Below are positions 1 to 56,847 of a DNA stretch of 56,847 nucleotides, piece by piece. The first letter of the stretch is position 1. The number at the start of each line of letters is the position of its first letter. Both the position numbers and the translations under genes were made by a program. Under the pieces are notes generated by a model, which worked only from the letters and a program-made list of their open reading frames with translations, ran no database searches and was not told the origin of the DNA. This stretch comes from Nitrospirota bacterium (GTDB lineage Bacteria > Nitrospirota > Thermodesulfovibrionia > UBA6902 > JACROP01). The stretch is taken from assembly GCA_016214385.1 (NCBI GenBank), contig JACROP010000108.1:1-56847 (forward strand), given 5' to 3'.

Positions 1-39
1 GACTTGATGTAGTCTTTACAATGAGACCCTTCGCAGGGC

Positions 40-471
40 TCAGGGTTTCGGCACCCATATCTTACCTTTATCAATGATATGTATTATCTCCCATCCCTTT
101 TTATGCATTGCCCTCGCAATATATCGCCTGTGACACTTCCATGGAAATCGCTCGGCGCATATTACTGCTGAGACCTTTGTTGTGGCAATCGTCTCTAAGA
201 GGATTGTTCCTTTTGCAAAATCTTCTGTGAGTGTATATGCCTGATAGCCGCCCTTTCTGAATCCTCCCAATTCTTTGCCTAAATGATAATACTCCAGGCC
301 ATTATTTTTGAGGAGACTCTCAAGATTTTCTTTCCGGAAATATTCGAGTTTGCTCACCGGAAAACTCCTTACATCAATGACAGCCTCTATCCCATAGGAA
401 TTAAGTATTTCAATGAAATCCTCTTCAGAACGGCGGCTCGTGCCGAGGGTGTAAAGTCTTCTTGCCTCCAT
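40..471 (-). CDS. DUF488 family protein
   Basis: 143-aa ORF. The N-terminus 'LYTLGTSRRSEEDFIEILNSYGIEAVIDVRSFP' fits the DUF488 pattern as I recall it. Confidence 0.7.
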   Translation of the reverse strand: MEARRLYTLGTSRRSEEDFIEILNSYGIEAVIDVRSFPVSKLEYFRKENLESLLKNNGLEYYHLGKELGGFRKGGYQAYTLTEDFAKGTILLETIATTKVSAVICAERFPWKCHRRYIARAMHKKGWEIIHIIDKGKIWVPKP

Positions 472-564
472 CAGACTGAGATAATAGCATAATAACAGGT
501 GAGAAATGAGGTAATTATGAAAAACACCCTTGACATCAGCCAGGAGCGAAGGGCTTGAAAATCC

Positions 565-1704
565 TTATGCAAAGAACCACCCTGCCACCTCCTTTCCGCA
601 GGAATTGCATCTGTCTGATTTCAAGTTTGTTTTCACCACATCGAATCCCTTCCTGTTTATAACAGCACCGCTACAGTTAGGGCAGTATGTATCTCCGCCA
701 GGATGTCCCGGTATGTTCGTCACATATACATATCTAAGCCCTTCGTCCAGAGCAATATTTCTTGCGTCCTCCAGCGATGTTATCGGTGTCTCTTTAAGGT
801 TCTTCATCTTATATGCAGGATAAAACCTTGTAAAATGAAGAGGTGTGTCAGCTCCAAGGTTCTTCCTTATCCATACCGACATATCCCTTATCTCTGCCGG
901 GTTATCATTAATTGTAGGTATAATGAGGTTCGCCACCTCAAGCCATTTGCCCTCGCCTTTTATGGTCTCCATCGCCTTGAGCACAGGTGTCATATCGGCA
1001 TCACAGACCTTCCGGTAGAAGTCGTTGCTGAACCCCTTGAGGGTAACTGTAAAGGCGTCAACATTTTCTGCAGTCTCTTGCAAGGCTTTTTTATTTATAT
1101 ATGCCGATGTCGCAACAGCAATCTTTAAACCCTTTGATTTTGCCCTTTCAGCAGTTGCTATAAGATATTCGAGATATGCTATTGGTTCCGTAAATGTAAA
1201 AAGTATTCCCTTCAGTGTTTTTCTTTTAACGGTAGAAACGGCTTCCCTGCTATTGAGCATATAGTTCTTTGTCTCTTCAGGTCGATACTGGGATGCTTTG
1301 AAGTTCTGGCAGTACGAACATCTCAGGTTGCATCCTGATATACCGATCGCAAGAAATTCGCTTCCGATGGCATAGTGGTAAAGAGGCGCTGATTCTATTT
1401 TTGCTATCTCAATAACGCTCGGGTTGTTCCATGCCTTGGTTACAAGTCTTCCATTAATGTTTGTCCTTGTCCGGCAGAAACAGGTCTGACCATCTTCAAG
1501 TAGACAGTTCTTCGGGCATATATCACACTGCACTTTATCACCCTCAATACGTCTATACCACTGAACCTCTTTATAACCCGAAGATGCTATAGATATATCA
1601 GGTTTTATCAAATCCCAGACATATGATGCGGTTCCAAGACAGATGCCGAATTTCACCGCACCCTCCAGGAATTCCCTCCTCGTTGTCTTTTCCGTGATTA
1701 GCAT
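565..1704 (-). CDS. Radical SAM enzyme (AmmeMemoRadiSam / PflA-like) with a twin-arginine-like N-terminus
   Basis: CxxxCxxC motif 'CNLRCSYCQN'. An extra Cys-rich N-terminal block is present (CDICPKNC...CFC). The N-terminus 'TTRREFLEGAVKFGICLG' looks like a Tat signal. Confidence 0.8.
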   Translation of the reverse strand: MLITEKTTRREFLEGAVKFGICLGTASYVWDLIKPDISIASSGYKEVQWYRRIEGDKVQCDICPKNCLLEDGQTCFCRTRTNINGRLVTKAWNNPSVIEIAKIESAPLYHYAIGSEFLAIGISGCNLRCSYCQNFKASQYRPEETKNYMLNSREAVSTVKRKTLKGILFTFTEPIAYLEYLIATAERAKSKGLKIAVATSAYINKKALQETAENVDAFTVTLKGFSNDFYRKVCDADMTPVLKAMETIKGEGKWLEVANLIIPTINDNPAEIRDMSVWIRKNLGADTPLHFTRFYPAYKMKNLKETPITSLEDARNIALDEGLRYVYVTNIPGHPGGDTYCPNCSGAVINRKGFDVVKTNLKSDRCNSCGKEVAGWFFA

Positions 1705-1790
1705 CTTATCACCCTCCCTTTTTAAATAAGGTTATGGGTTCGGAGTATTTGCTTTTTCTCCTAACTACGAACTGATTACTCCGAACTTCT

Positions 1791-2744
1791 TTACTTATAT
1801 CTGAGAGCACAGGTCCTGCCCTTGCTGTCTTCATCGATATCTGAAAGGCCCATATTCCCTGTCGAACCCTGACCTTTTGATGCCTCAAGCCTTTTTTCAA
1901 GGATAGTAATAGCCTTCTCGTCAAGCAAGAATCTTCCAACAGGCCCAATGCCCTTTCTTGATCTTTCCAAGTAAAATCTCTTTTTAAGCTCAGCTCTTTC
2001 CTTTTTAGGATTTATCTGCAGAGCCAACTCTCTTTTATTAAGGGCAAACTCCTCATCAGACATCTTTCGGGCCTTATAAAGGGTCTCTAAAAGGACTGCA
2101 ATCTTTGCATCTTTTTCTGATTCCGCCATTCCACCTATATGTGATTCCAACCTTTTAATGTATTCATCCGCAATTCTGTATTTTGCAGTTGCATATCTCT
2201 TTTCCGGTATTGACCGTATTCGCTCAAGAAGCCTTTCTGCAGGAGACGAATCAAAGGCCTGCCCTGCCCGCACAGGATTGTTAAGGTCCTTTGGAGGGAT
2301 CAGGCAGGGCCTGAAGCTCTGGACTATCTCTATCTGCCCTGGTGTGAGGACAGACCTTGTCTTTCCCTCGATCTCCCTTAATTGTCTCAATGTTTCTTCT
2401 TTCTTTTCTTTCACCCTGCGGTTTAACTCCGCTGCCTGCCTTTCAACCTCCTGTGTTGGTCTTGTATTTTTATCGTAGAGACTATCTCTGAGTTCAGCGA
2501 AGGCAGCATTAAGCCGTCCCTTCATTAGGTCGTATTCCCTCTCTGTAGAATCCCTGATAGCCTTCGCCTCCTTTACATATTTCAGGATCTCTTCAGACTG
2601 AGAGTCGGTGAGGTTCAGCCCGTTGATGAGGTTTAAAAGGGTAATCTCTCTCCTGAGTTCCTCAATCTTATCCCTCTCTTTAGCGAATGAATAGGTTGTG
2701 TATGAGAAGGTTACGGCCAGTAAAAGAATTAATATCTTTTTCAT
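1791..2744 (-). CDS. Secreted coiled-coil protein with an LTxxQ-like motif (Spy/CpxP-like, uncertain)
   Basis: Signal peptide 'MKKILILLLAVTFSYTTYSFA'. The 'LTDSQ' motif is present and the sequence is charged and helical. It is the last gene of the ECF sigma operon. Confidence 0.5.
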   Translation of the reverse strand: MKKILILLLAVTFSYTTYSFAKERDKIEELRREITLLNLINGLNLTDSQSEEILKYVKEAKAIRDSTEREYDLMKGRLNAAFAELRDSLYDKNTRPTQEVERQAAELNRRVKEKKEETLRQLREIEGKTRSVLTPGQIEIVQSFRPCLIPPKDLNNPVRAGQAFDSSPAERLLERIRSIPEKRYATAKYRIADEYIKRLESHIGGMAESEKDAKIAVLLETLYKARKMSDEEFALNKRELALQINPKKERAELKKRFYLERSRKGIGPVGRFLLDEKAITILEKRLEASKGQGSTGNMGLSDIDEDSKGRTCALRYK

Positions 2745-2756
2745 AGAAATACCTCT

Positions 2757-3320
2757 TTATCTTTCAGGAATCGACGGCCTCTCTGGTGGCAGCGCTCTCT
2801 CGGGCCTGTCCTCTCTAAATCTTTCAGCCCTTCTCTGCTTTGCCTCTGCAATGATTTTTCTAATCTCCTTATGGAATTTTTGCTGGAAGATTATAAACCT
2901 TGCCTGCTGTTCAATCGTGAGGATCTTTTTAAGCTCCACCTTCTCTTCGTCGTTAATGCCCTGAAGGGCCTTACGATTCTGCTCAAGCCTATCGAGGATA
3001 TTCTTCAGATTCCCTTCACGCTTCTCCTTCAGGGCCTCCCTCAATTGTTTCATGTCATCTCTCATGGCGTTTTTTATCTCAACCCTCTTTTTGTCGTACT
3101 TATTGAGTAGAGGGAAGAGCTGGGCTGAGGTCTTCTCATCGAGGTCGATGGCCTGAGTCAGCCGCCACATCTTCAATGTCGCGATCCTCCTCCTCACCTT
3201 CTCCATCTGTTCCTTAGACGGTGGCTTTTCAATGTCCTCCGGTGGTTCAGCCATACCATTTAGAGAAAAACCGAAGACCAAAAAGAGTAACAACAAAATC
3301 TTAAAGATATGCCTTCCCAT
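2757..3320 (-). CDS. Periplasmic Spy/CpxP-like protein (uncertain)
   Basis: The likely start is the ATG at 3320, preceded by GGAGG and giving 'MGRHIFKILLLLFLVFGF' as a signal peptide. The ORF-track start at 3359 would overlap the anti-sigma gene. The sequence is K/E-rich and helical. Confidence 0.5.
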   Translation of the reverse strand: MGRHIFKILLLLFLVFGFSLNGMAEPPEDIEKPPSKEQMEKVRRRIATLKMWRLTQAIDLDEKTSAQLFPLLNKYDKKRVEIKNAMRDDMKQLREALKEKREGNLKNILDRLEQNRKALQGINDEEKVELKKILTIEQQARFIIFQQKFHKEIRKIIAEAKQRRAERFREDRPERALPPERPSIPER

Positions 3321-3321
3321 A

Positions 3322-3951
3322 TTAACCTCCTTTATTCTGTTGTTTTCCCAATACCTCATAGAGGCTCTCCATCTCCTTTGAGCTCAAAGAAGCAAATTCA
3401 CTGTAGTAGGAATATTCCATGAAATTCTCCTGATCCAGATATAACCCATCATCTGTTAGCCGCTCTGTAATCAGGAGGATATCTTTTTCGGTTATGTCAC
3501 TATAATCTAAAACGGATGCTGTAAGGGGGTCTTTGAGAAATGGGTCTAATTCCGGAATTTCCTTCTTCTTGGAGTATGCAAATATCAGGAAAACCAGAAC
3601 TATAATGGTTACCGCAACTGGCAGTGGTTTAAATAATAACGACTTTATCGAAAGGGGCACCCCAAAAAGCCTTTCGGTACGAATCTTCGATTTGCCCTTC
3701 TGGGAATCCTTGTAAAGATTAGCCTCTTCTTTCTCAACAGCCCTTCTCACCCTCTGAGGGAGAGTCTTCCAGAAAAGGTCTCCTGGATCAGGCACATCAA
3801 CTTTGACAAGCTCGGTGATAAGAAAAAACTCACCGCTGCACTCCTCACAACACTTTAAATGGGCTTCGATATCCTCCCTCACCTCTTCAGGGAGAGCGCC
3901 TTTAAGATATTCAGGGAACATCTCCTTTATCCTGTCATGACTTGATCTCAT
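3322..3951 (-). CDS. Anti-sigma factor (zf-HC2 type, single-pass membrane)
   Basis: N-terminal 'H..x3..C..C' motif (HLKCCEECSGEF). A central TM segment 'LPVAVTIIVLVFLIFAY' is present. It overlaps the sigma factor gene by 4 nt. Confidence 0.75.
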   Translation of the reverse strand: MRSSHDRIKEMFPEYLKGALPEEVREDIEAHLKCCEECSGEFFLITELVKVDVPDPGDLFWKTLPQRVRRAVEKEEANLYKDSQKGKSKIRTERLFGVPLSIKSLLFKPLPVAVTIIVLVFLIFAYSKKKEIPELDPFLKDPLTASVLDYSDITEKDILLITERLTDDGLYLDQENFMEYSYYSEFASLSSKEMESLYEVLGKQQNKGG

Positions 3952-4496
3952 AACCCTTCTCCTTTACAAACCTCCCTTAATCTCTTCACTCCATTGTGGT
4001 AATGTGCCTTTACAGCCCCCTCGGAGCATCCCATGACCCTGGCTGTCTCACTACAGCTAAGGCCATCATATACCCTGAGAACTATTGCAAGTCTCTGCCT
4101 TTCTGGCAGTTCTTCTATGCCTTTTTTGATACGATTCCTCTTTTCCTTCTCTATAATTGCTGATAGGGCCCCTGTCTGTCCTGAATCAAGTTCAGGGTCC
4201 ATAATTGACTCTTCAAGCTCTACCTCTTCATGTCTTTTTTGCGTGATGTGATTGAGGCCTGTGTTCATAGCTATCTGATATAGCCAGGTCTTGAATGAGG
4301 CCTCCCTCCTGAAACCATTGATGCCCTTTATAGCTTTCAGAAATGTCTTCTGAGTCAAATCCTTTGCCCCTTCCATATCGTTTGTCATCCTGTAAAGAAA
4401 GGCATAAATATGTCTCTGATATTTCATCACAAGCTCCTCTATGGCCTCAGCGTCTCCAGCGAGATATTTCTCAATAAGATTTATATCTTCTTCCAT
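3948..4496 (-). CDS. ECF (sigma-24 family) RNA polymerase sigma factor
   Basis: Region 2 ('FKTWLYQIAMN') and region 4 ('LPERQRLAIVLRVYDGLSCSETARVMGCSEGAVKAHYHNG') motifs are present. Confidence 0.9.
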   Translation of the reverse strand: MEEDINLIEKYLAGDAEAIEELVMKYQRHIYAFLYRMTNDMEGAKDLTQKTFLKAIKGINGFRREASFKTWLYQIAMNTGLNHITQKRHEEVELEESIMDPELDSGQTGALSAIIEKEKRNRIKKGIEELPERQRLAIVLRVYDGLSCSETARVMGCSEGAVKAHYHNGVKRLREVCKGEGL

Positions 4497-4537
4497 CTGT
4501 TTTTCTGCTTATTTAGACAGGTAAAAGAGAAAAAGGT

Positions 4538-4768
4538 TTAAAGATCTGAAATGTTTTTTATCTCAACGATTTTTTGTTTTGACTTCATGCCTGACAAAAT
4601 TGTAATATGAGATTTTGGAACACCAAAATATTCGGAGAGTAATTTTATTAATGCCCTGTTTGCTTTATTTTCTATAGGTTGTTCTTTAACATAAGCTACA
4701 TAGCCATTGGCAGTTCTCTCTATCTTTTCATGGCATGATCTTGGTTTCACTGTGATTGAAAGTTTCAT
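4538..4768 (-). CDS. DUF167 (YggU-like) protein
   Basis: 76 aa. 'ITVKPRS...ENKANRALIKLLSEYFGVPKSHITILSG' is typical of DUF167. Confidence 0.7.
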   Translation of the reverse strand: MKLSITVKPRSCHEKIERTANGYVAYVKEQPIENKANRALIKLLSEYFGVPKSHITILSGMKSKQKIVEIKNISDL

Positions 4769-4793
4769 AATTTACCCTGAACTTGGATATATT

Positions 4794-4928
4794 TTGAAGC
4801 TCCCCGCAGTCCCGAAGTATCGGGACGGGGAATCTTCGAAATGTACGGAATATTTCTTTTTCATATTCGCTCGCTAACCCCACCCCTTGGGGAGGGGTAG
4901 CGCTCGCTTTGCATTTTCATGGCTTCCA
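4794..4928. repeat. Compound palindromic intergenic repeat (GTCCCGAAG..TCGGGAC family, long copy)
   Basis: There are two hairpins, 'ccccgcagtcccgaagtatcgggacgggg' and 'aaccccaccccttggggaggggt'. They are bounded by 'ttgaagct' and 'gctcgctttgcattttc'. A shorter inverted copy lies at 46792-46843. Confidence 0.7.
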
Positions 4929-4990
4929 ACTCCTTCCGTAAGATTAGTTGCATGGGGAGCAGAAAAGGTTTACATGCAGAATCTATATTA

Positions 4991-5020
4991 TTGACAAAGT
5001 CTTCTCTCAGTAAATATAAT
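4991..5020 (+). promoter_or_regulatory. Sigma-70-like promoter for trxA
   Basis: TTGACA (4991-4996), an 18-nt spacer, then TATAAT (5015-5020). It lies 42 nt upstream of the trxA ATG, with an AGAGGAGG RBS. Confidence 0.55.
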
Positions 5021-5061
5021 TTCTAAAATTCCAAGAATTCAATCCAGAGGAGGATGTTTTA

Positions 5062-5391
5062 ATGGCTGAAGAAATTACAAATGTGACGGCAGATACCTGG
5101 GATAAGGAGGTTACGCAGCAGAAGGGGCTTATAATGGTAGACTTCTGGGCTACATGGTGCGGTCCATGCAGGATGGTTGCCCCTGTTGTTGAGGAACTGG
5201 CAAAGGAATACGCCGGAAGGGCTAAGTTTGTAAAAGTTAATACTGATGAGAGTCCTGACCTTGCCGGGCGGTATAGAGTGATGGGGATACCAACCCTTAT
5301 GTTTTTCAAAGACGGCAAGCAGGTGGATCAGATAGTTGGAGCTGTGCCCAAAGGGCAGCTTAAGACAAAACTCGATTCATTGCTCTCCTGA
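5062..5391 (+). CDS. trxA: Thioredoxin
   Basis: 109 aa with the WCGPC active site. Confidence 0.95.
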
Positions 5392-6311
5392 TGCTTTTCG
5401 ACGTAATAATCATTGGTGGAGGCCCTGCCGGCCTCACTGCAGGGCTTTACACATCAAGGGCAAAACTTAAAAGTCTCTTAATTGAAAAGGCAATGCCCGG
5501 AGGCCAGGTCATGACGACTGACTGGGTTGAAAACTATCCCGGTTTTGATGGGGGGATTTCAGGGTCTGACCTTTCCCTGAAAATGGAAAAGCAGGCAAAA
5601 AACTTTGGCCTTGAGACGGTTCATGGTGCAGTATCAGGCATAGCCTTACAAGGGAAAATAAAAAGGGCGACTTTAGATGACGGCACCTTATTTGAAGCAA
5701 AGGCCCTGATTATTGCAACTGGCGCTAACCCAAAGCCATTGAATATCGATGGAGAAGAGAAATACCGCGGAAAGGGGGTCTCATACTGTGCCACCTGTGA
5801 TGGAGCTTTTTTCAAGGGTAAGAAGATTGCTGTGATAGGCGGCGGCGATGCAGCAGTTGAAGAGGCGATTTTCCTGACCAGGTTTGCCTCAGAGGTCTAT
5901 ATAGTACACAGGAGAGATAAACTCAGGGCTACAAAGATAATCCAGGAAAGGGCTATGGCAAATCAGAAGATTAAATTTATCTGGAACTCGGTAGTGGAGA
6001 AAATAGAAGGCGATGATACAGTTGACTCAATAAGCCTGAAGGATGTGAAAACAGGGCAGAAGACAAAACTTTATGTCCAGGGCGTTTTTATCTATGTTGG
6101 TTATAATCCGAACACAGAATTCTTAAAGGGACTTATAAACATGGACAGGGATGGATATATTATTACCGATGACAGGATGACAACTTCTGTCCCCGGAGTC
6201 TTTGCTGCAGGCGATGTGCGGGCTAAACTCTTAAAGCAGATAGCAACTGCTGTTGGAGATGGAGCGACCGCTGCAGTAGCCGCTGAAAAGTATATAGAGG
6301 AGAGTTTTTAG
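5391..6311 (+). CDS. trxB: Thioredoxin-disulfide reductase
   Basis: GGGPAG FAD motif, CATC redox centre and GGGDAA NADPH motif. It overlaps the trxA stop by 1 nt. Confidence 0.95.
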   Translation: MLFDVIIIGGGPAGLTAGLYTSRAKLKSLLIEKAMPGGQVMTTDWVENYPGFDGGISGSDLSLKMEKQAKNFGLETVHGAVSGIALQGKIKRATLDDGTLFEAKALIIATGANPKPLNIDGEEKYRGKGVSYCATCDGAFFKGKKIAVIGGGDAAVEEAIFLTRFASEVYIVHRRDKLRATKIIQERAMANQKIKFIWNSVVEKIEGDDTVDSISLKDVKTGQKTKLYVQGVFIYVGYNPNTEFLKGLINMDRDGYIITDDRMTTSVPGVFAAGDVRAKLLKQIATAVGDGATAAVAAEKYIEESF

Positions 6312-6318
6312 AGGGGAA

Positions 6319-6810
6319 ATGAGAAAGAAAGGCATTATTTTTATTTTAATTGTGCTTGGCCTGTTTACTGGCTGTTCTATGGAGAAGGGCAAAGGTGTTG
6401 GAGATATTGCCCCTGATTTTACGCTGAAGTCCATAGATGGGCATGATATAAGCCTTTCTGAATACAGGGGGAAGGTTGTTCTCATAGACTTCTGGGCAAC
6501 ATGGTGTCCTCCATGTGAAGATTCTGTCCCGGCACTTAACAACATTTATAAAAAGCACAAGGATAATGGCTTTATCATTCTCGGGCTTTCTTTAGACAAT
6601 AAACCCTCTGTTGTGAAGACATTCAAAGGCCGATATAAGATAGATTATCCATTGCTTATGGCTGGGAAGGCTACTGCAAAACTTTATGGAGTAAGTGGCA
6701 TACCTTCGATGTTCATTTTAGACAGGGATGGAAAAATTGCTGATCGCATTGACGGCGTTTCGCGGTCATTGGAAACAGAATTAGAAGGGAAAATCAAGGA
6801 ACTTTTATAG
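6319..6810 (+). CDS. TlpA/ResA-like thiol:disulfide oxidoreductase lipoprotein
   Basis: Lipobox 'LFTGC', WCPPC motif and thioredoxin fold. Confidence 0.85.
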   Translation: MRKKGIIFILIVLGLFTGCSMEKGKGVGDIAPDFTLKSIDGHDISLSEYRGKVVLIDFWATWCPPCEDSVPALNNIYKKHKDNGFIILGLSLDNKPSVVKTFKGRYKIDYPLLMAGKATAKLYGVSGIPSMFILDRDGKIADRIDGVSRSLETELEGKIKELL

Positions 6811-6838
6811 AAATGGAGTAATGGAGTGATGGAGTAAA

Positions 6839-8158
6839 ATGTTTGGGGCTCTTTCAGAAAGATTAGAAGGGATATTTAAAAAACTCAGGGGCCGGGGCCT
6901 GCTCAAAGAAGAGGATGTTGTTTCAGCCCTCAAGGAAGTCAGGATGGCCTTGCTTGAGGCAGATGTCAACTTCAGGGTTGTCAAAGACTTTATTGAGAAG
7001 GTAAAGGCGAGGGCTGTCGGAAAAGAGGTATTGGATAGCCTGACTCCAGGACAGCAGGTTGTAAAAATAGTTTATGACGAGCTATGCAGCCTCATGGGAG
7101 GTAGCCATAGCAGGATTCACCTTGCTTCAGAGCCACCAACTGTTATTATGCTCGTTGGCCTTCATGGCTCTGGCAAAACCACAACTGCTGCAAAACTCGC
7201 AAAGGGTTTTAAAAAAGACGGAAGGATGCCAGTTCTTGTTGCTGCTGATACTGCAAGGCCTGCGGCTATAGAGCAGCTTGTTACCCTCGGTGCACAGATA
7301 GGTATCCCGGTTTACGCTTCAAAAAGCGGAGATAACCCTGTAAGGGTTTGTGCTGATGCCCTTCAAAAGGCCAGGTTAGAAGGAAGAGATGTGGTAATCC
7401 TCGATACAGCCGGACGATTACATATAGATGAACCTCTGATGAAAGAGCTTGATCAGATAAAAGAAAAGGTAATGCCAAAGGAATTACTTTTAGTAGCTGA
7501 TGCAATGACAGGGCAGGATGCTGTGAATATTGCAAATGCCTTTAATGAAAGGCTTTCAATTGACGGTGTTATTCTTACGAAGATGGATGGTGATGCGAGG
7601 GGTGGCGCTGCCCTTTCCATTGTCTCAGTTACAGGTAAACCTATAAAGTTCCTGGGTGTTGGTGAAAAATTAGACCTCCTTGAACCCTTTCATCCTGACA
7701 GGATGGCCAGTAGAATCCTCGGCATGGGAGATGTCCTCAGCCTTATTGAAAAGGCCCAGGAGGCTATTGATATGGAAGAGGCCCTGAAACTGCAGAAGAA
7801 ACTGAAAGAGGACAGTTTTACTTTTGATGACCTCAAGAATCAAATCAAACAGATGAAGAAAATGGGCTCACTTGAGAGCATACTCGGCATGATTCCAGGC
7901 ATTGGCAAGCATATCAAAGGACTGAAAGTTGATGATAAGGAGTTTATTAAAATCGAGGCGATTATAAACTCTATGACCAGGCAGGAAAGGGAAAATTATG
8001 CTATAATTGACGGCAGCAGGAGGAGGCGAATTGCCTCTGGAAGCGGCACGTCGGTGCCTGATGTAAACAGGCTTCTTAAACAGTATCTTGAAATGAGGAA
8101 GATGCTAAAGATGTTTAAGGAAGGTAAGGGGTTCAGACTCCCACAATTCAGGATTTAA
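6839..8158 (+). CDS. ffh: Signal recognition particle protein Ffh
   Basis: NG domain (GLHGSGKTTT, DTAGR, TKMDGD) and a Met-rich M domain. Confidence 0.97.
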   Translation: MFGALSERLEGIFKKLRGRGLLKEEDVVSALKEVRMALLEADVNFRVVKDFIEKVKARAVGKEVLDSLTPGQQVVKIVYDELCSLMGGSHSRIHLASEPPTVIMLVGLHGSGKTTTAAKLAKGFKKDGRMPVLVAADTARPAAIEQLVTLGAQIGIPVYASKSGDNPVRVCADALQKARLEGRDVVILDTAGRLHIDEPLMKELDQIKEKVMPKELLLVADAMTGQDAVNIANAFNERLSIDGVILTKMDGDARGGAALSIVSVTGKPIKFLGVGEKLDLLEPFHPDRMASRILGMGDVLSLIEKAQEAIDMEEALKLQKKLKEDSFTFDDLKNQIKQMKKMGSLESILGMIPGIGKHIKGLKVDDKEFIKIEAIINSMTRQERENYAIIDGSRRRRIASGSGTSVPDVNRLLKQYLEMRKMLKMFKEGKGFRLPQFRI

Positions 8159-8197
8159 TTAAGGATTCGCGATCGAGGTTCAGAGGAGGTGATTTTT

Positions 8198-8434
8198 TTG
8201 GTCAAGATAAGGTTGACAAGAATTGGAACAAATAAAAGGCCTTTTTACAGGGTAATTGCAGCTGATTCGAGGGCAAGGAGGGACGGCCCTTTTCTTGAGA
8301 TTCTCGGCACCTATGACCCTCTGAAAGATCCTTCAGAGGTCAAGATTAATACAGAGAAGGCTAAAATCTGGCTTGAGCGTGGCGCACAACCGACTTCTAT
8401 TGCCAGGAAACTCTTAAAAAGGGCGGGCCTGTAA
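8198..8434 (+). CDS. rpsP: 30S ribosomal protein S16
   Basis: '[18 protein letters not shown]'. A TTG at 8198 lies 8 nt after GGAGG. The track start at 8189 overlaps the RBS. Confidence 0.92.
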
Positions 8435-8462
8435 AATAGCCCGAATTCTTATGGAGGTGGAG

Positions 8463-8693
8463 ATGAAAGATCTGATTGAGATGATGGCTAAGGCTCTGGT
8501 AGATAAGCCAGAGGAAGTCTCTGTGAACGAAGTGGATGGAGAAAGGACTTCTGTTTATGAGCTGAGGGTTTCCTCAAGTGACCTTGGAAAGGTAATAGGC
8601 AAACAGGGCAAGACAGCAAGGGCCATGAGAACCATTATAGGTGCTGCTGGCACCAAAATTGGCAAGCGCTGCGTCCTTGAAATATTAGAATAG
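8463..8693 (+). CDS. khpA: KH-domain RNA-binding protein (KhpA/YlqC-like)
   Basis: '[15 protein letters not shown]' GxxG KH motif. The ATG at 8463 lies 5 nt after GGAGG; an alternative ATG is at 8451. Confidence 0.85.
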
Positions 8694-8696
8694 TAT

Positions 8697-9203
8697 TTGG
8701 AGGACATTGTTGTAATCGGCAAAGTCCTCAAAGAATGGGGGACCTGTGGAGAGATAAAAGTCCTTCCCCTTTCTGATAACCCTGAAAGATTTAAGAAACT
8801 CGACAGGGTTTATATAGTTTCGCCAGATGGTAAGAGAGAACTAAGGGGAGTAACTGTGTTGAGACAGCAGAAAGGGTTGGTTCTCCTTAGTCTTGCTGGG
8901 TGCAATTCCCCTGAAAAGGCAGCAGCCCTGAGAGGATACTTTTTAGCAGTTCCTAAGAATGAATTACCACTGCTACCCGAGGGAAAGTATTACACTTTTC
9001 AGATAAAAGGTCTGAGGGTAGTTACTGATGAGGGCAGGCCCCTCGGCATTGTTGAGGACATATTGTCAACTGGAAGCAATGATGTCTTTGTAGTGAAGGG
9101 GGAAAAAGAATATCTCATTCCTTTTTTAAAGGATGTGGTGAAAAAAATAGATCTGGCAGAAAAGCTGATTATAATTCACCCTATGGCTGGTCTTTTAGAA
9201 TGA
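8697..9203 (+). CDS. rimM: 16S rRNA processing protein RimM
   Basis: Conserved position between khpA and trmD, PRC-barrel-like C-terminus, TTG start. Confidence 0.88.
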   Translation: MEDIVVIGKVLKEWGTCGEIKVLPLSDNPERFKKLDRVYIVSPDGKRELRGVTVLRQQKGLVLLSLAGCNSPEKAAALRGYFLAVPKNELPLLPEGKYYTFQIKGLRVVTDEGRPLGIVEDILSTGSNDVFVVKGEKEYLIPFLKDVVKKIDLAEKLIIIHPMAGLLE

Positions 9204-9204
9204 A

Positions 9205-9936
9205 ATGAAGTGTGATGTCCTGACCCTCTTTCCAGATATTATAGAGGCATATCTCGGAGAGAGCATTTTAAAGAGGGCAAGGCAGAAAGACATCCTTGAT
9301 ATCAGGATTCATAATATAAGGGATTTTGCCCAGGACAGGCATAAGACTGTAGATGACTACCCCTTCGGGGGTGGGGCTGGTATGGTGCTTAAACCCGAGC
9401 CTGTATTCAGGGCAGTGGATTTTATTAAGTCCAATGGGGAGCCGATACGGGTTGTCCTCCTCAGTCCGCAGGGAAGGCCTTTTGACCAGAGGATGGCTGA
9501 GGAATTCTCAAAAGAAAAGAGGAGGATTGTTTTTATATGCGGCCGCTATGAGGGGATTGACGAAAGGGTAAAGATTGCCCTTGTAGATGATGAAGTCTCA
9601 ATAGGCGACTATGTAATTACTGGCGGTGAGCTGGCAGCCCTTGTTATAATTGATGCCTCTGTCAGGTTAATCCCTGGAGCGCTTGGAGACGAAAGGTCGG
9701 CAGAGGAAGAATCTTTTTCGTGGGGACTGCTGGATTATCCGCACTATACAAGGCCCAGAGAGTTTCATGGTCTTAAAGTGCCAGAGGTGCTTGTTTCAGG
9801 GAACCATAAAGAGATATGGCTCTGGAGGAGGAGAGAGGCATTGAAAAAGACAATGCGGATACGGCCTGACCTCTTTGAGAAGATTCAACTTACAGATGAG
9901 GATAAAAAACTGATTTCAGAGATAGAGGAGGAGTAA
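9205..9936 (+). CDS. trmD: tRNA (guanine37-N1)-methyltransferase
   Basis: '[17 protein letters not shown]' and '[20 protein letters not shown]' motifs. Confidence 0.96.
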
Positions 9937-9940
9937 TAAG

Positions 9941-10291
9941 ATGAATGCTATAAAAACCCTGGAGGAGGGCTTCAAAAAGGAAATCCCTGCTTTCAGGATA
10001 GGGGACACTGTCAGGGTAGATCTGAAGGTTATCGAAGGTGATAAGGAGAGGCTACAGGCGTATGAAGGTGTTGTCATTGCCAGGAGCGGAAGCAATACCC
10101 GTGAGACATTCACTGTAAGGAAGGTATCTTACGGTATTGGTGTTGAGAGGATTTTCCCTCTCCATTCCCCAATGATAGAAAGGATTGAGGTTGTTAAGCA
10201 GGGAGATGTAAGGAGGGCAAAACTTTATTATCTGCGCGGCAAGAAGGGCAAGGCAGCGAGGATAAAAGAGAAAGAATATTATCAGCAGTAA
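9941..10291 (+). CDS. rplS: 50S ribosomal protein L19
   Basis: '[30 protein letters not shown]' is the canonical L19 sequence. Confidence 0.96.
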
Positions 10292-10312
10292 TCGGTTTTA
10301 TTTATCATACCC

Positions 10313-10948
10313 TTGGGCCAAAAAAAAGGCATAAATTCAATATTCTCATACGATGAAGAAATACGCAAAAATTATCCCCTTATAGCCGGTCTTGATGAGG
10401 CAGGAAGAGGCCCGCTTGCCGGGCCTGTTGTTGCTGCTGCTGTAATACTTCCAGGGAAACTCGCCATTGATGGTCTCAGGGATTCAAAAAAAGTTTTAGA
10501 GGATGAGCGTGAGAGGCTTTTCTGGGATATTCTGTGCGGAAGCCTTGATATAGGTGTCGGCATTGTAGAGTCAGATATCATAGACGGTACAAATATCCTC
10601 AGGGCCACAAAGCTTGCTATGGAAATGGCAATAAAAGAGTTAAATAGAAAGCCAGATATACTTTTGATAGATGCTGTAAGGCTCCAGGATGTCTCCATCC
10701 CGCAGAAATCTATCATTAAGGGCGAGAGCGTGAGCGCCTCAATTGCAGCCGCATCAATAATTGCAAAGGTTGTCAGGGATAGCCTGATGAGGGCCTATCA
10801 TGAGAAATACCCGCTTTACAATTTTATGGAGCACAAAGGATATTCAACGAGACAACACATTGAGTGCCTGCGTCTTCATGGCCCATGCCCCATACATCGA
10901 AAGAGCTTCAGAAAGGTGATGGATATGGGATTGCCTTTTAAGGAATAA
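10313..10948 (+). CDS. rnhB: Ribonuclease HII
   Basis: 'AGLDEAGRGPLAGPVV' catalytic motif. TTG start. Confidence 0.93.
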   Translation: MGQKKGINSIFSYDEEIRKNYPLIAGLDEAGRGPLAGPVVAAAVILPGKLAIDGLRDSKKVLEDERERLFWDILCGSLDIGVGIVESDIIDGTNILRATKLAMEMAIKELNRKPDILLIDAVRLQDVSIPQKSIIKGESVSASIAAASIIAKVVRDSLMRAYHEKYPLYNFMEHKGYSTRQHIECLRLHGPCPIHRKSFRKVMDMGLPFKE

Positions 10949-11027
10949 AATTATTTCCTCAAAATATAGGTCTAATAGGTCATATAAGACCTGTACAGGT
11001 TTTATTACATTTTTTAGTCCTACTTTC

Positions 11028-11894
11028 CTATATCTCGCCAAATGGTATTGGGGCAAAGGTGAGGATGAAGACTGCAAGTGCCAGATAGCCGATAAGCCTT
11101 CTCTTTCTATCGAGTGGTATTTCGGGATGGACGACAGGTGGGTGTTCGAGGCCGAGAATAAACATCAAAAGAGCCCACATCAGCCAGCCCGGCCAGAATA
11201 TAAGACCGAGAAGAAACAGCAGGGGTATCATACTGATAGAGACCCATCTGTGCCTTTCTCCAAAAAGGGCGTATGCAATATGACCGCCGTCAAGCTGGCC
11301 TATTGGAAAGAGATTCAGGGATGTGATAAGGAGGCCAACCCAGCCTGCAAAGGCAACTGGATGAAGGCTGACAGGAAAGGACCCAGGGCCGAGGATTAAT
11401 TTGACCAGGAAATAAAAAATAAACGAAGGGCCAAGGACAAATTCTCCTTTGCTTAATTCTTCGCCTGCTGGTTCTGAGAAGTTCAGGCCCACAATTACAG
11501 CAATTATTGAAATAAGGAATCCTGACAGTGGGCCTGATGCGCCGATATCAATCAACGAGCGCCTGTCCATGACAGGAGGCTTCATTTTTATAATAGCTCC
11601 AAAGGTGCCGATAATATTTGGGGCAGGTATAAAATAGGGCAGGGTGGCAGGTATTGCGTGCCTTTTTGATGTGAAGTAATGGGCAAGCTCATGGGCAAGT
11701 AAAATAATCAGTAGAGATAAAGCGAATGGAATTCCAGATAATATCTTCTGTGGTTCTTTGATTACAGACAGGAGTGCCTTTAGTGGTTCTGCGAGTCCAT
11801 TCGGCTCGTTCTGGACAGCGCCTGCAAGGAGGGTTGTGGCAATTGTGGCAATAAATAATAGGACATGTAGAGGCGTTAGTTTATTAGCGGTCAA
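11028..11894 (-). CDS. Site-2 protease family (peptidase M50) membrane metalloprotease
   Basis: HELAHY zinc motif in a polytopic membrane protein. Confidence 0.85.
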   Translation of the reverse strand: MTANKLTPLHVLLFIATIATTLLAGAVQNEPNGLAEPLKALLSVIKEPQKILSGIPFALSLLIILLAHELAHYFTSKRHAIPATLPYFIPAPNIIGTFGAIIKMKPPVMDRRSLIDIGASGPLSGFLISIIAVIVGLNFSEPAGEELSKGEFVLGPSFIFYFLVKLILGPGSFPVSLHPVAFAGWVGLLITSLNLFPIGQLDGGHIAYALFGERHRWVSISMIPLLFLLGLIFWPGWLMWALLMFILGLEHPPVVHPEIPLDRKRRLIGYLALAVFILTFAPIPFGEI

Positions 11895-11913
11895 TTATTT
11901 CTCCAAAGTGTCG

Positions 11914-12058
11914 ATAGGGAAGGCTGTCTCAGAATTTTTATAATCGACAGATTATTTATATCTTGTTTTATCCTTTTTAATTTCAAAGTTTTTACCAATT
12001 CCATAATGTTCTTTTTATTTAAGGTGTCGTATAAAAATTCTTCACCAGCCTTCCCTAT
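11914..12058. repeat. 28-nt inverted repeat pair flanking an 89-nt AT-rich segment
   Basis: 'atagggaaggctgtctcagaatttttat' (11914-11941) against the reverse complement of 'ataaaaattcttcaccagccttccctat' (12031-12058). About 22 of 28 positions match. Confidence 0.6.
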
Positions 12059-12097
12059 CCTTTTTATTAGTTTTACTACATTTCCTTGGTTCTATCT

Positions 12098-13477
12098 CTA
12101 TTTTGGGGTGATCTCTCCTATGAGGTCATAGGTCCGGGCTTCTTTAATTTTAACATCAACAATGTCTCCTTTTTTTAAATTATAATTCGACAAGCTCATT
12201 ACTGAAAACTGGTCAGCGGTTACTGGTAACTCAATCAGGGTTACCCCATCTATCTCAGGTGCCTGTCCCTTATACCTGCCGATGAAGACATCTCCATTCA
12301 CCCTCCCCCTCGCCCCCTCCCTCAAAGGGAGGGGGATGGGGGAGGGGAGGATTTCATCTATTAAGACCTTTTCAGTTTTCCCTATCATTGAAATATTTTT
12401 CCTGTAAGATATATCGGCCTGAAGGGCCATAAGCTCTTCTCTTCTTTCCTCTTTGATTTTCCCCGGGATATGGTTCTTCATTCTTGAGGCTGCTGTGCCC
12501 TCTTCCTTTGAATAGGCAAAGACCCCAAGCCTTTCAAATTCAGCCTCTTTTACGAATTTTAGGAGCTCTTTGAAATCATTTTCTGTTTCGCCAGGAAACC
12601 CAACTATCAGGGATGTCCGCAACACTATATCAGATACCCTTTTCCGTATCTTTTCAATAAGCTTTAGGTATTCTTTCCCGCTTCCTTTTCTTCCCATTTT
12701 TTTAAGTATCTCTGGACTACTGTGCTGAAGGGGAATGTCTAAATATTTACAGACTTTTTCCTCACGAGCCATTGTATTAATTAGCTCATCACTTATCTGT
12801 GATGGATAGGTATAGAGCAGTCTCAGCCACTGAAGCCCATTGATACTACAGAGGTTTTTTATAAGTTCTGGAAGGGCATTTTTGTCCCGAATATCGGGAA
12901 GGTCTATGCCGTAATTTGTTGTGTCCTGGGCAACGAGGATTAATTCTTTAACGCCATCGCTTATAAGGGAATGTGCTTCTTTTAAAAGTTCTTCGGAGGC
13001 TATGCTTTTGTAAGGCCCCCTGATTGATGGAATGACACAGTAAGTGCAGGCATTATTACAGCCCTCTGCAATCTTTAAGTATGCATAATGCTGATGGTCA
13101 AGCCTTGGTCTTGCTACTCTGGCGTTAAATGATTTTTTGTCTGCTCCGTCTGTTAGATATTCAATAATTTTTCTTTCTTCTCCGACGCCGAAGAAGGCGT
13201 TAACCTCTGAGAGTTCCTGCTTTAGTTCTTTCATATAACGTTCAGGAAGGCAGCCAAAGACCACAAGTTTTTTATTGAATTTCGATGCCTCAAAAATTGT
13301 CTCAATGGATTCTCTTTTTGCATCTTCAATAAAAGAACAGGTATTAACGAGAATTACATCGGCATCTTCAGGCTCAGAAGAGAGATAAATGTCGTTCTGC
13401 TGAAGCCCTGATAGGAGGTGTTCTCCGTCTACCTGATTTTTTGGGCAGCCGAGGTTTATTAAAAAAGCTTTTTTCAT
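12098..13477 (-). CDS. rimO: Ribosomal protein S12 methylthiotransferase RimO (MiaB family)
   Basis: UPF0004 N-domain 'NLGCPKNQVDGE', radical SAM 'CNNACTYC' and a C-terminal TRAM domain. It carries an in-frame palindromic insert at 12301-12349. Confidence 0.88.
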   Translation of the reverse strand: MKKAFLINLGCPKNQVDGEHLLSGLQQNDIYLSSEPEDADVILVNTCSFIEDAKRESIETIFEASKFNKKLVVFGCLPERYMKELKQELSEVNAFFGVGEERKIIEYLTDGADKKSFNARVARPRLDHQHYAYLKIAEGCNNACTYCVIPSIRGPYKSIASEELLKEAHSLISDGVKELILVAQDTTNYGIDLPDIRDKNALPELIKNLCSINGLQWLRLLYTYPSQISDELINTMAREEKVCKYLDIPLQHSSPEILKKMGRKGSGKEYLKLIEKIRKRVSDIVLRTSLIVGFPGETENDFKELLKFVKEAEFERLGVFAYSKEEGTAASRMKNHIPGKIKEERREELMALQADISYRKNISMIGKTEKVLIDEILPSPIPLPLREGARGRVNGDVFIGRYKGQAPEIDGVTLIELPVTADQFSVMSLSNYNLKKGDIVDVKIKEARTYDLIGEITPK

Positions 13478-13929
13478 TTGTCGGAGTTCTCCGTAGGCCG
13501 ATTCTTTGAATAATTTGTCACTGCCTTATGAATTATATAATAACTCGCTGCAGCAGATATAAGGCCGAGGACTGTTGTCCCTACAAAAAATGGCAGGATT
13601 AACGGGCTCAGTTTATCCAGAAGATATATAAAGGTCATCTGATTCCAGTCAATATCCGGGAGGATTTCTTCCATACCGGTTAATTTAGCCCCGAACCAAA
13701 GACTGAAGGTATAAATCGGAATGATGGTCAGGGGGTTTGTAATGTATACCCCAACAACTGCAGCAAATTTGTTAAGACGTAAGAGCCACGCGAGGGCAAA
13801 AGCTCCAATGGTGTGAAAACCAAAAAAAGGAGACATACCAATAAAGATGCCCATTGCAAAAGAGATCGCAATACGGTGAGGAGTGTCTTTTATGCGAATA
13901 ATTTCTCTTAGTTTAGCTTTAAATCCCAT
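13474..13929 (-). CDS. DUF2062 membrane protein
   Basis: 'TPHRIAISFAMGIFIGMSPFFGFHT' and three TM segments. Confidence 0.75.
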   Translation of the reverse strand: MGFKAKLREIIRIKDTPHRIAISFAMGIFIGMSPFFGFHTIGAFALAWLLRLNKFAAVVGVYITNPLTIIPIYTFSLWFGAKLTGMEEILPDIDWNQMTFIYLLDKLSPLILPFFVGTTVLGLISAAASYYIIHKAVTNYSKNRPTENSDK

Positions 13930-13973
13930 TGCCTTAAAAATCAGCTCATCACGAATTGTTGTGGTAAATAATT

Positions 13974-14058
13974 AAATCCAAATTCCAAAATCCAAATGCC
14001 AAAGGAAGTTCAAAATCCAAATGTCAAATATTTGAAATTTGAACTTTGTCATTTGGAC
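13974..14058. repeat. Tandem AAATCCA-type simple repeat ending in a hairpin over the thiL stop
   Basis: 'aaatccaaattccaaaatccaaatgccaaa...caaaatccaaatgtcaaa'. There is an inverted arm 'tccaaatgtcaaa' / 'tttgtcatttgga'. Confidence 0.65.
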
Positions 14059-15065
14059 TTTTTAAAATGTTCATAGCCTTCAGGCCTGAATGGTGTCTCC
14101 TTGCCTGATGCATCCACCATGACTCTGCCTTTATTAGTTATTTCTCCAATCAGAGTCCCATTGACCTTTGACCCGGCAGGAGCTGTGAAAAGAAGCTCGT
14201 AATCCTCTCCGCCTTTCAGGGCAAGCTCTATCGGATTTATCTTCATCAGTTTTGAGGCTGATAAAAGCTCTTTGGAGATGGGTATTTTATTGAGATAAAT
14301 CTTTGCTCCTACATTGCTCTCCTCACATATGTGGCAGAGGTCTATAAGAAGGCCATCGCTTATATCTATCATGGCTGTTATGCCTGTTGTTGTTTTCAGG
14401 AATCTTGGCTCAGGCATTAGATGTCTCTTTAAAAGGGGAAGAACATTATAAAGGGAAAGTTGTGAATGGTAAATCTTAAAATTTAAATTTTTCATTTTGC
14501 ATTTTTCATTTTGCATTTTAACAGGTCTTTTCAGTCTTTTTAAGAGTATAAGCCCCATTGCAGAGTCTCCGAGGGTGCCGGTTACAAAGATGCTATCTCC
14601 TGCCCTCGCTCCTGAGCGTTTTATAACTGTATCGGTCTCGCCGAGGAGAGTTCCGCTCAGTATTAACCCATGTTTTGATGCGCATGTGTCCCCTCCGATT
14701 ATCTCTATTTTGTGTTTTTCTGCTAATGTCTTAATCCCTGAATAAAGTTCATCTATAGCCTGAGAGGTGTAACCACCAGGGATGCCAAGACCCAGGAGAA
14801 AATACTTTGGAGTGCCTCCCATTGCGCTGATATCGCTTATGTTTACTGCGAGGGTCTTATAGCCGAGCTGCAAAAGGGTGTAAAACCTGAGGTCAAAATG
14901 GATGCCCTCAAGGAGCATGTCAGTTGTAATGAGGAGCTTTTTCTTTGAAGGCCTGAGGGCTGCTGCATCATCTCCTATGCCTTCAAGCACCTGAGGGGAA
15001 ATCTTTTGCAGCGACTTTTTTAGCCTTCTTATAAGGCCGAACTCGCCAAGCTCTGAGAGCTTCAT
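14049..15065 (-). CDS. thiL: Thiamine-monophosphate kinase
   Basis: 'GIGDDAA', 'DISDG' and AIR-synthase-like domains. It contains an in-frame repeat insert at 14475-14520. Confidence 0.9.
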   Translation of the reverse strand: MKLSELGEFGLIRRLKKSLQKISPQVLEGIGDDAAALRPSKKKLLITTDMLLEGIHFDLRFYTLLQLGYKTLAVNISDISAMGGTPKYFLLGLGIPGGYTSQAIDELYSGIKTLAEKHKIEIIGGDTCASKHGLILSGTLLGETDTVIKRSGARAGDSIFVTGTLGDSAMGLILLKRLKRPVKMQNEKCKMKNLNFKIYHSQLSLYNVLPLLKRHLMPEPRFLKTTTGITAMIDISDGLLIDLCHICEESNVGAKIYLNKIPISKELLSASKLMKINPIELALKGGEDYELLFTAPAGSKVNGTLIGEITNKGRVMVDASGKETPFRPEGYEHFKKSK

Positions 15066-15079
15066 TTAAAACTAATTTC

Positions 15080-17476
15080 TCACTTCCTGTTTCTCGTATT
15101 TGCTTTTGAGGATTGGTGGCGACGTAACTTGCCGTTTTTAAGTGCGACATCGAGCACATCGTCCATTGTCTCTGCAAAGATAAACTCCATATCCTTTTTT
15201 ATGTATTTAGGTAGATCCTCGAGATCTTTCTTGTTCCTCTTTGGTATTATTACTTTTTTAATACCCATTCGCCTTGCAGCTAAAGTCTTTTCTTTTAACC
15301 CTCCTATGGGAAGTACCCTTCCCCTCAGAGTAACCTCACCTGTCATTGCAATGTTTTTGTTTACAGGTCTGCCTATGATGGCAGATGCGAGGGCAGTGGC
15401 CATGGTGATGCCGGCTGATGGCCCGTCTTTTGGTATTGCCCCGGCAGGCACATGGACGTGGATATCATTTTTTGAAAAAATCTCTTCATTAATGCCGAGG
15501 GTTTTTGACCTTGAGCGTATATAACTCAGGGCTGCCTGGGCTGACTCTTTCATCACATCTCCTAAATGGCCTGTAAGGGTGAGATGGCCTTTACCTTTCA
15601 TGGTGGTAGCTTCTATGTAGATTATGTCGCCTCCTGCCTCTGTCCATGCAAGGCCTGTTGCGACTCCGACTTCATCCTTTTCCATTTCCTCTTCTGGGAG
15701 AAATTTTGGCACACCAAGATATTTATCCAGGTTCCTGGGGAGTATCCTGTAGAGCTTGTCCTTGCCCTCAGCGATTTTCCTTGCAACCTTTCTAAAGATG
15801 TTGGCTATCTCGCGCTCTAAATTTCTTACCCCTGCCTCTCGTGTATACTGGGAGATAAGCTGGAGCACGGCCTCATCGTTTATTTTGAGGTTCTTTTCCG
15901 TAATGCCGTGTTCCTTCAATTGTTTCGGAATAAGGTAGTTCTTTGCTATACCGAGTTTTTCCTCTGCAGTGTAGCCTGCGAGTGTTATTATCTCCATCCT
16001 GTCCCTCAGGGGTGAAGGAATAGGGTCAATCAGATTGCCTGTCGTTATGAACATTACATTACTCAAATCAAAAGGAACCCCGAGGTAATGGTCTGTAAAA
16101 GAAGAATTCTGCTCTGGATCTAAAACCTCCAGGAGTGCTGAGGCAGGGTCCCCCCTGAAGTCCATGCCAATCTTGTCTACCTCATCTAACATAAATACAG
16201 GGTTGTTGGTGTTTGCTGTTTTTATGCCCTGGATTATTCTGCCTGGAAGGGCGCCGACATAAGTCCTCCTGTGCCCTCTTATTTCTGCCTCATCCCTCAT
16301 CCCTCCAAGGGACATCCTGGCAAACTCCCTTCCGAGTGCCCGTGCAATGGATTTTCCAAGAGAAGTTTTTCCAACACCTGGCGGGCCAATGAAGCAGAGG
16401 ATCGGGCCCTTCATTTTCTCTTTGAGCTTCCTGACTCCTAAATATTCGAGTATCCTTTCCTTTACACGCTCAAGGTCATAGTGGTCCTCATCAAGGACTT
16501 TTTTTGCAGCCTTTAAATCAAGATTGTCCTGAGTACTCTTTGCCCATGGTAGCTCTATAAGCCAGTCTACATAGGTTCTTATTGTGCCGGCCTCTGCACT
16601 ATCAGGATGCATCTTCTCGAGCCGCTTGAGTTGTTTATTGGCCTCTTTCTCCACCTTTTCAGGCATCTTTGCCTCTTGTATCTTTTTCTTCATCTCCTGA
16701 ATTTCTTCTGCCCTTTCATCTATCTCTCCAAGCTCTTTTTGTATGGCCTTTAACTGTTCCCTGAGAAAATACTCCCTCTGGGTCTTGTCTATCTCACCTT
16801 TGGCCTCGGATTGAATCTTTTGTTGCACAAGGAGCAGCTCTACTTCCCTGTTCAGGATCTCGCTTATTCTGCTAAGCCTCACTACAGGGTCTGTTATTTC
16901 AATTATCTCCTGGGCCTGTTCAGACTTAAGGCCGAGGTTGGATGCTACTAAATCAGCGAGTCTGCCTGGCTCGTCGACATTTTCTACGACAACCATTATG
17001 TCTGGCAGTATTGCCTTGCCGAGGGATACTAATTTATCGAGCTGTTCTTTTACATTACGCATAAGGGCCTCGATCTCAAGGGTCAGCTCAGGAATCTTCG
17101 GGTCAACAATCTTCTGTATCTGACCTACATAGAAAGGCTCTGTCTGAGTAAATTTCAATACCCTTGCCTTTGCAAGTCCCTGCACAAGGATTTTTATCCT
17201 TCCGTCAGGAAGCTTGAGCATCCTCATTATCATCCCCACTGTACCTGTGGTGTAAAGGTCATCTTTGGTAGGGGTTTCTACATTCAAATCTCTCTGGGTC
17301 AGGAGCATTACCATGCGGTTGCCGGCAAGGGCATGCTCAATGGCTTTGATGGACATTTCCCTGCCGACAAATAACGGGAGAATCATGTAAGGAAATATCA
17401 CTATGTCCCTGACAGGCAGAATTGGCAGTTTATCCGGGATTTCTATTTCGTGCTCTTCTTTTATCTCAAATGCCAT
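15080..17476 (-). CDS. lon: ATP-dependent Lon protease
   Basis: LON N-domain, Walker A 'GPPGVGKTS' and the catalytic 'KDGPSAG' Ser site. Confidence 0.97.
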
Positions 17477-18360
17477 TATGTCTCCTTTTTGGACATCGTT
17501 ATTAAAGATACCAGATACTCTCTGAACCGGCTGTTAACCTGGTGGTTTTTTAATGCTAATTCAACGGTGGCCTGAAGGTATCCGAACTTGTCGCCTGCAT
17601 CATAACGTTTTCCTCTAAAGAGATAGCCGTAGATGGCCCTTTTTTTGAGGAGAGCCTTAAGGGCATCTGTTAGCTGGATCTCTCCGCCTTTCCCTGTATC
17701 AGTAGCCTCAATAGTGTTGAATATATCAGGGGTAAGGATATAGCGGCCAATGATTGCAATATTCGAAGGTGCATCTGACGGCCTTGGCTTTTCAATGAGG
17801 TCAGAAATTTTGAATAGATCCTTTTCAATCTCTTTTCCCTTTATAATGCCGTAGCGATGGATCTCATCTTCTGGCACGGCCTCAAGGGCAAGTATTGGAG
17901 ATTGGTAAATACTGTAAAGCCTCAACATATCTCCTAAGAGGTCACAATCAGGGTCTATTATGTCATCACTCAGAATAACGGCAAAAGGCTCATCCTTTAC
18001 AAATGGTTTTGAGCAGAGTATTGCATGGCCCAGGCCGAGTGGTGCCCGTTGCCTTATATATGCAAACTGCAGGTGGTTCAGCCTCTGGATTTCATCGAGG
18101 AGGGCCTTTTTGCCCTTTTTTCTGAGGTCTTCCTCAAGTTCCATGGCAGAGTCAAAGTGGTCTTCTATTGCCCTTTTATATTTGCCTGTGATTATTATGA
18201 ATTCCTCTATGCCGCATTTCTCTGCCTCTTCAACCGCATACTGTATCATTGGCTTGTCCACGATTGGCAGCATCTCTTTTGGTGATGCCTTTGTGGCAGG
18301 CAGAAAACGCGTGCCAAGCCCTGCTGCTGGAAATATTGCTTTTTTAACAATTTTACTCAT
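17476..18360 (-). CDS. galU: UTP-glucose-1-phosphate uridylyltransferase
   Basis: '[31 protein letters not shown]' signature. Confidence 0.95.
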
Positions 18361-18428
18361 AATTTGTTATATATATTAACATTAATGTCTTGATTGTGAA
18401 AGGGGGGGAGTGTAATATGAGGCTGAGG

Positions 18429-18458
18429 TTGACAACCCCATAGCCTTAAGTGATAATT
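18429..18458 (+). promoter_or_regulatory. Candidate promoter for the MNT/HepT pair (near-leaderless)
   Basis: TTGACA (18429-18434), a 17-nt spacer, then GATAAT (18452-18457). The ATG at 18463 follows only 5 nt later, with no SD. Confidence 0.35.
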
Positions 18459-18462
18459 AGAC

Positions 18463-18888
18463 ATGATAAAATTTGAAAGATTGCCAGCAGATATCCTGTC
18501 AAGAATCCTTGAGGGGAAAAAGATTCTTGTTAAAGATGACAATGTTATTTTTGTATACATCTTTGGTGGGCTTGCTGAAGGTGACGCCAAACCTCTTTCT
18601 GATATCGATATCGCTGTTTATCTAAGAGACACGAGCAATCTTGTCGAATACAAACTTCAGCTTTTCGATAAACTTACAGATGCCCTTGGGACAAGCGAAC
18701 TTGACCTTATAATACTTAATACAGCCCCTATCAGCCTTACAGGAAGGATTTTGCAAAAGAAACAGACCCTTGTAGATAAGGAGCCACCAATTCGCCATGC
18801 CTATGAATCAATAACATTGAGGGAATTTTTTGATTTTAAAGTAAAAGAGGATGCCTTCTTTGCAAGGAGGTATGGAGTTGGTAGATAA
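18463..18888 (+). CDS. mntA: MNT-type nucleotidyltransferase antitoxin (type VII TA)
   Basis: 'GGLAEGDAKPLSDIDIAV' GSx10DxD-like nucleotidyltransferase motif. Confidence 0.8.
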   Translation: MIKFERLPADILSRILEGKKILVKDDNVIFVYIFGGLAEGDAKPLSDIDIAVYLRDTSNLVEYKLQLFDKLTDALGTSELDLIILNTAPISLTGRILQKKQTLVDKEPPIRHAYESITLREFFDFKVKEDAFFARRYGVGR

Positions 18889-19309
18889 GGCTGTTGTCCT
18901 TAGAAAGATTTCAGAACTCGAAATATATCAGAAGCAGATAAGAGAGTTTTCTAATATAACACTCCAGGCCTATAAGGCAGACTGGAAAACCCAGCGTATT
19001 GTTGAAAGGACTCTCCAGATAATGATAGAGACCTGTGCAGACATTGCTAATCACATTGTCTCTGATAGAGGTATGAGATCTCCCACGAGTTATGCTGATA
19101 CATTTAAGGTCTTGTTCGAGAACAATATTATTGTTCCAGAGCTATTTACCATCATGGAAAAAATGGCCAAGTTCAGGAATGTTGTTATCCATCAGTATGA
19201 AGAGGTGGATGCTGAGATTGTAGTTGTTATCCTGAAAAAGCATCTCGGAGATTTTGAAAGATTTAAAGATGCAGTTCTGGCGTATCTGAAAAGTTCTCCG
19301 GAAGCCTGA
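18872..19309 (+). CDS. hepT: HepT (DUF86) RNase toxin
   Basis: 'FRNVVIHQYEEVD' Rx4HxY motif. It overlaps mntA. The start is ambiguous (18851 ATG, 18872 ATG or 18878 TTG). Confidence 0.8.
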   Translation: MELVDKAVVLRKISELEIYQKQIREFSNITLQAYKADWKTQRIVERTLQIMIETCADIANHIVSDRGMRSPTSYADTFKVLFENNIIVPELFTIMEKMAKFRNVVIHQYEEVDAEIVVVILKKHLGDFERFKDAVLAYLKSSPEA

Positions 19310-19329
19310 TTTTTAAATAGGGTGACACA

Positions 19330-20259
19330 ATGAATGAAACAGGTACATACCTTACAATCAAACACGATATACATGATATTCATGGTAATCGGGTTGCAAA
19401 GGCAGGCGATGTATTAACAGAAGGCTATCTCCATTTACTGGCAGATTCTTGCAGGTTCAAAAAGGAGGTAAAAAAATTAGTTAGTGAGACAACCATGTTT
19501 AGTGACCTGAAGGAATTCTTAAATTACAAAAACTACCAATTTATATTTGATCCTGAAGGTGTAAAGGATGAGGTGCTAAAGGTCATTGGGGGTATAAGCC
19601 TTCAGCCCATCCTCTTTGAAGAGTTTGATTTAATGAAGGAGAGGGATTTTTACACCTATAGGCATGTCATCCTTACCACAGCCTTAACAGTAAGAATGGC
19701 ATTGGATATCTATTCAAATGCCAATGAGATATTTAATGCTGCAGAAGCAGCATTTACACACGATTTTGGAAAGATAAGAGTGCCCCTCCACGTCATGCAA
19801 AAGACCAATTTTCTGACTGTTGCTGAGAATGACTTTATATCTGAACATTCAACTGTTGGTTATCTTTTGCTTATATATTATCAGGGGACTGTTGATTCAT
19901 TGAATAATAAGGTTGCATTTGAACATCATGAAAAGATCGATGGTTCAGGCTATCCGAGGGGGATTAAGGAGTCGCATCCCATTGTCGAGATAGTTACTAC
20001 AAGTGATATCTATGATGCCCTTATCTCAGAGAGGCCATATAGAAAGGAATCTTATACCATACGGGCAGCAATAGATCATCTTACAAAAGAGATGGACGAT
20101 GGGAAACTGAATGAGACAACAGTATGCCTTCTGGCATCCTATAATAGGAGAAAGAAAAGTAGCTCGATTGAGAATATTTCGCTTTCAAGAAATTTTAGAG
20201 GGACTCCTCCTGCTGAGAATTTTTATTCTCCTGTTAAAAAGAAAAGTGGCACCAGATAA
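19330..20259 (+). CDS. HD-GYP domain c-di-GMP phosphodiesterase
   Basis: 'HDFGK' and 'HHEKIDGSGYPRG' motifs. The N-terminal ~110 aa are unassigned. Confidence 0.85.
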   Translation: MNETGTYLTIKHDIHDIHGNRVAKAGDVLTEGYLHLLADSCRFKKEVKKLVSETTMFSDLKEFLNYKNYQFIFDPEGVKDEVLKVIGGISLQPILFEEFDLMKERDFYTYRHVILTTALTVRMALDIYSNANEIFNAAEAAFTHDFGKIRVPLHVMQKTNFLTVAENDFISEHSTVGYLLLIYYQGTVDSLNNKVAFEHHEKIDGSGYPRGIKESHPIVEIVTTSDIYDALISERPYRKESYTIRAAIDHLTKEMDDGKLNETTVCLLASYNRRKKSSSIENISLSRNFRGTPPAENFYSPVKKKSGTR

Positions 20260-20284
20260 TGTAGCATGGGTGTATGGTTACAAT

Positions 20285-20758
20285 TTACAGGGCAATCGGT
20301 CTATCTCTTTTTGCAGGTACGGCGCAGAGAAATCCAAATGGCTCGTTAAAAGGGTTCAGAAGCTGATGAGGCGTATTGGGCGATATATAGACAATGTCGA
20401 GAAAACTTAGCTTGTGATGTTTTTTGTTTAAAAATACTTTTCCATTGCCCCTGATTACTACTACCACATGCTCATGCCTGTGTTTTTCAAAGCTGCTCTG
20501 GCCTCCTGGAGCAATCTCAAAGTATCTCAGGTGAAATTTTGCAGATTCGCCGTAATTGCCGATTATAACTCGCCTTACAATAGCTGCCCAATTCCCAGCC
20601 TCTGGCTTATATTTTTCTGTCTTTATGCCCTGCCATGTGAAATTGCCCCTGTGTTTGCAGAGTTTGCTTTTATTTTTTATGTGTGCCTTCTTTCCTCTGC
20701 TGGTTGTAGACCTCATCTTCCAATCACATGATATTGGGGCTTTTTCCTTTTTAGGCAT
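20285..20758 (-). CDS. Cupin domain protein with a basic N-terminal extension
   Basis: 'GGQSSFEKHRHEHVVVVIRGNG...ISPNTPHQL' cupin_2 motifs. Confidence 0.7.
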   Translation of the reverse strand: MPKKEKAPISCDWKMRSTTSRGKKAHIKNKSKLCKHRGNFTWQGIKTEKYKPEAGNWAAIVRRVIIGNYGESAKFHLRYFEIAPGGQSSFEKHRHEHVVVVIRGNGKVFLNKKHHKLSFLDIVYISPNTPHQLLNPFNEPFGFLCAVPAKRDRPIAL

Positions 20759-20775
20759 TTAAAGACCTCCGTTAA

Positions 20776-21822
20776 TTAATCGAAAGCAATAATACTTTTA
20801 AGTGCATCACTCGCCCGAGAAGTGAGCTTGAATGCCTCTGCTGTCTTTTCAACAGGGAACCTGTGGGTGATTAACTTTTCAGCCCCCACAACACCTTCTG
20901 ATATGAACCTGAGCGATTCCCTTGTATCTGTAGGGCCGCATGAGTAACTTGTGACTATATTTATATCCCTGAAATACAGGTGGTTAGGGTCTATTGTAAG
21001 ATTTTCCCCTGGCTTTACAGGTGTAAACAAAATCACTGTCCCACCCTTTGAAACAGCCTCTATCCCCTGTTTCACAGCCTCCACACTGTTTGGGCCAACA
21101 ATCACAACATCTGCCATAAAACCATCGGTCAAGTCCTTCGCTCTCTCTATGAGATTTTCTTTAGAGACATCTATGACATAATCAGCGCCAAACTCCAGTG
21201 CCTTATTCAGCCTGAATGGTACCATATCAGCGCCGATTATTTTTTCTATGCCGAATTCCCTGGCAAGTAGTATATGCATCTGTCCCATAACGCCGAGCCC
21301 GATGACAAGTATGGTGTCACCCTTTTTTATGGACGCCCTCTTTAAAGATTTAACAACACATGCAGTTGGCTCAATCAATGTCCCATCTTCATAGTCTATA
21401 TCTTCTGGAAGTATCAGCGTATCGTTTCTTAGATTTATCTCAGGTATGAGTATGTATTCAGAGATGCCGCCTGGGATTATCCTCGTGTCCCGCCATGTAT
21501 CACACTGGACATAATCGCCACGCTTGCAATATCTACAGGATTTTAAGTTTAGGCACGGCGCATGATGGTGAACAAATACCATGTCACCAACAGAAAGTGA
21601 CGAGTGACGAGTGACAAGTGACGAGCCTAATTCTACAATCTCACCCACTGGCTCGTGGCCTAACACGAGGGGCGCCTTCTTTTCTATATACCATGGCATC
21701 ACATCCCCTGAGCAGATGCCACAGGCCTTTGTCTTTATAAGTGCATCACGAGGGCCGATCTGCGGAATGGGGATATCTTCTATTCGTATATCGGTGAAGC
21801 TATAAAGCTTTGCTACTTTCAT
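20776..21822 (-). CDS. Zn-dependent medium-chain alcohol/polyol dehydrogenase
   Basis: 'CGICSGD', 'GHEPVGEI' and 'GLGVMG' Rossmann motifs. It contains a heptamer repeat at 21597-21624. Confidence 0.88.
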
Positions 21823-21968
21823 TTGCTCTCTCCATAAAGCACATCAAGCGGGCTTTGCGGCGCATTTTTCATATCGCGCAGGACATGGGTGTAAATCATG
21901 GTCGTCTCTACATTCTTATGCCCGAGTAGACTTTGCCATGATTTATAACCTTTCGCTTTTAGTCCATA
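21819..21968 (-). pseudogene. C-terminal remnant of an integron-type tyrosine recombinase (intI-like)
   Basis: The minus-strand frame reads '...[40 protein letters not shown]'. There is no start codon, and an in-frame stop lies just upstream at 21969-21971. The [13 protein letters not shown]-x8-SPLD tail matches my recollection of IntI C-termini. Its TGA overlaps the dehydrogenase ATG (ATGA). Confidence 0.7.
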
Positions 21969-22288
21969 TTACCACAAAAGACGAAATTGTTGGAATGCCT
22001 CATAATTGATTTTATGCAACTTTTCCTCTTTAAAAAATCTTCAAGCTGTGCTACATTTTAACCAGTTTTCGGAAAATACGGTAGTTCGTATAGTAATTGT
22101 TAGACAACAAATAATAATAAATAATGAAAAATAAAAAATATGGATGCTTGGTCAAAAAGTGAAATTGTTTCATATATTTTAGTGATTATCGGTGGATTGG
22201 CTCTTGCTGTTGGCCCGAGATTAAAAAAATATGAAAGACCTCAGCTCCGCCCTCCTCTGGAAAGACATATTTTTATGTTCCAAAAGCG

Positions 22289-22741
22289 ATGTCAGACAAG
22301 ATTTCTATTCAAAAGGATAGAAGCTTACCAGCCACAATTTTCAGTCACTATTTTCAAAAACGACCAACAACTGAAGAAGAATATGACAATCTTCTTCGTC
22401 TGCTTCAGTCAAAAGGGATATTCCTGATTGATATATGCGATGATCCTATCAAAGTCAGAGGTAATTCAAATGGCATCCAGCGTCTCATTAAAGAGATTCC
22501 GAAATTACGAACTAAGATGAAGAAAAGAAAAATAAATATTGAAGATAAAGACATCGTGTTTTTACTTGCCAGGAAAAACTATCTAAAAAATATTAAACAA
22601 GAATTCCCAATTTCAAAATATATAAGATGGATAGACTTCCGGATGTCACCAGAACCATTAATAAGAAGAAGAAATAAGGCAGGACATAACGAATCAATTC
22701 ACCGAATCGGCGGGGAACTGCCCCGCCTCTCGGTGATTTAG
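22289..22741 (+). CDS. Hypothetical protein (integron cassette ORF)
   Basis: 150-aa ORF with no recognisable motif. Its 3' end runs into the attC-like palindrome, as is common for cassette ORFs. Confidence 0.4.
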   Translation: MSDKISIQKDRSLPATIFSHYFQKRPTTEEEYDNLLRLLQSKGIFLIDICDDPIKVRGNSNGIQRLIKEIPKLRTKMKKRKINIEDKDIVFLLARKNYLKNIKQEFPISKYIRWIDFRMSPEPLIRRRNKAGHNESIHRIGGELPRLSVI

Positions 22742-22750
22742 GTCGTTATA
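22685..22750 (+). repeat. attC-like recombination site 1
   Basis: 'ATAACGAatcaatTCACCGA' ... central stem 'ggcggggaactgccccgcc' ... 'TCGGTGAtttaggTCGTTAT'. An R''-like xATAAC lies on the left and an R'-like GTTAT on the right. Confidence 0.55.
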
Positions 22751-22781
22751 GCTAAAAAAATACATTCCACCACAGTGCATC

Positions 22782-22810
22782 TTGACAAATGCTGTAATAC
22801 ATTGTAAACA
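22782..22810 (+). promoter_or_regulatory. Candidate cassette-internal promoter for the toxin-antitoxin pair
   Basis: TTGACA (22782-22787), a 17-nt spacer, then TAAACA (22805-22810). The ATG at 22817 follows 6 nt later. Confidence 0.3.
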
Positions 22811-22816
22811 TATATC

Positions 22817-23086
22817 ATGGTTGTTTATGAAGAGAACGTTAAAAAGTCAGTTGCTAAAGGTTCTTTACCTAAAGATGTTTTTGAAAGATTTAATAACGTT
22901 TTTATTGCTTTAGATACGACTCATGATCTCAGCCTTTTTGATATTAAAAAATTAAAGGCATCTGAAAAGAGGACATACTATCGCGTTAGAAAAGGGAAAT
23001 ATAGAGCCATATTCTATATTGAGAACAATAACTATTACGTTATATCAATTGCCAAGAGAGAGGAGGTATATGATAAATGGGAGTAA
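22817..23086 (+). CDS. RelE/ParE-family toxin
   Basis: 89 aa. 'YYRVRKGKYRAIFYIENNNYYVISIAKREEVY' is the typical RelE/ParE C-terminal pattern. Confidence 0.7.
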   Translation: MVVYEENVKKSVAKGSLPKDVFERFNNVFIALDTTHDLSLFDIKKLKASEKRTYYRVRKGKYRAIFYIENNNYYVISIAKREEVYDKWE

Positions 23087-23292
23087 TATCCATTAGATTG
23101 AATAAAGATGAAGAAAAGATTCTAAAGAAACTGGCCGAGTATTTTCATGAGGATAAATCGGCGTTAGTTAAAAAATCATTGCTTGAGTTGTATGAAAATG
23201 TCGTGGATTTGGACGAGATAAAAAAATTTGAGGCAAAGGAGCGTAAAGGTAAAGTATCTTTTTTTACAGCAGAAGATATTCTAAAAAAATAG
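23077..23292 (+). CDS. Ribbon-helix-helix (CopG/DUF6290-like) antitoxin
   Basis: 71 aa. 'ISIRLNKDEEKILKKLAEYFHEDKSALVKKSLLE' looks like an RHH fold. It overlaps the toxin gene by 10 nt. Confidence 0.6.
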   Translation: MGVISIRLNKDEEKILKKLAEYFHEDKSALVKKSLLELYENVVDLDEIKKFEAKERKGKVSFFTAEDILKK

Positions 23293-23304
23293 AAGTAATG
23301 CTGC

Positions 23305-23360
23305 TATAACAAATCACTCCACAGGATGCGGAAACCGCACCTGTGAGTTCAGGCGTTACT
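23305..23360 (+). repeat. attC-like recombination site 2
   Basis: 'ATAACAAatcactCCACAGG' ... central stem 'tgcggaaaccgca' ... 'CCTGTGAgttcaggCGTTAC'. The left arm matches site 1 at 15 of 20 positions. Confidence 0.55.
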
Positions 23361-23369
23361 GGTATGTAT

Positions 23370-24434
23370 TCAGGGGATGATTGCATACTTTATACCCTCG
23401 CCTCGAATAAGGCGTTCAAGGGCTGTCTTGAGATTATCGAGCGGGTAGCTGTCTGAGATAAGTCCCCTGACTTTGATGCTTCCATCACACAGGAGCTTAT
23501 AAGCTTTTTTAACATCAGATGGCGTGTAGTGAAAGATGCCCTTCAGGGTCATTTCATCGTAGTGGAGCCTTTTCGTATCATACACTACAGTGGTTTCTTC
23601 TTTGCATCCACCGAAGAGCACAACTGTACCGCCTTTTCGTGCAAGCCATATAGATGTCTCCCATACCTCTGGAAGTCCTGTGCATTCAAAGACAATGTCT
23701 GCCCCCAGCCCCTTTGTAAAATCTTTTATTGCTTTATCAGCATTCCCTTCATCTGCATCTATTACGAGGTCAGCCCCTTGCTCTGCCGCCTTTTTCAACC
23801 GCTCTTTTCTCTTACCGAGAACAATTACCCTTAGCCCCATTGTCTTTAAAAGCATAATGTGCAGAAGTCCTATTGGACCTGCGCCGATGATTAGTGCCGT
23901 GTCTTCTCCTGACAGAGAAACAGAATTAATTCCATGCACAACGCATGAGAGTGGCTCAAGGAATGCGGCCTCTTCAAAGCTGAGGCTATCTGGCTTTTGA
24001 AATACATTCTGTCTCACGATGTGTGGCGGAAGCAATATGTATTCTGCAAAGGCCCCGAGAATTTTTGTATCCATAATTTTCTCACAGAGGTTGTGTAGGC
24101 CTTTCCTGCAGAATGGGCATTCTCCACATGGTGCGCTGTGAACTGCCATTACCTCCATGCCTTTTTTGAAGTCATTCACACGAAGGCCAACCTCTGCAAT
24201 TACACCTGAAAACTCATGCCCGAAAACCCCTGGCATTGGAATAAGGGGATGTCCCCTTTTAAATGCCTTCAGGTCAGTGCCGCAGGTAAGGGCAGCCTTT
24301 ATTTTTATCAGAATCTCTCCCTCAGAGGGTCGTGGGGTTTCGATTTCTCTCAGCTCTAAGACGCCAGGACTTATTAAAAGATTTGCCCTCATTTGTTTGA
24401 AAGGTAACCTAAAATATGCATGTGGGTCAAGCAC
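23370..24434 (-). CDS. Zn-dependent medium-chain dehydrogenase (threonine/sorbitol dehydrogenase-like)
   Basis: 'CGTD', 'GHEFSGVIAEVG', 'CGECPFC' structural Zn site and 'GAGPIG'. GTG start at 24434; an alternative ATG is at 24392. Confidence 0.85.
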   Translation of the reverse strand: MLDPHAYFRLPFKQMRANLLISPGVLELREIETPRPSEGEILIKIKAALTCGTDLKAFKRGHPLIPMPGVFGHEFSGVIAEVGLRVNDFKKGMEVMAVHSAPCGECPFCRKGLHNLCEKIMDTKILGAFAEYILLPPHIVRQNVFQKPDSLSFEEAAFLEPLSCVVHGINSVSLSGEDTALIIGAGPIGLLHIMLLKTMGLRVIVLGKRKERLKKAAEQGADLVIDADEGNADKAIKDFTKGLGADIVFECTGLPEVWETSIWLARKGGTVVLFGGCKEETTVVYDTKRLHYDEMTLKGIFHYTPSDVKKAYKLLCDGSIKVRGLISDSYPLDNLKTALERLIRGEGIKYAIIP

Positions 24435-24535
24435 TTTAATGCCCCTGCCTTAAAACTCTAAGGGAAGAAATTTCTTAGGAGGTAGTTTGTTCAAAGGAGC
24501 AGTTTCCCAAAAGATTTGAAGGTTGTCATTGCTTT

Positions 24536-24943
24536 GTGGTAGATTTTCATATGAAGCTTGCTGATGATGGTTACTGCTTTGTGTGCGGGCCTAAGAATCC
24601 GATAGGTCTCAGGCTTGATTTTTCCTTTGATGGAAAGACCATAAAGACTGAGTTTACCCCTCAGAAGGTTCATCAGGGGTATCTAAATATTGTCCATGGC
24701 GGGATTATAGCAACTCTGCTTGATGAGGCAATGGTCAAGCTTGCCCTTGCCCTTAATATCCCTGCGGTTACAGCTATGATGGAAATCCGCCTTAAAAAGG
24801 CCCTTAACGTTGGAGAGAAATTAATAGTCGAGGCAAATATAATCAGGGATACAAAAAAGATTTTAGAGGCAGAGGCAAAGGCTACCACAGAAAACGGAAC
24901 TATTATTGCCGAAGCCATGGGCAAGCTTATTAAGGTTAATTAA
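24536..24943 (+). CDS. PaaI-family hotdog thioesterase
   Basis: '[12 protein letters not shown]' and '[13 protein letters not shown]'. The more likely start is the ATG at 24551. Confidence 0.8.
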
Positions 24944-25335
24944 TATTTCCCCTCAAAATAGTCCTCAAGTATTTTTCTGTGGTCAAAGGCTATGATTTTA
25001 GGAAGAGAGTCTTTCTTGAAAATCCCAATCTCTCTGGCATCATCGCCTGCCTCTGGCCTGCCTGAGGCAGTGGCTATATATACTGTGCTTACAGTATGAT
25101 GCCTCGGGTCTCTATCTGGTTCTGAATATGTATGGAATTGTCTTATCAGTTTTATATCGAGGCCTGTCTCTTCTTTTGCCTCTCTTACTGCTGCTGCCTC
25201 GAGGGATTCTCCATAATCAACAAATCCTCCAGGCAGGGCCCAGCCTTCAGGCGGATTTTTTCTTTTAATGAGGATTATCCCGTCTGCTATTTCTATAATT
25301 ATATCGACGGTGAGAAATGGATTTTTGTGGATCAC
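24940..25335 (-). CDS. NUDIX hydrolase
   Basis: Nudix box '[23 protein letters not shown]'. Confidence 0.9.
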
Positions 25336-25571
25336 TGTTCCTGCGGGGTCTCAAATTTTATATCAACATCTTTCTCCGGGACGATTGTGGAGATTGCATG
25401 CTTGTAGACGAGCTGCTGGGTGCCTTCTTTTATCAGGACTACAAAATTATCAAAGCCCTTTATGAGTCCTTTCAGACGCACTCCGTTTAAAAGATAAATA
25501 ACAACTGGAATTTTCTCTTTCCTCAGATAATTGAGATAGAGATCCTGAAGGTTCTGATTTTTGGTGCTCAT
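25332..25571 (-). CDS. hfq: RNA chaperone Hfq
   Basis: Sm motifs '[27 protein letters not shown]' and '[12 protein letters not shown]'. It lies downstream of miaA, as in other bacteria. Confidence 0.95.
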
Positions 25572-26611
25572 GGGCTTTCTCCTTTCTGACTCAGCAAATC
25601 GCAGATTTTTTTATTTTTAAGATAAAAGATTTCCTTAAAGATTGCAATATTATTTATAACCCTTGAAAGGATTTCTTCCGACTCTGTGAGCCCTGTTATG
25701 CCTACCCAGAAAATATCAGGCTCTTTTTTAAACCATGTGAATTGCCGTTTTGCGAATAGTTTGGTGCGCTTTTTAAAAATTTTTATGGCATCCTGAAGGT
25801 CGTTGCGACTCGTAACTGAGCTGATATTGCCTTTTCCGCCTTCGGCGGATCCGCCTGTGGCGGAAAGGTATAAAGACATTTCTTTATAGCCGAGGGCCTG
25901 CATTGAAGGAAGTCTGGAATCCTTCCCTATTAATTCTATGACTTGCCTAACCTCATCAACCAGCCCTTTCTCCATCATCTCATCAACCCTTTGCTCAATC
26001 ATCCTGTAAAGCTCTTTTCTTTCTCTGTAGAGTCCTATCTTTATGAATTCATAAGGCTCTGCAGCGGTGAATGAGCGCTGAAGCTCTGAGATCGCCTTTT
26101 TACCTTTAAGTGAGACCTCAAGGGCCCTGATTATCCTCCTTGTGTCTGCTGGATTAATCTTATCTGCGGCTGCAGGATCAATTTTTCTCAGGCGTTCGTA
26201 AAGATGGCCTGTACCATGGATTTTTTCTTCTTCTATAAGTTTTTCCCTTAATGCCCAATCTGCTGATGGGCCTTCAAAGAGTCCCCTTGTTAAAGTCCTT
26301 ATATACAGCCCTGTTCCTCCGACAACTATTGGAATCTTGCCACGCTCATGCAGGTTATTAATAATCCTTACAGCCATGTCTCTGAAAAGACCTGCGCTGA
26401 AAGATTCGGTTGGATCCATAATATCAATCAGATGATGCTTTACTTCTTTAAGCTCTGTAGCAGATGGTTTGGCAGTCCCTATGTCCATGTGTCGGTAAAT
26501 CTGCATGGAGTCTGCACTGATTATTTCTGTGTCAAGGGCCTTTGCGAGGAGGATGGAGAGGCCTGTTTTACCAACACAGGTTGGGCCGAGGATTATAATA
26601 ACTGACTTCAT
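25568..26611 (-). CDS. miaA: tRNA dimethylallyltransferase
   Basis: P-loop 'GPTCVGKT', '[16 protein letters not shown]' and 'AKRQFTWFK'. It carries an in-frame palindromic insert at 25830-25868. Confidence 0.95.
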
Positions 26612-28290
26612 TCTCTCTTAAAAAGTCTCCTTAAATCTCTGATGCTGAAGTGTATCCTCGTGGGTCTTCCATGAGGGCATCTGTCAGGCATTTCTGTTTT
26701 TTCAAGTTCTGATAGTAGCCGGGTAATCTCGTCCTGTTTTAACCCTTCATCGCCTCTCACAGCTTTATGGCATGCAAGTCTGGCGGCTGTAGTGTGTATG
26801 AGTTTTTCTTTGCCGGTTCCCTGCTCTTCGAGGATTCCTGAAGCTATGTCTAATAAAAGTCCTTTGATGTCTGCTTTGAGGAGTTCCCTGGGAAGGGCTC
26901 TAACTATCACATTGTTCAGGCCGAATTCATCGAAATCAAGGCCAAAATCATGGAGGAGCTTTTTATTATCCATAATAACATTGTATTCCCTAACTGGTAG
27001 CTCTATCCTTGCCGGGAAAAGCAGGTTTTCTACTTCTACGCTGGTCTTTTTTAGAAATTTTTCATAAAGGATTCTCTCATGGGCTGCGTGCTGGTCAATG
27101 ATTGTGAGGCCGCCCTCTGTGATTGCTGCAATAAAAGATTCCCCGATATAAAAATACCGTGCATGGGGAACAGCCCCATAGGTCAGGATGTCTGTTTGAA
27201 AACCTGCTGAATCAAATACAGGCCCTGAATCATGAACAGCAAAAGGCCCTCTGGTTTCAGTCCATTCATAGGACGGGGTATCTTGCATCATTGTCACAGG
27301 AGAGCCTTTCGAAAGATTTTTATCGAGGGAAGATGTTATCAATTTATGGATTTCTTCAGGAGAATCAAATCTGACCTCACGCTTTGCAGGGTGAACATTC
27401 ACATCTACCTTCCTGGGATTAATGTCGAGAAAGAGGAAAAATGCCGGGTGCCTGTCCTTAGGGATTAGACCGCTGTAAGCATTATACACAGCATGGCTTA
27501 CAGTCGGATTTTTTACAGCCCGCCTGTTTACGAATATATACTGGTAGTTTCTGGTTGCCCTTGCAAATTCTATGAATGAGAAAAACCCATAGAGCTTTAT
27601 TCCATCTCCTTCTTCAGAGGCATCAAAAAATTCATTGAATAATTCTTCGCCGTAAAGCTGGATAAATCTCTCCCTGCGACTGCCTGCCTCAGGGACAGAA
27701 ATTATGTCCCTTCCGTTATGTATGAGGGAAAATGATATTTCCGGATATGAAAGGGCCTTCTGCGTGACAACATCAATTATATGGGACAGCTCTGTGGAAA
27801 CGCTCTTGAGGAATTTCCGTCTTGCAGGTGTGTTGTAAAATATATCCCTCACCTCTACACATGTCCCGCGCCATACAGGGGCATCTGTTATCAACCTTTC
27901 ATACCCTATTCTGATTTCTATCTTTGTGCCATTTGGAGAGTCCGGCTGTGAAGTTATCAGGGTAACTTTTGAGACAGATGCTATGGCAGGGAGGGCCTCG
28001 CCCCTGAAGCCGAGGGTGAATATATTAAAAAGGTCGTCCTCTGATTTTATCTTGCTTGTGGCATGCCTCTCAAAGCAGAGCGAGGCATTCTTTCTGTCCA
28101 TTCCTTCGCCGTCATCAATTACCCTTATTAGTTGCTTCCCCCCATGGAGTATTTCCACAGAGATTTTTTTCGCAGAGGCATCAATAGAATTGTCTATGAG
28201 TTCCCTCACCACCGATGCTGGCCGCTCAATAACCTCACCGGCAGCGATTTTGTTTATCAAGAACTCTGGAAGGATGGAGATTTCAGACAT
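26608..28290 (-). CDS. mutL: DNA mismatch repair protein MutL
   Basis: GHKL ATPase N-terminus 'IAAGEVIERPASVVRELIDNSIDA', 'GFRGEAL' and a C-terminal dimerisation domain. Confidence 0.95.
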   Translation of the reverse strand: MSEISILPEFLINKIAAGEVIERPASVVRELIDNSIDASAKKISVEILHGGKQLIRVIDDGEGMDRKNASLCFERHATSKIKSEDDLFNIFTLGFRGEALPAIASVSKVTLITSQPDSPNGTKIEIRIGYERLITDAPVWRGTCVEVRDIFYNTPARRKFLKSVSTELSHIIDVVTQKALSYPEISFSLIHNGRDIISVPEAGSRRERFIQLYGEELFNEFFDASEEGDGIKLYGFFSFIEFARATRNYQYIFVNRRAVKNPTVSHAVYNAYSGLIPKDRHPAFFLFLDINPRKVDVNVHPAKREVRFDSPEEIHKLITSSLDKNLSKGSPVTMMQDTPSYEWTETRGPFAVHDSGPVFDSAGFQTDILTYGAVPHARYFYIGESFIAAITEGGLTIIDQHAAHERILYEKFLKKTSVEVENLLFPARIELPVREYNVIMDNKKLLHDFGLDFDEFGLNNVIVRALPRELLKADIKGLLLDIASGILEEQGTGKEKLIHTTAARLACHKAVRGDEGLKQDEITRLLSELEKTEMPDRCPHGRPTRIHFSIRDLRRLFKRE

Positions 28291-28405
28291 AATCTATTTT
28301 ATCCTCTGAGCTTTTATTTTGACAAGGACAACATGTTTTACTATTCTTTAATCAAAGGGGTGGCTGGGAATAGGATTTTTTATTTTAAACTCGTATAATT
28401 TAATT

Positions 28406-28624
28406 ATGAGGCAGAGGCTTTATCTGAGAGTAGGGGACAGGGTGGAACATATCAGGCACTCTGTATGGGGTGTTGGAGAGGTTGTGGAGGAGAAGCATTC
28501 GCTTCTTTCAGGGGGGTTCTGCCTTGTCAGGGTCCTCTTTGAGGATGGCAATGAGAGGTCGTTTATCAATGACCTCGACAGCGAAGGCTGCTGTTATTAT
28601 GCAGGCATAAGGATTCTCTATTAA
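28406..28624 (+). CDS. Small hypothetical protein (DUF3553/tudor-like, tentative)
   Basis: 72 aa. 'VGDRVEHIRHSVWGVGEVVE...VRVLFEDG' resembles the PcrA/UvrD tudor-like DUF3553 pattern. Confidence 0.4.
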   Translation: MRQRLYLRVGDRVEHIRHSVWGVGEVVEEKHSLLSGGFCLVRVLFEDGNERSFINDLDSEGCCYYAGIRILY

Positions 28625-28668
28625 GAATCAGTAGTGTCCGCTAAAAATCTAAGAAATTACTACTATAT

Positions 28669-28741
28669 GTCATTCCCGCGAAGGCGGGAATCCAGAAAAA
28701 TAAAGTAAAAACTACTGGATTCCTGCTTCCGCAGGAATGAC
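28669..28741. repeat. GTCATTCC palindromic repeat (MITE/REP-like), copy A
   Basis: 'GTCATTCCCGCGAAGGCGGGAATCCAG...CTGGATTCCTGCTTCCGCAGGAATGAC'. Outer matching ends are 'tgtccg' (28635) and 'cggaca' (28805). Confidence 0.8.
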
Positions 28742-28883
28742 GCAAAAATGTCTTTAAACATGATTTATAAAAATGTGTATTATCAATAAGTTTATATAAT
28801 ATTTCGGACAGTAATGAAATTAGAGATAGAACTAAAAAAGCGGGGTAAAACTACTTCCCTATCTCTATTTTGGGATAAAAACT

Positions 28884-31493
28884 CTAAATCGGGAATTTTT
28901 CCCTTACAAACTTTATCTCTTCTTCTTTGCTTTTAATCTGCCCCTCAAGTCTGGCCTCGAGGATTCCTTTCAGTATTTTGTTATAGAGCGGGCCTGGCGG
29001 GTATCCCATCTGCCTCAGGTCTTTTCCTGTGATGGCTGTTTTTATTTTTCTCAATTCAGTTAGATACAGGGATATGGCCTTTTTCTGCTCTTTCTCTTTT
29101 GCCTTTGCCATTGCAAAGAGGATGGCTTCAAGGCTAAGGGGCTGTAAGGTATAATAAATTCCTTTTGGTTCTGCCTTCAGAGTTCGCAGTGCTTCTTTTG
29201 ACTGCCTCAGCCCTGCTATTATGTTTTCCTTTTCCCTGGGTGGGACGTAGAATCTTTGAAGTGCATCTTCTTGATCTTTTGCCTTCAGCCCCTCGATGAG
29301 GGCCATGAGAAAGAGGTGGCCTTTGTTGGGGGTTTCTTCAAAGAACAGGAGGTTAAACCATGTAAGTGTTTCCTGAAGGGATTCAAAGGTCTCTATCAGG
29401 GCTTTTGTCAATGAGAGATATGGGTGTATAAATTTAAGAAGGTCCATCTCTGACAGCCTCTTTATGGCCTTAGTTGGTTCTGTCTCAAGAAACAGGAGGT
29501 TAAGTTCGTCATAGAGCCTTGAGCCTGAAAGTTTTTCAAACAGGTTCATCTTTACTGCGGTTTTTATTAATGTCAATGTGTGTTTGCTTATTTTGAAGCC
29601 AAACCTCTCTGAAAACCTTATGGCCCTGAAGGCCCTTGTCGGGTCCTCGATGAAGCTCAGGTTGTGAAGGACCCTTATACCCTTTTCTCTCAAATCCCTC
29701 TGTCCCCCGAAGAAATCTAAGAGTTGTCCAAAGTCCCTCGGATTTAATTTTAAGGCGAGGGTGTTTATAGTGAAATCCCGCCTGTAGAGGTCTTTTTTTA
29801 TGGAAGACATTTCTACTTTTGGAAGGGCGCCAGGGAATTCGTAGTATTCAGTCCTTGCCGTGGCTATGTCTAATTTTCCTGCATGCGGGGTTATTACAAC
29901 AGCAGTGCCGAATCTCTTGTGACTCTTAACCCTTGCATTAAGTTTCTCTCCAAAGGCCTGGGCAAATGTTATGCCATCACCCTCGATGACAATATCAATA
30001 TCCAGGTTTGCCTCTCCTCTCAGGAGGTCCCTCACAGAGCCACCAACTACATAGGCAGAAAACCCGAGGGTTTCTGCAACTTCTCCTGCGAGTCTCAATA
30101 TGCGGAGGAGTTCTTCTGGAAATTTTTCCTCGAGGAGGGATGTAAGGTTTTTACCCATGGACGGTTTTTCTCTCGGTTGTTCTCCCTCAAGTCTGCTCTT
30201 TCTGAGCAGGTCCTCATAAATGGTCCTTAAGAGGTCTGTCCTCGTTATAGCACCTACAATCCTTTCGCCTTCGACCACTGGCATAAATCTCTGATTCTGC
30301 TCTATCATTAGTGATTCGATTTCTCTTATGGGTGTTTGCTGTGTCACGGTGAAGGAATCTGTAGTAGAAAACTCATAAACTTCGTTTTTTGCAAACCCAT
30401 GAAACAGGGCTTTTTCCACTATCTCTCTTGATATCAGGCCAAAGAAAGAGTCTCCCTTCATGACAGGCAGGACATTTACACCATACTGTGTCATTATTTG
30501 CTCTGCATCTTTCACAGTGCTATTGCACTGGATGCTCTTTACAGGGCGGGTCATAATGTCGCGGGCAGTTTTTTCAGGTTTGATTTTCTGTTTTAAAACC
30601 AACAGGAGTTTTTCCTCAGCAGTTTCCAGAGAGAGTTCATCTATAACTGCAGAAGATGCTGTTGAGTGTCCTCCTCCGCCAAAGCTCTGGGCAATTTCTC
30701 CGGCGTCCACCTCTGGCATGCGGCTCCTTGCAATTATGTGGATCCTATCCTCCATCCTGACAAGGAGGAAAAGGGCATCGATGTCTTCGATGTCCCTTAG
30801 TTTATGTGCCAGATAAGCAATATCCCCTAAATAATGCTCCCTCGATGCCTTTGAAACCTTTACCCTTATTCCGTGAATGACATAGTCTTTGGAAGACTGT
30901 ATCAGCTCGTTTAAGAGTTCTATTTCATCACTGCTCAACTCTCTGGTTATAAAGCTTGAGACTATATTCAGATTTGCCCCCCTTTTGAGTAAATATGCCG
31001 CTGCCATTAAGTCCCTTTCAGTTGTGGAAGAAAAAGTAAGGGAGCCTGTTTCTTCATAAACCCCTAAACACAGGATGGTTGCCTCAATAGGTGTTATTGC
31101 TATTTTTTTCTGTTTGAGCATCTCTGTAAAGATGGTTGCTGTGGCACCAATATTTTCGACTACCTCTTTCTGCCCCCGTATGTCATCAGCGGTGAAAGGA
31201 TGATGGTCATAGATGTGGATTTTCAACCCCTTTCTTTCTAAGATTTCAGAAAAGCGGCCAATCCTGTGTGGGTTTTTTGTATCGACAAGTATTAAAAGCC
31301 TGATATCATCGAGGTTGATGTCCTTAAGTTTTTTAATGTCCAGGGGTATTTGATGGGAAGATATAAAATCCCTTACACTCTTTTCCTGAGAGCCCGGGAA
31401 TACGACCAGCGCATCGGGGTAAAATTTTTTTGCTGCGAGCATTGAGGCAAGTGCATCAAAATCTGCGTTTATGTGGGTTGTGATTATATTCAT
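28884..31493 (-). CDS. DHH/DHHA1 - CBS pair - polyA polymerase / tRNA nucleotidyltransferase fusion protein
   Basis: 'HINADFDALAS', 'YDHH' and 'GGGGH' (DHH/DHHA1), two CBS motifs, and 'YVVGGSVRDLL...DIDIV' (PolA head domain). The likely start is the ATG at 31493; the track start is 31523. Confidence 0.85.
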   Translation of the reverse strand: MNIITTHINADFDALASMLAAKKFYPDALVVFPGSQEKSVRDFISSHQIPLDIKKLKDINLDDIRLLILVDTKNPHRIGRFSEILERKGLKIHIYDHHPFTADDIRGQKEVVENIGATATIFTEMLKQKKIAITPIEATILCLGVYEETGSLTFSSTTERDLMAAAYLLKRGANLNIVSSFITRELSSDEIELLNELIQSSKDYVIHGIRVKVSKASREHYLGDIAYLAHKLRDIEDIDALFLLVRMEDRIHIIARSRMPEVDAGEIAQSFGGGGHSTASSAVIDELSLETAEEKLLLVLKQKIKPEKTARDIMTRPVKSIQCNSTVKDAEQIMTQYGVNVLPVMKGDSFFGLISREIVEKALFHGFAKNEVYEFSTTDSFTVTQQTPIREIESLMIEQNQRFMPVVEGERIVGAITRTDLLRTIYEDLLRKSRLEGEQPREKPSMGKNLTSLLEEKFPEELLRILRLAGEVAETLGFSAYVVGGSVRDLLRGEANLDIDIVIEGDGITFAQAFGEKLNARVKSHKRFGTAVVITPHAGKLDIATARTEYYEFPGALPKVEMSSIKKDLYRRDFTINTLALKLNPRDFGQLLDFFGGQRDLREKGIRVLHNLSFIEDPTRAFRAIRFSERFGFKISKHTLTLIKTAVKMNLFEKLSGSRLYDELNLLFLETEPTKAIKRLSEMDLLKFIHPYLSLTKALIETFESLQETLTWFNLLFFEETPNKGHLFLMALIEGLKAKDQEDALQRFYVPPREKENIIAGLRQSKEALRTLKAEPKGIYYTLQPLSLEAILFAMAKAKEKEQKKAISLYLTELRKIKTAITGKDLRQMGYPPGPLYNKILKGILEARLEGQIKSKEEEIKFVREKFPI

Positions 31494-31558
31494 AACTGTA
31501 GTGGCGACCCTCTGTGGCCTCACACCAACCAGTCAGAGATTCGTACCGAACTTGCCGT

Positions 31559-32980
31559 CTATTTATTAAAGACTGCTACCTGGTCCCTTCCACTGGTTTT
31601 TGCCAGAAGGAGTGCATTATCAGCACATGAGATTAAAGCGTCAGGTGTATTAATATCTTCATGGGGGATGGTGGCAACACCAAGGCTTACTTTTAAGGTT
31701 TCCTTACCCCCGAGGGCATTGAATTCGTGGTTACTTATGCTGTGCCTTATCCTCTCAGCCTCTGCTACAGCGCCATCTCTTGTTGTGTTGGGCAGCAGAA
31801 TGATGAATTCCTCGCCTCCATATCTCGCGAGGATATCACTTTCTCTGGTGTTCTTTTTTAAGAGCTGTGCAAATTCCCTCAGAACCCTATCCCCTGTTTT
31901 ATGCCCGTAAGTGTCATTTATGCGCTTAAAAAAATCTATATCGGCCATCATGCATGCGAGTGGAATTGTGTATCTCACGGCCCTGCTGAATTCCTCTTTA
32001 AGCCGATGATAGAAATACCGTATATTAAATACACCTGTCAGATAGTCTGTAATTGCAAGCTTTTCCAGGCGTGTTTTTTCTACCTCTGACTTTCCATAAA
32101 GAAGGGCATTGTGTAAGGCATTGGCAGAGGCGTTTGCAACAGCAGTGCAGAACTTTATTTCGTCCTTTGTAAAGGATTTTCCAGCGCGGGATGTTTTTAA
32201 AAATAGGGTTCCGATAAGCTCATCCTGGAAAATAATAGGCAGAACTATGATAGATTTTATTCCCAGCGGAGAGATAATATCCCTGACACTATGCATTAAA
32301 GGGTCTGTATTTACATCATTTATTATCACCGGCTCTTTTGATGTGAGTGCCTTTCTGATTTCAGGGTATTTTCTCAAATCAAGCTTTAGATCTTTAATCT
32401 TCGGGTCCTCAAAGGTTGCGATTACATGAACAGACTTGTTTTTACTATCTATGCGAAGAATAGAACACCGGATAACTGGCATTATTTCTGCAATCTTTTT
32501 TACTGTAAGGTAAAGGATTTTATCAGAGTCAAGACTGGAAGAGACAAGGGATGTTATCTCTATTATGTTCTCAAGATTCCACCTCTCCTTCCTGAGTGCC
32601 TTCAGCTTACTAACCGACTTCAGGACACCTTCTATCCTGAGTTTTAAATAAGCTGGTTTGCAGGGATAAATAATGAAATCTTCAACACCTGATTTAGATG
32701 CCCTTTCAATTATCCTGCCTGCATCTCCTTTCAAAACACCAACAACAGGGGGGTGCCCTTCAATGGCCTTAATAGCCTTTATTTTTTGCTTATCGAGCCC
32801 TTCAGGAAGACCAAGAAGTATGACATCAGGTTCGGAACGAATCTCCGACTGAGTATCTTTGATGTATTTTGAGGCCTCTCTTGAATTGGATACTATTTTT
32901 ATGGAGTATTCTTTCTTGCTCAGGGGTGATTCAATAGCTCCTGAGGTGGCTTGATTTGCGAGGACCAGGATTTTTTTCAT
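31559..32980 (-). CDS. Receiver-like - GAF - GGDEF diguanylate cyclase
   Basis: GGEEF active site with an RESD I-site 5 residues upstream and a central GAF domain. The N-terminal REC-like domain lacks the acidic pair ('ILVLANQ'). Confidence 0.85.
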   Translation of the reverse strand: MKKILVLANQATSGAIESPLSKKEYSIKIVSNSREASKYIKDTQSEIRSEPDVILLGLPEGLDKQKIKAIKAIEGHPPVVGVLKGDAGRIIERASKSGVEDFIIYPCKPAYLKLRIEGVLKSVSKLKALRKERWNLENIIEITSLVSSSLDSDKILYLTVKKIAEIMPVIRCSILRIDSKNKSVHVIATFEDPKIKDLKLDLRKYPEIRKALTSKEPVIINDVNTDPLMHSVRDIISPLGIKSIIVLPIIFQDELIGTLFLKTSRAGKSFTKDEIKFCTAVANASANALHNALLYGKSEVEKTRLEKLAITDYLTGVFNIRYFYHRLKEEFSRAVRYTIPLACMMADIDFFKRINDTYGHKTGDRVLREFAQLLKKNTRESDILARYGGEEFIILLPNTTRDGAVAEAERIRHSISNHEFNALGGKETLKVSLGVATIPHEDINTPDALISCADNALLLAKTSGRDQVAVFNK

Positions 32981-33092
32981 GCTAAACCTTTCATATCAAA
33001 CATATTTTACCAGAAAATATTTCAGGTTGACAAGTTTTTGAAAAATAAGCTATATTTGCTCGTTATCTTGTCAAAGGAAAAGGAGGGAAAAG

Positions 33093-33332
33093 ATGCCTGA
33101 TATCCAACCTGACGTAACATTAGATTGTAAGGGGCTTAGCTGCCCGATGCCTGTGCTAAAGGCAAAAAAGGCAATAGATGCTATGAAAACTGGACAGGTG
33201 TTACGCGTAGTGGCAACTGACCCAGGTTCAAAGGCCGACATTCCCGCTTTACTGAGAAGAACAGGCAATGAACTAATCGAAACAAAAGAAGAAGGCAATA
33301 CCTTTATTTTTTTGATAAAAAAGACGGTTTAA
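33093..33332 (+). CDS. tusA: TusA/SirA-family sulfur carrier
   Basis: 79 aa. 'LDCKGLSCPMPVLKAKKAI' CPxP motif. Confidence 0.88.
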   Translation: MPDIQPDVTLDCKGLSCPMPVLKAKKAIDAMKTGQVLRVVATDPGSKADIPALLRRTGNELIETKEEGNTFIFLIKKTV

Positions 33333-33598
33333 TTTGATAATTCCCTGTAGCTTGCTGCAGGGTAGTTCATTTAGCACTGATATTTCAGGAGTTTATAAAT
33401 AGATAAATTTTTCTAATTTGACCTCTTTTACAATGTAAATTTAAAATTAGCTGTTTGTTTAATATTTTGAATTTTGGGATTATTATTTCTTATGGAAAAA
33501 TCGCATCTGTGTTTTTCAATTGTCTTACTAACGGTTGCATATCCATGTCTTATTTAAAATTTAAGGGTCATGTCCAAATTAATGAAGATGGTAATATT

Positions 33599-33732
33599 AA
33601 TGTCCTATGTCTCCTGTGGTTGTCATTCCGCACTTGATGCGGAATCCAGTATTTTGTACGTCTCTGGATTCCCGTTCCCCGATTACTACCTTCGGGGACA
33701 AGCTTCACGGGAATGACGAAATATAGGACATT
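33599..33732. repeat. GTCATTCC palindromic repeat, copy B (composite/nested)
   Basis: Terminal inverted ends are 'AATGTCCTAT' and 'ATAGGACATT'. The inner sequence is 'GTCATTCCGCACTTGATGCGGAATCCAG ... CTGGATTCCCGT[tccccgattactaccttcgggga]...CACGGGAATGAC'. Confidence 0.8.
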
Positions 33733-33796
33733 TCTTATGCAGTTTTCAATAGTCGGAGAATTAAGAGGATTCAAGGGGTCAAGGGATAAATAAGTA

Positions 33797-33875
33797 ATAA
33801 ATCAAAATGCAAAATTCAAAATGCAAAATTAAGGAATTCCATTATTTTGATATTTGATTTTTGATTTTGCTTGAA
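33797..33875. repeat. Tandem-heptamer hairpin (CAAAATG/CAAAATT arms)
   Basis: 'atcaaaatgcaaaattcaaaatgcaaaatt' is opposed by 'attttgatatttgatttttgattttgc'. It lies about 60 nt upstream of the dsrA RBS. Confidence 0.7.
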
Positions 33876-33931
33876 CCCTTTTTAGCAATTTTTTGGGAGA
33901 AGAACCAAATTTAAGTTTAAGGAGGGCGTTT

Positions 33932-35113
33932 ATGAGTAAGAAGTATGACACACCGTTGTTGGATGAGCTGGAAAAAGGTCCGTGGCCGAGCTTTGTAAAA
34001 GAGATTAAGAAGGCCGCAAAAAAGAGTGAAAGAGCAGCAGATGAATTAGGCCAGGTTGAGAAGTCTTACAAAACAAAGAGAGGTTACTGGAAGCACGGTG
34101 GTATTGTTGGTGTCCTCGGCTACGGGAGCGGAGTTATCGGGAGATATTCTTCCCTGCCAGAAGAATTTCCCGGAGTGGCTCATTTCCATACCGTGAGAAT
34201 AAACCAGCCCAGTGGTTGGTTCTACACAACAAAGGCGTTAAGAGAGATGTGCGATATGTGGGATAAATATGGTAGCGGGCTTACTAACATGCATGGCTCC
34301 ACAGGTGACATGATACTTCTCGGCACGAATACAGAAAGTCTCGAGCCCATTTTTGCCGAGTTTTCATCCCGCGGATGGGATCTCGGCGGCTCTGGCTCTG
34401 CGATGAGGACTCCGAGCTGCTGTGTTGGTCCTGGCCGCTGTGAATGGGCGAATATAGATACCCTCGATATTAACTATGCCCTTACACAGGAATTTCAGGA
34501 TGAACTTCACAGACCGTCATTCGCGTATAAATTTAAAATAAAGACCGCAGGTTGTGCTGTTGACTGTATCGCCGCAATTGCACGTGCTGATTTATCTATT
34601 ATCGGGACATGGAAAGGCGATATAAAGATCGACCAGGCTGAAGTAAAGAACTATGCTAAAAATGGAATGGACATCAATGCCGAGATAGTTGATATGTGTC
34701 CAACAGGTTGCATGAGTTATGACGGTAAGAAACTAAAGATAGAAGATGAGGACTGTAACAGATGTATGCACTGTATAGCAAAGATGACAAAGGCCCTCAG
34801 GCCTGGCGATGAAAGGGGCGCAACCCTCCTTATCGGGAGTAAAGCCCCGATTGTTGTGGGCGCAATGCTTTCGTGGGTCGTTGTGCCATTCATAAAGCTT
34901 GAGCCTCCGTATCAAGAATTGAAGGACCTTATCCGCAAGATTTTAGAGTGGTGGGATGAGAACGGAAAGGCCAGGGAGAGGATAGGGGAGGTCATAGAAC
35001 ACAAAGGCATGAGGTCATTCCTTGAGTATGTTGGTCTTCCACCAGTTCCCCAGATGATTAAGGAACCGAGAAGAGACCCGTTCTTCTTCTGGGCAGAGAA
35101 AGATTTAAAATAA
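33932..35113 (+). CDS. dsrA: Dissimilatory sulfite reductase alpha subunit
   Basis: The start at 33932 follows AAGGAGGG. '[22 protein letters not shown]', siroheme/FeS Cys clusters ('[10 protein letters not shown]', 'CAVDC') and a ferredoxin insert ('CPTGCM...CNRCMHC'). Confidence 0.95.
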
Positions 35114-35136
35114 AAATCTTAAAGGAGGAATAATAA

Positions 35137-36207
35137 ATGTCATTACCACAGAGAAAAACAGATATAGGGCCGCCTCATTATAAGCAGTTTCTTCCACCTG
35201 TAATCCAGAAGAATTATGGCCAGTGGAAGTATCACGAAGTGCTGGACCCCGGAACAATGGTGCATGTGGCGGAAAGCGGTGATAAGATATACACCGTGAG
35301 AGTTGCATCGCCGAGGCTTTTAAGCACTGATACTATCCGTGAGATCAGCGATATTGCAGATAAATACTGCGAAGGCTATCTTCGCTTTACCAGCAGAAAC
35401 AACATAGAGTTTCTCGTATCAGATAAGAGTAAGGTTGAGCCTCTTAAAAAAGAACTCAAAGACAAAGGCTACACTGTTGGAGGTATAGGCCCGAGGGTGA
35501 GCAATGTTGTTCATACTCAGGGATGGATTCACTGTCACAGTGCCTGCACCGATGCCTCTGGTCTGGTAAAGGCCATGATGGATGAACTTTACGATTACTT
35601 TACTACAAAAGAGCTCCCTAACAAGGTGAGGCTGGCAGTGGCGTGCTGTGTTAATATGTGTGGAGCTGTTCATTGTTCAGACATAGCCATAGTCGCTGTT
35701 CACAGGAAAGTACCAACGATAGACCATGGAAGGTTAGCGAATGTGTGCGAAATCCCTACAACCATAGCGTCCTGCCCCACACATGCTATAAGCCCTGACC
35801 CTGCAAAGAAAAGTGTAAAGATTAATCCTGACAGGTGCATGTACTGCGGAAACTGCTTTACTGTCTGTCCGCCAATAGATATCCATGACCCTGAAAATGA
35901 TGGTGTTGCCATAGTGGTGGGTGGAAAGGTCGGCAGCCTGAGGAGCAATCCAAAATTCTCCAAGCTCGCAATTCCTTTCTTTTACAACGAACCTCCACGG
36001 TGGCCAAAGGTTGTTGCTGCTGTAAAGAACATCCTTGAAACTTATGCCAGGCATGCAAAGCAACATGAAAGGGTAGGCGAGTGGATAGAGAGAATTGGCT
36101 GGGAAAAGTTCTTCAAGCTTACAGGCATTGAGTTTACATTCCAGCATATTGACGATTTCAAATTTGCCCGTGAGACCTTCAGGACAGCGGCGACATTTAA
36201 ATGGTAA
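35137..36207 (+). CDS. dsrB: Dissimilatory sulfite reductase beta subunit
   Basis: '[13 protein letters not shown]', 'CHSACTD', '[13 protein letters not shown]' and 'CPTHAI...[12 protein letters not shown]'. Confidence 0.95.
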
Positions 36208-36216
36208 ACTATAGTA

Positions 36217-36257
36217 GAGGTTGAGGTTGAGAGATACTTAACCTTAACCTCAACCTC
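36217..36257 (+). repeat. Tandem-heptamer hairpin between dsrB and dsrD
   Basis: 'gaggttgaggtt' (36217-36228) pairs perfectly with 'aacctcaacctc' (36246-36257). It lies immediately before the dsrD RBS AAGGAGG. Confidence 0.7.
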
Positions 36258-36274
36258 AATAAGGAGGTGGAGGG

Positions 36275-36520
36275 ATGGAGAAGGAAGAGATAAAACAGAA
36301 GATTTATGAATTATTAGAAAAATCAAAGGGCAAGAAAAAACTCAAAGAGAAAGATGTGATTAAAGCCATATCCGAGGAGACAGGAGTTGATAAGGACACT
36401 GTAAAGAAGGCTCTAAGAGAGATGATAGATGTTGGAAAAGTGATGTATTCGTATTCTGGCGGTGCCAGCTCTGTGGAGATCCCGAGTGAAGAGTACCTCA
36501 AAGAAAAAGGCCTTCTCTGA
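36275..36520 (+). CDS. dsrD: DsrD
   Basis: 81 aa, K/E-rich winged-helix-like, with a 'YSYSGGASS' motif analogous to the DsrD 'YWSSGSTT' motif. It lies directly after dsrB. Confidence 0.8.
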   Translation: MEKEEIKQKIYELLEKSKGKKKLKEKDVIKAISEETGVDKDTVKKALREMIDVGKVMYSYSGGASSVEIPSEEYLKEKGLL

Positions 36521-36568
36521 AGAAGTGAGAAGTGAGAACTTAACTTCCCATTTTCTACTTCCCACTTT
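36521..36568 (+). repeat. Tandem-heptamer hairpin between dsrD and dsrN
   Basis: 'gaagtgagaagtgagaac' is opposed by 'cttcccattttctacttcccacttt'. It is an imperfect stem, and the one mismatch checked in the best-matching stretch is A·C on the plus strand. Confidence 0.6.
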
Positions 36569-36571
36569 CAT

Positions 36572-38155
36572 ATGCTTAATTATTCAATTCCGAGGGTAGT
36601 TGTAGCAGGCCTCAGTGGCGGATGTGGTAAGACCATCCTTTCCATTGCCCTGATAGCGGCGTGGAGAAAAAAAGGCTTTAAAGTAGTCCCATTTAAGAAG
36701 GGGCCAGATTATATCGATGCGGGCTGGTTGGCCTCAGCAGCAGGCCAGCCCTGTTATAATCTGGACCCTTTTTTAATTGGTAAAGAGCAGCTTCTTTGTT
36801 CATTTGTAGAACACGCTTATGGAGCTCGGATTGCTGTTATTGAGGGCAACAGGGGCCTTTATGATGGTTTTGATGCTGAGGGCACTTACAGCACAGCCGA
36901 ACTTGCCAAATTGCTTCAAACACCTGTTATCGTAGTCATGGATTGCACAAAGGTAACACGCACTGCTGCTGCTCTGGTCCTGGGGCTCCAGAAATTTGAT
37001 CCATCAGTAAAGATTAAAGGTGTAATCTTGAATCAGGTTGCAGGTAAGCGACATGAATCTATATTGCGTGCAACAATAAATAAATACTGTAATGTGCCTG
37101 TATTGGGGGCTGTCCCAAAGCTGAAAGAGGCGACCTTGCCTGAGAGACATATGGGCCTTACCCCTTATCAGGAACACCCTGAAGTTGAAAAGGCTATTTC
37201 CGCTATCTTAGAGATAGCGCAGAATTATCTTGATTTAGATGAGATATGGAAGATTGCTAATGGGGCAGTGCCGCTTAAGGCAGAGACAAGAGACAAGAGA
37301 CAAGAGACCAATTCAGTGACAAGAGACAAGGGACAAGAGACAAGTAAATATAATAACTCGTCACTCGTCACTCGTCTCTCGTCTCTTGAAAAGTCACTCG
37401 TCACTCGTCACTCGTCTCTGGAAAAGTCACTCGTCTCTGAGCCTGCCCTGAGCCTGTCGAAGGGCCACTCGTCACTAAGAATCGGCGTTATCAAAGATAC
37501 TGCTTTCCAGTTTTATTATCCTGAAAACTTTGAGGAACTCGAAAGGCGTGGTGTCAGGATAGTTGAGATGAGTGCCCTAACAGAGAAAGAGCTTCCTGAC
37601 ATCGATGCCCTTTACATCGGTGGTGGTTTCCCTGAAACCCATGCAATAACCATTGCAGAGAATACTAATTTTCCAAACTCCCTGCGACAGGCCATTGAAA
37701 ATGGGCTCCCTGTTTATGCTGAGTGTGGAGGCTTGATGTATCTGGGGGAAAGCCTTGTATTAGAAAATAAAACATATCCTATGGCCGGTGTGCTGCCAGT
37801 GGTTTTCGGTCTGGAAAAGAGGCCCCAGGCACATGGATATTCAATAATAGAGGTAGATATGCCCAATCCATATTTTAGGACAGGCACTATTTTAAAAGGC
37901 CATGAATTTCATTATTCGAGTATTTTAGAGTTCAAAGAAAAAAATGGGGTATATACTGCTTTTAAAATGAAACGTGGACTTGGGATAATAGATAAAAGGG
38001 ATGGGTTGTGCTACAGGAATGTCTTAGCTACATATACCCATGTTCACGCCCTTGGGACGCCTGAATGGGTAGAGGGTATTATCAGCAGCGCAATAATGTA
38101 TAGAAAGCAAAGGAGTTTAGACGGTGGAGATAAAATTACTGAATTAACTAACTGA
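36572..38155 (+). CDS. dsrN: DsrN (cobyrinate a,c-diamide synthase-like amidase)
   Basis: CbiA ATPase domain ('GLSGGCGKT') and GATase domain ('AECGGLMYL'), downstream of dsrABD. A ~65-aa repeat-derived insert lies in the interdomain linker. Confidence 0.88.
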   Translation: MLNYSIPRVVVAGLSGGCGKTILSIALIAAWRKKGFKVVPFKKGPDYIDAGWLASAAGQPCYNLDPFLIGKEQLLCSFVEHAYGARIAVIEGNRGLYDGFDAEGTYSTAELAKLLQTPVIVVMDCTKVTRTAAALVLGLQKFDPSVKIKGVILNQVAGKRHESILRATINKYCNVPVLGAVPKLKEATLPERHMGLTPYQEHPEVEKAISAILEIAQNYLDLDEIWKIANGAVPLKAETRDKRQETNSVTRDKGQETSKYNNSSLVTRLSSLEKSLVTRHSSLEKSLVSEPALSLSKGHSSLRIGVIKDTAFQFYYPENFEELERRGVRIVEMSALTEKELPDIDALYIGGGFPETHAITIAENTNFPNSLRQAIENGLPVYAECGGLMYLGESLVLENKTYPMAGVLPVVFGLEKRPQAHGYSIIEVDMPNPYFRTGTILKGHEFHYSSILEFKEKNGVYTAFKMKRGLGIIDKRDGLCYRNVLATYTHVHALGTPEWVEGIISSAIMYRKQRSLDGGDKITELTN

Positions 38156-38163
38156 GGATCTGC

Positions 38164-38835
38164 ATGACCTTAAGGGAAAAGGTGGCAACCATGCTTGACA
38201 ACAGCAGGTTTGAAGAACTGACTGATTTAGGGCATAGAAATAAGGGCGTTTTTAGACATCTTATAGCCCTTACCTATAATAAAGAGAGTGCCATCTGCTG
38301 GAGGGCGATTGAGGCAATAGGGAAAATAACAGGTGTAATATCACAGGAGCATCCAGAGGTTGTAAGAAACCTTATCCAGCGTCTGCTCTGGTCTATGCGC
38401 GAAGAATCAGGCGGTATCGGATGGAGTATGGCAGAGATACTCGGAGAGATAATCAGAAACAGCCCTGACATTTTTTCTGACATCCTACCTATCGTGGTCT
38501 CTTTCCATGAGGAAGAGATGTTCAGGGCGGGTGTATTGAGGGCTATAGGAAGAATCGGCAGTATAAGCCCTGCTCTGGTGAATGCAAATATTCCATTAGT
38601 TAGATTCTACCTTGATGACCATAATCCTGACGTAAGGGCATCAGCAGCATGGACACTTGGGCAACTTAAGGCTGATGAGGGGATAGATGAGCTTCAGCGG
38701 TTATTGAACGACTGCACTCCTGTGACAATTTATGACAATGGCGAGCTTTTTCAGATGACTGTCGGAGAAGTGGCCAGGAAGGCTATGGCTATGATAAAAA
38801 ATAATGGGGAAAATGAAAAGTTTGACAAATATTAA
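38164..38835 (+). CDS. HEAT-repeat protein
   Basis: 'DDHNPDVRASAAWTLGQLKADEGIDELQRLLND' is a HEAT/PBS-lyase-type repeat. It starts 8 nt after the dsrN stop. Confidence 0.65.
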   Translation: MTLREKVATMLDNSRFEELTDLGHRNKGVFRHLIALTYNKESAICWRAIEAIGKITGVISQEHPEVVRNLIQRLLWSMREESGGIGWSMAEILGEIIRNSPDIFSDILPIVVSFHEEEMFRAGVLRAIGRIGSISPALVNANIPLVRFYLDDHNPDVRASAAWTLGQLKADEGIDELQRLLNDCTPVTIYDNGELFQMTVGEVARKAMAMIKNNGENEKFDKY

Positions 38836-38857
38836 AAAACCTGTAATTATTTACTGT

Positions 38858-39409
38858 ATGGACCTGTTAGGCCTTATAAGGAGGCATGCACAGAAACGTG
38901 AGACGGGGATGCTCTCCGTTAAATTAGAGGGGCAGGAACATTTACTTAAAATATATCTAAATGATGGGGAAATTACATTTATAAGCCTTGGACATCTGAG
39001 GAACGAAGAATGTATTGAAAAGATTGGAAATACGACCTCTCTCGGATTTAACTTTATAGAAGGGATGAAACCCCCGAAGACTTCGCCGGTGCCTCTGACA
39101 GAAAAACTAATCGGTAAAGCGGATGTTGCCACCATTATGAAGGAGATAGTTGCCGGCTCTATGACTGTTTCTCCACAGAAAGTAAAGGCCCTTGAGGAAG
39201 ATTTTGTAGATACTATCGGCCCCATAGGCTCTATGCTTATAAATGACATTTATAAGGAAATCTCATACCATAACGGCAGCTCCATGTCAGGTGATGATTA
39301 CAATTATCTCATGGAATCCCTTATAAGAGAACTCCCTGAATCCAAAAAGGAGCAATTCAGGTCAAAATACCAGCAGGGAGGAAGGAAGAGTTCAGAGGAA
39401 AAGAGTTGA
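38858..39409 (+). CDS. PATAN/DUF4388-like small protein
   Basis: 'KRETGMLSVKLEGQEHLLKIYLNDGEITFIS...GFNFIEG' resembles the DUF4388 core. The start is ambiguous (38804, 38813 or 38858). Confidence 0.45.
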   Translation: MDLLGLIRRHAQKRETGMLSVKLEGQEHLLKIYLNDGEITFISLGHLRNEECIEKIGNTTSLGFNFIEGMKPPKTSPVPLTEKLIGKADVATIMKEIVAGSMTVSPQKVKALEEDFVDTIGPIGSMLINDIYKEISYHNGSSMSGDDYNYLMESLIRELPESKKEQFRSKYQQGGRKSSEEKS

Positions 39410-39510
39410 GGAGGAGAAAGTTTTAGAGGAGAAAACCGATAAAGATGTCCCATGGGGCTGATTTCAAAAGAGGATAATTTAAATAAAATATCAACAGGAG
39501 GGACTTATAG

Positions 39511-40398
39511 ATGCTTAAAAATCTCAGGTTAAGGGCAAGATTTACAGTAATACTGCTTATAGTCTTTGCAATATCTCTACCTATTATGACATTCAGCTCT
39601 TATTATATTCTTAAGGCGAATGCAATAAGGGAAATCCTTGAGGAGGCAAACATTTTTCTTGTTACTATGGAATCAGCGAGGGCATATGTAGGTAAGACCT
39701 TAAGACCAAAACTCTTCAAGGAATTACCGGGCAGGTTTATAGTTGAAGGCATGTCATCCACTTTTGTTGCTACAAATATTGCAAACAGGATGAACGAGAA
39801 ATTGCCGAACTATTACTTTAAGGAAGCAACCCTGAACCCCTTGAATCCTAAGAATAAGGTTGATGCCTTTGAAGAAGAAATGGTTAAAAAATTCCGTGAT
39901 GGAACACTTGAGAAGGAGTGGAGGGGTTTTAAAAGCACTCCTGATGGAGAGTTCTATGTGATAATGAGGCCTGTTGTGGTGAATGATTTTGACTGTCTGC
40001 GGTGCCATAGTAACCCTGATATTGCCCCACCTGAGCAAAGGGAGAAATACGGCACAACCAATGGATACGGCTGGAAAATGAATGAGATTGTTGCAGTCAA
40101 TACCATTATTGTCCCTGCGGAAGTGCCTATTAAGAATGCAAAAAAAGCCCTTATACTCTTCACATCGCTTTACGGAGGTTTCTTTTTGTTCCTCCTGATA
40201 ATAATAAATAGAGTGATAAAAGGCAGTATTATAAGTCCTATTGAGAGGTTTGTTATTGCTGCTGAGGAGATCAGCAGGGGCAGGATGGATAAGGAATTTG
40301 ACGTAAAAAGCAATGATGAGGTCAGGACACTTGCAGATGCCTTTACAAGACTGAAACTGAGTCTTGCGAAGGCAATGGACATCCTGAAGAAGAAATAG
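39511..40398 (+). CDS. Membrane sensor: periplasmic haem-c DUF3365 domain + HAMP, with no output domain
   Basis: TM1, 'KEATLNPLNPKNKVDAFEEEM' and 'CLRCHSNPD' (CxxCH), TM2, then HAMP 'ISPIERFVIAAEEISRGRMDKEFDVKSNDEVRTLADAF'. The ORF ends 20 aa later. Confidence 0.75.
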   Translation: MLKNLRLRARFTVILLIVFAISLPIMTFSSYYILKANAIREILEEANIFLVTMESARAYVGKTLRPKLFKELPGRFIVEGMSSTFVATNIANRMNEKLPNYYFKEATLNPLNPKNKVDAFEEEMVKKFRDGTLEKEWRGFKSTPDGEFYVIMRPVVVNDFDCLRCHSNPDIAPPEQREKYGTTNGYGWKMNEIVAVNTIIVPAEVPIKNAKKALILFTSLYGGFFLFLLIIINRVIKGSIISPIERFVIAAEEISRGRMDKEFDVKSNDEVRTLADAFTRLKLSLAKAMDILKKK

Positions 40399-40400
40399 CC

Positions 40401-41678
40401 ATGACAAGAGGAAGCGTGCTTGTTATAGATGATAGTTCTACTGTAAGGAAACTCGCAGAGGGCATCCTGACATCAGAGGGTTATACTGTTTATACAGCAG
40501 GCGACGGCAAGGAGGGGCTCACAATTGCAAAGGAAATTAAGCCTGCAGTTATCCTTGTGGATTTTATTATGCCGGGTATGAATGGTTATCAGCTCTGCAA
40601 GATGATAAGGTTTGACCCTGAACTGAAAAATACACCGCTCATCCTTATAAGCGCTAAGGGAGAGCAGGTTGGTAAAAAGTTCATGGAGGCATTCAAGATA
40701 AACGATTATTTTCAAAAGCCCTTTCAACCCGACGACCTTGTAGAAAAAATAGCCTCTGTCCTTGTTGAGGAAGAAGAGAAAGAAGAGGTGAAAAAAGAGC
40801 CTGTAAAGGTGGAGCCCCATATAGGGGCTTTGCCAGATGTAAGGGGAATCGAGAACTTAATGGATGGTATAATGAGGCGGTATTTCCTGAATGAGTTCCC
40901 ATTGCAACTAAACAACATACTGGTTGGTTCCCTTAGAAAATTCGGCCTGGTAAGGGATGAATCCCTCGTGCTTTCTGGTGACCTCTCTATTTTTCAATTG
41001 CCTGATGTCCTTCAATTTGTTGGTTCAAGTAAGCTAACAGGAAGACTCACGGCTTTCTCGGCTAAGTGTTCATCAGAGATTTATTTTGACAATGGCGATG
41101 TGGTGTGGGGCATTATGAGCAAAAGGGGATGGAGTGCAATTATGGGTGAGGACCTTGTGAAGGACAGGAGACTCTCAAGAAATGATGTTGACCGCGCCCT
41201 CGCAGTCTCAAAAAGAGATAGTATTCCGCTTGGAAGGGCACTTGTCCAGGAAGGTCTTTTATCAGAGCTGGAGTTAATGGAGAGGATGAAGAAGACAGTA
41301 GAGAATGTGGTTTATACAAGTATCAGAATTGAAAAGGGGAGGTTTTTCTTCGAGAGAATGCCTCTGCCTGACAGCCTTTCTGACATAACCTTCAGGATTG
41401 CAGTATCCACTCTAATCCTCGAAGGGGTAAGGCGTCTTGATGAGAGGCGTCTTGCAAGCCAGACGTTCAAAGAACCGGATGTTGTCTTTGTCAGGCTTAT
41501 TACAGATGCCGAAGAGATTGAAAACGTTACCCTCGATAAGAAGGAGATGAATATTTTCCTCCTCATAAATGGTAAAAGGACCCTTACTGAAATTATTCAG
41601 GAAAGTGGTCTTGATGAGGGAGAAGTAAAGAGAATTCTATATACTCTTACAAAAGTAGGGCTTGTAAAAAAGAAATAA
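40401..41678 (+). CDS. Response regulator: REC + PATAN (DUF4388) domain
   Basis: REC ('VLVIDDSS', 'ILVDFIMPGMNG', 'KPF'), an E/K-rich linker, then 'LSGDLSIFQLPDVLQFVGSSKLTGRLT...IYFDNGDVVWG...EKGRFFFE'. Confidence 0.75.
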   Translation: MTRGSVLVIDDSSTVRKLAEGILTSEGYTVYTAGDGKEGLTIAKEIKPAVILVDFIMPGMNGYQLCKMIRFDPELKNTPLILISAKGEQVGKKFMEAFKINDYFQKPFQPDDLVEKIASVLVEEEEKEEVKKEPVKVEPHIGALPDVRGIENLMDGIMRRYFLNEFPLQLNNILVGSLRKFGLVRDESLVLSGDLSIFQLPDVLQFVGSSKLTGRLTAFSAKCSSEIYFDNGDVVWGIMSKRGWSAIMGEDLVKDRRLSRNDVDRALAVSKRDSIPLGRALVQEGLLSELELMERMKKTVENVVYTSIRIEKGRFFFERMPLPDSLSDITFRIAVSTLILEGVRRLDERRLASQTFKEPDVVFVRLITDAEEIENVTLDKKEMNIFLLINGKRTLTEIIQESGLDEGEVKRILYTLTKVGLVKKK

Positions 41679-41689
41679 AGGAGGCGTTT

Positions 41690-42055
41690 ATGGCGAGGAT
41701 ACTCATCGCGGATGATAGTGCAACAGACCTGGAAGTTATAAAAGGGGCATTGAAGGATACCCCTCACGAGCTGGTGACAGCAATGGATGGCCTGGAAACA
41801 GAGGCAAAGGTCAAAAGCGAGCATATTGATCTTATAATCCTTGACGTGGTAATGCCCAAAAAGAGTGGTTTTCAGATTTGCAGGGACTTAAAAATGGATG
41901 AGAAATATAAGAATATTCCAATAATTATGCTTACATCGAAGACGCAGGAGGGTGACAGATTCTGGGGCCTCAAACAGGGTGCAGACGAATATCTGACTAA
42001 ACCCTTTGAACCAATAGACCTCCTCCTCGCTGTAAAGAAACACCTGAGTAAATGA
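41690..42055 (+). CDS. cheY: CheY-like single-domain response regulator
   Basis: 'ILIADDS', 'LIILDVVMPKKSG', 'TSK' and 'YLTKPF'. Confidence 0.85.
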   Translation: MARILIADDSATDLEVIKGALKDTPHELVTAMDGLETEAKVKSEHIDLIILDVVMPKKSGFQICRDLKMDEKYKNIPIIMLTSKTQEGDRFWGLKQGADEYLTKPFEPIDLLLAVKKHLSK

Positions 42056-42453
42056 ACGAACAGATACAGCAAGAGACTCCCGAGGAAAGATTACCGAAGA
42101 ATTACTGTGTTTTCCGTGTGGACAAAAAGGAGTTTACCCTGCTGCTGAGCGAGGTAAAGGAAATAGTTAAGATTCCTGAGATATTTCCCGTGCCTCTGGC
42201 CCCTGATTATGTAAGGGGGATTATCCAGTTGAGAGGAAGAATAATCCCTGTTGTGGATCTCTTACAGGTGTACGAGGCATATGATACAGGAGAGGTTAGG
42301 TCATCAACTGTAAAGGTGGTAATTGTGGTTGATGCAGGCAGGGGCCTCATAGGGTTTCTCTCAGAAGACCTTCCGAGCCTTGTTGATGAGATGAGCGGGG
42401 AAGGGATAGATATCGCTGAGTTTTTTGATGCCCTGAGGGTAAGGGAGACCTGA
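42052..42453 (+). CDS. cheW: CheW-like coupling protein
   Basis: 133 aa. 'VFRVDKKEFTLLLSEVKEIVKIPEIFPVPLAPDYVRGIIQLRGRIIPVVDL'. It has an ATGA overlap with cheY. Confidence 0.85.
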   Translation: MNEQIQQETPEERLPKNYCVFRVDKKEFTLLLSEVKEIVKIPEIFPVPLAPDYVRGIIQLRGRIIPVVDLLQVYEAYDTGEVRSSTVKVVIVVDAGRGLIGFLSEDLPSLVDEMSGEGIDIAEFFDALRVRET

Positions 42454-44702
42454 TGCATTTTGATAGTTCAAGACTCGTTGATTTTTTCCTTGCCGAGGCA
42501 TACGACCATATAAATATCCTCGAAAAGGGTATCTTGCAGCTCGAGGCAAATCCCCGGGATATAGCTCAGATAGAAGAGCTCTTCAGGTCAGCCCATACCA
42601 TAAAAGGGTCTGCTGCTCTGGTGAAACTCAATGGTATCAGTAATGCAGCTCACAGGATGGAGGATATACTTGAAGGTGTTATGGGGGAAAGGATACCTGT
42701 TACACCCCAGTGTATAGAAGTGCTCCTTTACATCCTCGACACAATAAAGGAACTTATCAGGGGTGTCGGCTCGGGCAAAGAAGAGCCCGCGTCTTTAGGA
42801 GAGAAAATAGATTACATGATCAAAACCAAGATACAGGAAGTCGAGAAACCCGAAGAAGAGAGACGTGAACTTGGCAGAAGAAAAGAAGACAAGGAGCTTG
42901 TTGAGCACAAGTCCGTCAGGGTTGATGTCAGTAGAGTTGAGGAGATGATGAATCTCGTAGGGGAGCTGACGATAATAAAAAACCATTTATTTAAGAACGT
43001 CAAGAAAACAGATAAGCTTACAGATGAGGTGTTTGCGACAGGTGTAAGACTTCTAAGGGAGTTAACAAGTTTCTCGGATAGATATGCGTATTCCCTCCCG
43101 GAGTCTGTAAAATATACAGACACCCTCCTTTCAGATTTCCAGGAGCTCGAGTTTGACAGATACGATGAGCTCAACCTGTTTTCGAGAAAACTCCAGGAGA
43201 TTACAAACGATATAAATGAGGCATTAAGGGAACTTGCTGCCACCTATGGAGACCTTGTGGCTTCTTTGAAAAATATAGATAAAGTTGTGGGTTTTCTGAA
43301 GGGAGAAGTTTCAGAGGTGAGGATGATTGAGATTGGTAAGCTCTTCCACAGGTTTACCCGTCCTGTGAGAGACATCGCTCTTGAATCTAATAAGAAGGTT
43401 GATTTTAATATTTCAGGCGGAGAGACCAAGGTTGACAAGCTGATCTTTGAAAAGCTCTTCGACCCCCTTCTGCACCTTGTCAGAAATGCCATTTATCATG
43501 GAATAGAACCTCCGCAGGAAAGGACAGAGGCAGGCAAAAAGGCTGAGGGAGATATTTCCCTTTCAGCGAGGAGGGAAGGTAACAACGTTGTTATCGAGCT
43601 AAGAGATGATGGAAGAGGTATAGATACTGAGAAGGTTCGCGAGGTTGCTGTTGAGAGGGGGATGTTCTCAGTTGATTATCCGCAATTAAGAAGACAAGAT
43701 CTTATAGATATAATATTTACACCTGGCTTTACCACAACGGAGACGACCAATATGGTATCCGGTAGAGGGATTGGACTTAATGTGGTGAGGGAATATATAT
43801 CTGCCCTCAACGGCCTTATTGAGGTGGATACAGAAAAGGGCGTTGGTACTACTTTCAGGCTGAAAGTACCGCTTTCTCTTATCATTGTTGATGTTGTGAG
43901 CTTTATGGCAGGGGGTATGGAATTTGTTGTGCCGGCAAGACTTGTAGAGGAAATCACTTACACAGGGGCGCATATGGACATCAACGAACCTGACTCTTTA
44001 AACTTTAGAGGGAGGAGAATCCCTGTTAAACTTCTGACAGATACCCTCGGTTTCAAGGACATTGCAACTGTTGGGAACAAACCTGTTCTTGTTGTGAATC
44101 TCGCGGGAAGGCTTGCAGGTATGATAGTTGATGAAATAGTGAGCCATGAGGAGACGGTTATAAAACCCCTCGGGAGGTTTCTTGAAGGCCTCACAATTTA
44201 CTCAGGCGCCACAATATCAGGCGATGGGAAAGTCAGGGTTGTTATAAATCCCACAAAACTCTTTGAGGAAAAAATTCCAGTCTCTGAGATCGGGGCGGTT
44301 ACAACTGCAGAGAAGGCTTATCAAGGCAGGAGAGTTCTGATTGTAGATGATTCTCTCAGTGTGAGAAAATATGTGAGCGGCTTCCTCGAGTCAAAGGACT
44401 TCAGGGTGTATACTGCCACTAACGGAATAGAAGCCTTAAAATTACTTGGCGAAAATGAGATCGACCTTATAATAACCGACCTTGAAATGCCGGTAATGCA
44501 TGGTTATGAGCTGATAAACGAGCTAAGAAAGGAAGAGAAATTTCAAAACATTCCGGTGGTAGTCCTGACTTCAAGGGGCAGCGAAAAACACAGGGAAAAA
44601 GCTCTTTCACTCGGTGCAAAGGATTATCTGGTAAAACCCTTTGACGAAGATACCCTGATAGAAGTTGTAAGAAGAAACCTGTCTGCCTCCTTCCTCACAT
44701 AA
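42453..44702 (+). CDS. cheA: CheA-type histidine kinase with C-terminal receiver (no recognisable P2)
   Basis: Hpt 'FRSAHTIKGSAA', N-box 'HLVRNAIYHGIE', 'DDGRGID', 'GRGIGLNVV', a P5 CheW-like domain and REC 'VLIVDDS...IITDLEMPVMHG...VKPF'. Confidence 0.9.
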   Translation: MHFDSSRLVDFFLAEAYDHINILEKGILQLEANPRDIAQIEELFRSAHTIKGSAALVKLNGISNAAHRMEDILEGVMGERIPVTPQCIEVLLYILDTIKELIRGVGSGKEEPASLGEKIDYMIKTKIQEVEKPEEERRELGRRKEDKELVEHKSVRVDVSRVEEMMNLVGELTIIKNHLFKNVKKTDKLTDEVFATGVRLLRELTSFSDRYAYSLPESVKYTDTLLSDFQELEFDRYDELNLFSRKLQEITNDINEALRELAATYGDLVASLKNIDKVVGFLKGEVSEVRMIEIGKLFHRFTRPVRDIALESNKKVDFNISGGETKVDKLIFEKLFDPLLHLVRNAIYHGIEPPQERTEAGKKAEGDISLSARREGNNVVIELRDDGRGIDTEKVREVAVERGMFSVDYPQLRRQDLIDIIFTPGFTTTETTNMVSGRGIGLNVVREYISALNGLIEVDTEKGVGTTFRLKVPLSLIIVDVVSFMAGGMEFVVPARLVEEITYTGAHMDINEPDSLNFRGRRIPVKLLTDTLGFKDIATVGNKPVLVVNLAGRLAGMIVDEIVSHEETVIKPLGRFLEGLTIYSGATISGDGKVRVVINPTKLFEEKIPVSEIGAVTTAEKAYQGRRVLIVDDSLSVRKYVSGFLESKDFRVYTATNGIEALKLLGENEIDLIITDLEMPVMHGYELINELRKEEKFQNIPVVVLTSRGSEKHREKALSLGAKDYLVKPFDEDTLIEVVRRNLSASFLT

Positions 44703-44729
44703 GATCCTTCGTTGCTTTGCTCCTCAGGA

Positions 44730-44776
44730 TAACTAAAACCAAATGTTAAACGATATATTTGGTTTTAGTTATTTTA
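44730..44776. terminator. Bidirectional hairpin terminator between cheA and the MCP gene
   Basis: A perfect 15-bp stem, 'taactaaaaccaaat' (44730-44744) with 'atttggttttagtta' (44757-44771), and a 12-nt loop. A T-run follows on the plus strand. Confidence 0.6.
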
Positions 44777-46531
44777 GAAGCTTACCTTTCCAGATATCTC
44801 TGGTTGTCCGGGTAGTTTAAATGTTCCAACTGCATCGAGGAGCCCTTTTGATGTCGCTGAGAGGCTCTCAGAAATGGACGAAGAGTCTTTTACCATTTTC
44901 AACATCTGCATGGATATCCTGTTCACCTCTTCCATTGCAATAACAACTTTAGCGGAAAGTCCCTTCTGATTGGTAGCAGTATCGTATATTTCCGAAATTA
45001 TGCGACTTGTATTGTTAATAGCGTTTTTAATATCTTCAAATGCATCACCTGTATCTTTTGCTATATTAGTTCCATGCTCCACGAGCCTTGTTTCTTCCTC
45101 AAGGGTAGTGGTTACCTCACCTGCAACCAATTGGATGGCATTTATCACTTCACCTATCTGTTTTGTAGCTGATGCTGACCTGTCTGCAAGCTCCCTTATC
45201 TGTTCCGCGATAATAACAAATCCCTTGCCCTGTTCTCCGGCCCTTGCGGCTTCGATGGATGCATTCAGGGCGAGAAGGTTTGTCTGAAATGCAACATCAC
45301 TGATCAGTTTTGATATGGTCTCTATCTCCATTAATCTCTCTGAAAGGTTTTTCATCTTTTTATTGATAGATTGAACTGTTACTCTTATAATCTGTATCCC
45401 ATCAATACTTTCTGTAACGAGCTTGTCACCCTTTTCTGCAGCCCCTGAAGTTTCTGAAGATATATCCTGGGCAGTCTTTGTCTTTTCAGATATATCGATG
45501 ATTGAGTTTATTGTTTCATCAACGTTTCCTGTAGCCTTTTTTACTTCTGCCATCTGTGTCTCTGCGCCTTTACCCATCTCTCGTAGCATTAAAAGCATTT
45601 TCTGGCTTTCCTGGCCAACTTTAGTAGTGGACATTCTTACATTGTTAAGTAATTCAGACAGTCCTTCGATCATGAGGTTGTATGCGTCAGCAATAGAGCC
45701 GAAGAGGTCTGCTGTCACTGGCGCTTTCTGAGAAAGGTCGCCTTCTGAGGCAGAACTGATAATGTTTAACATATATACAAGGCCTTCCTGGGTCTTTTTT
45801 CTTTCCGCTCCTGTCTGGGTCTGAGCCCTCAGCGTTTCTATGCTGTTATTTATAGCCGTGGCAAGTGCTCCAAACTCATCCTTAGATCTAACAGTTGCCG
45901 TAACGCTGAAGTCTCCTTTACTGAGAGCCCTCGTAGCCCCTATAAGTTCCACAAGTGGTCTGGTAATTTTTCCGGATACGAGGATTGACAGAGGTATTAT
46001 TATGGAGAAAATTATTGCCATAGCTATAAGAAAGTCCGTAATCTCTGCGTTTAAGGCATCCAGGAGGGTAAATTCCTTTATTCCCAGACGAATTATTCGA
46101 CCTTTACCTGCAGGCGCTGCAATGTCCAGTATGAGGTTACCTCTGGGGTCTTCCCATTTATTTGTAGATATTCCTTCTGTTGGCGCCTTCAATGTCTCTA
46201 AAACCTTTGGCACATCTTTTGGAAAAGTATGGGCTAAAACACTGCCTTTGTCGTCTTGAATAACGCAGTACGCAAAGTCTTTATCCATTGCCAGTGTTTT
46301 CTTCACGATTTCGGTTAGAGGCAGTTCAGCACTGCTTGCAAGGGCGGATGTGAGGTTTGAACTGGTGGTTGAGACAACGATAGTCCCTTTTTTAAGGTTT
46401 GTCTCTTGTGTATTTTTCTGTATTTTAAGGAGATGATAAGCAAATACTAAGATGCTTGCTAAGGAGATTACTACAATAAAGATTAATAAAATTTTTGATC
46501 TCACACCCAACCCTGTTTTAAGTTCTGCCAT
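44774..46531 (-). CDS. Methyl-accepting chemotaxis protein (2 TM, periplasmic sensor, HAMP)
   Basis: 'FQTNLLALNASIEAARAGEQGKGFVIIAEQIRELADRS' signalling hairpin, a HAMP domain after TM2, and a ~130-aa periplasmic domain. Confidence 0.9.
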   Translation of the reverse strand: MAELKTGLGVRSKILLIFIVVISLASILVFAYHLLKIQKNTQETNLKKGTIVVSTTSSNLTSALASSAELPLTEIVKKTLAMDKDFAYCVIQDDKGSVLAHTFPKDVPKVLETLKAPTEGISTNKWEDPRGNLILDIAAPAGKGRIIRLGIKEFTLLDALNAEITDFLIAMAIIFSIIIPLSILVSGKITRPLVELIGATRALSKGDFSVTATVRSKDEFGALATAINNSIETLRAQTQTGAERKKTQEGLVYMLNIISSASEGDLSQKAPVTADLFGSIADAYNLMIEGLSELLNNVRMSTTKVGQESQKMLLMLREMGKGAETQMAEVKKATGNVDETINSIIDISEKTKTAQDISSETSGAAEKGDKLVTESIDGIQIIRVTVQSINKKMKNLSERLMEIETISKLISDVAFQTNLLALNASIEAARAGEQGKGFVIIAEQIRELADRSASATKQIGEVINAIQLVAGEVTTTLEEETRLVEHGTNIAKDTGDAFEDIKNAINNTSRIISEIYDTATNQKGLSAKVVIAMEEVNRISMQMLKMVKDSSSISESLSATSKGLLDAVGTFKLPGQPEISGKVSF

Positions 46532-46541
46532 AATATCCCCC

Positions 46542-46559
46542 TTTTTTTTTTTTTTTTTT
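46542..46559. repeat. T18 homopolymer (A18 on the MCP sense strand)
   Basis: 18 consecutive T. On the minus strand the sequence reads A18-GGGGGATATT-ATG(MCP). Confidence 0.9.
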
Positions 46560-46791
46560 ATATACTATCATTTTATTAATATTCACTTTATAAGGTAGTC
46601 TAAATTGAGATTCAAGTCAAGTAATTCGTTAGAATTAAAAGACTTTGACCAGAATAATGCTGAGTTTATAAGCAATCGTGATTTATAGATAAGTTTTTTT
46701 TATTTGACCAGCAGGCTACCGCTATATTAGGCTTATATGTTTAATTATTTCTTAAAATATTTTATAATAATATCCCAATAACATCAAGATT

Positions 46792-46843
46792 GAAAAATGC
46801 ACAGCGAGCGGTCCCGAAGCGTCGGGACTGTAGGAAGCTTCAA
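46792..46843. repeat. GTCCCGAAG..TCGGGAC family repeat, short inverted copy
   Basis: The reverse complement 'ttgaagcttcctacagtcccgacgcttcgggaccgctcgctgtgcatttttc' aligns with both ends of the 4794-4928 element. Confidence 0.65.
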
Positions 46844-46886
46844 GCTTTTAAATAAATCTAATTAGAAAGGAGCGAAGCGATAAGAA

Positions 46887-47222
46887 ATGGGGACAATTGA
46901 GTTTCAAAGCAAGAGTTATGAGGTTGATGAGGATGGTTATCTTCAGAATCTGGATGACTGGAGTCCTGAGTTAGCCAATTTTATTGCAGAAAAAGAAGGA
47001 ATCCAGATGAGCGAGGCACACTGGGAGGTTGTCAATTTCCTCAGGGACTATTACCAGAAATACCAGATTGCTCCAATGATAAAGATCCTTGTCAAAGAAA
47101 TAGCTAAGGTTATGGGGCCCGAAAAAGGCAACACAAAATACCTTTATGAGCTTTACCCTGGTGGCCCTGCAAAGCAGGCATGTAAGATAGCCGGACTTCC
47201 GAAACCAACAGGTTGCGTGTAA
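46887..47222 (+). CDS. dsrC: DsrC (TusE/DsrC family)
   Basis: 111 aa. 'VDEDGYLQNLDDW', 'HWEVVNFLRDYY' and a C-terminal arm 'CKIAGLPKPTGCV' with both conserved Cys. Confidence 0.95.
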   Translation: MGTIEFQSKSYEVDEDGYLQNLDDWSPELANFIAEKEGIQMSEAHWEVVNFLRDYYQKYQIAPMIKILVKEIAKVMGPEKGNTKYLYELYPGGPAKQACKIAGLPKPTGCV

Positions 47223-47400
47223 GTTTAGTCCTTAGGGAATAAGCAATATCGAGGATCCGTACCGGAGGGAACGAGCACCGGGATTTTATTTTTCTACCGT
47301 TACGTTTAACCAAAACTATCAAGGATAGGAAAGGGTATTCCATTCTCATGGTGAAAACTATTGTTAACAGTGAGGCGGTAAGGAGCAGTAGCTTCCTGAT

Positions 47401-47961
47401 ATGAAGCTCTCGACCCTCCTGTCAGCAAAGAGATCTGTTATTTTGGAAAAGTGGTTTGCTGAGATACTGGATACTTATCCATCTGCCACCTCAAGTTTTT
47501 TAAAGAAGCAAAAGGACCCATTCACTAATCCAGTGGGGCGAAATATCCTCCAGGGGATAGAGGGTCTTTTTGATGAGCTCCTCCATGGGGTGAGGCCTGA
47601 CAAGGCTTCTCCATTTCTTGATAATATTATCAGAATCAGAGCGATTCAGGATTTTACGCCCTCGCAGGCCATATCCTTTATTTTCTTTCTAAAAAAAGTG
47701 ATAAGAGAAGAGTTGAAAAATGATCCTGCCCTGAATTCAATTCAGGATAATTCAGGACTCGAAAACGGAATTGCTGAGGAGTTGCTGACACTTGAGGATA
47801 AAATAGATGACCTGGCCCTTCTGGCCTTTGATATTTATATGAAATGCCGGGAGAAGATTTATGATCTCAAGGCAAATGAGGTGAAAAATATGACCTTCGG
47901 GCTATTGAAACGAGCGAAGCTGATACGTGATTCTGAATTTAATTCAGGACAGAGACAGTAA
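47401..47961 (+). CDS. dsrT: DsrT-like protein (RsbRD N-terminal-like domain)
   Basis: 'ILEKWFAEILDTYPS...KDPFTNPVG' matches my recollection of DsrT. It lies immediately upstream of dsrM. Confidence 0.6.
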   Translation: MKLSTLLSAKRSVILEKWFAEILDTYPSATSSFLKKQKDPFTNPVGRNILQGIEGLFDELLHGVRPDKASPFLDNIIRIRAIQDFTPSQAISFIFFLKKVIREELKNDPALNSIQDNSGLENGIAEELLTLEDKIDDLALLAFDIYMKCREKIYDLKANEVKNMTFGLLKRAKLIRDSEFNSGQRQ

Positions 47962-47997
47962 TATCTGAATCTCAAATAAAATTAAAAGAGGGTAAAA

Positions 47998-48990
47998 ATG
48001 GGAGCCATATTCTCTTTCTTTGCAGTTATAATACTTGTCCTGCTTGCTTTTATTGGGGTAGGGGCAGCAAATTTACACTTTCTCTTTGGTGTTATTATCC
48101 CATACGCAGCTTTTGTAACATTCACCCTTGGGATTATTTATCGTGTCATTAAATGGGCGCGTTCCCCTGTCCCTTTCCGTATACCGACAACAGGTGGGCA
48201 GCAGAAATCTCTCCCCTGGATCAAGCAGAATAAACTTGATAATCCCTCCAGCACCCTTGGTGTTGTAGGAAGGATGGCTCTTGAAGTGCTTTTTTTCCGT
48301 TCTCTATTCAGAAACACAAAAACAGAATTGCGGGAAGGGCCAAAGCTCGCTCATGGCTCTGACAAGTGGCTCTGGTTAGCAGGCATAGCATTTCACTGGT
48401 CTTTTCTAATAATCTTACTCAGACACATCAGACTTTTTGCCGAACCTTCGCCTTTTTATTTGTATGTCCTTGAAAGCCTTGATGGTTTTTTGCAAATTGG
48501 CGCACCACGCCTATTTATGACAGGCATAATCCTTTTGCTGGCTGTAACCTATCTCTTCCTCAGAAGGCTATATATTCCTCAAGTCCGTTATATCTCCCTT
48601 GCTTCTGATTATTTCCCCCTCTTTTTGATTTTAGGTATAGCTGCAACAGGCATCCTTATGCGGTATTTCTTCAAAGTGAATGTGGTCGGTGTGAAAGAAC
48701 TGACCATGGGATTGGTTAATTTTAATCCGAAGATTCCGCAGGGAATCGATGTTATATTTTATATCCATCTTTTCCTTATCAGCGTCCTGTTTGCCTACTT
48801 CCCATTCAGCAAGCTGGTGCACATGGCTGGAGTCTTCCTCAGTCCTACGAGGAACCTCGCAAATAACAATCGCATAGTTAGACATATTAATCCATGGAAT
48901 TATCCTGTTAAGGTTCATACATATGAGGAGTACGAGGATGAATTCAGAGGAAAAATGAAACAATCTGGGATACCAGTAGAGAAGGAGTGA
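47998..48990 (+). CDS. dsrM: DsrM (NarI-like dihaem b membrane subunit)
   Basis: Polytopic membrane protein with conserved His in its helices. It is the first gene of the dsrMKJOP order. Confidence 0.85.
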   Translation: MGAIFSFFAVIILVLLAFIGVGAANLHFLFGVIIPYAAFVTFTLGIIYRVIKWARSPVPFRIPTTGGQQKSLPWIKQNKLDNPSSTLGVVGRMALEVLFFRSLFRNTKTELREGPKLAHGSDKWLWLAGIAFHWSFLIILLRHIRLFAEPSPFYLYVLESLDGFLQIGAPRLFMTGIILLLAVTYLFLRRLYIPQVRYISLASDYFPLFLILGIAATGILMRYFFKVNVVGVKELTMGLVNFNPKIPQGIDVIFYIHLFLISVLFAYFPFSKLVHMAGVFLSPTRNLANNNRIVRHINPWNYPVKVHTYEEYEDEFRGKMKQSGIPVEKE

Positions 48991-48994
48991 GAAT

Positions 48995-50620
48995 ATGGCA
49001 ACGAAGGCAAAACCACCAAAACCAGAAGATCTGTCAAAGATAGACTATAAACCTCCTAAGACAAAGTGGATGGATACGCCTGCTGAATTCAAGCCTGGCA
49101 TGTATTGCTATGGTACGAGACCTAAATATCTCGAGGCAGTTGACTTTCCAAACCCAAGGGAGTGGTCGTCTTCTGAGGAGGACTGGAAGCTACCTGAAAA
49201 CTGGAAAGAGATAGTGTTAGAAGGGATTAAAGAACGGCTGAGCAAGTACCGCACCTTTCATATATTTATGGATATCTGTGTGAGGTGTGGTGCCTGTGCT
49301 GACAAGTGCCATTTCTTCCTCGGCTCAGGAGACCCAAAGAATATGCCTGTTTTGAGGGCTGAACTTATAAGGTCGGTGTATAGGAAGTATTTTACAGGAT
49401 CAGGAAAAATTCTGGGTAAGCTTGCTGGCGCAAGAGAACTCACGTATGATGTGCTAAAGGAGTGGTGGTATTATTTCTACCAGTGCACCGAATGTCGGCG
49501 CTGCTCTCTTTTCTGCCCGTACGGTATTGATCAGGCTGAAATCACGATAATTGGCAGGGAACTTCTCAATCTACTGGGTCTGAATACAGACTGGATTGCT
49601 GGCCCTGTGGCGAATTGTTATAAAAAGGGTAATCACCTCGGCCTTGAGCCACATACACTCAAAAGTAACATAGAATTTATGATAGATGATATAGAAACCA
49701 TTACAGGGATCAGGATTGAGCCAACCTTTAACAGAAAGGGTGCTGAGATTCTCTTTGTTACGCCTTCCGGAGACCTCTTCGGTGACCCTGGCATTTACAC
49801 AGCAATGGGCTATCTCATGCTTTTCCATGAACTTGGACTTGACTACACCTGGAGCACATATGCTTCTGAGGGCGGTAATTTCGGCTTTTTCACATCAAAT
49901 GAGATGGCGAAAAGACTTCATTACAAGATATATGCTGAGGCAAAGCGGTTGAAGGTAAAGTGGATACTTGGAGGAGAATGTGGCCACATGTGGAGGCTTG
50001 TTCACCAATACCTGGACACATGGCACGGACCTGCAGATTTTCTTGAGGTACCTGTTTCACCAGTAACCGGCACAAAATTTGAGAATGCAAAATCCGCAAG
50101 GATGGTTCACGTTGCTGAATTTGCTGCTGACCTCATCAGGCATGGCAAACTAAAACTTGACCCGAGACGAAACGACCATCTAAAAGTGACCTGGCATGAT
50201 TCCTGTAACACCGCCAGAGGTATGGGAATTCTTGAAGAGCCCCGATATATCATCAAGAATGTATGCAACTATTTCTATGAGATGCCAGACAATACCATCA
50301 GGGAGAGAACCCTCTGCTGTGGTAGTGGTTCAGGCTTAAATGCAGGAGAAAATATGGAATTAAGGATGAGGGGAGGATTCCCCAGAGCAAATGCTGTGAA
50401 GTATGTTCGTGAAAGATACGGGGTGAATATACTGGCGAATATGTGTGCCATTGATAGGGCTGCCCTTCCACCGCTGATGGATTACTGGGTTCCTGGTGTG
50501 CGTGTGGCGGGCCTTCACGAGCTGGTGGGGAATGCATTGGTAATGAAGGGAGAAAAAGAGAGGACAACCGACTTACGCCTTGAACCCCTTCCAGGGAAGG
50601 AGGCAAAGGAAGATGTATAA
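48995..50620 (+). CDS. dsrK: DsrK (HdrD-like FeS/CCG-domain subunit)
   Basis: 'CVRCGACADKC', 'CTECRRCSLFCP' and CCG-type motifs ('HDSCNTARG', 'CCGSGSG'). Confidence 0.9.
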   Translation: MATKAKPPKPEDLSKIDYKPPKTKWMDTPAEFKPGMYCYGTRPKYLEAVDFPNPREWSSSEEDWKLPENWKEIVLEGIKERLSKYRTFHIFMDICVRCGACADKCHFFLGSGDPKNMPVLRAELIRSVYRKYFTGSGKILGKLAGARELTYDVLKEWWYYFYQCTECRRCSLFCPYGIDQAEITIIGRELLNLLGLNTDWIAGPVANCYKKGNHLGLEPHTLKSNIEFMIDDIETITGIRIEPTFNRKGAEILFVTPSGDLFGDPGIYTAMGYLMLFHELGLDYTWSTYASEGGNFGFFTSNEMAKRLHYKIYAEAKRLKVKWILGGECGHMWRLVHQYLDTWHGPADFLEVPVSPVTGTKFENAKSARMVHVAEFAADLIRHGKLKLDPRRNDHLKVTWHDSCNTARGMGILEEPRYIIKNVCNYFYEMPDNTIRERTLCCGSGSGLNAGENMELRMRGGFPRANAVKYVRERYGVNILANMCAIDRAALPPLMDYWVPGVRVAGLHELVGNALVMKGEKERTTDLRLEPLPGKEAKEDV

Positions 50621-51011
50621 TGGCGGAAAGATTATCATTGGACTTATTATCTTTTTAGCCTTTGTAGCATTTCCTTTATACTACAATATTGGGAAGGTTA
50701 GTGTTAAACCAGAACCAAAGCTTGATACCTCTGTCATCCAGCAATTGAAGGAAAAGAAGTGTGTTGAGCCAAAAGCCTATATGAAGGCTGAGCACATGAA
50801 GTTGTTGAATGAATGGAGAGATTCAGCTGTGCGGGATGGCAATAGGCTCTATATTAACAGTGAAGGGAAGCAGTTCACAATAAGCCTCCAGAATACATGC
50901 ATGAAATGCCATTCAAATAAGAAGAAATTTTGTGATGAATGCCATAATTACGCAGCAGTAAAACCTTACTGCTGGGATTGCCATATTGCGCCAAAGGAGA
51001 AGGAGATATGA
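50613..51011 (+). CDS. dsrJ: DsrJ (trihaem cytochrome c)
   Basis: The start at 50613 follows GAAGGAGG and overlaps dsrK by 8 nt. There is a signal anchor and three CxxCH motifs (CMKCH, CDECH, CWDCH). Confidence 0.88.
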   Translation: MYNGGKIIIGLIIFLAFVAFPLYYNIGKVSVKPEPKLDTSVIQQLKEKKCVEPKAYMKAEHMKLLNEWRDSAVRDGNRLYINSEGKQFTISLQNTCMKCHSNKKKFCDECHNYAAVKPYCWDCHIAPKEKEI

Positions 51012-51808
51012 GCATCAGTAGAAGAGAATTCCTAAAGATAGCAGGAGCCTCTGCCATTTTCGGATTAGGTGGGATGGCGATAATAAATGAAATCACAGAT
51101 GATATAGAGGCATCGCAATTCTCCCCAGGGCCCGATGCCTTAATAGCCAAAAGGTGGGCCATGGTCGTTGATATGAGGAAATTTAAAACAGAAGAGGATT
51201 ACAGAAAGATTATAGAGGCTTGCCACAGCATCCACAATGTTCCTGATTTTGGCAATCCAAAGGATGAGATTAAATGGATCTGGACTGACACCTTTGAGCA
51301 TGCCTTCCCCGGGCAGGAACATGAATATATGGAGGAGAAATTAAAGCGAATGCCCTTTGTTCTATTATGCAACCACTGTGATAATCCACCTTGTGTAAGG
51401 GTATGTCCTACAAAAGCTACATTCAAGAGAAAAGACGGAATCGTTATGATGGATCAGCACCGCTGTATCGGATGCAGATTCTGCATGGCTGCCTGCCCCT
51501 TTGGAGCGAGAAGTTTCAACTGGAGAGACCCCAGGGGTAAAGATGATAAAGGACGGCCTTTTATCAAGGAGGAGAATAAGGAATATCCAACAAGGACAAA
51601 AGGTGTTGTGGAAAAATGCACCTTATGCTTTGAGAGACTTGCCAAAGGTCTTAAACCAGCATGTGTGGAGGCATCCAATGGAGCATTGATTTTTGGAGAC
51701 TTAAAGGAACCTAACTCAGAGGTTAGGAAGGTGCTCAGCACAAATTATACTATAAGACGTAAAGCCGAACTTGGGACAATGCCCAGTGTTTTCTACATAA
51801 TAGGATAG
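51008..51808 (+). CDS. dsrO: DsrO (Tat-exported 4Fe-4S ferredoxin-like subunit)
   Basis: Tat signal 'SRREFLKIAGASAIFGLG', plus 'CNHCDNPPCVRVCP' and 'CIGCRFCMAACP'. It has an ATGA overlap with dsrJ. Confidence 0.9.
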   Translation: MSISRREFLKIAGASAIFGLGGMAIINEITDDIEASQFSPGPDALIAKRWAMVVDMRKFKTEEDYRKIIEACHSIHNVPDFGNPKDEIKWIWTDTFEHAFPGQEHEYMEEKLKRMPFVLLCNHCDNPPCVRVCPTKATFKRKDGIVMMDQHRCIGCRFCMAACPFGARSFNWRDPRGKDDKGRPFIKEENKEYPTRTKGVVEKCTLCFERLAKGLKPACVEASNGALIFGDLKEPNSEVRKVLSTNYTIRRKAELGTMPSVFYIIG

Positions 51809-51820
51809 GAGGTAGCAATA

Positions 51821-52993
51821 ATGCTTGAAAAGGCGCTAACTGGAAGTCGAAGATACTGGATCTGGATATTCGCTCTACTTGCGATAACAGGGATAGGTTT
51901 TATTTTCTACCTTAAGCAGCTTAGTTATGGTTTGGGGATAACAGGCATGAGCAGAGATGTTTCATGGGGTTTATATATAGGCCAGTTTACCTTCCTTGTG
52001 GGTGTTGCAGCCTCGGCAGTTATGGTGGTCCTGCCTTATTATCTGCATAACTATAAAGTTTTTGGGAAGATAACAATATTAGGAGAGTTTCTGGCTGTCC
52101 CCTCTGTGGTTATGTGCATGTTATTTATCTTTGCGGATATGGGCCAGCCAATGAGGTTTATGAACATATTCTTGCATCCCACACCTAATTCGGTCATGTT
52201 CTGGGATGCGATGGTCCTGGGTGGTTATCTTCTGCTTAATATCGTGGTCGGTTGGGCTGTTTTGGGTGCAGAGCGTAAAGATGTACCACCGCCAAATTGG
52301 GTAAAACCTTTCATATATCTATCAATCGCATGGGCCCCCAGCATTCACATAGTGACGGCCTTCCTGTACTCTGGCCTTCCCGGAAGGGATTTCTGGCTAA
52401 CAGCAATCATGGCAGTCCGTTTTCTTGCCTCAGCGTTTGCTTCCGGGCCATCCCTCATTATCATCCTATGTCTGATTGTAAGAAGGTTCACGAAATTCGA
52501 TCCTGGCAGAGAGGCTATTCAAGCCCTGGGAAAGATCGTTACTTATACCATGATTCTAAATGTACTCTTCCTTGGATTTGAATTCTTCACTGCCTTCTAC
52601 AGCCGAATACCGGGGCACATGCATACTTTCGAATACCTATACTATGGTATAGAAGGGTATGGAAGGCTTATTCCCTTGATGTGGACATCAGCTATCCTTG
52701 CAGTCTTCTCTCTTATTCTTTTGATTAACCCCGCAACACGCAGAAATGAGAAAACCCTGGCAATGGCTTCTGCAGCAGTGTTCATGTCTTTATGGATCGA
52801 AAAGGGATTTGGTCTGGTTGTGGGCGGATTCATCCCCAATCCTTTTGAAAAAATAACAGAGTATTGGCCAACGATGCCTGAAACAGTAATCACTATTGGG
52901 GTCTGGGCAATTGGGTTTCTGATACTAACTGTTCTTTACAAGATAGCTGTCTCAGTTAGAGAAGAGACAGTGGGCATCGAAGTTGATCGCTAA
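51821..52993 (+). CDS. dsrP: DsrP (NrfD/PsrC-like membrane subunit)
   Basis: 390-aa polytopic protein downstream of dsrO. Confidence 0.88.
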   Translation: MLEKALTGSRRYWIWIFALLAITGIGFIFYLKQLSYGLGITGMSRDVSWGLYIGQFTFLVGVAASAVMVVLPYYLHNYKVFGKITILGEFLAVPSVVMCMLFIFADMGQPMRFMNIFLHPTPNSVMFWDAMVLGGYLLLNIVVGWAVLGAERKDVPPPNWVKPFIYLSIAWAPSIHIVTAFLYSGLPGRDFWLTAIMAVRFLASAFASGPSLIIILCLIVRRFTKFDPGREAIQALGKIVTYTMILNVLFLGFEFFTAFYSRIPGHMHTFEYLYYGIEGYGRLIPLMWTSAILAVFSLILLINPATRRNEKTLAMASAAVFMSLWIEKGFGLVVGGFIPNPFEKITEYWPTMPETVITIGVWAIGFLILTVLYKIAVSVREETVGIEVDR

Positions 52994-53038
52994 ATTGATT
53001 TTTAAGGTTAAGTTTTTTAGAATAAAAAAATTCAGGAG

Positions 53039-53233
53039 GTGATTTCATTGTACATGGTAGTGGTAGACGCAGCAAAATGTGAGGGCTGTGAGGAGTGCGT
53101 GAATGTATGCCCACAGGGCGTATTCCAGATGAAAGATGTGAAATCAGACCCTTACCAGACTGCTGAGTGTGTTTTCTGCGAGAGCTGTACAGGTGTGTGT
53201 CCTACAGATGCAATAGCTATAACAGAGATGTAG
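53039..53233 (+). CDS. 2x[4Fe-4S] ferredoxin
   Basis: 'CEGCEECVNVCP' and 'CVFCESCTGVCP'. The start is ambiguous: the GTG at 53039 overlaps the RBS, and the TTG at 53048 or the ATG at 53054 is more likely. Confidence 0.85.
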   Translation: MISLYMVVVDAAKCEGCEECVNVCPQGVFQMKDVKSDPYQTAECVFCESCTGVCPTDAIAITEM

Positions 53234-53311
53234 GAGTAAAAAAGTTAAGAGTTAAGAGTTAAAAGTAAGGAGAGAACCCCTGTTTGGCAACTAATTGATA
53301 GTCGTAATAAT

Positions 53312-53402
53312 AATGTCCTATTTACTGATAGTGCTGTCATTCCCCGACTTAAAATCTGGATTCCCGATTAAGACCTTCGGGAATGACAAAAAAGCGGACA
53401 TT
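53312..53402. repeat. GTCATTCC palindromic repeat, copy C
   Basis: Ends 'AATGTCC' and 'GGACATT'. Core 'GTCATTCCCCGACTTAAAATCTGGATTCCCGATTAAGACCTTCGGGAATGAC'. Confidence 0.8.
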
Positions 53403-53465
53403 ATTTATGCGTAAGTCAATAATTGAGGGAAGAATTAAAATTAAATTTACAGGAGGATAAAGACT

Positions 53466-53651
53466 GTGTGGATTGTTGTAGTTGATAAAGAAAAATGTGA
53501 TGGCAAAGGGGAATGTGTTGATGTTTGCCCTTCAGGTGTTCTAAAGATAACTGATGGGAAGGCTGATCCATTTAATGTTGATGAGTGTGTAGGCTGTATG
53601 AGCTGTGTAGAAGTCTGTCCCACCGGTGCTATCACAGTTACCGAGGCATAG
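53466..53651 (+). CDS. 2x[4Fe-4S] ferredoxin (paralogue of 53039-53233)
   Basis: 'CDGKGECVDVCP' and 'CVGCMSCVEVCP'. The GTG start lies 9 nt after AGGAGG. Confidence 0.85.
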   Translation: MWIVVVDKEKCDGKGECVDVCPSGVLKITDGKADPFNVDECVGCMSCVEVCPTGAITVTEA

Positions 53652-53660
53652 AGATTAATA

Positions 53661-53694
53661 AAAAAGGGCAGCCGGATAGTCTGCCCTTTTTTTA
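53661..53694. terminator. Bidirectional rho-independent terminator
   Basis: 'aaaaagggcag-ccggatagt-ctgcccttttttt'. An 8-bp GC-rich stem is flanked by A and T runs, between convergent genes. Confidence 0.75.
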
Positions 53695-53706
53695 TTGTGG
53701 TTTTCT

Positions 53707-53958
53707 TTACGACTTAAGGATATAAAGCTCCCAGTAACCTTTATCTTCGAGCTTAACAGTCTCCAGGCTATAGCCCTGTTTTTCGCAGAACCGTGGTATT
53801 GTGTCCTCTACAGATGCTGGCGCATCAGCTAATACCTTTAAGACCTGCCCTGAACCGAGTTTCTCCATAGCCTTTTTAACCATCACAAGGGGATAAGGGC
53901 AAACCCTTCCTAAAACATCGAGTTCCTGGGCCGGTGTTATTGATTTAATATCTGTCAT
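53707..53958 (-). CDS. tusA: TusA/SirA-family sulfur carrier (second copy)
   Basis: 'LDVLGRVCPYPLVMVKKAMEKL' CPxP motif. Confidence 0.85.
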   Translation of the reverse strand: MTDIKSITPAQELDVLGRVCPYPLVMVKKAMEKLGSGQVLKVLADAPASVEDTIPRFCEKQGYSLETVKLEDKGYWELYILKS

Positions 53959-53973
53959 TTTACATCCTCCTTT

Positions 53974-54384
53974 TTAAAAACAGAGTAAGTGTTTTGAAGT
54001 TTCCATTTCTTTCATAATCTCAACAAAGGGCGCTACGTTTATGCTCGACTCTGCCCCCATATCGGCAGCATCAGCTAACCTGTCATGGGAGATGCCAAGT
54101 CTCTCAAGGTCTTCCTTACACACAATCACCTTTATATCAAGGAGCAGGGAGTTTTTAACATGGGTTTCCGTGCTCGTTGTATCATATGTCTGTATAGATT
54201 TCTGGTCCTTGAGACAGTTTAAGACACCGTCTCCGACAAAGGCCAGAACTGGGGTTACTGTCTCTCCCTCCTCAAGGAACAAATCCACGGTCTGATATGA
54301 TATGGCGTGGGTTATAGCGAGTCTTGGGTTCTCACTTTTATACGGGGGTCTTTGAACTAAAAATAATAATTTTGTATCGGCCAT
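53974..54384 (-). CDS. DsrE/TusD-like protein
   Basis: 'LLFLVQRPPY', 'FVGDGV' and 'VIVCKEDLERLGI', where the Cys sits at the position of the DsrE/TusD active-site Cys. Confidence 0.65.
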   Translation of the reverse strand: MADTKLLFLVQRPPYKSENPRLAITHAISYQTVDLFLEEGETVTPVLAFVGDGVLNCLKDQKSIQTYDTTSTETHVKNSLLLDIKVIVCKEDLERLGISHDRLADAADMGAESSINVAPFVEIMKEMETSKHLLCF

Positions 54385-54743
54385 TATTCACCTCCTATAT
54401 GCAGAACTCTGTCACTATTGGCAATCTTTGCTAAATACCAGTGCATGGCGTCCCACCGAATGCCCTCGATAGTATCTTCCTTATGAATTCCTCTCGCCAG
54501 GGTGCATGCCTCACAGGTAGTTATCTCCACCCCTTTTGACAGAAGCTCCCTGATTGATTTTTCAAGATGAGAGTAATCTTTGAAGGCTTTCTGCCCTTTT
54601 TTTGCAAGCATTGTGGCGTTTCCGGACAGCCAGATATTTACTTTATGACCCTTATTTACTGCAGCAGTTGACAATTTTGCAACAAAATCAAGGCTCATGG
54701 AGCCAACAAGAGATGAAAAAGTGCCTATGGTTAATGTAGCCAT
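54384..54743 (-). CDS. DsrE/DsrF-family protein
   Basis: 119 aa. 'VNIWLSGNA' and 'ITTCEACTLARGI'. It overlaps the downstream DsrE-like gene by 1 nt. Confidence 0.55.
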   Translation of the reverse strand: MATLTIGTFSSLVGSMSLDFVAKLSTAAVNKGHKVNIWLSGNATMLAKKGQKAFKDYSHLEKSIRELLSKGVEITTCEACTLARGIHKEDTIEGIRWDAMHWYLAKIANSDRVLHIGGE

Positions 54744-54753
54744 TTTATCCCTC

Positions 54754-55056
54754 CTAAAGCCAGGCTAATTGTTCGTAATCGTTCATAATTAAATCAACCA
54801 GTCCATCATAGGTTATGACCTTTATTTTTTTATCAACCAGGTTATTCTCTGAAAGCCCTCTCGTCTGAAGGTCCTCCAGAAGGGCGTAATAATTGGCCCC
54901 TTGAATCTTCAGGACAGGACTAATTTCACCGTTAAACTTCAGCGTAGCATGATAGATGCCGTTGCTGACGAGGAAGATGCCGAATTTTTCGGCCTTAAGC
55001 CGCTCAATAGTGTTTTCGGTTCTTCTGAGGTCGCTGAGAAAGACTCCAAGCTTCAT
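54754..55056 (-). CDS. DsrH/TusB-like protein
   Basis: The likely start is the ATG at 55056, after GGAGGTG. 'IFLVSNGIYHA', 'YALLEDLQTRGL' and a C-terminus ending '...LAWL', as in TusB/DsrH. Confidence 0.55.
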   Translation of the reverse strand: MKLGVFLSDLRRTENTIERLKAEKFGIFLVSNGIYHATLKFNGEISPVLKIQGANYYALLEDLQTRGLSENNLVDKKIKVITYDGLVDLIMNDYEQLAWL

Positions 55057-55240
55057 TTTTTTCACCTCCATGGGAATATTATTGATGAACAGCACATAAG
55101 TTTATACACTCATGCCATGTTTTGTCAAGGAAACCAAGGCATAATAAGAGAAATTGACACCACTTCCCCTCTGTTGTTTTTGTAAATTAAGAGTTAATAT
55201 AGTTAACAGCCGATGGTCAGAAGTTAGGCAGGGAGGCAGA

Positions 55241-56053
55241 ATGATTATGTCTTATTCAGGGAAGTTAAAGAGGTCTTTTAAAAAAATCTTATTGTTGACA
55301 TTCATTGCTGTTATTGCCGCACTTGCTTTTTATCTATTGAGCCTGCCAGATGTATCAAAATTAAAAAAGGAAAACCCCGGCAAGACCTCTTTTATGCAAT
55401 ACAGGGAAAAGGAATGGAGGAAAGAAGGCAGGAAATACAGGATAAACCAGATATGGGCGCCGCTATCGAATATCTCCCCGTATCTTATAAAGGCAGTGCT
55501 TATTGGAGAGGATGACAAGTTCTGGAGACATGAGGGTTTTGATTACGAGGCAATCCAGAAAGCCCTTGAAAAGGATTTAAAAAAGAAGCGCTTAGCCTTT
55601 GGCGGAAGCACCATAAGCCAGCAGCTCGCAAAAAACCTTTATCTTTTACCTTCTAAAAACCTGTTCAGGAAAATCAAAGAGGCACTAATTACATGGAAGA
55701 TTGAAAGGTCTCTCTCTAAAAGCCGTATACTCGAGCTGTATTTAAATGTGGTCGAATGGGGAGATGGAGGGATCTTTGGCATTGAGGCGGCATCGAGGCA
55801 TTATTATGGGAAGCCTGCCTCTGAGCTCAGTCCAGTAGAGGCATCGAGGCTTGCAGCGGTTCTTCCAAACCCGAGGAGGTTTAGTCCACTCGGAGACTCC
55901 AGATATGTTGTCAGCCGTTCGAGGCTTATATACAGCATAATGGTCAGACGGGGGATAGTGGAGCCTGGGTATGAAGAACTCACAGATAGAGTAAAAGAAG
56001 ATGCGATTCAACCACCATATGAATTGCCTGTAAGCCCGCTTACTATCCCCTAG
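55241..56053 (+). CDS. mtgA: Monofunctional peptidoglycan glycosyltransferase
   Basis: GT51 motifs 'EDDKFWRHEGFD', 'GGSTISQQLAKN' and 'RILELYLNVVEWG'. The start at 55241 follows GGGAGG. Confidence 0.9.
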   Translation: MIMSYSGKLKRSFKKILLLTFIAVIAALAFYLLSLPDVSKLKKENPGKTSFMQYREKEWRKEGRKYRINQIWAPLSNISPYLIKAVLIGEDDKFWRHEGFDYEAIQKALEKDLKKKRLAFGGSTISQQLAKNLYLLPSKNLFRKIKEALITWKIERSLSKSRILELYLNVVEWGDGGIFGIEAASRHYYGKPASELSPVEASRLAAVLPNPRRFSPLGDSRYVVSRSRLIYSIMVRRGIVEPGYEELTDRVKEDAIQPPYELPVSPLTIP

Positions 56054-56086
56054 TGTTGTGTTTCTCAAATAATATGTTTATAGTCT

Positions 56087-56155
56087 GTCATTCCCGTGAA
56101 AACGGGAATCCAGTAATTTCAATAGGTTCTGGATTCCTGCTTCCGCAGGAATGAC
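56087..56155. repeat. GTCATTCC palindromic repeat, copy D
   Basis: 'GTCATTCCCGTGAAAACGGGAATCCAG...CTGGATTCCTGCTTCCGCAGGAATGAC'. The right half is identical to copy A. Confidence 0.8.
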
Positions 56156-56223
56156 GAAAAAAGGGCTTTTATAAACACATACTATTTATGAAACGCAACA
56201 CTAGGAATGATGAACCTGAAGGA

Positions 56224-56538
56224 TCACATTTCAGCAGGTGTTACAACCGCCATAACCACAAGCCTCTCGTCAGTTGCCCTGAAACCATGTGGAACCATCG
56301 GGTCACAGAGGATGCATGTCTTCTCAGTAGCCTCTATTTCTTCATCGCCTACTGTGAAGATGCCTTTACCCTCAACGCAGTACATCAGAAGCCTCATTGG
56401 TGCCTTATGGGGCTCGAGCTTCTGTCCGGGTTCAAGGCACATAAGGGCAATCCTCATCTCAGGCTTATCAGAAAGCATCTCCCTCGATATCCTGTCAGGG
56501 TAAAATTTTATTAGCTTTTTGAGGTCAAGTGTTTCCAT
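56224..56538 (-). CDS. Cupin domain protein
   Basis: 'LEPGQKLEPHKAP...VEGKG...VPHGF' cupin motifs. Confidence 0.75.
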   Translation of the reverse strand: METLDLKKLIKFYPDRISREMLSDKPEMRIALMCLEPGQKLEPHKAPMRLLMYCVEGKGIFTVGDEEIEATEKTCILCDPMVPHGFRATDERLVVMAVVTPAEM

Positions 56539-56550
56539 ATCATCTCCTTT

Positions 56551-56739
56551 CTATTCTTCTACTAAACTTATTGCCTCCACACGGCATACATCAACTGCCT
56601 CCTGGCAGTTGCAGGTATTGCATTTCTCATGCCCTATAACCCATGCCTTATCATCTCTCATCTCAAAGATCTCAGGGCATATCTCAGGACAAGACCCGCA
56701 ACCTATACATGTGTCCCAGTCAACTACAGGTTTTAACAT
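56551..56739 (-). CDS. Small [4Fe-4S]/[3Fe-4S] ferredoxin
   Basis: 'CIGCGSCPEICP' plus distal Cys. The likely start is the ATG at 56739, after AGGAGG. Confidence 0.75.
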   Translation of the reverse strand: MLKPVVDWDTCIGCGSCPEICPEIFEMRDDKAWVIGHEKCNTCNCQEAVDVCRVEAISLVEE

Positions 56740-56847
56740 ATGACCTCCTTTCATTTGTCACCTTTCATTGAACATAATGCCTTCAACTTTCTTATTACAA
56801 TTCAGTACAGGCATTATACACCTGTTCCCCACTGAAAAATTAAAGAG

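Follow-up and report, generated by a model that had tools for sequence, protein, structure and literature searches.

A probable relic of a sedentary chromosomal integron, with an internally deleted integrase gene, between two dehydrogenase genes of a Thermodesulfovibrionales genome

The region analysed here is the 1.55 kb that separates two medium-chain dehydrogenase genes, mdr1 (20776-21822) and mdr2 (23370-24434), both on the minus strand. It lies on a contig of 56.8 kb, referred to throughout as the window, from a Thermodesulfovibrionales genome that is a MAG of about 2 Mb in 182 contigs. Next to mdr1 is the 3' stub of an integron integrase gene (intI), whose stop codon overlaps the mdr1 start as ATGA, so that the start of mdr1 is translationally coupled to the intI stop. 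Beyond the stub are a leader and attI region and then two plus-strand cassettes, each ending in an imperfect palindrome (P1 and P2). The stop codon of mdr2 lies 8 nt past P2. A sequence-only reading of this DNA had described a decayed integron between two medium-chain dehydrogenase genes, consisting of an intI C-terminal stub with two divergent attC-terminated cassettes encoded on the opposite strand to its right. The profile TIGR02249 and an attC covariance model agree with that outline, the flanking genes are as it described them and the orientation is the canonical divergent one.

The open stretch at 21819-21968 on the minus strand has a stop codon upstream and contains no start codon. Integrase homology is confined to 21819-21935, begins at CAAAGTCTACTCGGGCAT in the nucleotide alignment, and covers the last 38 codons of intI (QSLLGH onward) followed by a TGA stop. 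The stub had earlier been given as 49 amino acids; 38 of these are indeed integrase, and the remaining 11 are a translation, in another frame, of the 5' UTR and start region. Apart from codons 1-3 and these last 38 codons, no intI pieces are found in the window.

The stub scores 36.3 bits against TIGR02249, compared with 25.9 bits for XerC and 22.6 bits for XerD, and the TIGR02249 match includes the SPLD tail and reaches the last position of the profile. The cut-off of this profile is 265 bits, a score that a 38-residue stub cannot itself attain. A phmmer search of 1.84 billion proteins with the stub gave 438 matches. The seven longest, all near full length, were checked individually; six exceed the TIGR02249 cut-off with 282-427 bits, and the seventh, P0117, is without the first ~135 profile positions and reaches 262.5 bits. 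Xer is the best match for none of the seven. Identity between the stub and integron integrases reaches 87-91%, and the best 80 of its 279 genomic relatives come mostly from Nitrospirota/Thermodesulfovibrionia MAGs. Judged from these alignments and profiles, the stub is the end of an integron integrase, of IntI type rather than Xer, and the earlier identification of an extreme C-terminus of an IntI-type tyrosine recombinase holds. A truncated recombinase on contig C13 ends in THLLENGTDLRY, at the stub's starting point, and the two were considered as halves of one gene. This idea was ruled out: C13 has no IntI-specific region, and the sequence upstream of the stub is a contiguous attI, leader and ATG of the same integron type.

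The platform at 21936-22105 (minus strand) comprises the intI 5' UTR, the promoter region and attI, and is homologous to the corresponding regions of three other loci, L087, L075 and L097. The closest of these is L087 (Nitrospirae MAG FK3.bin35, JAJYXI010000016.1), where positions 21936-22103 are 84.5% identical over 168 nt to the attI, promoter and start-codon region of an intact integron; identity is 78% to L075 and 76% to L097. Homology stops exactly at xTAAC in all four loci, the sequences beyond this point are unrelated, and the cores (GTTAGAC, GTTAGGT, GTTAAGC and GTTAGAC) all fit GTTRRRY. The 165 bp from the stub to GTTAGAC are the conserved attI-PintI-5'UTR-ATG region. L087 resembles the present locus further in the position of its GTTRRRY core and in 88.6% amino acid identity over the stub, and it has an attC match on the cassette strand 800 bp off. 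In contrast to the present locus, its intI is open (433 codons) and it lies in another genomic context, with no mdr1 downstream.

The core GTTAGAC is present at 22099-22105 (plus strand), as previously noted. Conservation and the point where homology ends assign it as the attI/cassette junction, with the predicted crossover G|TT at 22099|22100. On this assignment attI is retained, and the earlier suggestion that it was probably deleted fails against the identity to L087. An ATAAC at 21945-21949, considered as an attC R'' box or a secondary recombination site, was rejected as it falls within the conserved intI leader. A consensus promoter scan gave 9 sites, compared with 6.6 +/- 2.7 in shuffled sequence, and no promoter call was made because this count is not above the shuffled expectation.

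The junction between the two retained ends of intI was mapped by aligning the reverse complement of the window to the 5' regions of L087, L097 and L075 and to the 3' regions of intact genes. It falls at 21929-21939 (minus strand), where the start codon (21939-21937) is followed by GCA AAG TC. Codon 3 is fused out of frame to codon ~391. Measured on L087, 1181 bp (~394 codons) are missing; the loss is therefore internal, rather than the 5' truncation of ~270 codons that the sequence-only reading had supposed. Reading from the retained intI ATG gives MAKSTRA*, and since the last 38 codons are out of frame, no integrase can be produced from the locus. The IntI-specific domain region, which relatives keep (e.g. 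RKYPNAAKEWxWQYVFPSxxLSVDPRSG), is among the sequence deleted. A 5-nt exact microhomology, GCAAA (21936-21932), occurs in intact relatives both at the 5' end of intI and around codon 391. A single microhomology-mediated deletion within intI would leave attI, the promoter region and the cassettes in place.

The two palindromes, P1 (22684-22751) and P2 (23304-23361), are both oriented on the plus strand. The R'' and R' boxes are ACATAAC and GTTATAG in P1 and CTATAAC and GTTACTG in P2; after GTT, both R' boxes depart from GTTRRRY. P1 has an L box of TCACCGA/TCGGTGA, arms that are 80% complementary and a GC stem that represents the variable terminal structure. Of 20 positions in the left arms, 15 are the same in P1 and P2, which bears out the earlier description of two imperfect palindromes of like architecture. 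Both have the arrangement R''-L''...L'-R' with AAC/GTT triplets, an unpaired spacer and a variable terminal stem. They also share a C directly before GTT and an A-rich spacer on the R''-L'' arm, as described for attC sites (PMC2727003). The same source defines extrahelical bases as unpaired bases on the R''-L'' arm that give G and T on the bottom strand; an attC is expected to have two or three of them, and they set strand choice. The L'' sequence of P2, TCACTCCACRGGA, recurs in an attC at C87:5257-5315.

Single-stranded P1 folds with energies of -19.8 and -20.7 kcal/mol (z = -5.1 and -6.5), and none of 200 shuffles does as well; for P2 the values are -12 kcal/mol and z = -2.5, with 2 of 200 shuffles as good. 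The R''-L'' arm of P2 carries two unpaired bases, a C near 23319 and an A at 23326, and in the folded bottom strand a G and a T are bulged on the 3' arm, five to six pairs apart. In P1 the R''-L'' arm is longer by a single nucleotide, located where the L box meets the terminal stem, and the L box itself contains no bulge. The bottom-strand fold that had been suggested as a check thus gives extrahelical bases for P2, whereas for P1 it gives only this 1-nt excess. P1 should be a poor partner in attC x attC excision, because its first extrahelical base is absent.

Both palindromes match an attC model directionally. The model, R1, is a home-made covariance model from 14 attC sites of other contigs and genomes, with one misaligned site (G001_a) left out and with the central loops of the training sites trimmed, and its E-values are rough. 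In the training set 85% of cells pair, compared with 72% in shuffles (0 of 500 shuffles are as high), and compensatory changes occur at six of the seven L-box pairs. On the plus strand the R1 scores are 25.5 bits for P1 (E = 7.8e-4) and 22.3 bits for P2 (E = 4.7e-3), and both sites align end to end; P1 scores 12.9 bits on the minus strand and P2 matches on the plus strand only. When both strands of the window are searched with filters off, P1 ranks first, P2 second and the next-best match scores 12.9 bits. R1 is a substitute for the IntegronFinder attC model called for earlier, and its result is in line with the earlier reading. Scaled to the whole genome the E-values are 0.027 for P1 and 0.16 for P2, and across the 2 Mb there are only six matches at E <= 1. 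A further weak match in the window, at 22056-22105 on the minus strand (11.3 bits, E = 2.6), was considered as a third attC and proved to be the attI core.

As controls, a 16-kb non-integron locus gave no R1 matches and a cassette array gave four. Matches occur in 20 of 35 intI-positive and 11 of 29 intI-negative genomes of the order, a weak association with intI. A strict regular expression matched eight times in the genome, including P1, P2 and one further site, compared with 2-12 times in shuffles, and was dropped as a test because overall it did no better than shuffled sequence. A folding-based heuristic attC scanner found P1 and P2 together with unrelated hairpins, missed known sites and served only to collect candidates. 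With architecture, fold and model match taken together, P1 and P2 are assigned as attC sites.

Cassette 1 (22100-22745, plus strand, 646 bp) carries the decayed gene of a conserved hypothetical protein of ~165 aa. The start codon has been lost, the reading frame is interrupted by TGA codons at 22160-22162 and 22232-22234, and the longest open frame (22289-22741) extends into the attC. The family has 52 homologues of 160-175 aa from Nitrospirota, Thermodesulfovibrionales and Chloroflexota, and one homologue, in L071, resides within an attC-punctuated array. The read-through translation aligns along the full family length, and the invariant N-terminal LLVGEAPP reads I*KTSAPP. Searches of the family with PADLOC and Pfam gave nothing.

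Cassette 2 (22746-23355, plus strand, 610 bp) carries an intact putative toxin-antitoxin pair in toxin-first order, in keeping with what had been proposed for this cassette. The toxin gene (22817-23086, plus strand) is RelE/ParE-like, with weak, sub-threshold matches to ParE_toxin (E = 0.031) and to PDB 1wmi aRelE (E = 0.01). The antitoxin gene (23077-23292, plus strand) overlaps it by 10 nt and is of DUF6290/RelB type, with 51.9 bits for Pfam DUF6290 (cut-off 27) and 36.9 bits for NF046040 RelB, under its cut-off of 50. A TTGACA hexamer is located at 22781-22786, upstream of the toxin gene.

The flanking genes place this insert in a comparative context. In eight relatives mdr2 directly adjoins mdr1, at a distance of 0-245 bp. 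Two further relatives, L081 and G001, have an open intI at the same mdr1 junction, followed by mdr1 orthologues of 75-79% identity. The L081 intI is 84% identical to the stub and has the same ATGA overlap onto mdr1. In G001 a 412-aa IntI (431 bits) abuts mdr1, and a same-strand array of ~8 kb with attC sites ends at mdr2. Between the insert and the G001 integron, blastn finds dissimilar attI regions and a match only between P1 and the last attC of the array (70.7% identity over 75 nt). The history of the locus is not one of simple vertical descent, because the G001 IntI shares only 54% identity with the lineage of the stub and the two attI regions are unrelated. At the present locus, mdr1 is probably still expressed from the retained intI promoter and coupled through the intI 3' end.

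We conclude that the 1.55 kb between mdr1 and mdr2 is very probably the relic of a sedentary chromosomal integron. A complete integron requires a functional intI with the IntI-specific additional domain, and the locus has neither. A CALIN, in the IntegronFinder definition, is a cluster of attC sites lacking an integron integrase (Cury et al. 2016, PMC4889954), and here P1 and P2 are co-oriented on the plus strand, 620 bp apart from start to start, with no functional integrase nearby. The locus is an ordinary CALIN-type relic. Relics of this kind are known already; this one, resolved to single bases, comes from a phylum that has been little studied.

Three other explanations have to be weighed against this reading. 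Cassettes might have been inserted at a non-att chromosomal site by an integrase acting in trans, in which case an integron never stood here. Insertion at secondary sites is documented (bioRxiv 10.1101/2022.09.11.507474; PMC4889954). This genome encodes an intact IntI elsewhere and also contains four attC-like sites that stand alone, of which three come immediately after small ORFs of toxin-antitoxin-like or DUF type. However, the cassettes adjoin the conserved attI/intI-leader region and both ends of intI, and in two related genomes the same mdr1 junction has an open intI, which makes such an origin highly improbable. Even harder to credit is a locus that has nothing to do with integrons, with the stub as a fragment of a Xer- or phage-type recombinase and the palindromes as terminators or REP-like repeats after unrelated small genes. 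TIGR02249 beats every Xer model by at least 10 bits and the near relatives of the stub are IntI, although its only Pfam match is the generic Phage_integrase (E = 2.9e-4). A simple terminator scan does flag part of P2 on the minus strand, but neither palindrome has a T-run after its stem on the coding strand, and both match the attC model directionally, with AAC/GTT boxes and an unpaired spacer; P2 also has extrahelical bases. Rfam, which has no attC family, has no family for either palindrome and gave sub-threshold noise only for 20500-25000 at E <= 10.

It is also very unlikely that assembly or binning created the intI deletion, or that the deletion is confined to a minority of the population of an organism that has a complete integron. 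The genome is a MAG in many contigs, and the integron regions of its relatives are typically broken at contig ends. The junction here, however, is far from both ends of its 56.8-kb contig and has syntenic flanks, and the 5-nt microhomology at the junction is far below the k-mer of any assembler. The neighbouring cassette gene has decayed independently, and comparable internal deletions are found in at least six other loci (L090, L093, L105, L126, L136 and L150) in five other MAGs from different studies.

Integron integrases are common in this order, and intI scores above the cut-off in 35 of 64 Thermodesulfovibrionales genomes. A survey of complete genomes lists two CALINs for the whole phylum Nitrospirota (PMC9024848), and our literature search found no paper describing integrons in this group. 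Across the window and the at least six other deleted loci, the 3' endpoints of the independent intI deletions fall within the same eight codons (~384-391), while the 5' endpoints vary (codons 4, 30, 41, 43 and 106). Three further loci (C177 in the same genome, L127 and L101) have an intact intI and, after it, a C-terminal stub that belongs to a different intI lineage.

That the last ~38 intI codons are retained non-randomly in Nitrospirota is a tentative and rather doubtful proposition. The clustering of 3' endpoints would be explained by a hot spot of deletion or recombination immediately before the QxLLGH codons. It would also be explained by selection for the intI 3' end, if this end provides a downstream host gene, transcribed together with it, with a ribosome-binding site and a coupling signal. 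Such selection fits the ATGA overlap onto mdr1 here and in L081, in which case part of the integron platform would have been domesticated as the leader of a housekeeping gene.

Loss of the integrase from a complete integron has been proposed as one origin of CALINs, and intI pseudogenes have been reported near 15 of 279 CALINs (PMC4889954). Like a CALIN with an intI pseudogene, the present locus has at least two attC sites within 4 kb, no functional intI and an intI remnant beside them. The stub covers ~12% of the C-terminal profile and would fail the 50%-coverage pseudogene criterion of that survey. In contrast to CALINs of presumed origin, attI, the intI leader and both intI ends are present, the junction can be read to the base and intI is still open at this site in sister genomes, and the origin of this relic is therefore demonstrable rather than presumed.

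Two other chromosomal systems offer comparisons. In Xanthomonas, a preprint (bioRxiv 10.1101/2025.06.18.660453) describes ilvD-linked integrons that have repeatedly lost intI to erosion in some lineages, after which their arrays became static. The present locus resembles these in its conserved chromosomal position beside a housekeeping gene and in an intI that is eroded or intact by lineage. It differs from them in belonging to Nitrospirota (Thermodesulfovibrionales), in having a medium-chain dehydrogenase pair as its anchor, in an intI stop that overlaps the anchor start and in the presence of two intI lineages 54% identical at the locus. In Vibrio-type chromosomal integrons, promoter-containing toxin-antitoxin cassettes penalise excessive cassette loss (Richard et al. 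2024, PMC13108822). Here, too, a putative toxin-antitoxin pair forms a cassette with its own attC, but the array consists of two cassettes instead of hundreds, the toxin gene comes first and the toxin-family match is weak.

With integrase activity absent in cis, the array would be frozen. The putative toxin-antitoxin cassette probably penalises loss of the array, and this penalty would help to explain the persistence of two cassettes. Because attI and P2 still look recombination-competent, as predicted from their sequences, the intact integron integrase encoded on contig C177 of the same genome might act on them in trans.

What is known of how integrons work is left unchanged by this locus, and its immediate consequence is for annotation, which should read as a pseudogenised intI, an attI and two cassettes rather than as hypothetical ORFs. 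It provides a base-resolved example of the death of a chromosomal integron, in which deletion of intI was followed by decay of a cassette gene while the putative toxin-antitoxin cassette is still intact. Cases like this one support the idea that many CALINs began as integrons.

On the minus strand, 21819-21968 translates as an open frame that is preceded by a stop and has no start codon. The sequence-only reading took these 49 residues for the tail of an integron integrase (IntI), and profile searches favor this assignment over XerC or XerD. The best NCBIfam model for the stub is TIGR02249 (integron integrase, 36.3 bits), whose match spans the SPLD tail up to the last profile position, compared to 25.9 bits for XerC and 22.6 bits for XerD. 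With phmmer, 1.84 billion representative proteins yield 438 hits, the best of which are 87-91% identical over the stub. The seven longest, near-full-length hits were checked. Of these, six exceed the 265-bit TIGR02249 cut-off (282-427 bits), and the seventh, P0117, reaches 262.5 bits and is missing the first ~135 profile positions. None of these seven has an Xer model as its best match. Judged by these homologies, the stub is the C-terminal end of an integron integrase. Its relatives are encoded at 279 loci among genomes scanned one per species. The best 80 are mostly from metagenome-assembled genomes (MAGs) labelled Thermodesulfovibrionia, Thermodesulfovibrionales or Nitrospirae, which fits the names on homologues of the first cassette.

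The attI platform and intI leader appear to be retained. Window positions 21936-22103 align over 168 nt, at 84.5% identity, with the start codon of an intact 433-codon intI and the sequence immediately before it in Nitrospirae MAG FK3.bin35 (locus L087); for the same region in loci L097 and L075 identity is 76-78%. Homology stops at the same base in all four loci, xTAAC on the intI strand. The cassette-strand cores are GTTAGAC, GTTAGGT, GTTAAGC and GTTAGAC, each fitting GTTRRRY, and sequences beyond the core are unrelated. In L087, an attC hit lies 800 bp further on, on the cassette strand. Since homology ends at a common core and L087 carries this attC hit, the GTTAGAC already recognized at 22099-22105 is evidently the attI/cassette junction. 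The earlier suggestion that attI had probably been deleted is not borne out.

On the stub side, the window reads ...AAATC ATG GCA AAG TCT ACT CGG GCA TAA. Sequence up to ATGGCAAA corresponds to the 5' end of the L087 intI, and sequence from GCAAAGTCTACTCGGGCAT corresponds to codons ~391 to the end. These matches on either side of the junction indicate an internal deletion of about 1181 bp (L087 coordinates) between two GCAAA pentamers, which shifted the frame. The start codon and 3' end are kept, and the loss replaces an earlier estimate of ~270 codons. The true stub is 21819-21935; the remainder of the proposed 49-residue stub lies 5' of the deletion junction. Within the leader, a ~34-nt stretch at 21954-21987 (GGTAATATGGACTAAAAGCGAAAGG plus flanks) is 87-94% identical in L078, L099 and L091, loci that are otherwise diverged. 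It may be a regulatory element, because it is conserved more than the coding sequence.

Among the best 80 of the 279 loci, 49 intI frames are full-length, a contig end truncates 17, and 14 are short, the last representing 14 of 63 evaluable close relatives. Several of the short frames reflect internal deletions. Independent internal deletions in Nitrospirota MAGs (L090, L093, L105, L126, L136, L150) and in the window (21929-21939) have 3' endpoints at codons ~384-391 and differing 5' endpoints. A hot spot, selection or ascertainment bias could each cause this clustering; bias is possible because the loci were collected using the stub as query. Other recombinase remnants occur in the genome to which the window belongs. 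An intact integron integrase with a long N-terminal extension (contig C177, 16184-17994; L001/L004) is immediately followed by a foreign C-terminal stub of 55 codons, which comes from another intI lineage and resembles the IntI of the related genome G001. Intact genes followed by other-lineage stubs are also found at L127 and L101. Contig C13 (15211-16623) encodes a Xer-like tyrosine recombinase that has no IntI-specific region and breaks off after ...RHSFATHLLENGTDLRY, so the catalytic-Tyr segment is missing.

The ORFs to the right of the stub lie on the plus strand, giving the divergent intI/cassette layout described previously. As was also seen in the sequence, two ORF blocks end in similar imperfect palindromes, P1 (22684-22751) and P2 (23304-23361), whose left arms are identical at 15 of 20 positions. 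Folded as single-stranded DNA, P1 outperforms its shuffled versions by a wide margin (z = -5.1 and -6.5) and P2 by a moderate one (z = -2.5). No attC family exists in Rfam. R1, the covariance model built for this analysis, is home-made and was trained on loop-trimmed sites, with the two arms of each aligned, from arrays adjoining intact intI in G001, G025, G062, G007 and G003, and on one site found elsewhere in the window's own genome, on a different contig; none came from the window. In this training set, 85% of R-box/L-box cells pair, compared to 72% in shuffles (0 of 500 as high). Pairing falls to 26-42% when partners are shifted by one to three columns, and six of seven L-box pairs show compensatory changes.

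Searched over all 56.8 kb on both strands with filters off, R1 ranks P1 first (25.5 bits, E = 7.8e-4) and P2 second (22.3 bits, E = 4.7e-3), both aligned end to end on the plus, cassette strand. The third match is the reverse strand of P1 (12.9 bits). R1 yields six hits at E ≤ 1 over the whole 2-Mb genome, where E-values are modest for P1 (0.027) and P2 (0.16). It finds nothing in a 16-kb non-integron locus and four sites in a cassette array of another MAG. Over the order as a whole, R1 hits follow the presence of intI only weakly (20 of 35 intI-positive versus 11 of 29 intI-negative genomes). These rankings argue that both palindromes are attC sites, as proposed. The R''-L'' arm of P2 folds with two unpaired bases, G and T on the bottom strand and five to six pairs apart, which agree in definition and identity with the conserved extrahelical bases (Bouvier et al. 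2009, PMC2727003); on that arm P1 has a 1-nt excess only.

Four further attC-like sites (27-38 bits) are scattered over other contigs of this genome. Three lie directly 3' of small toxin-antitoxin-like or DUF-type ORFs (C1:20770-20826, minus strand; C138:1600-1656 and C56:596-653, plus strand) and one is 3' of a 164-aa ORF (C87:5257-5315, plus strand). They may be single-cassette elements or pieces of arrays split by assembly. A heuristic scan also found a perfect 16-bp hairpin at 44727-44774 (GGATAACTAAAACCAAATG...CATTTGGTTTTAGTTATTT) flanked by TAAC/GTTA, which does not match the attC model.

The array was correctly placed between two medium-chain dehydrogenase genes, mdr1 (20776-21822) and mdr2 (23370-24434), both on the minus strand. 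These genes are neighbors in eight related genomes with a gap of 0-245 bp, compared to 1547 bp in the window. In G001, the nearest relative compared (mdr1 79% identical), the gene immediately 5' of mdr1, on the same strand, encodes a 412-aa integron integrase (431 bits), and the mdr2 orthologue is at the far end of a ~8-kb, attC-punctuated run of same-strand genes. In L081, from a Thermodesulfovibrionales MAG with an isolate name starting 'Hainich', intI is open and shares 84% identity with the stub; its TGA overlaps the ATG of the mdr1 orthologue, with a cupin gene next, exactly as in the window. The window element is therefore what is left of an integron that sister lineages still carry in complete form at this site.

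Although it shares the mdr1 junction, the G001 IntI has just 54% identity to the lineage from which the stub derives. Two G001 contigs (C26, 1-8434, L024; the end of C4, L021) overlap via an IS256-type transposase gene, and a gene of this type interrupts the first cassette. Between its attC sites, the G001 array carries an ArsR-type regulator, a 661-aa P-type metal ATPase, an IS200-like Y1 transposase and a HicAB pair. Within the window mdr1, four tandem GTGACGA-type heptamers (21597-21624) are in frame and fall in a loop of variable length among orthologues.

Cassette 1 (22100-22745, plus strand) carries a decayed gene (22163-22741) from a family of ~165-aa conserved hypothetical proteins (P0002-P0052). 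The family occurs in Nitrospirota and Chloroflexota, has no match in Pfam, NCBIfam or PADLOC, and has many invariant residues (LLVGEAPP, YFYVP, SLPATIF, GIFLIDICD, WIDFRMSP). In the window copy the start codon is gone, TGA codons interrupt the frame at 22160 and 22232, and I*KTSAPP stands in place of LLVGEAPP. The copy is open solely from an internal Met at 22289, and this frame continues into P1. A homologue resides within an attC-punctuated array of another Thermodesulfovibrionales MAG. Cassette 2 (22746-23355, plus strand) is a toxin-first pair with an antitoxin that passes Pfam DUF6290 and a toxin with weak RelE/ParE matches only.

Beyond this demonstrated anatomy, we infer all present-day workings of the locus. 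The array presumably could not rearrange itself without IntI. attI and P2 look recombination-competent, and the intact IntI gene on C177 (373.6 bits) belongs to another lineage, so mobilization in trans is conceivable. P1 would lack the first extrahelical base. Deleting extrahelical bases reduces attC x attC excision >100-fold and attI x attC integration only about 6-fold (PMC2727003). Toxin-antitoxin cassettes of chromosomal integrons contain promoters and penalize cassette loss (PMC13108822), and by analogy cassette 2 may be a reason for the survival of this small array. The intI remnant may still serve mdr1 expression, since its leader is kept and its stop codon overlaps the start of mdr1.

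The element is of a known kind, a cluster of attC sites lacking an integron integrase (CALIN) accompanied by an intI pseudogene, as these terms are used by Cury et al. 2016 (PMC4889954). That study suggested that some CALINs arise when an integron loses its integrase, and found intI pseudogenes near 15 of 279 CALINs. Xanthomonas integrons anchored at ilvD and repeatedly inactivated in intI offer a parallel (bioRxiv 10.1101/2025.06.18.660453). A literature search found no paper on integrons in Thermodesulfovibrionia. The taxonomic interest is mild: intI scores above the cut-off in 35 of 64 genomes of the order, whereas just two CALINs are listed for the phylum in a complete-genome survey (PMC9024848).

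Follow-up and report, generated by a model that had tools for sequence, protein, structure and literature searches.

How did a long palindromic array of heptanucleotide repeats come to be translated in the middle of a DsrN-type protein, and does it matter to that protein? The question is raised by a 56,847-nt stretch of DNA from a Nitrospirota contig (JACROP010000108.1), hereafter the window. The answer that we consider probable is that the array is a tolerated pair of inverted heptanucleotide SSRs, inherited in a short form and expanded within the hypervariable linker of DsrN. The host gene (36572..38155, + strand; cobyrinic/siroheme a,c-diamide synthase family) is an intact ORF of 527 amino acid residues, in which Pfam identifies CbiA at residues 9-194 and GATase_3 at residues 303-495. 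The NCBIfam cobB model TIGR00379 matches the protein with 450 bits, the match being broken into two stretches around residue 248, and all family-invariant residues are kept. DsrA/DsrB-type ORFs (NIR_SIR) and then a DsrD-like ORF (PF08679 at 23.8 bits, slightly below the 24.2-bit cutoff) are located 5' of the gene, and the genes adjoining it are on the + strand throughout. Orthologous loci, which were taken from contigs encoding selected proteins, show the same gene order as the dsr locus of the window; the best matches bear the names Nitrospiraceae or Thermodesulfovibrionales. A 527-residue CbiA plus GATase_3 protein encoded beside dsrAB(D) qualifies as DsrN, and from its sequence we predict a siroheme a,c-diamide synthase.

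An initial sequence-only reading had placed an in-frame repeat block, low in complexity when translated and keeping the frame open, between the CbiA ATPase and glutamine-amidotransferase halves. The ORF, Pfam and Tandem Repeats Finder results show that this block (37282-37477) is real; the translated string was reproduced, and the gene frame alone is open through the block. The purine-rich 5' arm (37282..37344, + strand; direct-repeat family D2) consists of AAGAGAC/GAGACAA heptamers with the variants GTGACAA and GGGACAA, and Tandem Repeats Finder describes the same positions with period 7, unit AGAGACA and 9.3 copies. The arm is made of two 28-nt blocks at a spacing of 33 nt with CCAATTCAGT between them and is translated as ETRDKRQETNSVTRDKGQETS. 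An AT-rich loop, TAAATATAATAA (37345..37356, + strand; codons K-Y-N-N), stays unpaired at the tip of the MFE structure, whichever strand is folded. The pyrimidine-rich 3' arm (37357..37439, + strand; delimited by Tandem Repeats Finder, direct-repeat family D3 and arm pairing) carries the inverse heptamers CTCGTCA/CTCGTCT and encodes 27 residues. It is built of 33-nt units, the ends of which are TTGAAAAG/TGGAAAAG, and both periods were detected by Tandem Repeats Finder (37356-37416, period 7, unit ACTCGTC, 9.0 copies; 37360-37435, period 33, 2.3 copies, 95% matches). A higher-order 33-nt (11-codon) repeat is present in both arms. Uninterrupted exact repeat runs measure 27, 31 and 24 nt; AAGAGAC is present as four perfect units and CTCGTCA as three. 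Pattern CTCGTCACTCGTCA, allowing up to two mismatches, has 8 matches versus 0.11 expected, and pattern AAGAGACAAGAGAC has 10 versus 0.60. The inverted-repeat search returned arms at 37281-37350 and 37351-37420 (70 nt, 71% complementary, 0 nt apart). With 9.3 and 9.0 copies, as assembled in the one contig from which the block was read, each arm is a heptamer SSR (at least three head-to-tail 7-nt units), and the two form a close convergent pair with stem-loop potential.

The initial description of heptamer arrays, loop and inverse arrays is correct, but the block does not consist of heptamers only. In addition to the 33-nt repeat, it contains a non-heptamer tail, AGCCTGCCCTGAGCCTGTCGAAGGGC (37440..37465, + strand; peptide EPALSLSKG), which is part of a different kind of repeat. 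The 18-nt core of this tail (37447-37464) has a copy with three mismatches at positions 27-44 of the window on the - strand (2 matches versus 0.02 expected), and a diverged counterpart can be read by eye in the orthologue L084, where the MAFFT alignment leaves these columns gapped. The terminal unit CACTCGTCACTA (37466..37477, + strand; H-S-S-L) abuts R-I-G-V, the start of the GATase domain. The linker end '[NH]SSL' is kept across orthologues (NSSL, HSSL, HPSL, etc.), and L209, the shortest homologous linker, has just CTCATCACT at this position. The conserved terminal unit is likely to be the seed of the 3' arm array.

The block probably alters DsrN little. AlphaFold2 assigns pLDDT below 50 to residues 241-256 and 258-292 (about 40), and models the ATPase domain confidently and the amidotransferase half with mixed confidence. 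As translated, the block would be a low-complexity disordered spacer (approximately residues 241-292 by pLDDT) tethering two independently folding domains, in a linker that can be anywhere from 20 to 72 residues long, and is probably neutral or near-neutral for siroheme amidation. A structure search for a full-length homologue returned GatD/CobQ-type amidotransferase domains only, and the linker could therefore not be mapped onto an experimental structure.

Across 118 Nitrospirota DsrN orthologues the linker measures 20-72 residues (median 33), the window having the longest, and in more distant DsrN loci, mostly from Desulfobacterota, the baseline is about 21-25 residues in most. Most of the Nitrospirota linkers resemble translated heptamer or palindrome DNA, for example ATAGGCN/GCCTAT in L003 (z about -6), GGGATTA/TAACCCC in L006 (z -4.0 on the + strand and -9.1 on the - strand) and AAGTTCA/CTCCTCA in L206; those of L207, L008, L076 and L081 are likewise made of other heptamers or palindromes. 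Several orthologue linkers fold far better than shuffles. The alignment to orthologues contained no similar linker encoded by non-repetitive DNA, in agreement with the repetitive insert proposed initially. Three orthologues with 57-60% identity (L084, L209 and L210) have shorter linkers that are DNA-homologous to the window block, and all four linkers align at both ends (GCTTAA..AGAGACAAGAGACAAG and ATAACTCGTCAC..TTAAAATCGG). These four proteins form one clade in a core-protein NJ tree, in which linker types are clade-specific. The length of their linker type (type B) is 27 residues in L209, 40 in L210, 48 in L084 and 72 in the window, that is, copy number varies at the same locus between related genomes. 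P0002, which at 77% identity is the closest orthologue, belongs to another linker type; a contig scan for closer orthologues gave 57% identity as the best value among the matches listed. In L209 and P0025 one arm is present nearly without the other.

The shorter DNA-homologous linkers of L084, L209 and L210 indicate that the window block is an in-situ expansion. The ancestor of a subclade of Nitrospirota (Thermodesulfovibrionia) would have handed down a shorter version, which, with no fresh insertion in this lineage, would then have gained about 135 nt at the site, partly through in-frame duplications of 33 nt. We infer that 7-nt units were added by slipped-strand mispairing and that blocks of 33 nt (11 codons) were duplicated in each arm. 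Because one slip of 7 nt destroys the frame, growth needs steps of 21 or 33 nt, or compensated events; the survivors would be variants whose net length change is divisible by three and whose sense-strand heptamers are stop-free in every phase. Expansion by itself does not account for the full history, since the different linker type of P0002 means that turnover or replacement must also occur. Furthermore, independent slippage leaves the complementarity of the arms and their common 33-nt periodicity unexplained; one arm may have served as template for the other, or a palindromic duplication may have taken part. The graded series of DsrN linkers offers a natural case for studying linker growth.

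The reading frame constrains the repeats. A 7-nt slip in either direction leads to a stop at residue 246, 260, 290 or 291, and the GAGTGAC strand has an open frame in none of 80 metagenomic arrays. Survival in frame and free of stops thus confines the TGA-containing complement GAGTGAC to the antisense strand, and leaves the 5' arm with A where full complementarity needs T; at the periodic A·A mismatch, a T would make an in-frame TGA. This suggests a rule for the readable orientation, namely that the sense strand is never the TGA-bearing one, and non-triplet (7-nt) repeats can last long inside genes if they are stop-free in all three phases. The repeat units found within ORFs of Borgs reportedly have lengths divisible by three; the window unit is 7 nt long and, unlike them, is read in all three frames. 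Borgs resemble the present case in that fast-evolving in-ORF repeats create low-complexity disordered segments (PMC9879509), but they are archaeal extrachromosomal elements with tandem direct repeats and no inverted partner, whereas the block is a palindrome on a bacterial chromosome.

Heptamer SSRs are over-represented in bacteria, are known in convergent (inverted) pairs and are sometimes intragenic, with GGGAATC in Xanthomonas and GGGGA(C/T)T in Nostoc/Anabaena as examples (PMC4692102). Repeats of TAACTGA are found in Beggiatoaceae, and stop codons limit the orientation of heptamer repeats in ORFs (PMC4679880). The window block shares with these SSRs the head-to-tail 7-nt units of variable copy number, the frequent arrangement in two convergent arrays able to form a stem-loop, and the orientation within an ORF dictated by the stop codons of the unit. 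Also common to its kind is dispersal over the genome, mainly though not solely in intergenic regions, and the L006 and L207 DsrN linkers of the clade use GGGATTA/GGGGATT-type units. In contrast to known heptamer SSRs, both arms of the block lie in one ORF and are translated, the unit (AAGAGAC/CTCGTCA) is not G4-forming, the linker site holds different heptamer families in different orthologues, and the arrays have a 33-nt higher-order repeat. Elhai et al. are said to have described, in 2008, small dispersed Nostoc repeats as elements embedded within tandem heptamers. Long evolutionary persistence in frame is not described in PMC4692102 or PMC4679880. The block does not belong to the cyanobacterial STRR heptamers of heterocystous cyanobacteria (cited in PMC4692102): its units are AAGAGAC/CTCGTCA and its host is a member of Nitrospirota.

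The same heptamers are found in other genes. A second in-frame array, reading CTCGTCA on the gene strand (21596..21625, - strand), is located in a loop of a Zn-dependent dehydrogenase-like ORF (20776..21822, - strand; Pfam ADH_N and ADH_zinc_N) with a 77% match in Dissulfurispira. Homologues of this protein carry many different repeat-derived peptides in the loop, the basal form being VGK[DE]VTSFK. Similar arrays in this genome and clade lie in the ADH-like loop, a ThiL-like loop and a RimO/MiaB-like TRAM domain, and metagenomic CTCGTCA arrays are translated in frame as part of ferrochelatase, HemN-like, AIRS, PGM, MiaA, ArgRS, AMP-binding and ADH-like proteins. Intergenic metagenomic examples (L096, L104, L136 and L164) have an inverted architecture like that of the window block.

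A broader proposal, which we consider doubtful, is that an active process makes inverted heptamer arrays in Thermodesulfovibrionia-type Nitrospirota, perhaps more widely, and settles again and again in the same tolerant loops and linkers of housekeeping proteins. The process may be repeat synthesis templated by a hairpin or fold-back, or a unit-level copy-paste from one array to another. Candidate colonised sites are the DsrN linker, the Zn-ADH-like loop, ThiL and the RimO-like TRAM domain, together with metagenomic ferrochelatase, ArgRS, MiaA and others. If the proposal is true, such a dedicated process would be an SSR-based bacterial counterpart of the Rickettsia palindromic elements (RPEs), continually creating and remodelling disordered segments, and a new source of bacterial protein disorder. 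The dsrN block would be its largest visible product, and the strong pairing of the antisense strand could mirror the polarity of the process, not chance.

It is unlikely that a MITE- or RPE-like mobile palindrome transposed into dsrN and was retained because it was in frame in a tolerant linker. Such an origin would fit a block that is palindromic, in frame and stop-free, a heptamer array that is also present in a second window gene and in many unrelated genes and phyla, and two ADH-like proteins that are only 31% identical and share the array in the same loop. It would also fit the other linker type of the closest DsrN orthologue, and RPEs show that such in-frame insertions happen (PMC10969869). 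However, copies share just the 7-nt unit and no unit-length element, and their termini are not conserved: flank logos of 78 metagenomic CTCGTCA arrays are flat, the arrays starting and stopping in any phase of the unit. No convincing target-site duplication was found at the block; the flanking CTTAA-like strings, tried as a candidate, are conserved P-L-K and S-L-K codons that also occur in orthologues with other linkers. There is no known relation to a transposase, and the 56.8-kb window has no second copy of the whole block. Shorter homologous versions at the same site, the clade-specific types and a series that partly shows stepwise change in unit number likewise speak against insertion, and the near-solitary arms of L209 and P0025 imply that the two arms are not carried together. 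The domesticated MITE-like element suggested by the sequence-only reading is thus not supported.

The suggested resemblance to RPEs holds in one respect, a palindrome tolerated in a permissive part of a protein. Like an RPE, the block is a palindromic repeat that lies in frame in a fold-compatible region of a functional gene and adds a peptide while sparing function (PMC10969869); it is stop-free and its host gene is intact (527-residue ORF, invariant residues). RPEs are dispersed elements of about 100-150 bp in defined families, with a conserved consensus and peptide, in many genes (PMC10969869). The block is not of this kind: it shares a 7-nt unit only, has undefined ends, appears to have been inherited and expanded in situ, and belongs to a free-living member of Nitrospirota. 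With MITEs and REP-REPIN it has in common short, palindromic, hairpin-capable DNA of non-coding type that is abundant in the genome, but its arms are tandem arrays and not terminal inverted repeats around a unique core, and it has no target-site duplication, fixed length, or link to a transposase or RAYT.

The inverted arrays also pair well, above all on the antisense strand. The region 37270-37490 folds with -69.8 kcal/mol on the + strand (z -2.65; 1 of 200 shuffles as good) and with -101 kcal/mol on the - strand (z -6.85; 0 of 200). When the arms are paired without gaps, 50 positions are Watson-Crick, 8 are A·C, 8 are A·A, 1 is G·T and 3 are of other kinds, and the MFE structure contains 9 G·U pairs on the minus strand versus 1 on the plus strand, so the initial remark that A·C on the sense strand becomes G·U on the antisense strand was right and indeed understated. 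Antisense is the better folder in the L006, L205, L206, L084 and L208 linkers too, and the stop-codon argument alone does not fully explain this advantage across independent linkers (L006, L205/L206 and L084). The fold energies, the G·U pairs and the better antisense folding of other linkers are the observations that favour a functional, structured antisense RNA or DNA cruciform encoded or templated by the block, with G·U-tolerant minus-strand pairing preserved. We nevertheless find this very improbable. The A·C mismatch is one substitution at the same position in every heptamer, and the eight A·C positions thus amount to about one event copied along the array, not eight compensations. No promoter-like sites were found on the minus strand of 36100-38300, no terminator-like site was found at the block, and the neighbours of dsrN are all on the + strand. 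An Rfam scan of 36100-38300 returned no family at gathering score, only miRNA-hairpin noise (best MIR1523, 27.9 bits versus 96). In the homologous linkers the hairpin is weak or absent (L084, z about +1.2; L209, -8.7/-12.3 kcal/mol). The wobble pairs are not supported as a hint of a functional antisense RNA.

Owing to the A·C and A·A mismatches that recur along the arms, the hairpin of the sense mRNA is far less stable than its antisense counterpart. A weak sense hairpin would aid translation and avoid termination or cleavage, which suggests selection against a stable sense hairpin. Replication-strand mutational bias was considered as a source of the G·U asymmetry and rejected; GC and AT skew in the window track gene orientation. 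Of two intergenic hairpins, the one between dsrB and dsrD folds better on the + strand and the one between dsrD and dsrN slightly better on the - strand, and these opposite preferences indicate that there is no uniform strand bias. Comparison of sense and antisense energies of metagenomic hairpins was dropped, since the pattern used to find them had already set the arm to its G-version, which biases the result.

We give very little credence to an assembly artefact of repeat-rich short reads: assemblers err on tandem and inverted repeats, and the protein cluster has one member from one contig without an independent assembly, but the length of the block preserves the frame, which alone is open, variant units among the imperfect repeats would give reads an anchor, three assemblies made independently from other samples carry homologous repeat linkers, and the codons flanking the block are conserved. 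Equally remote is a contingency (phase-variation) switch, in which a change of one unit would truncate DsrN after the ATPase domain and toggle siroheme amidation; the perfect units, the stops brought in at residues 246-291 by a shift of 7 nt either way, and the heptanucleotide tracts that drive phase variation in Haemophilus influenzae (PMC8262952) are set against the place of the gene in the core dsr operon, in an organism that is free-living and metabolises sulfur, short and interrupted tracts, decayed and non-slippery versions in orthologues, and similar arrays in housekeeping enzymes (ArgRS, MiaA and PurM-like), where switching is implausible.

The tolerated expansion that we favour has a consequence for annotation. 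Peptides such as SAISHQPSA in conserved enzymes come from the translation of heptamer repeats and are no functional motifs; in alignments they make marker genes, for example dsrN, look more divergent and more variable in length. Among other repeats, classical REP-like palindromes occur in the window at positions 28669 and 56087.

The repeat block at 37282-37477 is probably an inverted heptanucleotide repeat that was inherited and has expanded locally, and that DsrN tolerates as a disordered spacer between its two domains. The gene that carries it (36572..38155, + strand) encodes a 527-aa ORF with Pfam matches to CbiA (aa 9-194) and a CobB/CobQ-type GATase_3 domain (aa 303-495); the NCBIfam model TIGR00379 (cobB) scores 450 bits, its match being broken at ~aa 248 into two stretches. 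Upstream lie two NIR_SIR-type ORFs, dsrA (33893-35113) and dsrB (35137-36207), and between dsrB and dsrN an 81-aa DsrD-like ORF (PF08679, 23.8 bits, slightly below cutoff). Orthologous contigs share the order dsrA-dsrB-dsrD-dsrN(-dsrC). Given the domain matches and this gene order, dsrN is a reasonable name, with a putative siroheme-amidating function. The top protein matches come from MAGs named Nitrospiraceae, Nitrospirota or Thermodesulfovibrionales, and a neighbouring gene shares 77% identity with one of Dissulfurispira thermophila.

Tandem Repeats Finder resolved two period-7 arrays on the + strand, one on the 5' side (37282-37344, 9.3 copies) and one on the 3' side (37356-37416, 9.0 copies), as well as a 33-nt repeat (37360-37435, + strand, 2.3 copies, 95% matches). 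A repeat search of the window found inverted arms (37281-37350 and 37351-37420, 71% complementary) and the 33-nt spacing in the 5' arm too. The two unit patterns occur 8 and 10 times in the window, versus 0.11 and 0.60 expected by chance; copy number within the block is that of one contig. Through the block, the gene frame is the sole open frame. The arrays, the inverted arms and the open frame thus bear out the in-frame repeat block that the sequence-only reading had placed in the linker.

The linker site is hypervariable: linkers of 118 Nitrospirota orthologues measure 20-72 aa (median 33), the longest being that of the window. Of the more distant DsrN genes, mainly from Desulfobacterota, most have linkers of ~21-25 aa that give no structure signal. 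Nitrospirota linker peptides resemble translated repeats (ETRDKGQ...NSSLVT, EVQSSKFKVQS...NSSLLTPHSSL, G.RDLGLGI...NPQSPTPNP, SNQRSAISSQQL, ...PPFTKGGMGG), and the DNA is repeat-built in every orthologue of the clade for which it was retrieved. The units are ATAGGCN/GCCTAT in L003, GGGATTA/TAACCCC in L006, AAGTTCA/CTCCTCA in L205 and L206, and GGGATTR/CCCATCA in L207, while L008 and L208 carry GC-rich palindromes and L076 a perfect 26-bp hairpin. Several of these linkers fold far better than their shuffled controls. On a neighbour-joining tree of DsrN, built from the protein minus the linker, linker types are clade-specific. The window type (type B) is common to P0078, P0084 and P0012, and is partly present in P0063.

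Linker DNA of the window and of three orthologue loci, L084, L209 and L210, can be aligned at both ends and encodes 72, 48, 27 and 40 aa, respectively. In L209, the shortest of the four, there are two GAGACAA units, and the 3' side has just CTCATCACT. These shorter, end-aligned homologues point to expansion in situ: as judged from sequence, the window block is a ~135-nt growth of an old, inherited heptamer linker, which would have been aided in each arm by duplication of 33-nt stretches (11 codons, frame-neutral). Another linker type, with GTCAGCA units and a different palindrome, is found in the sister protein P0002 (77% identity), so replacement of linkers also happens. Six orthologues (P0093, P0108, P0115, P0028, P0051 and P0069) carry inserts of the 'PPLPPFAKGG...GGF' type in other loops, past ~aa 84 in the ATPase domain and within the GATase domain (columns 101-160 and 545-585 of the DsrN protein alignment); the linker is therefore not the sole permissive site.

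The block had also been likened to a MITE or to Rickettsia palindromic elements (RPEs), the textbook case of palindromic inserts that are read in frame (PMC10969869). The likeness to RPEs stands insofar as the dsrN block, too, is a tolerated, translated palindrome; a defined mobile element does not emerge. A metagenome scan with (GAGTGAC)x3 returned at least 80 loci, with GC of 0.39-0.75 among the matches listed. Many of those listed form long, near-perfect hairpins, (GAGTGAC)n-loop-(GTCACTC/GTCACTT)n; others have a single arm, or nest several heptamers in one palindrome. Among the matches listed, 78 arrays were compared: their flanks have no common sequence, and they start and stop at every unit phase, as would a simple-sequence repeat (SSR) rather than an element with defined ends. 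When tested for membership, the dsrN block did not qualify as an RPE or as a MITE, and the candidate target-site duplication, flanking CTTAAG and CTAAGA, is explained by conserved P-L-K and S-L-K/R codons. The block fits the inverted-heptamer-SSR kind. Heptamer SSRs are over-represented in bacteria; in Xanthomonas, where they form 70-75 convergent pairs per genome, 7-11% of these SSRs are intragenic, and the intragenic share is larger in Anabaena (PMC4692102). In TAACTGA repeats, orientation within ORFs is limited by stop codons (PMC4679880).

Over 21 nt a tandem heptamer passes through all three reading phases, so a stop anywhere in the cyclic unit is fatal. TGA lies within GAGTGAC, and accordingly none of 80 arrays among the matches listed has an open frame on that strand. 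On the CTCGTCA strand, many long ORFs run through the array, and Pfam confirmed nine of those among the matches listed and in the window as real enzymes with the array inside (ferrochelatase, HemN-like radical SAM, AIRS/PurM-like, PGM and Zn-ADH-like proteins, MiaA, ArgRS, an AMP-binding enzyme and the ADH-like gene of the window). The dsrN 3' arm is CTCGTCA, for which the exact complement would be GAGTGAC; the actual 5' arm, AAGAGAC, has two differences per unit. A for T produces A·A mismatches and removes TGA, and A for G creates a + strand A·C mismatch that is a G·U pair on the - strand. Stop codons thus dictate which way the arrays run and one of the two mismatches that recur in each unit. 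Both differences fall at an identical position from unit to unit, so many independent compensatory changes are rejected as their origin; one or two mutations, spread as the array was homogenised, account for them.

The A·C mismatches, earlier proposed as G·U pairs on the antisense RNA, were correctly seen: gapless pairing of the arms gives 50 Watson-Crick pairs, 8 A·C, 8 A·A, 1 G·T and 3 others, and the block structure has 9 G·U pairs on the - strand versus 1 on the + strand. Minus-strand RNA folds at -101 kcal/mol (z -6.85, with 0 of 200 shuffles as good) and plus-strand RNA at -69.8 kcal/mol (z -2.65). As a hint of functional RNA, this pairing did not hold up. Rfam matches in the block region were miRNA hairpins, all sub-threshold, neither a promoter-like site on the minus strand around the block nor a terminator at the block was found, and folding is poor in the homologous linkers of L084 and L209. 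These results lend no support to an RNA gene. Antisense-favoured folding recurs in L006, L205/L206, L084 and L208, and we take it to be a side effect of constraints on the sense strand, perhaps joined by selection against highly stable hairpins in translated mRNA.

A sequence search found no solved structure of a full-length DsrN homologue. AlphaFold2, run on a 28-sequence alignment, modelled the ATPase domain confidently and the amidotransferase half with mixed confidence, with pLDDT <50 at aa 241-256 and 258-292.

Three other genes of the window, all on the - strand, contain in-frame repeats. The Zn-dependent dehydrogenase (ADH)-like gene (20776..21822) has four CTCGTCA units in a loop (array at 21596-21625). 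Among 120 homologues the basal form of this loop is VGK[DE]VTSFK[AP]GD, and most others are varied repeat-derived replacements; the metagenomic L149 protein (31% identity) carries the identical CTCGTCA array in this loop. In the ThiL-like gene (AIRS/AIRS_C, 14049..15065), a 7/14-nt array at 14487-14519, ATTTTTCATTTTGC x2.4, is read as VKMQNEKCKMKNLNFK. The RimO/MiaB-like methylthiotransferase gene (12098..13477) carries a GC-rich palindrome, CCCTCCCCCTCGCCCCCTCCCTCAAAGGGAGGGGGATGGGGGAGGGG, at 12297-12350 (peptide LPSPIPLPLREGARGRV), in its TRAM domain, where the 62 matched profile positions stretch over 92 aa. Two features appear to be undescribed in the literature searched: that both arms of the dsrN block are translated, and that different heptamer families have repeatedly settled in the same protein sites within a clade. 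In-frame inverted heptamer inserts were also seen in metagenomic proteins of L149, L124, L107 and L100, among them AEVRSQNSEVRSKNPPFALQPSAFSL in the ADH-like protein of L149 (aa ~270-300 of the ORF), DEGGRRKAEENFHPSSFILSPS in a HemN-like protein and a peptide including ESGVRSQESGG in L100. L146 has a nested palindrome (180-440) of three different heptamer families (GGTATCA, GTGATGA, GTGACGA and inverses) within an AMP-binding enzyme ORF.

Spacers of the dsr operon contain hexamer- or heptamer-built hairpins in the window and in orthologous operons, where the same spacers hold hairpins of different sequence. The tandem units of intergenic hairpins or arrays in the window are GAGGTT between dsrB and dsrD (36217-36260), AGAAGTG between dsrD and dsrN (36521-36569), AAATGCA upstream of dsrA (33799-33869), TCCAAAT at 13974-14058 and AGTTAAG at 53243-53266. 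Classical REP-like palindromes, GTCATTCCCGCGAAGGCGGGAATCCAG ... CTGGATTCC..GGAATGAC, lie at 28669-28695, 56087-56113 and ~33621-33720; the same element recurs in the metagenomic locus L162 and, in the orthologue locus L081, downstream of dsrN. The motif CCTGAGCC(TG)TCGAAGGG is found twice in the window, at 27-44 (-) and 37447-37464, and encodes ALSLSKG, or PFDRLRA when read from the opposite strand; it resembles a repeat that is often met, in translation, among the hypothetical proteins of many MAGs.

Follow-up and report, generated by a model that had tools for sequence, protein, structure and literature searches.

In the Tax1 (Pix) system of Synechocystis sp. PCC 6803 (PixG-PixH-PixI-PixJ-PixL), the PATAN domain serves as the output and has PilB1/PilC as binding partners, and this output is modulated by CheY and by the REC domain of CheA (PMC11181946, bioRxiv 2021.06.11.447907). 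The Pil-Chp system of Pseudomonas aeruginosa belongs to the Tfp class, which has been reported from Gammaproteobacteria, Betaproteobacteria and Cyanobacteria only, and its receptor PilJ has a 40-heptad (40H) signalling domain. With regard to sensors, a protein of sCache_haem-HAMP architecture was found to bind NO selectively (PMC12889525).

We analysed a window of 56,847 nucleotides from a Nitrospirota bacterium (contig JACROP010000108.1 of assembly GCA_016214385.1), in which dsrABDN and dsrC-dsrT-dsrMKJOP are split by an intact Che-like/PATAN module. The segment at 38164-46531 consists of two units, a HEAT gene native to the dsr locus and a 7.7-kb Che-like cassette (38858-46531), which encodes a small PATAN-like protein (sPATAN), a haem-c Cache(Tll0287)-HAMP stub, REC-PATAN, CheY, CheW, CheA-REC and a convergent 40H MCP.

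Among the described systems, the cassette most resembles the cyanobacterial Tax/Pix systems, with their PATAN regulator and hybrid CheA and without CheB or CheR. Compared by parts list, the window and Tax1/Pix share a PATAN regulator, CheY, CheW, an MCP and CheA-REC, and CheB and CheR are absent from both. In the operon, PATAN is found on the first response regulator, and a second, single-domain CheY, a hybrid CheA-REC and the lack of CheB and CheR were found in the window and in six homologous loci. [quoted passage not shown] The Nitrospirota-type relatives L010-L028 share the Tax1/Pix gene order (regulator, CheY, CheW, MCP, CheA), whereas the window MCP is convergent at the cassette end. The window further differs from Tax1/Pix in its input, a periplasmic haem-c Cache or other Cache rather than a cyanobacteriochrome, in the additional sensor-HAMP stub and small PATAN-like protein, and in its host, an anaerobic sulfate/sulfite reducer.

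The likeness to Pil-Chp lies in the 40H MCP, the hybrid CheA with C-terminal REC, the two response regulators, presumably antagonistic, and the pilus ATPase genes that adjoin some homologous cassettes. The window differs in having no PilK/ChpB (CheR/CheB), a single Hpt, one CheW, and a PATAN regulator in place of PilG. Its MCP has the 40H length of Tfp-class receptors, a length that is not exclusive to this class. The stub has the same composition as the sCache_haem sensor of Pseudomonas azotoformans (TM, haem-c Cache with CXXCH, TM, HAMP, no output domain; PMC12889525); unlike that sensor, it lies inside a Che-like cassette and is paired with a small PATAN-like protein, a context which suggests a downstream partner, unnamed in the PMC12889525 work. 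Finally, the Thermodesulfovibrionales dsr loci, represented by L170, have the same dsr genes in the same order, HEAT after dsrN, the dsrC promoter element, and dsrEFH-like genes downstream on the opposite strand. In the window alone, HEAT and the dsrC promoter are separated by 7.7 kb of Che-like genes, and the window is without the small Cys-rich ORF that many relatives have behind HEAT.

Results

The interval between dsrN and dsrC

From ORFs and Pfam matches, dsrA, dsrB, dsrD and dsrN extend from 33893 to 38155. The final enzyme gene of this unit is dsrN (36572-38155, plus strand), which encodes a CobB-like sirohaem amidase (Pfam GATase_3 and CbiA; NCBIfam cobB subfamily, 450 bits). On the other side, dsrC (46887-47222, plus strand; Pfam DsrC, 157 bits) opens the downstream block, with dsrT (RsbRD_N; 47401-47961) and dsrMKJOP (47998 to 52993). 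The genes, domains and junction spacings of the preliminary description were all recovered from the ORF coordinates and Pfam, and its spacings are exact: 8 nt between dsrN and HEAT, 2 nt before REC-PATAN, and overlaps of 4 nt for cheY/cheW and 1 nt for cheW/cheA. As it had also stated, a check of ORFs throughout the window revealed no cheB, cheR, flagellar or pilus genes. Its statement that the interval encodes only signalling proteins holds for the cassette genes and fails for HEAT.

The HEAT-repeat protein (38164-38835, plus strand) matches NF045662, the DVU0298 family, with 186.9 bits (cutoff 75) over profile positions 2-212 of 213. Its place behind dsrN is shared by about 20 related loci (18 with the order dsrN-HEAT-dsrC, plus L170 and L171), and no HEAT homolog was found within 10 kb on either side in roughly 33 cassette loci. 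HEAT is thus a native gene of the dsr locus, lies outside the Che cassette and is not a signalling gene.

Genes of the cassette

The first cassette gene encodes sPATAN (38858-39409, plus strand), a DUF8082-family protein of 183 aa. Alignment with ten homologs fixes its start at 38858, which corrects the earlier assignment to 38804. An identical gene in L168 is annotated as PF26309 (DUF8082), and the match to DUF4388 (PATAN) is weak (E = 6e-3, under the Pfam cutoff). In the cassette loci, sPATAN always precedes either a sensor-HAMP stub or REC-PATAN.

The next gene (39511-40398, plus strand) encodes a TM-sCache_haem(Tll0287/DUF3365)-TM-HAMP receptor stub without output domain (Tll0287-like PF11845, 131 bits, cutoff 24.1; HAMP, 35.6 bits). 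Its CLRCH haem-c motif sits between two hydrophobic helices; with the PF11845 match and a CXXCH in the extracytoplasmic domain, the protein belongs to the sCache_haem/DUF3365/Tll0287-like sensors and may sense gases or redox state in the periplasm through haem c. The cassette MCPs of L166 and L032 carry a fused Tll0287 domain, and in L031 and L035 a dCache_3-HAMP stub fills the same slot.

The response regulator REC-PATAN(-winged helix) (40401-41678, plus strand; Pfam Response_reg and DUF4388, AF2 models) comprises a REC domain at residues 6-117 and a DUF4388/PatA_N domain at residues 192-349 (75 bits, cutoff 25). Residues D10, D11, D54 and K106 are invariant across the family. A winged helix ends the protein and is part of the PATAN unit, PATAN and winged helix being aligned as a single unit in more than 1300 clusters. 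A helical insertion in PATAN gave a local fold match to the N-terminal domains of MshE/PilF. REC-PATAN is probably the main output of the pathway.

The remaining genes constitute a Che-like core in which the MCP, CheW, CheA and CheY-type receiver all exceed the Pfam gathering thresholds and the receiver Asp/Lys residues are conserved. The single-domain CheY (41690-42055, plus strand; Response_reg, 85.7 bits) shows 55-70% identity to its cassette homologs and precedes the CheW adaptor (42052-42453, plus strand; 69.9 bits). The hybrid CheA (42453-44702, plus strand) has Hpt, dimerisation, HATPase, CheW-like and C-terminal REC domains by Pfam, and judging from its sequence, AHTIKGS surrounding H48 resembles an Hpt phospho-His site. 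The transmembrane MCP (44774-46531, minus strand) consists of a periplasmic domain, a HAMP domain (53.6 bits) and a signalling domain (MCPsignal, 126.6 bits), and is 45% identical to the cassette MCP of L032. Tsr is a 36H receptor and PcaY a 40H receptor. The signalling domain aligns without gaps to PcaY (6S18) and shows two symmetric insertions of 14 residues each when compared with Tsr, so that the heptad classification proposed in the preliminary description yields 40H.

Junctions and transcription signals

A perfect 16-bp inverted repeat lies between the stop codons of cheA and the MCP gene, which converge (44726-44775; arms 44729-44744 and 44757-44772). The predicted hairpin has a dG of -27.4 kcal/mol (z = -5.9) on the plus strand and -21.3 kcal/mol (z = -4.3) on the minus strand, and is probably a bidirectional terminator. 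It is the sole strong hairpin, which bears out the claim that none occurs before the end of cheA; no structure was found at the HEAT/sPATAN and sPATAN/Tll0287 junctions. The plus-strand cassette genes indeed follow dsrN-HEAT without a detectable terminator, and read-through from the dsr promoter may therefore add to cassette expression. A promoter-like TTGACA-17-AATTAT site lies directly upstream of sPATAN. Beside the insertion reading discussed below, it should be noted that the missing terminator and the 22-nt gap between HEAT and sPATAN fit real co-transcription with dsr.

At the other end, a promoter-like element (46676-46745, plus strand) comprising an A/T tract, TTGACC and a TATTAG-type -10 precedes dsrC. 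All 20 loci inspected, the window among them, have this element at a distance of 116-200 nt before dsrC; since dsrC has its own conserved promoter-like element, the locus comprises at least two transcription units. The region upstream of the MCP (46532-46675, minus strand), which by its sequence would form the right end of the inserted segment, has no counterpart in the HEAT-dsrC spacers of relatives. It contains a run of 18 T at 46542-46559, and no second such homopolymer occurs in the window.

The cassette and dsr in other genomes

Eighty dsrN-anchored loci were examined; 58 of them extend 1.5 kb or more beyond dsrN and were regarded as informative. Eighteen of these show dsrN-HEAT-dsrC and 15 dsrN-dsrC; the synteny suggested earlier, dsrN-HEAT-cassette-dsrC, occurs in none. 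The arrangement, already unfamiliar to the earlier reader, is unique among all sampled loci. Conversely, the REC-PATAN/CheY/CheW/CheA core, usually with an MCP, is conserved in about 33 loci of Nitrospirota and Desulfuromonadales, with no dsr genes within 10 kb at any of them, and neither CheB nor CheR was found in the six homologous cassette loci annotated with Pfam. The functional tie to Dsr implied by the preliminary description thus receives no comparative support.

The closest relative genome, GCA_021789595.1, carries tusA-dsrABDN-HEAT-dsrC-dsrT-dsrMKJOP on one contig, free of the cassette, with dsrEFH-like genes downstream on the opposite strand (identities to the window: DsrN 63%, DsrC 86%, DsrK 85%). 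The same genome holds the closest cassette (Tll-HAMP 63%, CheA 53% identity), on a different contig beside acetyl-CoA synthase genes. A dsr locus without the cassette in a close relative, with the cassette elsewhere, is the first of the findings that the preliminary description itself had named as telling against its idea.

Elsewhere, the cassette abuts accC-thiE by an overlap or a 2-nt gap (L031, L035), and tight upstream spacing is therefore not specific to dsr. Pilus genes adjoin three of the roughly 33 homologous cassettes; in L030 and L032 these encode PilB/MshE-type ATPases, in L002 PilY1 and minor pilins.

Discussion

The reading that we consider likely is that a self-contained 7.7-kb Tax/Pix-type cassette was inserted behind the native HEAT gene, in the spacer between HEAT and the dsrC promoter, in one lineage, and it shows no sign of serving Dsr. 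Relatives keep the cassette elsewhere, so its placement in the dsr locus is better read as an insertion in one lineage than as a system controlling sulfur metabolism, and as far as public data show, the insertion looks restricted to the lineage of the window. The cassette would have landed in a short spacer, with the dsrC promoter element kept. Relatives with more than 90% identity to the window represent the same population only, which bears on whether the insertion is fixed or maintained in the clade.

By analogy with the described systems, the cassette may operate as a phosphorelay. The 40H MCP and the accessory periplasmic haem-c Cache-HAMP stub, paired with the small PATAN-like protein, would sense a periplasmic signal, most likely NO, another haem ligand or the redox state; an NO or redox input is probable. 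CheW would couple the receptors to the hybrid CheA-REC, which could phosphorylate CheY and REC-PATAN. The PATAN-winged-helix unit would then alter a protein-protein interaction, the probable form of output; of the possible targets, the extension motor of type IV pili is the most plausible. CheY and the REC domain of CheA could act as an antagonist or phosphate sink, replacing methylation-based adaptation. With regard to the pilus motor, the argument draws on three of the roughly 33 loci and on analogy, and the window itself is without pilus genes. The preliminary description had proposed a non-adapting system of alternative cellular function; the lack of cheB and cheR agrees with this, and a Tax/Pix-like, possibly pilus-directed system is the more apt description.

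An alternative is that the cassette was recruited to the dsrABDN-HEAT unit, senses redox, NO, nitrite or sulfur species in the periplasm, and tunes behaviour or physiology linked specifically to dissimilatory sulfite reduction. The tight, terminator-free run from dsrN to cheA is consistent with this, as are the periplasmic haem-c sensor of a type known to bind NO, the stability of the arrangement across two population samples, and the presence of signalling genes in the same interval of L109, a close DsrAB relative. However, the synteny is not conserved in either direction (0/58 dsrN loci, 0/~33 cassette loci), the closest relative has cassette and dsr apart, in other loci the cassette is packed equally closely against unrelated genes, and the promoter-like site upstream of sPATAN may make read-through unnecessary. 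Functional coupling to Dsr could come about only via read-through transcription, and we regard it as unlikely.

The canonical single-domain CheY, CheW, CheA and transmembrane 40H MCP would also suit ordinary flagellar chemotaxis, with phosphorylated CheY acting on the flagellar switch and with cheB, cheR and motility genes located elsewhere in a genome that is seen here through one contig only. Against this, neither CheB, CheR nor flagellar genes were found near the six annotated homologous cassettes, the hybrid CheA-REC and PATAN regulator are as in the pilus-directed Tax systems, and where motility genes adjoin the cassette, they are pilus genes. Flagellar control is accordingly very unlikely.

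It is highly improbable that REC-PATAN binds DNA through its winged helix and controls the dsrC/dsrT-MKJOP or dsrAB promoters. The C-terminus does adopt a winged-helix fold, residues 386-424 gave Pfam matches to HTH_9, IclR and TrmB, and a conserved dsrC promoter lies near the gene. Nevertheless, the winged helix is integral to the PATAN unit, which occurs in many architectures other than transcription factors; the more than 1300 clusters include tandem arrays and fusions to FHA or TPR/DnaJ, which is not the pattern of a transcription factor. Its structural matches are protein-interaction winged helices of the GATOR1/SEA complexes, the domain is not notably basic on inspection of its sequence, and REC-PATAN is also present in genomes and loci without dsr. 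As an observation on the domain itself, this winged helix may nonetheless be able to bind DNA.

The sequence comes from a MAG contig, yet an assembly or binning artefact is scarcely credible and is largely refuted for the left junction, which is not chimeric since an independent Logan assembly (SRR12113407) spans the dsrN 3' end, HEAT and sPATAN through cheA with 99.73% identity over 7162 bp (19 SNPs, no gaps), and the cassette has the same GC content as the rest of the contig and only mildly atypical composition (about 1.5 sd).

As for the means of the proposed one-lineage insertion, the marks of a mobile element or genomic island (flanking repeats, a tRNA, or a recombinase among the annotated ORFs) were not found.

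Other genes are located downstream of dsrN in close DsrAB relatives: a histidine kinase and a sigma54 regulator in L109, and pilMNOPQ after HEAT in L097. The presence of these signalling and pilus genes could hint at a non-random association.

Organization of the interval between dsrN and dsrC

This analysis revealed that the signalling genes following dsrN in the window form a conserved, portable cassette unlinked to dsr, and that their position in this dsr locus is a lineage-specific insertion. An ORF map combined with Pfam scans placed dsrA (start at 33893 or 33932, end at 35113), dsrB, dsrD and dsrN (36572-38155) on the plus strand. They are followed by the gene of a HEAT-repeat protein (HEAT, 38164-38835) and by the cassette (38858-46531). 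The latter encodes a small PATAN-like protein of the DUF8082 family with a weak PATAN match (sPATAN), a Tll0287/DUF3365-HAMP protein with a CLRCH haem-c motif flanked by two hydrophobic helices, REC-PATAN, CheY, CheW and CheA-REC, and a convergent MCP. The genes dsrC, dsrT (RsbRD_N) and dsrMKJOP lie 3' of the interval. This is exactly the gene list of the preliminary description, and its junctions were all confirmed: 8-nt gap after dsrN, 2-nt gap before REC-PATAN, 4-nt cheY/cheW overlap and 1-nt cheW/cheA overlap. As it had also stated, no cheB, cheR, flagellar or pilus genes were found among the ORFs examined in the remainder of the 56.8-kb window. The structure that it proposed stands; the functional significance that it suggested for this structure is not supported.

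The sole strong plus-strand hairpin of the interval (16-bp perfect stem, dG -27.4 kcal/mol, z -5.9) is enclosed by the cheA and MCP stops. Homolog alignment places the sPATAN start at 38858 and excluded a start at 38804, which would overlap the HEAT gene. The window is the full length of a contig from a metagenome-assembled genome. A contig of the Logan assembly SRR12113407 (L168), from the same population, matches positions 37510-44671 with 99.73% identity, 19 SNPs and no gaps. As this independent contig spans the junction between dsrN, HEAT and the cassette, the junction is not an assembly artefact. In this population sample, one SNP at about position 1897 of the contig (about 39407 in the window) converts the sPATAN stop codon TGA into CGA, lengthening the protein by 11 residues. 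A T18 homopolymer (46542-46559) is located just upstream of the MCP start, occurs once in the window and was absent from 100 shuffled sequences. On the MCP coding strand it is a poly-A tract preceding a GGGGG ribosome-binding site, and it could be prone to slippage affecting MCP expression. A scan of the window against Rfam returned no RNA family at gathering score.

The dsr locus without the cassette

In the closest relative, GCA_021789595.1, the dsr locus and the cassette are found on different contigs. The dsr contig (L170) carries tusA-dsrA-B-D-N-HEAT, a 272-nt spacer, dsrC-dsrT-dsrMKJOP and two ferredoxin genes, followed by tusA/dsrE/dsrE/dsrH on the minus strand, and thus has the layout of the window without the cassette. 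The identities to the window (63% for DsrN, 50% for HEAT, 86% for DsrC and 85% for DsrK) are the best seen for several markers. Another contig of the same assembly bears the closest cassette (63% for Tll0287-HAMP, 67% for CheY and 53% for CheA). Such a separation in a close relative is the outcome that the preliminary description had itself named as refuting its proposal. The window also has DsrE/DsrE/DsrH-like genes (53974-55095, minus strand) downstream of dsrMKJOP, in a dsrD-containing, reductive-type locus; L170 has this set as well, with TusA in addition.

A wider comparison was based on metagenome contigs anchored on DsrN, with 80 loci annotated using the window's own proteins, 58 of which extend at least 1.5 kb beyond dsrN. 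Among these 58, the order dsrN-HEAT-dsrC(-dsrT-dsrMKJOP) was observed in 18 and dsrN-dsrC in 15, with dsrC located elsewhere in 23; none had a Che gene between dsrN and dsrC. This synteny identifies HEAT as a native dsr-locus gene lying outside the signalling module. Its assignment to the module can be dismissed, as it is present in dsrN loci and absent from cassette loci. HEAT is a full-length member of the NCBIfam family NF045662 ("DVU0298 family"; 187 bits for a cutoff of 75), and its homologs are abundant in Nitrospirota.

In many relatives, a small Cys-rich ORF of 117-128 aa (CPFC...GGxCxCGAVYVYD..GHN.G[DE]AYVD) lies 3' of HEAT. It was seen between HEAT and dsrC in the comparison loci L090 (10897-11598), L091 and L099-L111, among others, and in Dissulfurispira thermophila P0152 the Cys-rich part is fused to HEAT in a single protein, at the N-terminus. 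The ORF gave no significant tblastn match in the window and is missing at the HEAT-dsrC position in both the window and L170. HEAT and the Cys-rich protein appear to be partners, as yet unstudied, that belong to the dsr locus.

A promoter-like element is strongly conserved 116-200 nt upstream of dsrC in all 20 loci examined, namely the window (46676-46745) and 19 related loci. It comprises GATAAG, a T-rich (A/T) tract, TTGACC, a spacing of ~15 nt and a -10-like TATTA[CG], and probably serves as the promoter of dsrC, with an UP element, or else as a site for a regulator. Its conservation indicates that dsrC is its own transcription unit; the cassette sits between two transcription units, not within one operon. 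As the element is shared, the insertion point can be placed between the HEAT stop (38835) and ~46670. No flanking repeats, tRNA gene or recombinase were found around the cassette. Its composition, assessed as a sign of recent transfer, is only mildly atypical (delta* 45 versus 33 +- 8 in windows of the same size, ~1.5 sd), with the same GC. The insertion looks like an old event or an intragenomic rearrangement rather than a recent island.

A family of PATAN-type cassettes

Homologs of REC-PATAN occur mainly in Thermodesulfovibrionales, other Nitrospirota and Desulfuromonadales, with a best non-self identity of 50%. We surveyed the cassette by running the family alignment against one genome per species and adding six Pfam-annotated contexts, with annotation by tblastn. 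The core REC-PATAN/CheY/CheW/CheA was found in ~33 loci, usually accompanied by an MCP, and a dsr gene or HEAT homolog was present within 10 kb in none of them. No dsr genes were found near the sampled Desulfuromonadales cassette loci, and this group is not known to carry dsr.

The neighbours of the cassette are diverse: acetyl-CoA synthase genes (L001), an ABC transporter and a cytochrome (L004), purine biosynthesis genes (L166), PilY1 and minor pilins (L002/L003), or PilB/MshE-type ATPases directly adjoining the cassette MCP (L030 and L032). In L031 and L035, accC-thiE runs up to the first gene of the cassette, overlapping it or leaving a gap of 2 nt. These two loci serve as a control: tight upstream spacing is a habit of the cassette and no sign of a tie to dsr. 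In L002 (16755-17753), L165 (16649-17518) and L167 (6000-6872), the MCP is adjoined by a PBP_like_2/SBP_bac_11 periplasmic binding protein of the PstS/oxyanion-binding type, which suggests indirect ligand sensing in these variants; this protein is absent from the window. We found no clear counterpart of the cassette among the Geobacter che clusters described by Tran et al. 2008. The loci define a conserved, uncharacterised family of PATAN-type Che-like cassettes in Nitrospirota and Desulfuromonadales.

Sensor input and receptor

The sensor that ends at its HAMP domain is swappable. A Tll0287 haem-Cache domain is present in the window, L001, L004, L005, L008, L012, L013 and L165, and a dCache_3-HAMP protein devoid of an output domain takes its place between the sPATAN gene and REC-PATAN in L031 (8860-9990) and L035 (8857-9987). 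Across the family, a HAMP-terminated stub paired with a DUF8082 protein appears to form a conserved input unit that can be exchanged. In two loci, L166 and L032, the MCP of the cassette itself carries the Tll0287 domain as a direct fusion. The L032 receptor shares 45% identity with the window MCP from HAMP to the C-terminus, and its periplasmic domain has a 30% match to the window stub. Such fusions tie the haem sensor to the cassette pathway.

DUF3365/Tll0287 was reclassified as "sCache_haem" in a 2026 preprint (PMC12889525), in which a TM-sCache_haem-TM-HAMP protein without an output domain was found to bind NO with high affinity and to form no stable oxy complex. The cassette provides a genomic context, and hence a candidate downstream pathway, for haem-c Cache-HAMP NO sensors.

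All three receivers of the cassette keep the catalytic Asp and Lys residues, and CheA contains a sequence resembling the Hpt His site. The window MCP aligns without gaps to PcaY (6S18) and has two symmetric 14-residue insertions relative to Tsr. Since Tsr is 36H and PcaY is 40H, this alignment points to the 40H class for the window MCP, the class of PilJ.

Output and comparison with known systems

With regard to the output, the full-length REC-PATAN model gave only receiver-domain matches in a fold search, and residues 185-425 were modelled separately instead. This model (pLDDT 86) comprises a beta-rich core, a helical insertion and a C-terminal winged helix. The helical insertion has fold matches in the pilus ATPases MshE and PilF, over their N-terminal GSPII/MshEN domains (51-52 aa, 29-31% identity, match probability 0.92-0.99). 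This insertion (REC-PATAN gene 40401-41678, residues ~260-307) resembles the c-di-GMP-binding MshEN/GSPII domain (LG..LV..GLL....L); as read from the sequence, the first Arg and the last Gln of the published motif are not conserved. The insertion may bind c-di-GMP or act as a mimic of the ATPase N-terminus. The best structural matches of the winged helix are protein-interaction winged helices. The alignment runs through PATAN and winged helix as a single unit in >1300 protein clusters (E <= 1e-10), including stand-alone forms, tandem arrays and FHA and TPR/DnaJ fusions. This pattern of architectures argues against a dedicated DNA-binding output.

The closest characterised system is Tax1 of Synechocystis, which consists of the PATAN regulator PixG, the CheY PixH, a CheW, an MCP and the hybrid CheA-REC PixL. 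In Tax1, the PATAN domain binds PilB1 and PilC, the output is modulated by PixH and by the receiver domain of PixL, and there are no adaptation enzymes. The Nitrospirota-type relatives of the cassette have the same gene order as Tax. The cassette is likewise a PATAN-type chemotaxis-like system, but with a reversed REC-PATAN order and an accessory input formed by the HAMP stub and the small PATAN-like protein. The cyanobacterial loci from the genome scan contained no tax operon, encoding plain receiver proteins instead.

The pathway would be a Tax/Pix-like relay that lacks CheB and CheR and whose input includes a putative periplasmic haem-c sensor of gas or redox state. PATAN would act at the output end by interacting with another protein, most plausibly the motor of type IV pili, to judge from the analogy with Tax1, the three of ~33 loci adjacent to pilus genes and the local fold match. 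In a weaker reading, the family would be a chemosensory class of the Tfp-like type, directed at pili, in phyla not known for such systems, and its HAMP-only stubs would signal via a small PATAN-like adaptor; this is more likely than a relay wired to dsr.

Relation of the cassette to sulfite reduction

Functional coupling of the cassette to Dsr appears unlikely. With a gap of 22 nt after HEAT and no terminator found, transcription starting at the dsr promoter could physically extend into the cassette, although sPATAN has a promoter-like site of its own directly upstream (TTGACA-17-AATTAT, 38822-38850). More doubtful still is the full scenario, in which a cassette captured 3' of dsrABDN-HEAT would be expressed from the dsr promoter, and its Che relay, wired to sulfite reduction, would feed back either on pilus-mediated behaviour in sulfate-respiring cells or on dsrC/dsr expression via the PATAN-winged-helix. 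A functional juxtaposition would amount to the first link between a sensory phosphorelay and the core genes of sulfite reduction, and would make dsr regulation or the behaviour of sulfate reducers accessible to direct testing; the comparative evidence makes this unlikely. The one paper that our literature search on Che genes within dsr loci yielded was unrelated. More useful leads than the coupling to Dsr are the cassette family, the context that it offers for haem-Cache-HAMP sensors, the HEAT and Cys-rich dsr-locus proteins and the conserved dsrC promoter.

In two of the nearest relatives by DsrAB, the interval from dsrN through HEAT to dsrC holds other genes, which shows that it is prone to rearrangement and could also point to a loose, non-orthologous link of sensory or pilus genes with this position. 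In L109 (11475-21159; DsrB 83%), the dsrN-HEAT interval contains two small ORFs and genes for an NrfD-like and a 4Fe-4S protein, a dCache_1-PAS histidine kinase, a sigma54-dependent response regulator and a multihaem cytochrome c; its signalling module differs from that of the window. In L097 (8417-12809; DsrB 82%), type IV pilus assembly genes begin directly 3' of HEAT, namely pilM, pilN, a pilO/T2SSM-like gene, a T2SSB-like gene and a secretin gene. That pilus genes in L097 and a pilus-type Che cassette in the window both follow HEAT may be a coincidence or the remnant of an older linkage.

A GAF-GGDEF diguanylate cyclase gene (31559-32980, minus strand) lies divergently upstream of dsrA in the window, and L165 encodes a PilZ protein close to its cassette; a link to c-di-GMP is conceivable. 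Elsewhere in the window, an ECF sigma factor with its zf-HC2 anti-sigma factor (3322-4496, minus strand) and a nucleotidyltransferase/HepT-like toxin-antitoxin pair (18463-19309, plus strand) are ordinary and unrelated to the cassette.

Follow-up and report, generated by a model that had tools for sequence, protein, structure and literature searches.

DsrEFH and DsrD are common genomic markers, the former pointing to sulfur oxidisers and the latter to sulfate reducers. The canonical complex, DsrEFH type I of Allochromatium vinosum (2HY5), is encoded in the order E-F-H within an oxidative dsrAB-EFH-C...L arrangement. [quoted passage not shown] Type II has the order (yeeE)-tusA-E-F-H, co-occurs with reductive dsrAB, tusA and yeeE, and adjoins dsrMK in archaea; its heterotrimer is 33 kDa and transfers sulfur from TusA to DsrE to DsrC (Plum-Jensen et al., ISME J 2026, PMC13293266). 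Persulfide hand-over to DsrC has been demonstrated in vitro with types I and II, and DsrC gave no sulfur back in vitro (PMC13293266 for type II). Subtype 1 of type II, the one most like type I, is 57% Nitrospirota, and the HMMs used to delimit type II had a cut-off of 80 bits and were seeded by BLAST matches to cable-bacterial proteins (PMC13293266). In Thermodesulfovibrionia, 'dsrFH but no dsrE' had been reported in 2024 (PMC11033732).

The window analysed here, a 56,847-nt stretch of a Nitrospirota genome, carries an operon that we consider likely to encode a DsrEFH-type complex (order H, E, F) with a TusA dedicated to it, as parts of a cytoplasmic relay of persulfide (sulfane) sulfur in the service of the Dsr system.

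Organisation of the operon and its products

The minus strand at 53707-55056 is a compact operon with the order dsrH-like, dsrE-like, dsrF-like, tusA, converging on ferredoxins downstream of dsrMKJOP (Table 1). The first-pass annotation had located the four ORFs exactly and given the right distances from the end of tusA to the stop codons of the ferredoxin gene (55 nt) and of dsrP (714 nt). Its assignment of the products to the DsrE/F/H family and to TusA is borne out by Pfam. It had swapped E and F: the order is H-E-F and not H-F-E, and its claim that the canonical order is reversed fails for this reason. Spurious or chance ORFs are ruled out by conservation of the four genes at 52-77% identity, with invariant cysteines, across classes.

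Table 1. Features of the operon and of the dsr genes in the window
Feature	Coordinates	Strand	Characteristics	Match or basis
dsrH-like	54754..55056	-	100 aa, first operon gene, no cysteine	Pfam PF04077 DsrH, E 8e-10
dsrE-like	54384..54743	-	119 aa, C77-E-A-C80	Pfam PF02635 DsrE, E 9e-13
dsrF-like	53974..54384	-	136 aa, 'VIVC', conserved C57 and C89	Pfam DsrE, E 5e-6
tusA	53707..53958	-	83 aa, last operon gene, C20 in CPYP	Pfam PF01206, 82.4 bits, E 2e-23
Putative promoter	55099..55128	-	sigma-70-like, TTGACA-18-TAAACT	about 40 nt 5' of the dsrH-like ATG
Putative terminator	53660..53693		bidirectional, intrinsic, GGGCAG-loop-CTGCCC with flanking A/T runs	by eye from the sequence
Ferredoxin gene	53466..53651	+	2x[4Fe-4S], convergent with the operon	Pfam Fer4 families
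dsrC, dsrT-like, dsrMKJOP	46887..52993	+	presumed partner system	NCBIfam equivalogs
Second tusA, dsrA, dsrB, dsrD-like, dsrN	33093..38155	+		TIGR/Pfam matches

A consensus scan of positions 53400-55400 returned the promoter-like site as the only one. Because this site lies over position 55095, where an alternative GTG start is found, the ATG at 55056 is the more likely start of the dsrH-like gene; a GGAGGTG ribosome-binding site lies 7 nt 5' of this ATG. Further along the operon, the start of the dsrF-like gene overlaps the stop of the dsrE-like gene (ATGA). The putative terminator, missed by the consensus scan on account of its 9-nt loop, would be common to tusA and the convergent ferredoxin gene.

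The family profile of the E-like protein finds A. vinosum DsrE as well as YchN of E. coli (CKTC), and hhalign, run against the type I subunits of Nitrospirota, gives it a probability of 96% with DsrE. Its C77 aligns with the active-site Cys78 of type I DsrE (2HY5_A) and is kept, together with C80, in 22/22 orthologues. The score against TIGR03012, the TusD equivalog, is 19.1 bits for a cut-off of 89.25. The F-like protein has TIGR03010 (TusC/DsrF) as top NCBIfam match, with an E-value of 4e-5 and 23.5 bits against a cut-off of 94.15, and its family is annotated at JGI as DsrF/TusC. A PDB search with the single sequence gave nothing meaningful, and its placement came from the family profile and an AF2 model. 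The profile aligns with A. vinosum DsrF, C89 occupying the position of the canonical DsrF Asp, with hhalign values of 48-64% against type I DsrF. The model (pLDDT 87) has DsrE, YchN, TusD and DsrF (2HY5 and 2D1P chains) as top Foldseek matches, a search that does not separate E from F. C89 is found in 22/22 orthologues and C57 in 21/22. On this evidence DsrE has its equivalent in the 119-aa protein and DsrF in the 136-aa 'VIVC' protein. The first-pass annotation had credited one DsrE/F-family protein, the 'VIVC' one, with a cysteine at the active-site position; it does have one, and so does the 119-aa protein.

The H-like protein reaches 46.0 bits against TIGR03011 (the TusB equivalog, cut-off 49.2), has A. 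vinosum DsrH (2HY5_C) as top PDB sequence match and gives an hhalign probability of 96% against type I DsrH. There is no conserved cysteine column in its family (22 orthologues), hence no counterpart of DsrH Cys20. TusA carries the CPxP motif of its family, with C20 (V-C20-P-Y-P) invariant in 21/21 orthologues.

Genomic setting and distribution

In the dsr locus of the window, DsrM, DsrK, DsrJ, DsrO and DsrP all score above their NCBIfam equivalog cut-offs, as does DsrC for the TusE/DsrC family. This DsrC ends in ...ACKIAGLPKPTGCV, has two C-terminal cysteines and is the only TusE/DsrC homologue in the genome. The second tusA reported ahead of dsrA is present at 33093-33332. dsrA and dsrB match TIGR02064 (557 bits) and TIGR02066 (504 bits), and DsrN is CobB-like. 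The dsrD call of the first-pass annotation stands as far as a syntenic winged-helix homologue is concerned (36275-36520): its place after dsrB is conserved and DsrD is its top or near-top family. The Pfam score is sub-threshold, with 23.8 bits against PF08679 for a gathering cut-off of 24.2, and six orthologues have 17-23 bits. Its winged-helix model matches 1WQ2 and 1UCR with TM values of 0.65-0.79, among many winged-helix proteins; such folds are abundant in the PDB, making the fold search poorly discriminating for DsrD. The dsrD-like and dsrT genes, the DsrMKJOP sulfate-reduction equivalogs and work on Thermodesulfovibrionia (PMC11033732) lead us to infer a reductive type for DsrAB; comparison of DsrA with the PDB, where only reductive enzymes are solved, does not split this type from the oxidative one. 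No dsrL adjoins the locus, the best DsrL-like matches genome-wide being GltD/NfnB-like proteins encoded elsewhere, and no yeeE lies within it to give the synteny of type II.

A genome-wide check for sulfur genes yields a complete sat-aprBA-qmo-dsr set (sat, aprBA and qmoA together), and the genome search returned no sox genes. YeeE, rhodanese and SQR-like proteins are also encoded, with yeeE-tusA on two contigs (C70 and C181). Further TusA copies adjoin IscS/IscU and MoeB-type genes, indicating that biosynthetic roles have TusA proteins of their own; mnmA is on another contig than the operon. A second cluster, on contig C112, comprises arsR, a selenocysteine-type dsrE, dsrF, dsrH and a gene for an SQR-like flavoprotein. 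Profile comparison identifies its products as the closest relatives of each window subunit (98%, 96%, 97%; 96% for the F pair). Its E subunit has U-G-G-C where that of the window has C-E-A-C, with equal xxC spacing but selenocysteine at the active site. Unlike the window module, the cluster keeps the canonical E-F-H order, adjoins genes for an ArsR regulator and an SQR-family flavoprotein, and has neither tusA nor dsr linkage.

The F-like gene served as marker in a survey of 401 Nitrospirota genomes, of which 158 have it and 204 have dsrA. dsrA is present in 152 of the 158 F-like-positive genomes, and the F-like gene in just 6 of the 197 dsrA-negative ones (odds ratio 93, Fisher p 6e-56, a statistic that ignores phylogeny). 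The module of H-E-F and TusA occurs in about three quarters of the sampled dsrA-positive Nitrospirota. In six genomes with the module dsrA was not detected; four of these six are at least 96% complete.

The four-gene block is conserved in 19/19 related Nitrospirota loci, eight of which adjoin dsrPOJKM; tusA follows the F-like gene in 18/19 of them and a ferredoxin gene adjoins the module in 17/19. In the sister class, the ferredoxin gene immediately precedes H-E-F and is co-directional with it, and the arrangement dsrABDNC-fd-H-E-F-dsrTMKJOP recurs in at least 34 genomes with the F-like gene 5.1-6.2 kb from dsrA. Family f25 of this class had been considered as nitrite-oxidising Nitrospiraceae, which would have pointed to a housekeeping role for the trio; this was rejected as dsrA lies 5-6 kb from it. 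Another context is tusA-H-E-F-tusA-dsrABDNCTMKJOP. Contigs that are probably archaeal have H-E-F-tusA-dsrK-M-C-A-B and H-E-F-dsrMK, and one contig of probable archaeal origin has H-E-F with a multihaem cytochrome gene, tusA and yeeE, dsr genes not being nearby. yeeE follows H-E-F-tusA in two other genomes (one at locus L053), and another Nitrospirota family has the canonical dsrEFH-dsrAB-dsrL. The ferredoxin gene also follows dsrP at loci where H-E-F is absent (L047, L049) and may thus be part of the dsr set rather than of the relay.

Relation to DsrEFH type II

The window module resembles type II in its three-subunit DsrEFH-like complex, its synteny with tusA and its co-occurrence with reductive-type dsrAB, as well as in the DsrE active-site cysteine, the DsrH-like subunit without Cys20 and the proposed TusA to DsrE to DsrC role. 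It differs in gene order (H-E-F-tusA), in the CxxC of E and the active-site-position cysteine of F, and in the direct linkage of H-E-F to dsr operons or its embedding in them. Its subunits sum to about 40 kDa, well above the published heterotrimer. H and E are matched by Pfam, and F and H align with canonical DsrF and DsrH, unlike the described cable-bacterial type II proteins; annotation recognises both F (DsrF/TusC at JGI) and H (Pfam DsrH), whereas those of type II are described as unrecognisable by annotation. Set against the published description of type II, H-E-F might tentatively be regarded as a DsrEFH type in its own right, the third and as yet undescribed, separate from type I and from the YTD/type II module found in the same genomes. 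It would be the relay built physically into dsr operons of reductive type, both in Nitrospirota and in certain lineages that are probably archaeal. With two cysteine sites per trimer, the CxxC of E and the cysteine of F, it could load or unload DsrC in a redox-coupled and possibly ferredoxin-linked manner, where a plain relay would simply hand over persulfide.

It is somewhat doubtful that the trio is a plain member of the Nitrospirota-rich subtype 1 of type II, with nothing new to it. The share of Nitrospirota in this subtype, its likeness to type I, and its association with reductive dsrAB, tusA, yeeE and dsrMK all fit the H-E-F loci, and the H subunit lacks Cys20 as in the type II description. 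However, the original YTD/type II description is better fitted by another module of the same genome (C70, C35). This YTD-like module encodes a DsrE-like protein of 100 aa, whose one cysteine is near position 61, and proteins of about 95 and 56 aa without family matches, next to rhodanese, yeeE and tusA genes. Its small proteins have no profile similarity to window F or H, and on two foreign contigs it stands side by side with H-E-F, which makes them two distinct modules. The subunit mass and the cable-bacterial seeding of the published HMMs likewise speak against membership of subtype 1. Following YeeE through its homologues, the contigs that carry them and a complete sister-family genome (G316) brought the YTD-like module to light and led to Nitrospirota loci only, with no named cable-bacterial sequence; a search with the 100-aa DsrE-like protein had only Nitrospirota among the matches listed.

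Proposed role and comparison with type I, TusBCD and YchN

A sulfur-relay role in a reductive-looking Dsr system, one of the options put forward by the first-pass annotation, is the best reading of the locus. The module tracks dsrA across the phylum, and the genome has a complete sat-aprBA-qmo-dsr set but no sox genes. TusA-Cys20-SSH would pass its sulfur to E-Cys77, possibly also to F-Cys89, for onward transfer to CysA of DsrC. Zero-valent sulfur would thereby enter DsrC/DsrMKJOP/DsrAB, its source being S0, polysulfide or thiosulfate via the YeeE, rhodanese and SQR-like proteins. It would be oxidised to sulfite and then, via AprBA and Sat, to sulfate. This path would be the oxidative side of either sulfur disproportionation or sulfide/sulfur oxidation; the same Dsr proteins, with DsrD-like and DsrT, would also reduce sulfite. 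The second cysteine of the CxxC and the conserved ferredoxin neighbour hint at redox-coupled loading or release of the persulfide. The bidirectional or disproportionating metabolism raised by the first-pass annotation is an inference; the direction of flow is not readable from sequence. Counting against the relay proposal, the window module has neither yeeE adjacent to it nor dsrL next to its locus. The CxxC and the extra F cysteine are without counterpart in characterised complexes, so that the chemistry may differ. The module-bearing genomes without detected dsrA and the probably archaeal contig with no dsr genes nearby also weigh against it.

The module could instead work in the reductive direction, assisting the reduction of sulfite, thiosulfate or sulfur by reducing persulfide and not feeding oxidation. 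Sulfane sulfur of S0, polysulfide, thiosulfate or DsrC trisulfide/persulfide would then be released as sulfide by the CxxC with electrons from ferredoxin. The invariant active-site CxxC resembles the CKTC of YchN and the UxxC of the second DsrE of this genome, the ferredoxin neighbour is conserved whether convergent or co-directional, and the loci hold dsrD-like and dsrT genes, marks of reductive systems. We nevertheless hold this direction to be unlikely: characterised DsrEFH complexes give sulfur to DsrC, which was no donor back in vitro (PMC13293266), and the ferredoxin gene is found after dsrP even without H-E-F.

A relay of TusBCD/TusA type, serving biosynthetic thiolation for tRNA 2-thiouridine, molybdopterin or thiamine and lying near dsr by accident, would agree with JGI labels of homologues ('tRNA 2-thiouridine synthesizing protein D', 'DsrF/TusC family'), with Vibrio TusC as nearest out-of-family match to the F-like protein (E ~1e-4) and with the presence of mnmA, but is very improbable, as the scores stay below the TusD, TusC and TusB equivalog cut-offs (19, 23.5 and 46 bits against 89, 94 and 49), the module is absent from 191/197 dsrA-negative Nitrospirota, mnmA is on a separate contig, the sole TusE/DsrC homologue is the two-cysteine DsrC of the dsr locus, and four different arrangements have the trio inside dsr operons.

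With the relay to DsrC as the preferred reading, elemental-type sulfur is probably a further input to the Dsr pathway of these apparent sulfate reducers. If the module does supply DsrC with sulfane sulfur, disproportionation or oxidation of sulfur could be open to many 'sulfate-reducing' Nitrospirota, a group globally common in subsurface and sediment. Should it prove a separate type equipped with additional redox-active cysteines, it would provide a way to test how DsrC is loaded in reductive-type systems. Standard family cut-offs miss both the H-E-F and TusA module and the local DsrD, which makes automated calls for this group unreliable both ways.

The subunits belong to a fold superfamily common to E. 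coli TusBCD (2D1P) and YchN (1JX7). Unlike TusBCD, with its dsr-independent occurrence and one-cysteine TusE partner, the module has no tusE or mnmA link and its distribution follows dsrA; the scores against further TusBCD equivalogs are also low (NF010035 32.7 bits against 104, NF001238 17.5 against 79, NF001237 15.8 against 92). YchN, a homo-oligomer encoded singly, has its CxxC at a position equal to that of the window E subunit. From type I the module differs in its scores below the NCBIfam cut-offs, the absence of Cys20 in H, the cysteine for Asp in F and the CxxC of E, as well as in its H-E-F order beside dsrD-like and dsrT genes with no adjacent dsrL. It shares with type I three co-encoded subunits with DsrE, DsrF and DsrH folds, pairwise homology of E, F and H, and the presence of TusA and DsrC as partners.

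An H-E-F-tusA operon and its subunits

The four genes are tightly packed on the minus strand between 53707 and 55056 (see table). Their top NCBIfam matches are TusB/DsrH, TusD/DsrE, TusC/DsrF and TusA, none of which reaches its equivalog cut-off. From its sequence, the hairpin following tusA could serve as terminator for both tusA and the convergent ferredoxin gene.

Features of the window and of related contigs (cysteines scored in 22 orthologue sets; C, other contigs of the same genome; L, related loci)
Feature	Position	Strand	Observation	Cysteines
dsrH-like, 100 aa	54754-55056	-	Pfam DsrH, E 8e-10; GGAGGTG ahead of ATG	none conserved
dsrE-like, 119 aa	54384-54743	-	Pfam DsrE, E 9e-13	C77 and C80 invariant
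dsrF-like, 136 aa	53974-54384	-	Pfam DsrE, E 5e-6; start overlaps stop of 119-aa gene	C89 invariant; C57 in 21/22
tusA, 83 aa	53707-53958	-	Pfam TusA, E 2e-23	C20 invariant
sigma-70-like site TTGACA-18-TAAACT	55128-55099	-	sole such site in region, just upstream of operon	
GC-rich hairpin	53660-53693		between A and T runs; between tusA and convergent ferredoxin gene	
dsrD-position gene	36275-36520			
chemotaxis-like block	38804-46531			
aprBA pairs	C150:1494-3987; C161:1002-3364			
second DsrEFH-like cluster	C112:7550-8970			
YTD-like module	C70:1-3960; C181			
~95-aa partner	C35:2219-2503			
sox cluster	L031:5946-9495			
compact dsr operon	L059:1408-7749		GCA_053530635.1	

The profile of the 119-residue protein (20 orthologues) hits both YchN of E. 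coli and DsrE of A. vinosum, with C77 falling on DsrE Cys78. That of the 136-residue protein aligns over its whole length with DsrF of A. vinosum, C89 occupying the position of the DsrF Asp, and its AF2 model (pLDDT 87) has a DsrE/F fold. Profile-profile comparison gave clean E-E, F-F and H-H pairings with three reference sets, namely canonical dsrEFH adjoining dsrAB and dsrL in another Nitrospirota family, the second DsrEFH-like cluster of the same genome, and a DsrE-like module linked to YeeE. The gene order is therefore H-E-F-tusA, and the E and F labels of the first-pass annotation, which read H-, F-, E-like, are swapped. The subunits are homologous to DsrE, DsrF and DsrH, in a defined operon with conserved cysteines.

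The dsr locus and its genome

The gene content found agrees with the surroundings first described for the operon. The locus reads, 5' to 3', tusA, dsrA, dsrB, a small gene at the dsrD position, dsrN and a DVU0298-family HEAT protein gene and, after an inserted chemotaxis-like block, dsrC, a dsrT-like gene, dsrMKJOP and two ferredoxin genes. The block encodes PATAN-like proteins, a HAMP sensor, REC proteins, CheW, a CheA-REC hybrid and one MCP; in relatives such as L051 and L052 the HEAT protein gene is followed directly by dsrC. DsrA is similar to solved reductive enzymes, no oxidative structure existing for contrast. The dsrD initially called retains its position and a confident winged-helix model matching DsrD (1WQ2, 1UCR) among many winged helices; Pfam DsrD is the best or near-best family for the protein and its orthologues at 17-24 bits, never reaching the cut-off. 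It is a probable divergent DsrD. Since the proteins of the whole group lie just under this cut-off, marker pipelines can be expected to report 'no dsrD' here.

The assembly (2.0 Mb, 43% GC, 99% complete) was searched for the genes proposed in the first pass, dsrL, sat, aprAB, qmo and sox. It holds sat-aprB-aprA-qmoA and a second aprBA pair, has no homologue of SoxB, SoxY or SoxZ, and its DsrL relatives are limited to GltD/NfnB-like proteins. At 883 and 786 bits, both AprA pass the TIGR02061 cut-off; one pair lies within sat-aprBA-qmoA, the other on a 3.4-kb contig. YeeE, TusA and rhodanese genes are also present.

A second cluster, arsR-dsrE-dsrF-dsrH followed by an SQR-family flavoprotein gene, recurs at L025-L029 and L032. 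In its dsrE, the codon at the active-site Cys position is an in-frame TGA (KV(D/Y)L-U-GGC), which at least 25 genomes in the order share. A stable hairpin lies downstream of it (z = -3.25), and selB scores above cut-off. 'DsrE-like' is a listed selenoprotein family, and this gene very probably encodes a selenocysteine DsrE.

Coupling of the module to dsr genes

H-E-F is kept in 19/19 related loci from species genomes, with tusA in 18, a ferredoxin gene alongside in 17 and run-on into dsrPOJKM-T in 8. Among 401 evenly sampled Nitrospirota genomes, the F-like gene occurs in 158 and dsrA in 204; dsrA accompanies it in 152 of its 158 carriers, and only 6 of the 197 dsrA-negative genomes have it (odds ratio 93, with no correction for common descent). 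Genomic coupling of the module to dsr is strong. The F-like gene belongs to a small, isolated family: of 1.84 billion cluster representatives only 35 match at E 1e-3 or better, the next relatives being Vibrio TusC at ~1e-4.

The module is found in several, mutually unrelated arrangements. At least 34 genomes of the sister class have dsrABDNC-fd-HEF-dsrTMKJOP, the trio lying on the same strand between dsrC-fd and dsrT, 5.1-6.2 kb from dsrA. Single genomes show tusA-HEF-tusA-dsrABDNCTMKJOP, or dsrABDN-C-MK-fd convergent with tusA-F-E-H, and two (one being L053) HEF-(cytochrome)-tusA-yeeE. Distant members, HEF-tusA-dsrK-M-C-A-B and HEF-dsrMK, lie on contigs whose gene content looks archaeal.

L059, a probably archaeal contig, has a compact operon on one strand, dsrH-E-F-tusA-dsrK-dsrM-dsrC-dsrA-dsrB-DsrE/DrsE_2, which amounts to a minimal Dsr system headed by the relay. 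Genome G013, of the same order, carries the H-E-F-tusA module and dsrABD, and also soxB-soxZ-soxY followed by genes for two signal-peptide DsrE-like proteins and a thioredoxin.

Function and relation to known DsrEFH systems

In the yedE-tusA-dsrE (YTD) cluster, the DsrE-like protein assembles with two hypothetical proteins into a DsrEFH-like complex, 'type II', found in 985 genomes mostly having reductive dsrAB; it transfers sulfur in vitro from TusA via DsrE-Cys67 to DsrC, and its authors propose that it enables sulfur oxidation by sulfate reducers (2026; PMC13293266, PMC13047784). The relay concept is already published, and the paradox seen in the first pass, a DsrEFH-like module together with dsrD, is therefore largely explained as a concept.

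The genome studied here has a YTD-like module encoding a 100-aa DsrE-like protein with a single Cys near position 61 (SYCDHN), a 56-aa protein, a rhodanese, a PMT_2-family membrane protein, YeeE, TusA and Usp, with a ~95-aa partner encoded apart; the 56-aa and ~95-aa proteins have no family matches. This is probably its type II module. Membership of the window trio in type II appears doubtful: the YTD-like module is closer to the published YTD description, such a three-gene module directly adjoins H-E-F in divergent transcription on two foreign contigs (L056, L059), profile comparison finds no similarity between its small proteins and window F and H, and the window subunits total ~40 kDa against 33 kDa for the published heterotrimer. 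In favour of membership, the published subtype 1 is rich in Nitrospirota and is called 'most similar to type I', and the published tusA and yeeE synteny and archaeal dsrMK neighbours are compatible with H-E-F (PMC13293266).

In the relay, TusA-C20 would hand persulfide to E-C77, and possibly to F-C89 as well, for delivery to DsrC; DsrC-bound sulfur would then enter DsrMKJOP and DsrAB and continue to AprBA and Sat, making up the oxidative branch of either disproportionation or sulfur oxidation. The invariant CxxC of window E and the recurrent ferredoxin neighbour suggest a redox step, and UxxC in the second DsrE mirrors this CxxC. This makes a reductive, persulfide-reducing role conceivable, albeit unlikely. 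A TusBCD function in tRNA thiolation is highly improbable because of the dsr coupling in unrelated arrangements, the location of mnmA elsewhere in the genome, a two-cysteine DsrC as sole TusE/DsrC homologue and the placement of other TusA paralogues with IscS/IscU and MoeB-type genes.

The operon is genuine and typical of its lineage, and encodes a DsrEFH-like relay with TusA that is coupled to Dsr. The H-E-F family, marked by extra cysteines and by embedding in dsr operons, has at most a passing mention in the literature. Type I proteins of Nitrospirota have a single Cys in E (VCVAAA), an Asp in F and the Cys20 equivalent in H, whereas the window trio has C77 and C80 in E, C89 in F and no conserved Cys in H. 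H-E-F may be a separate DsrEFH type.
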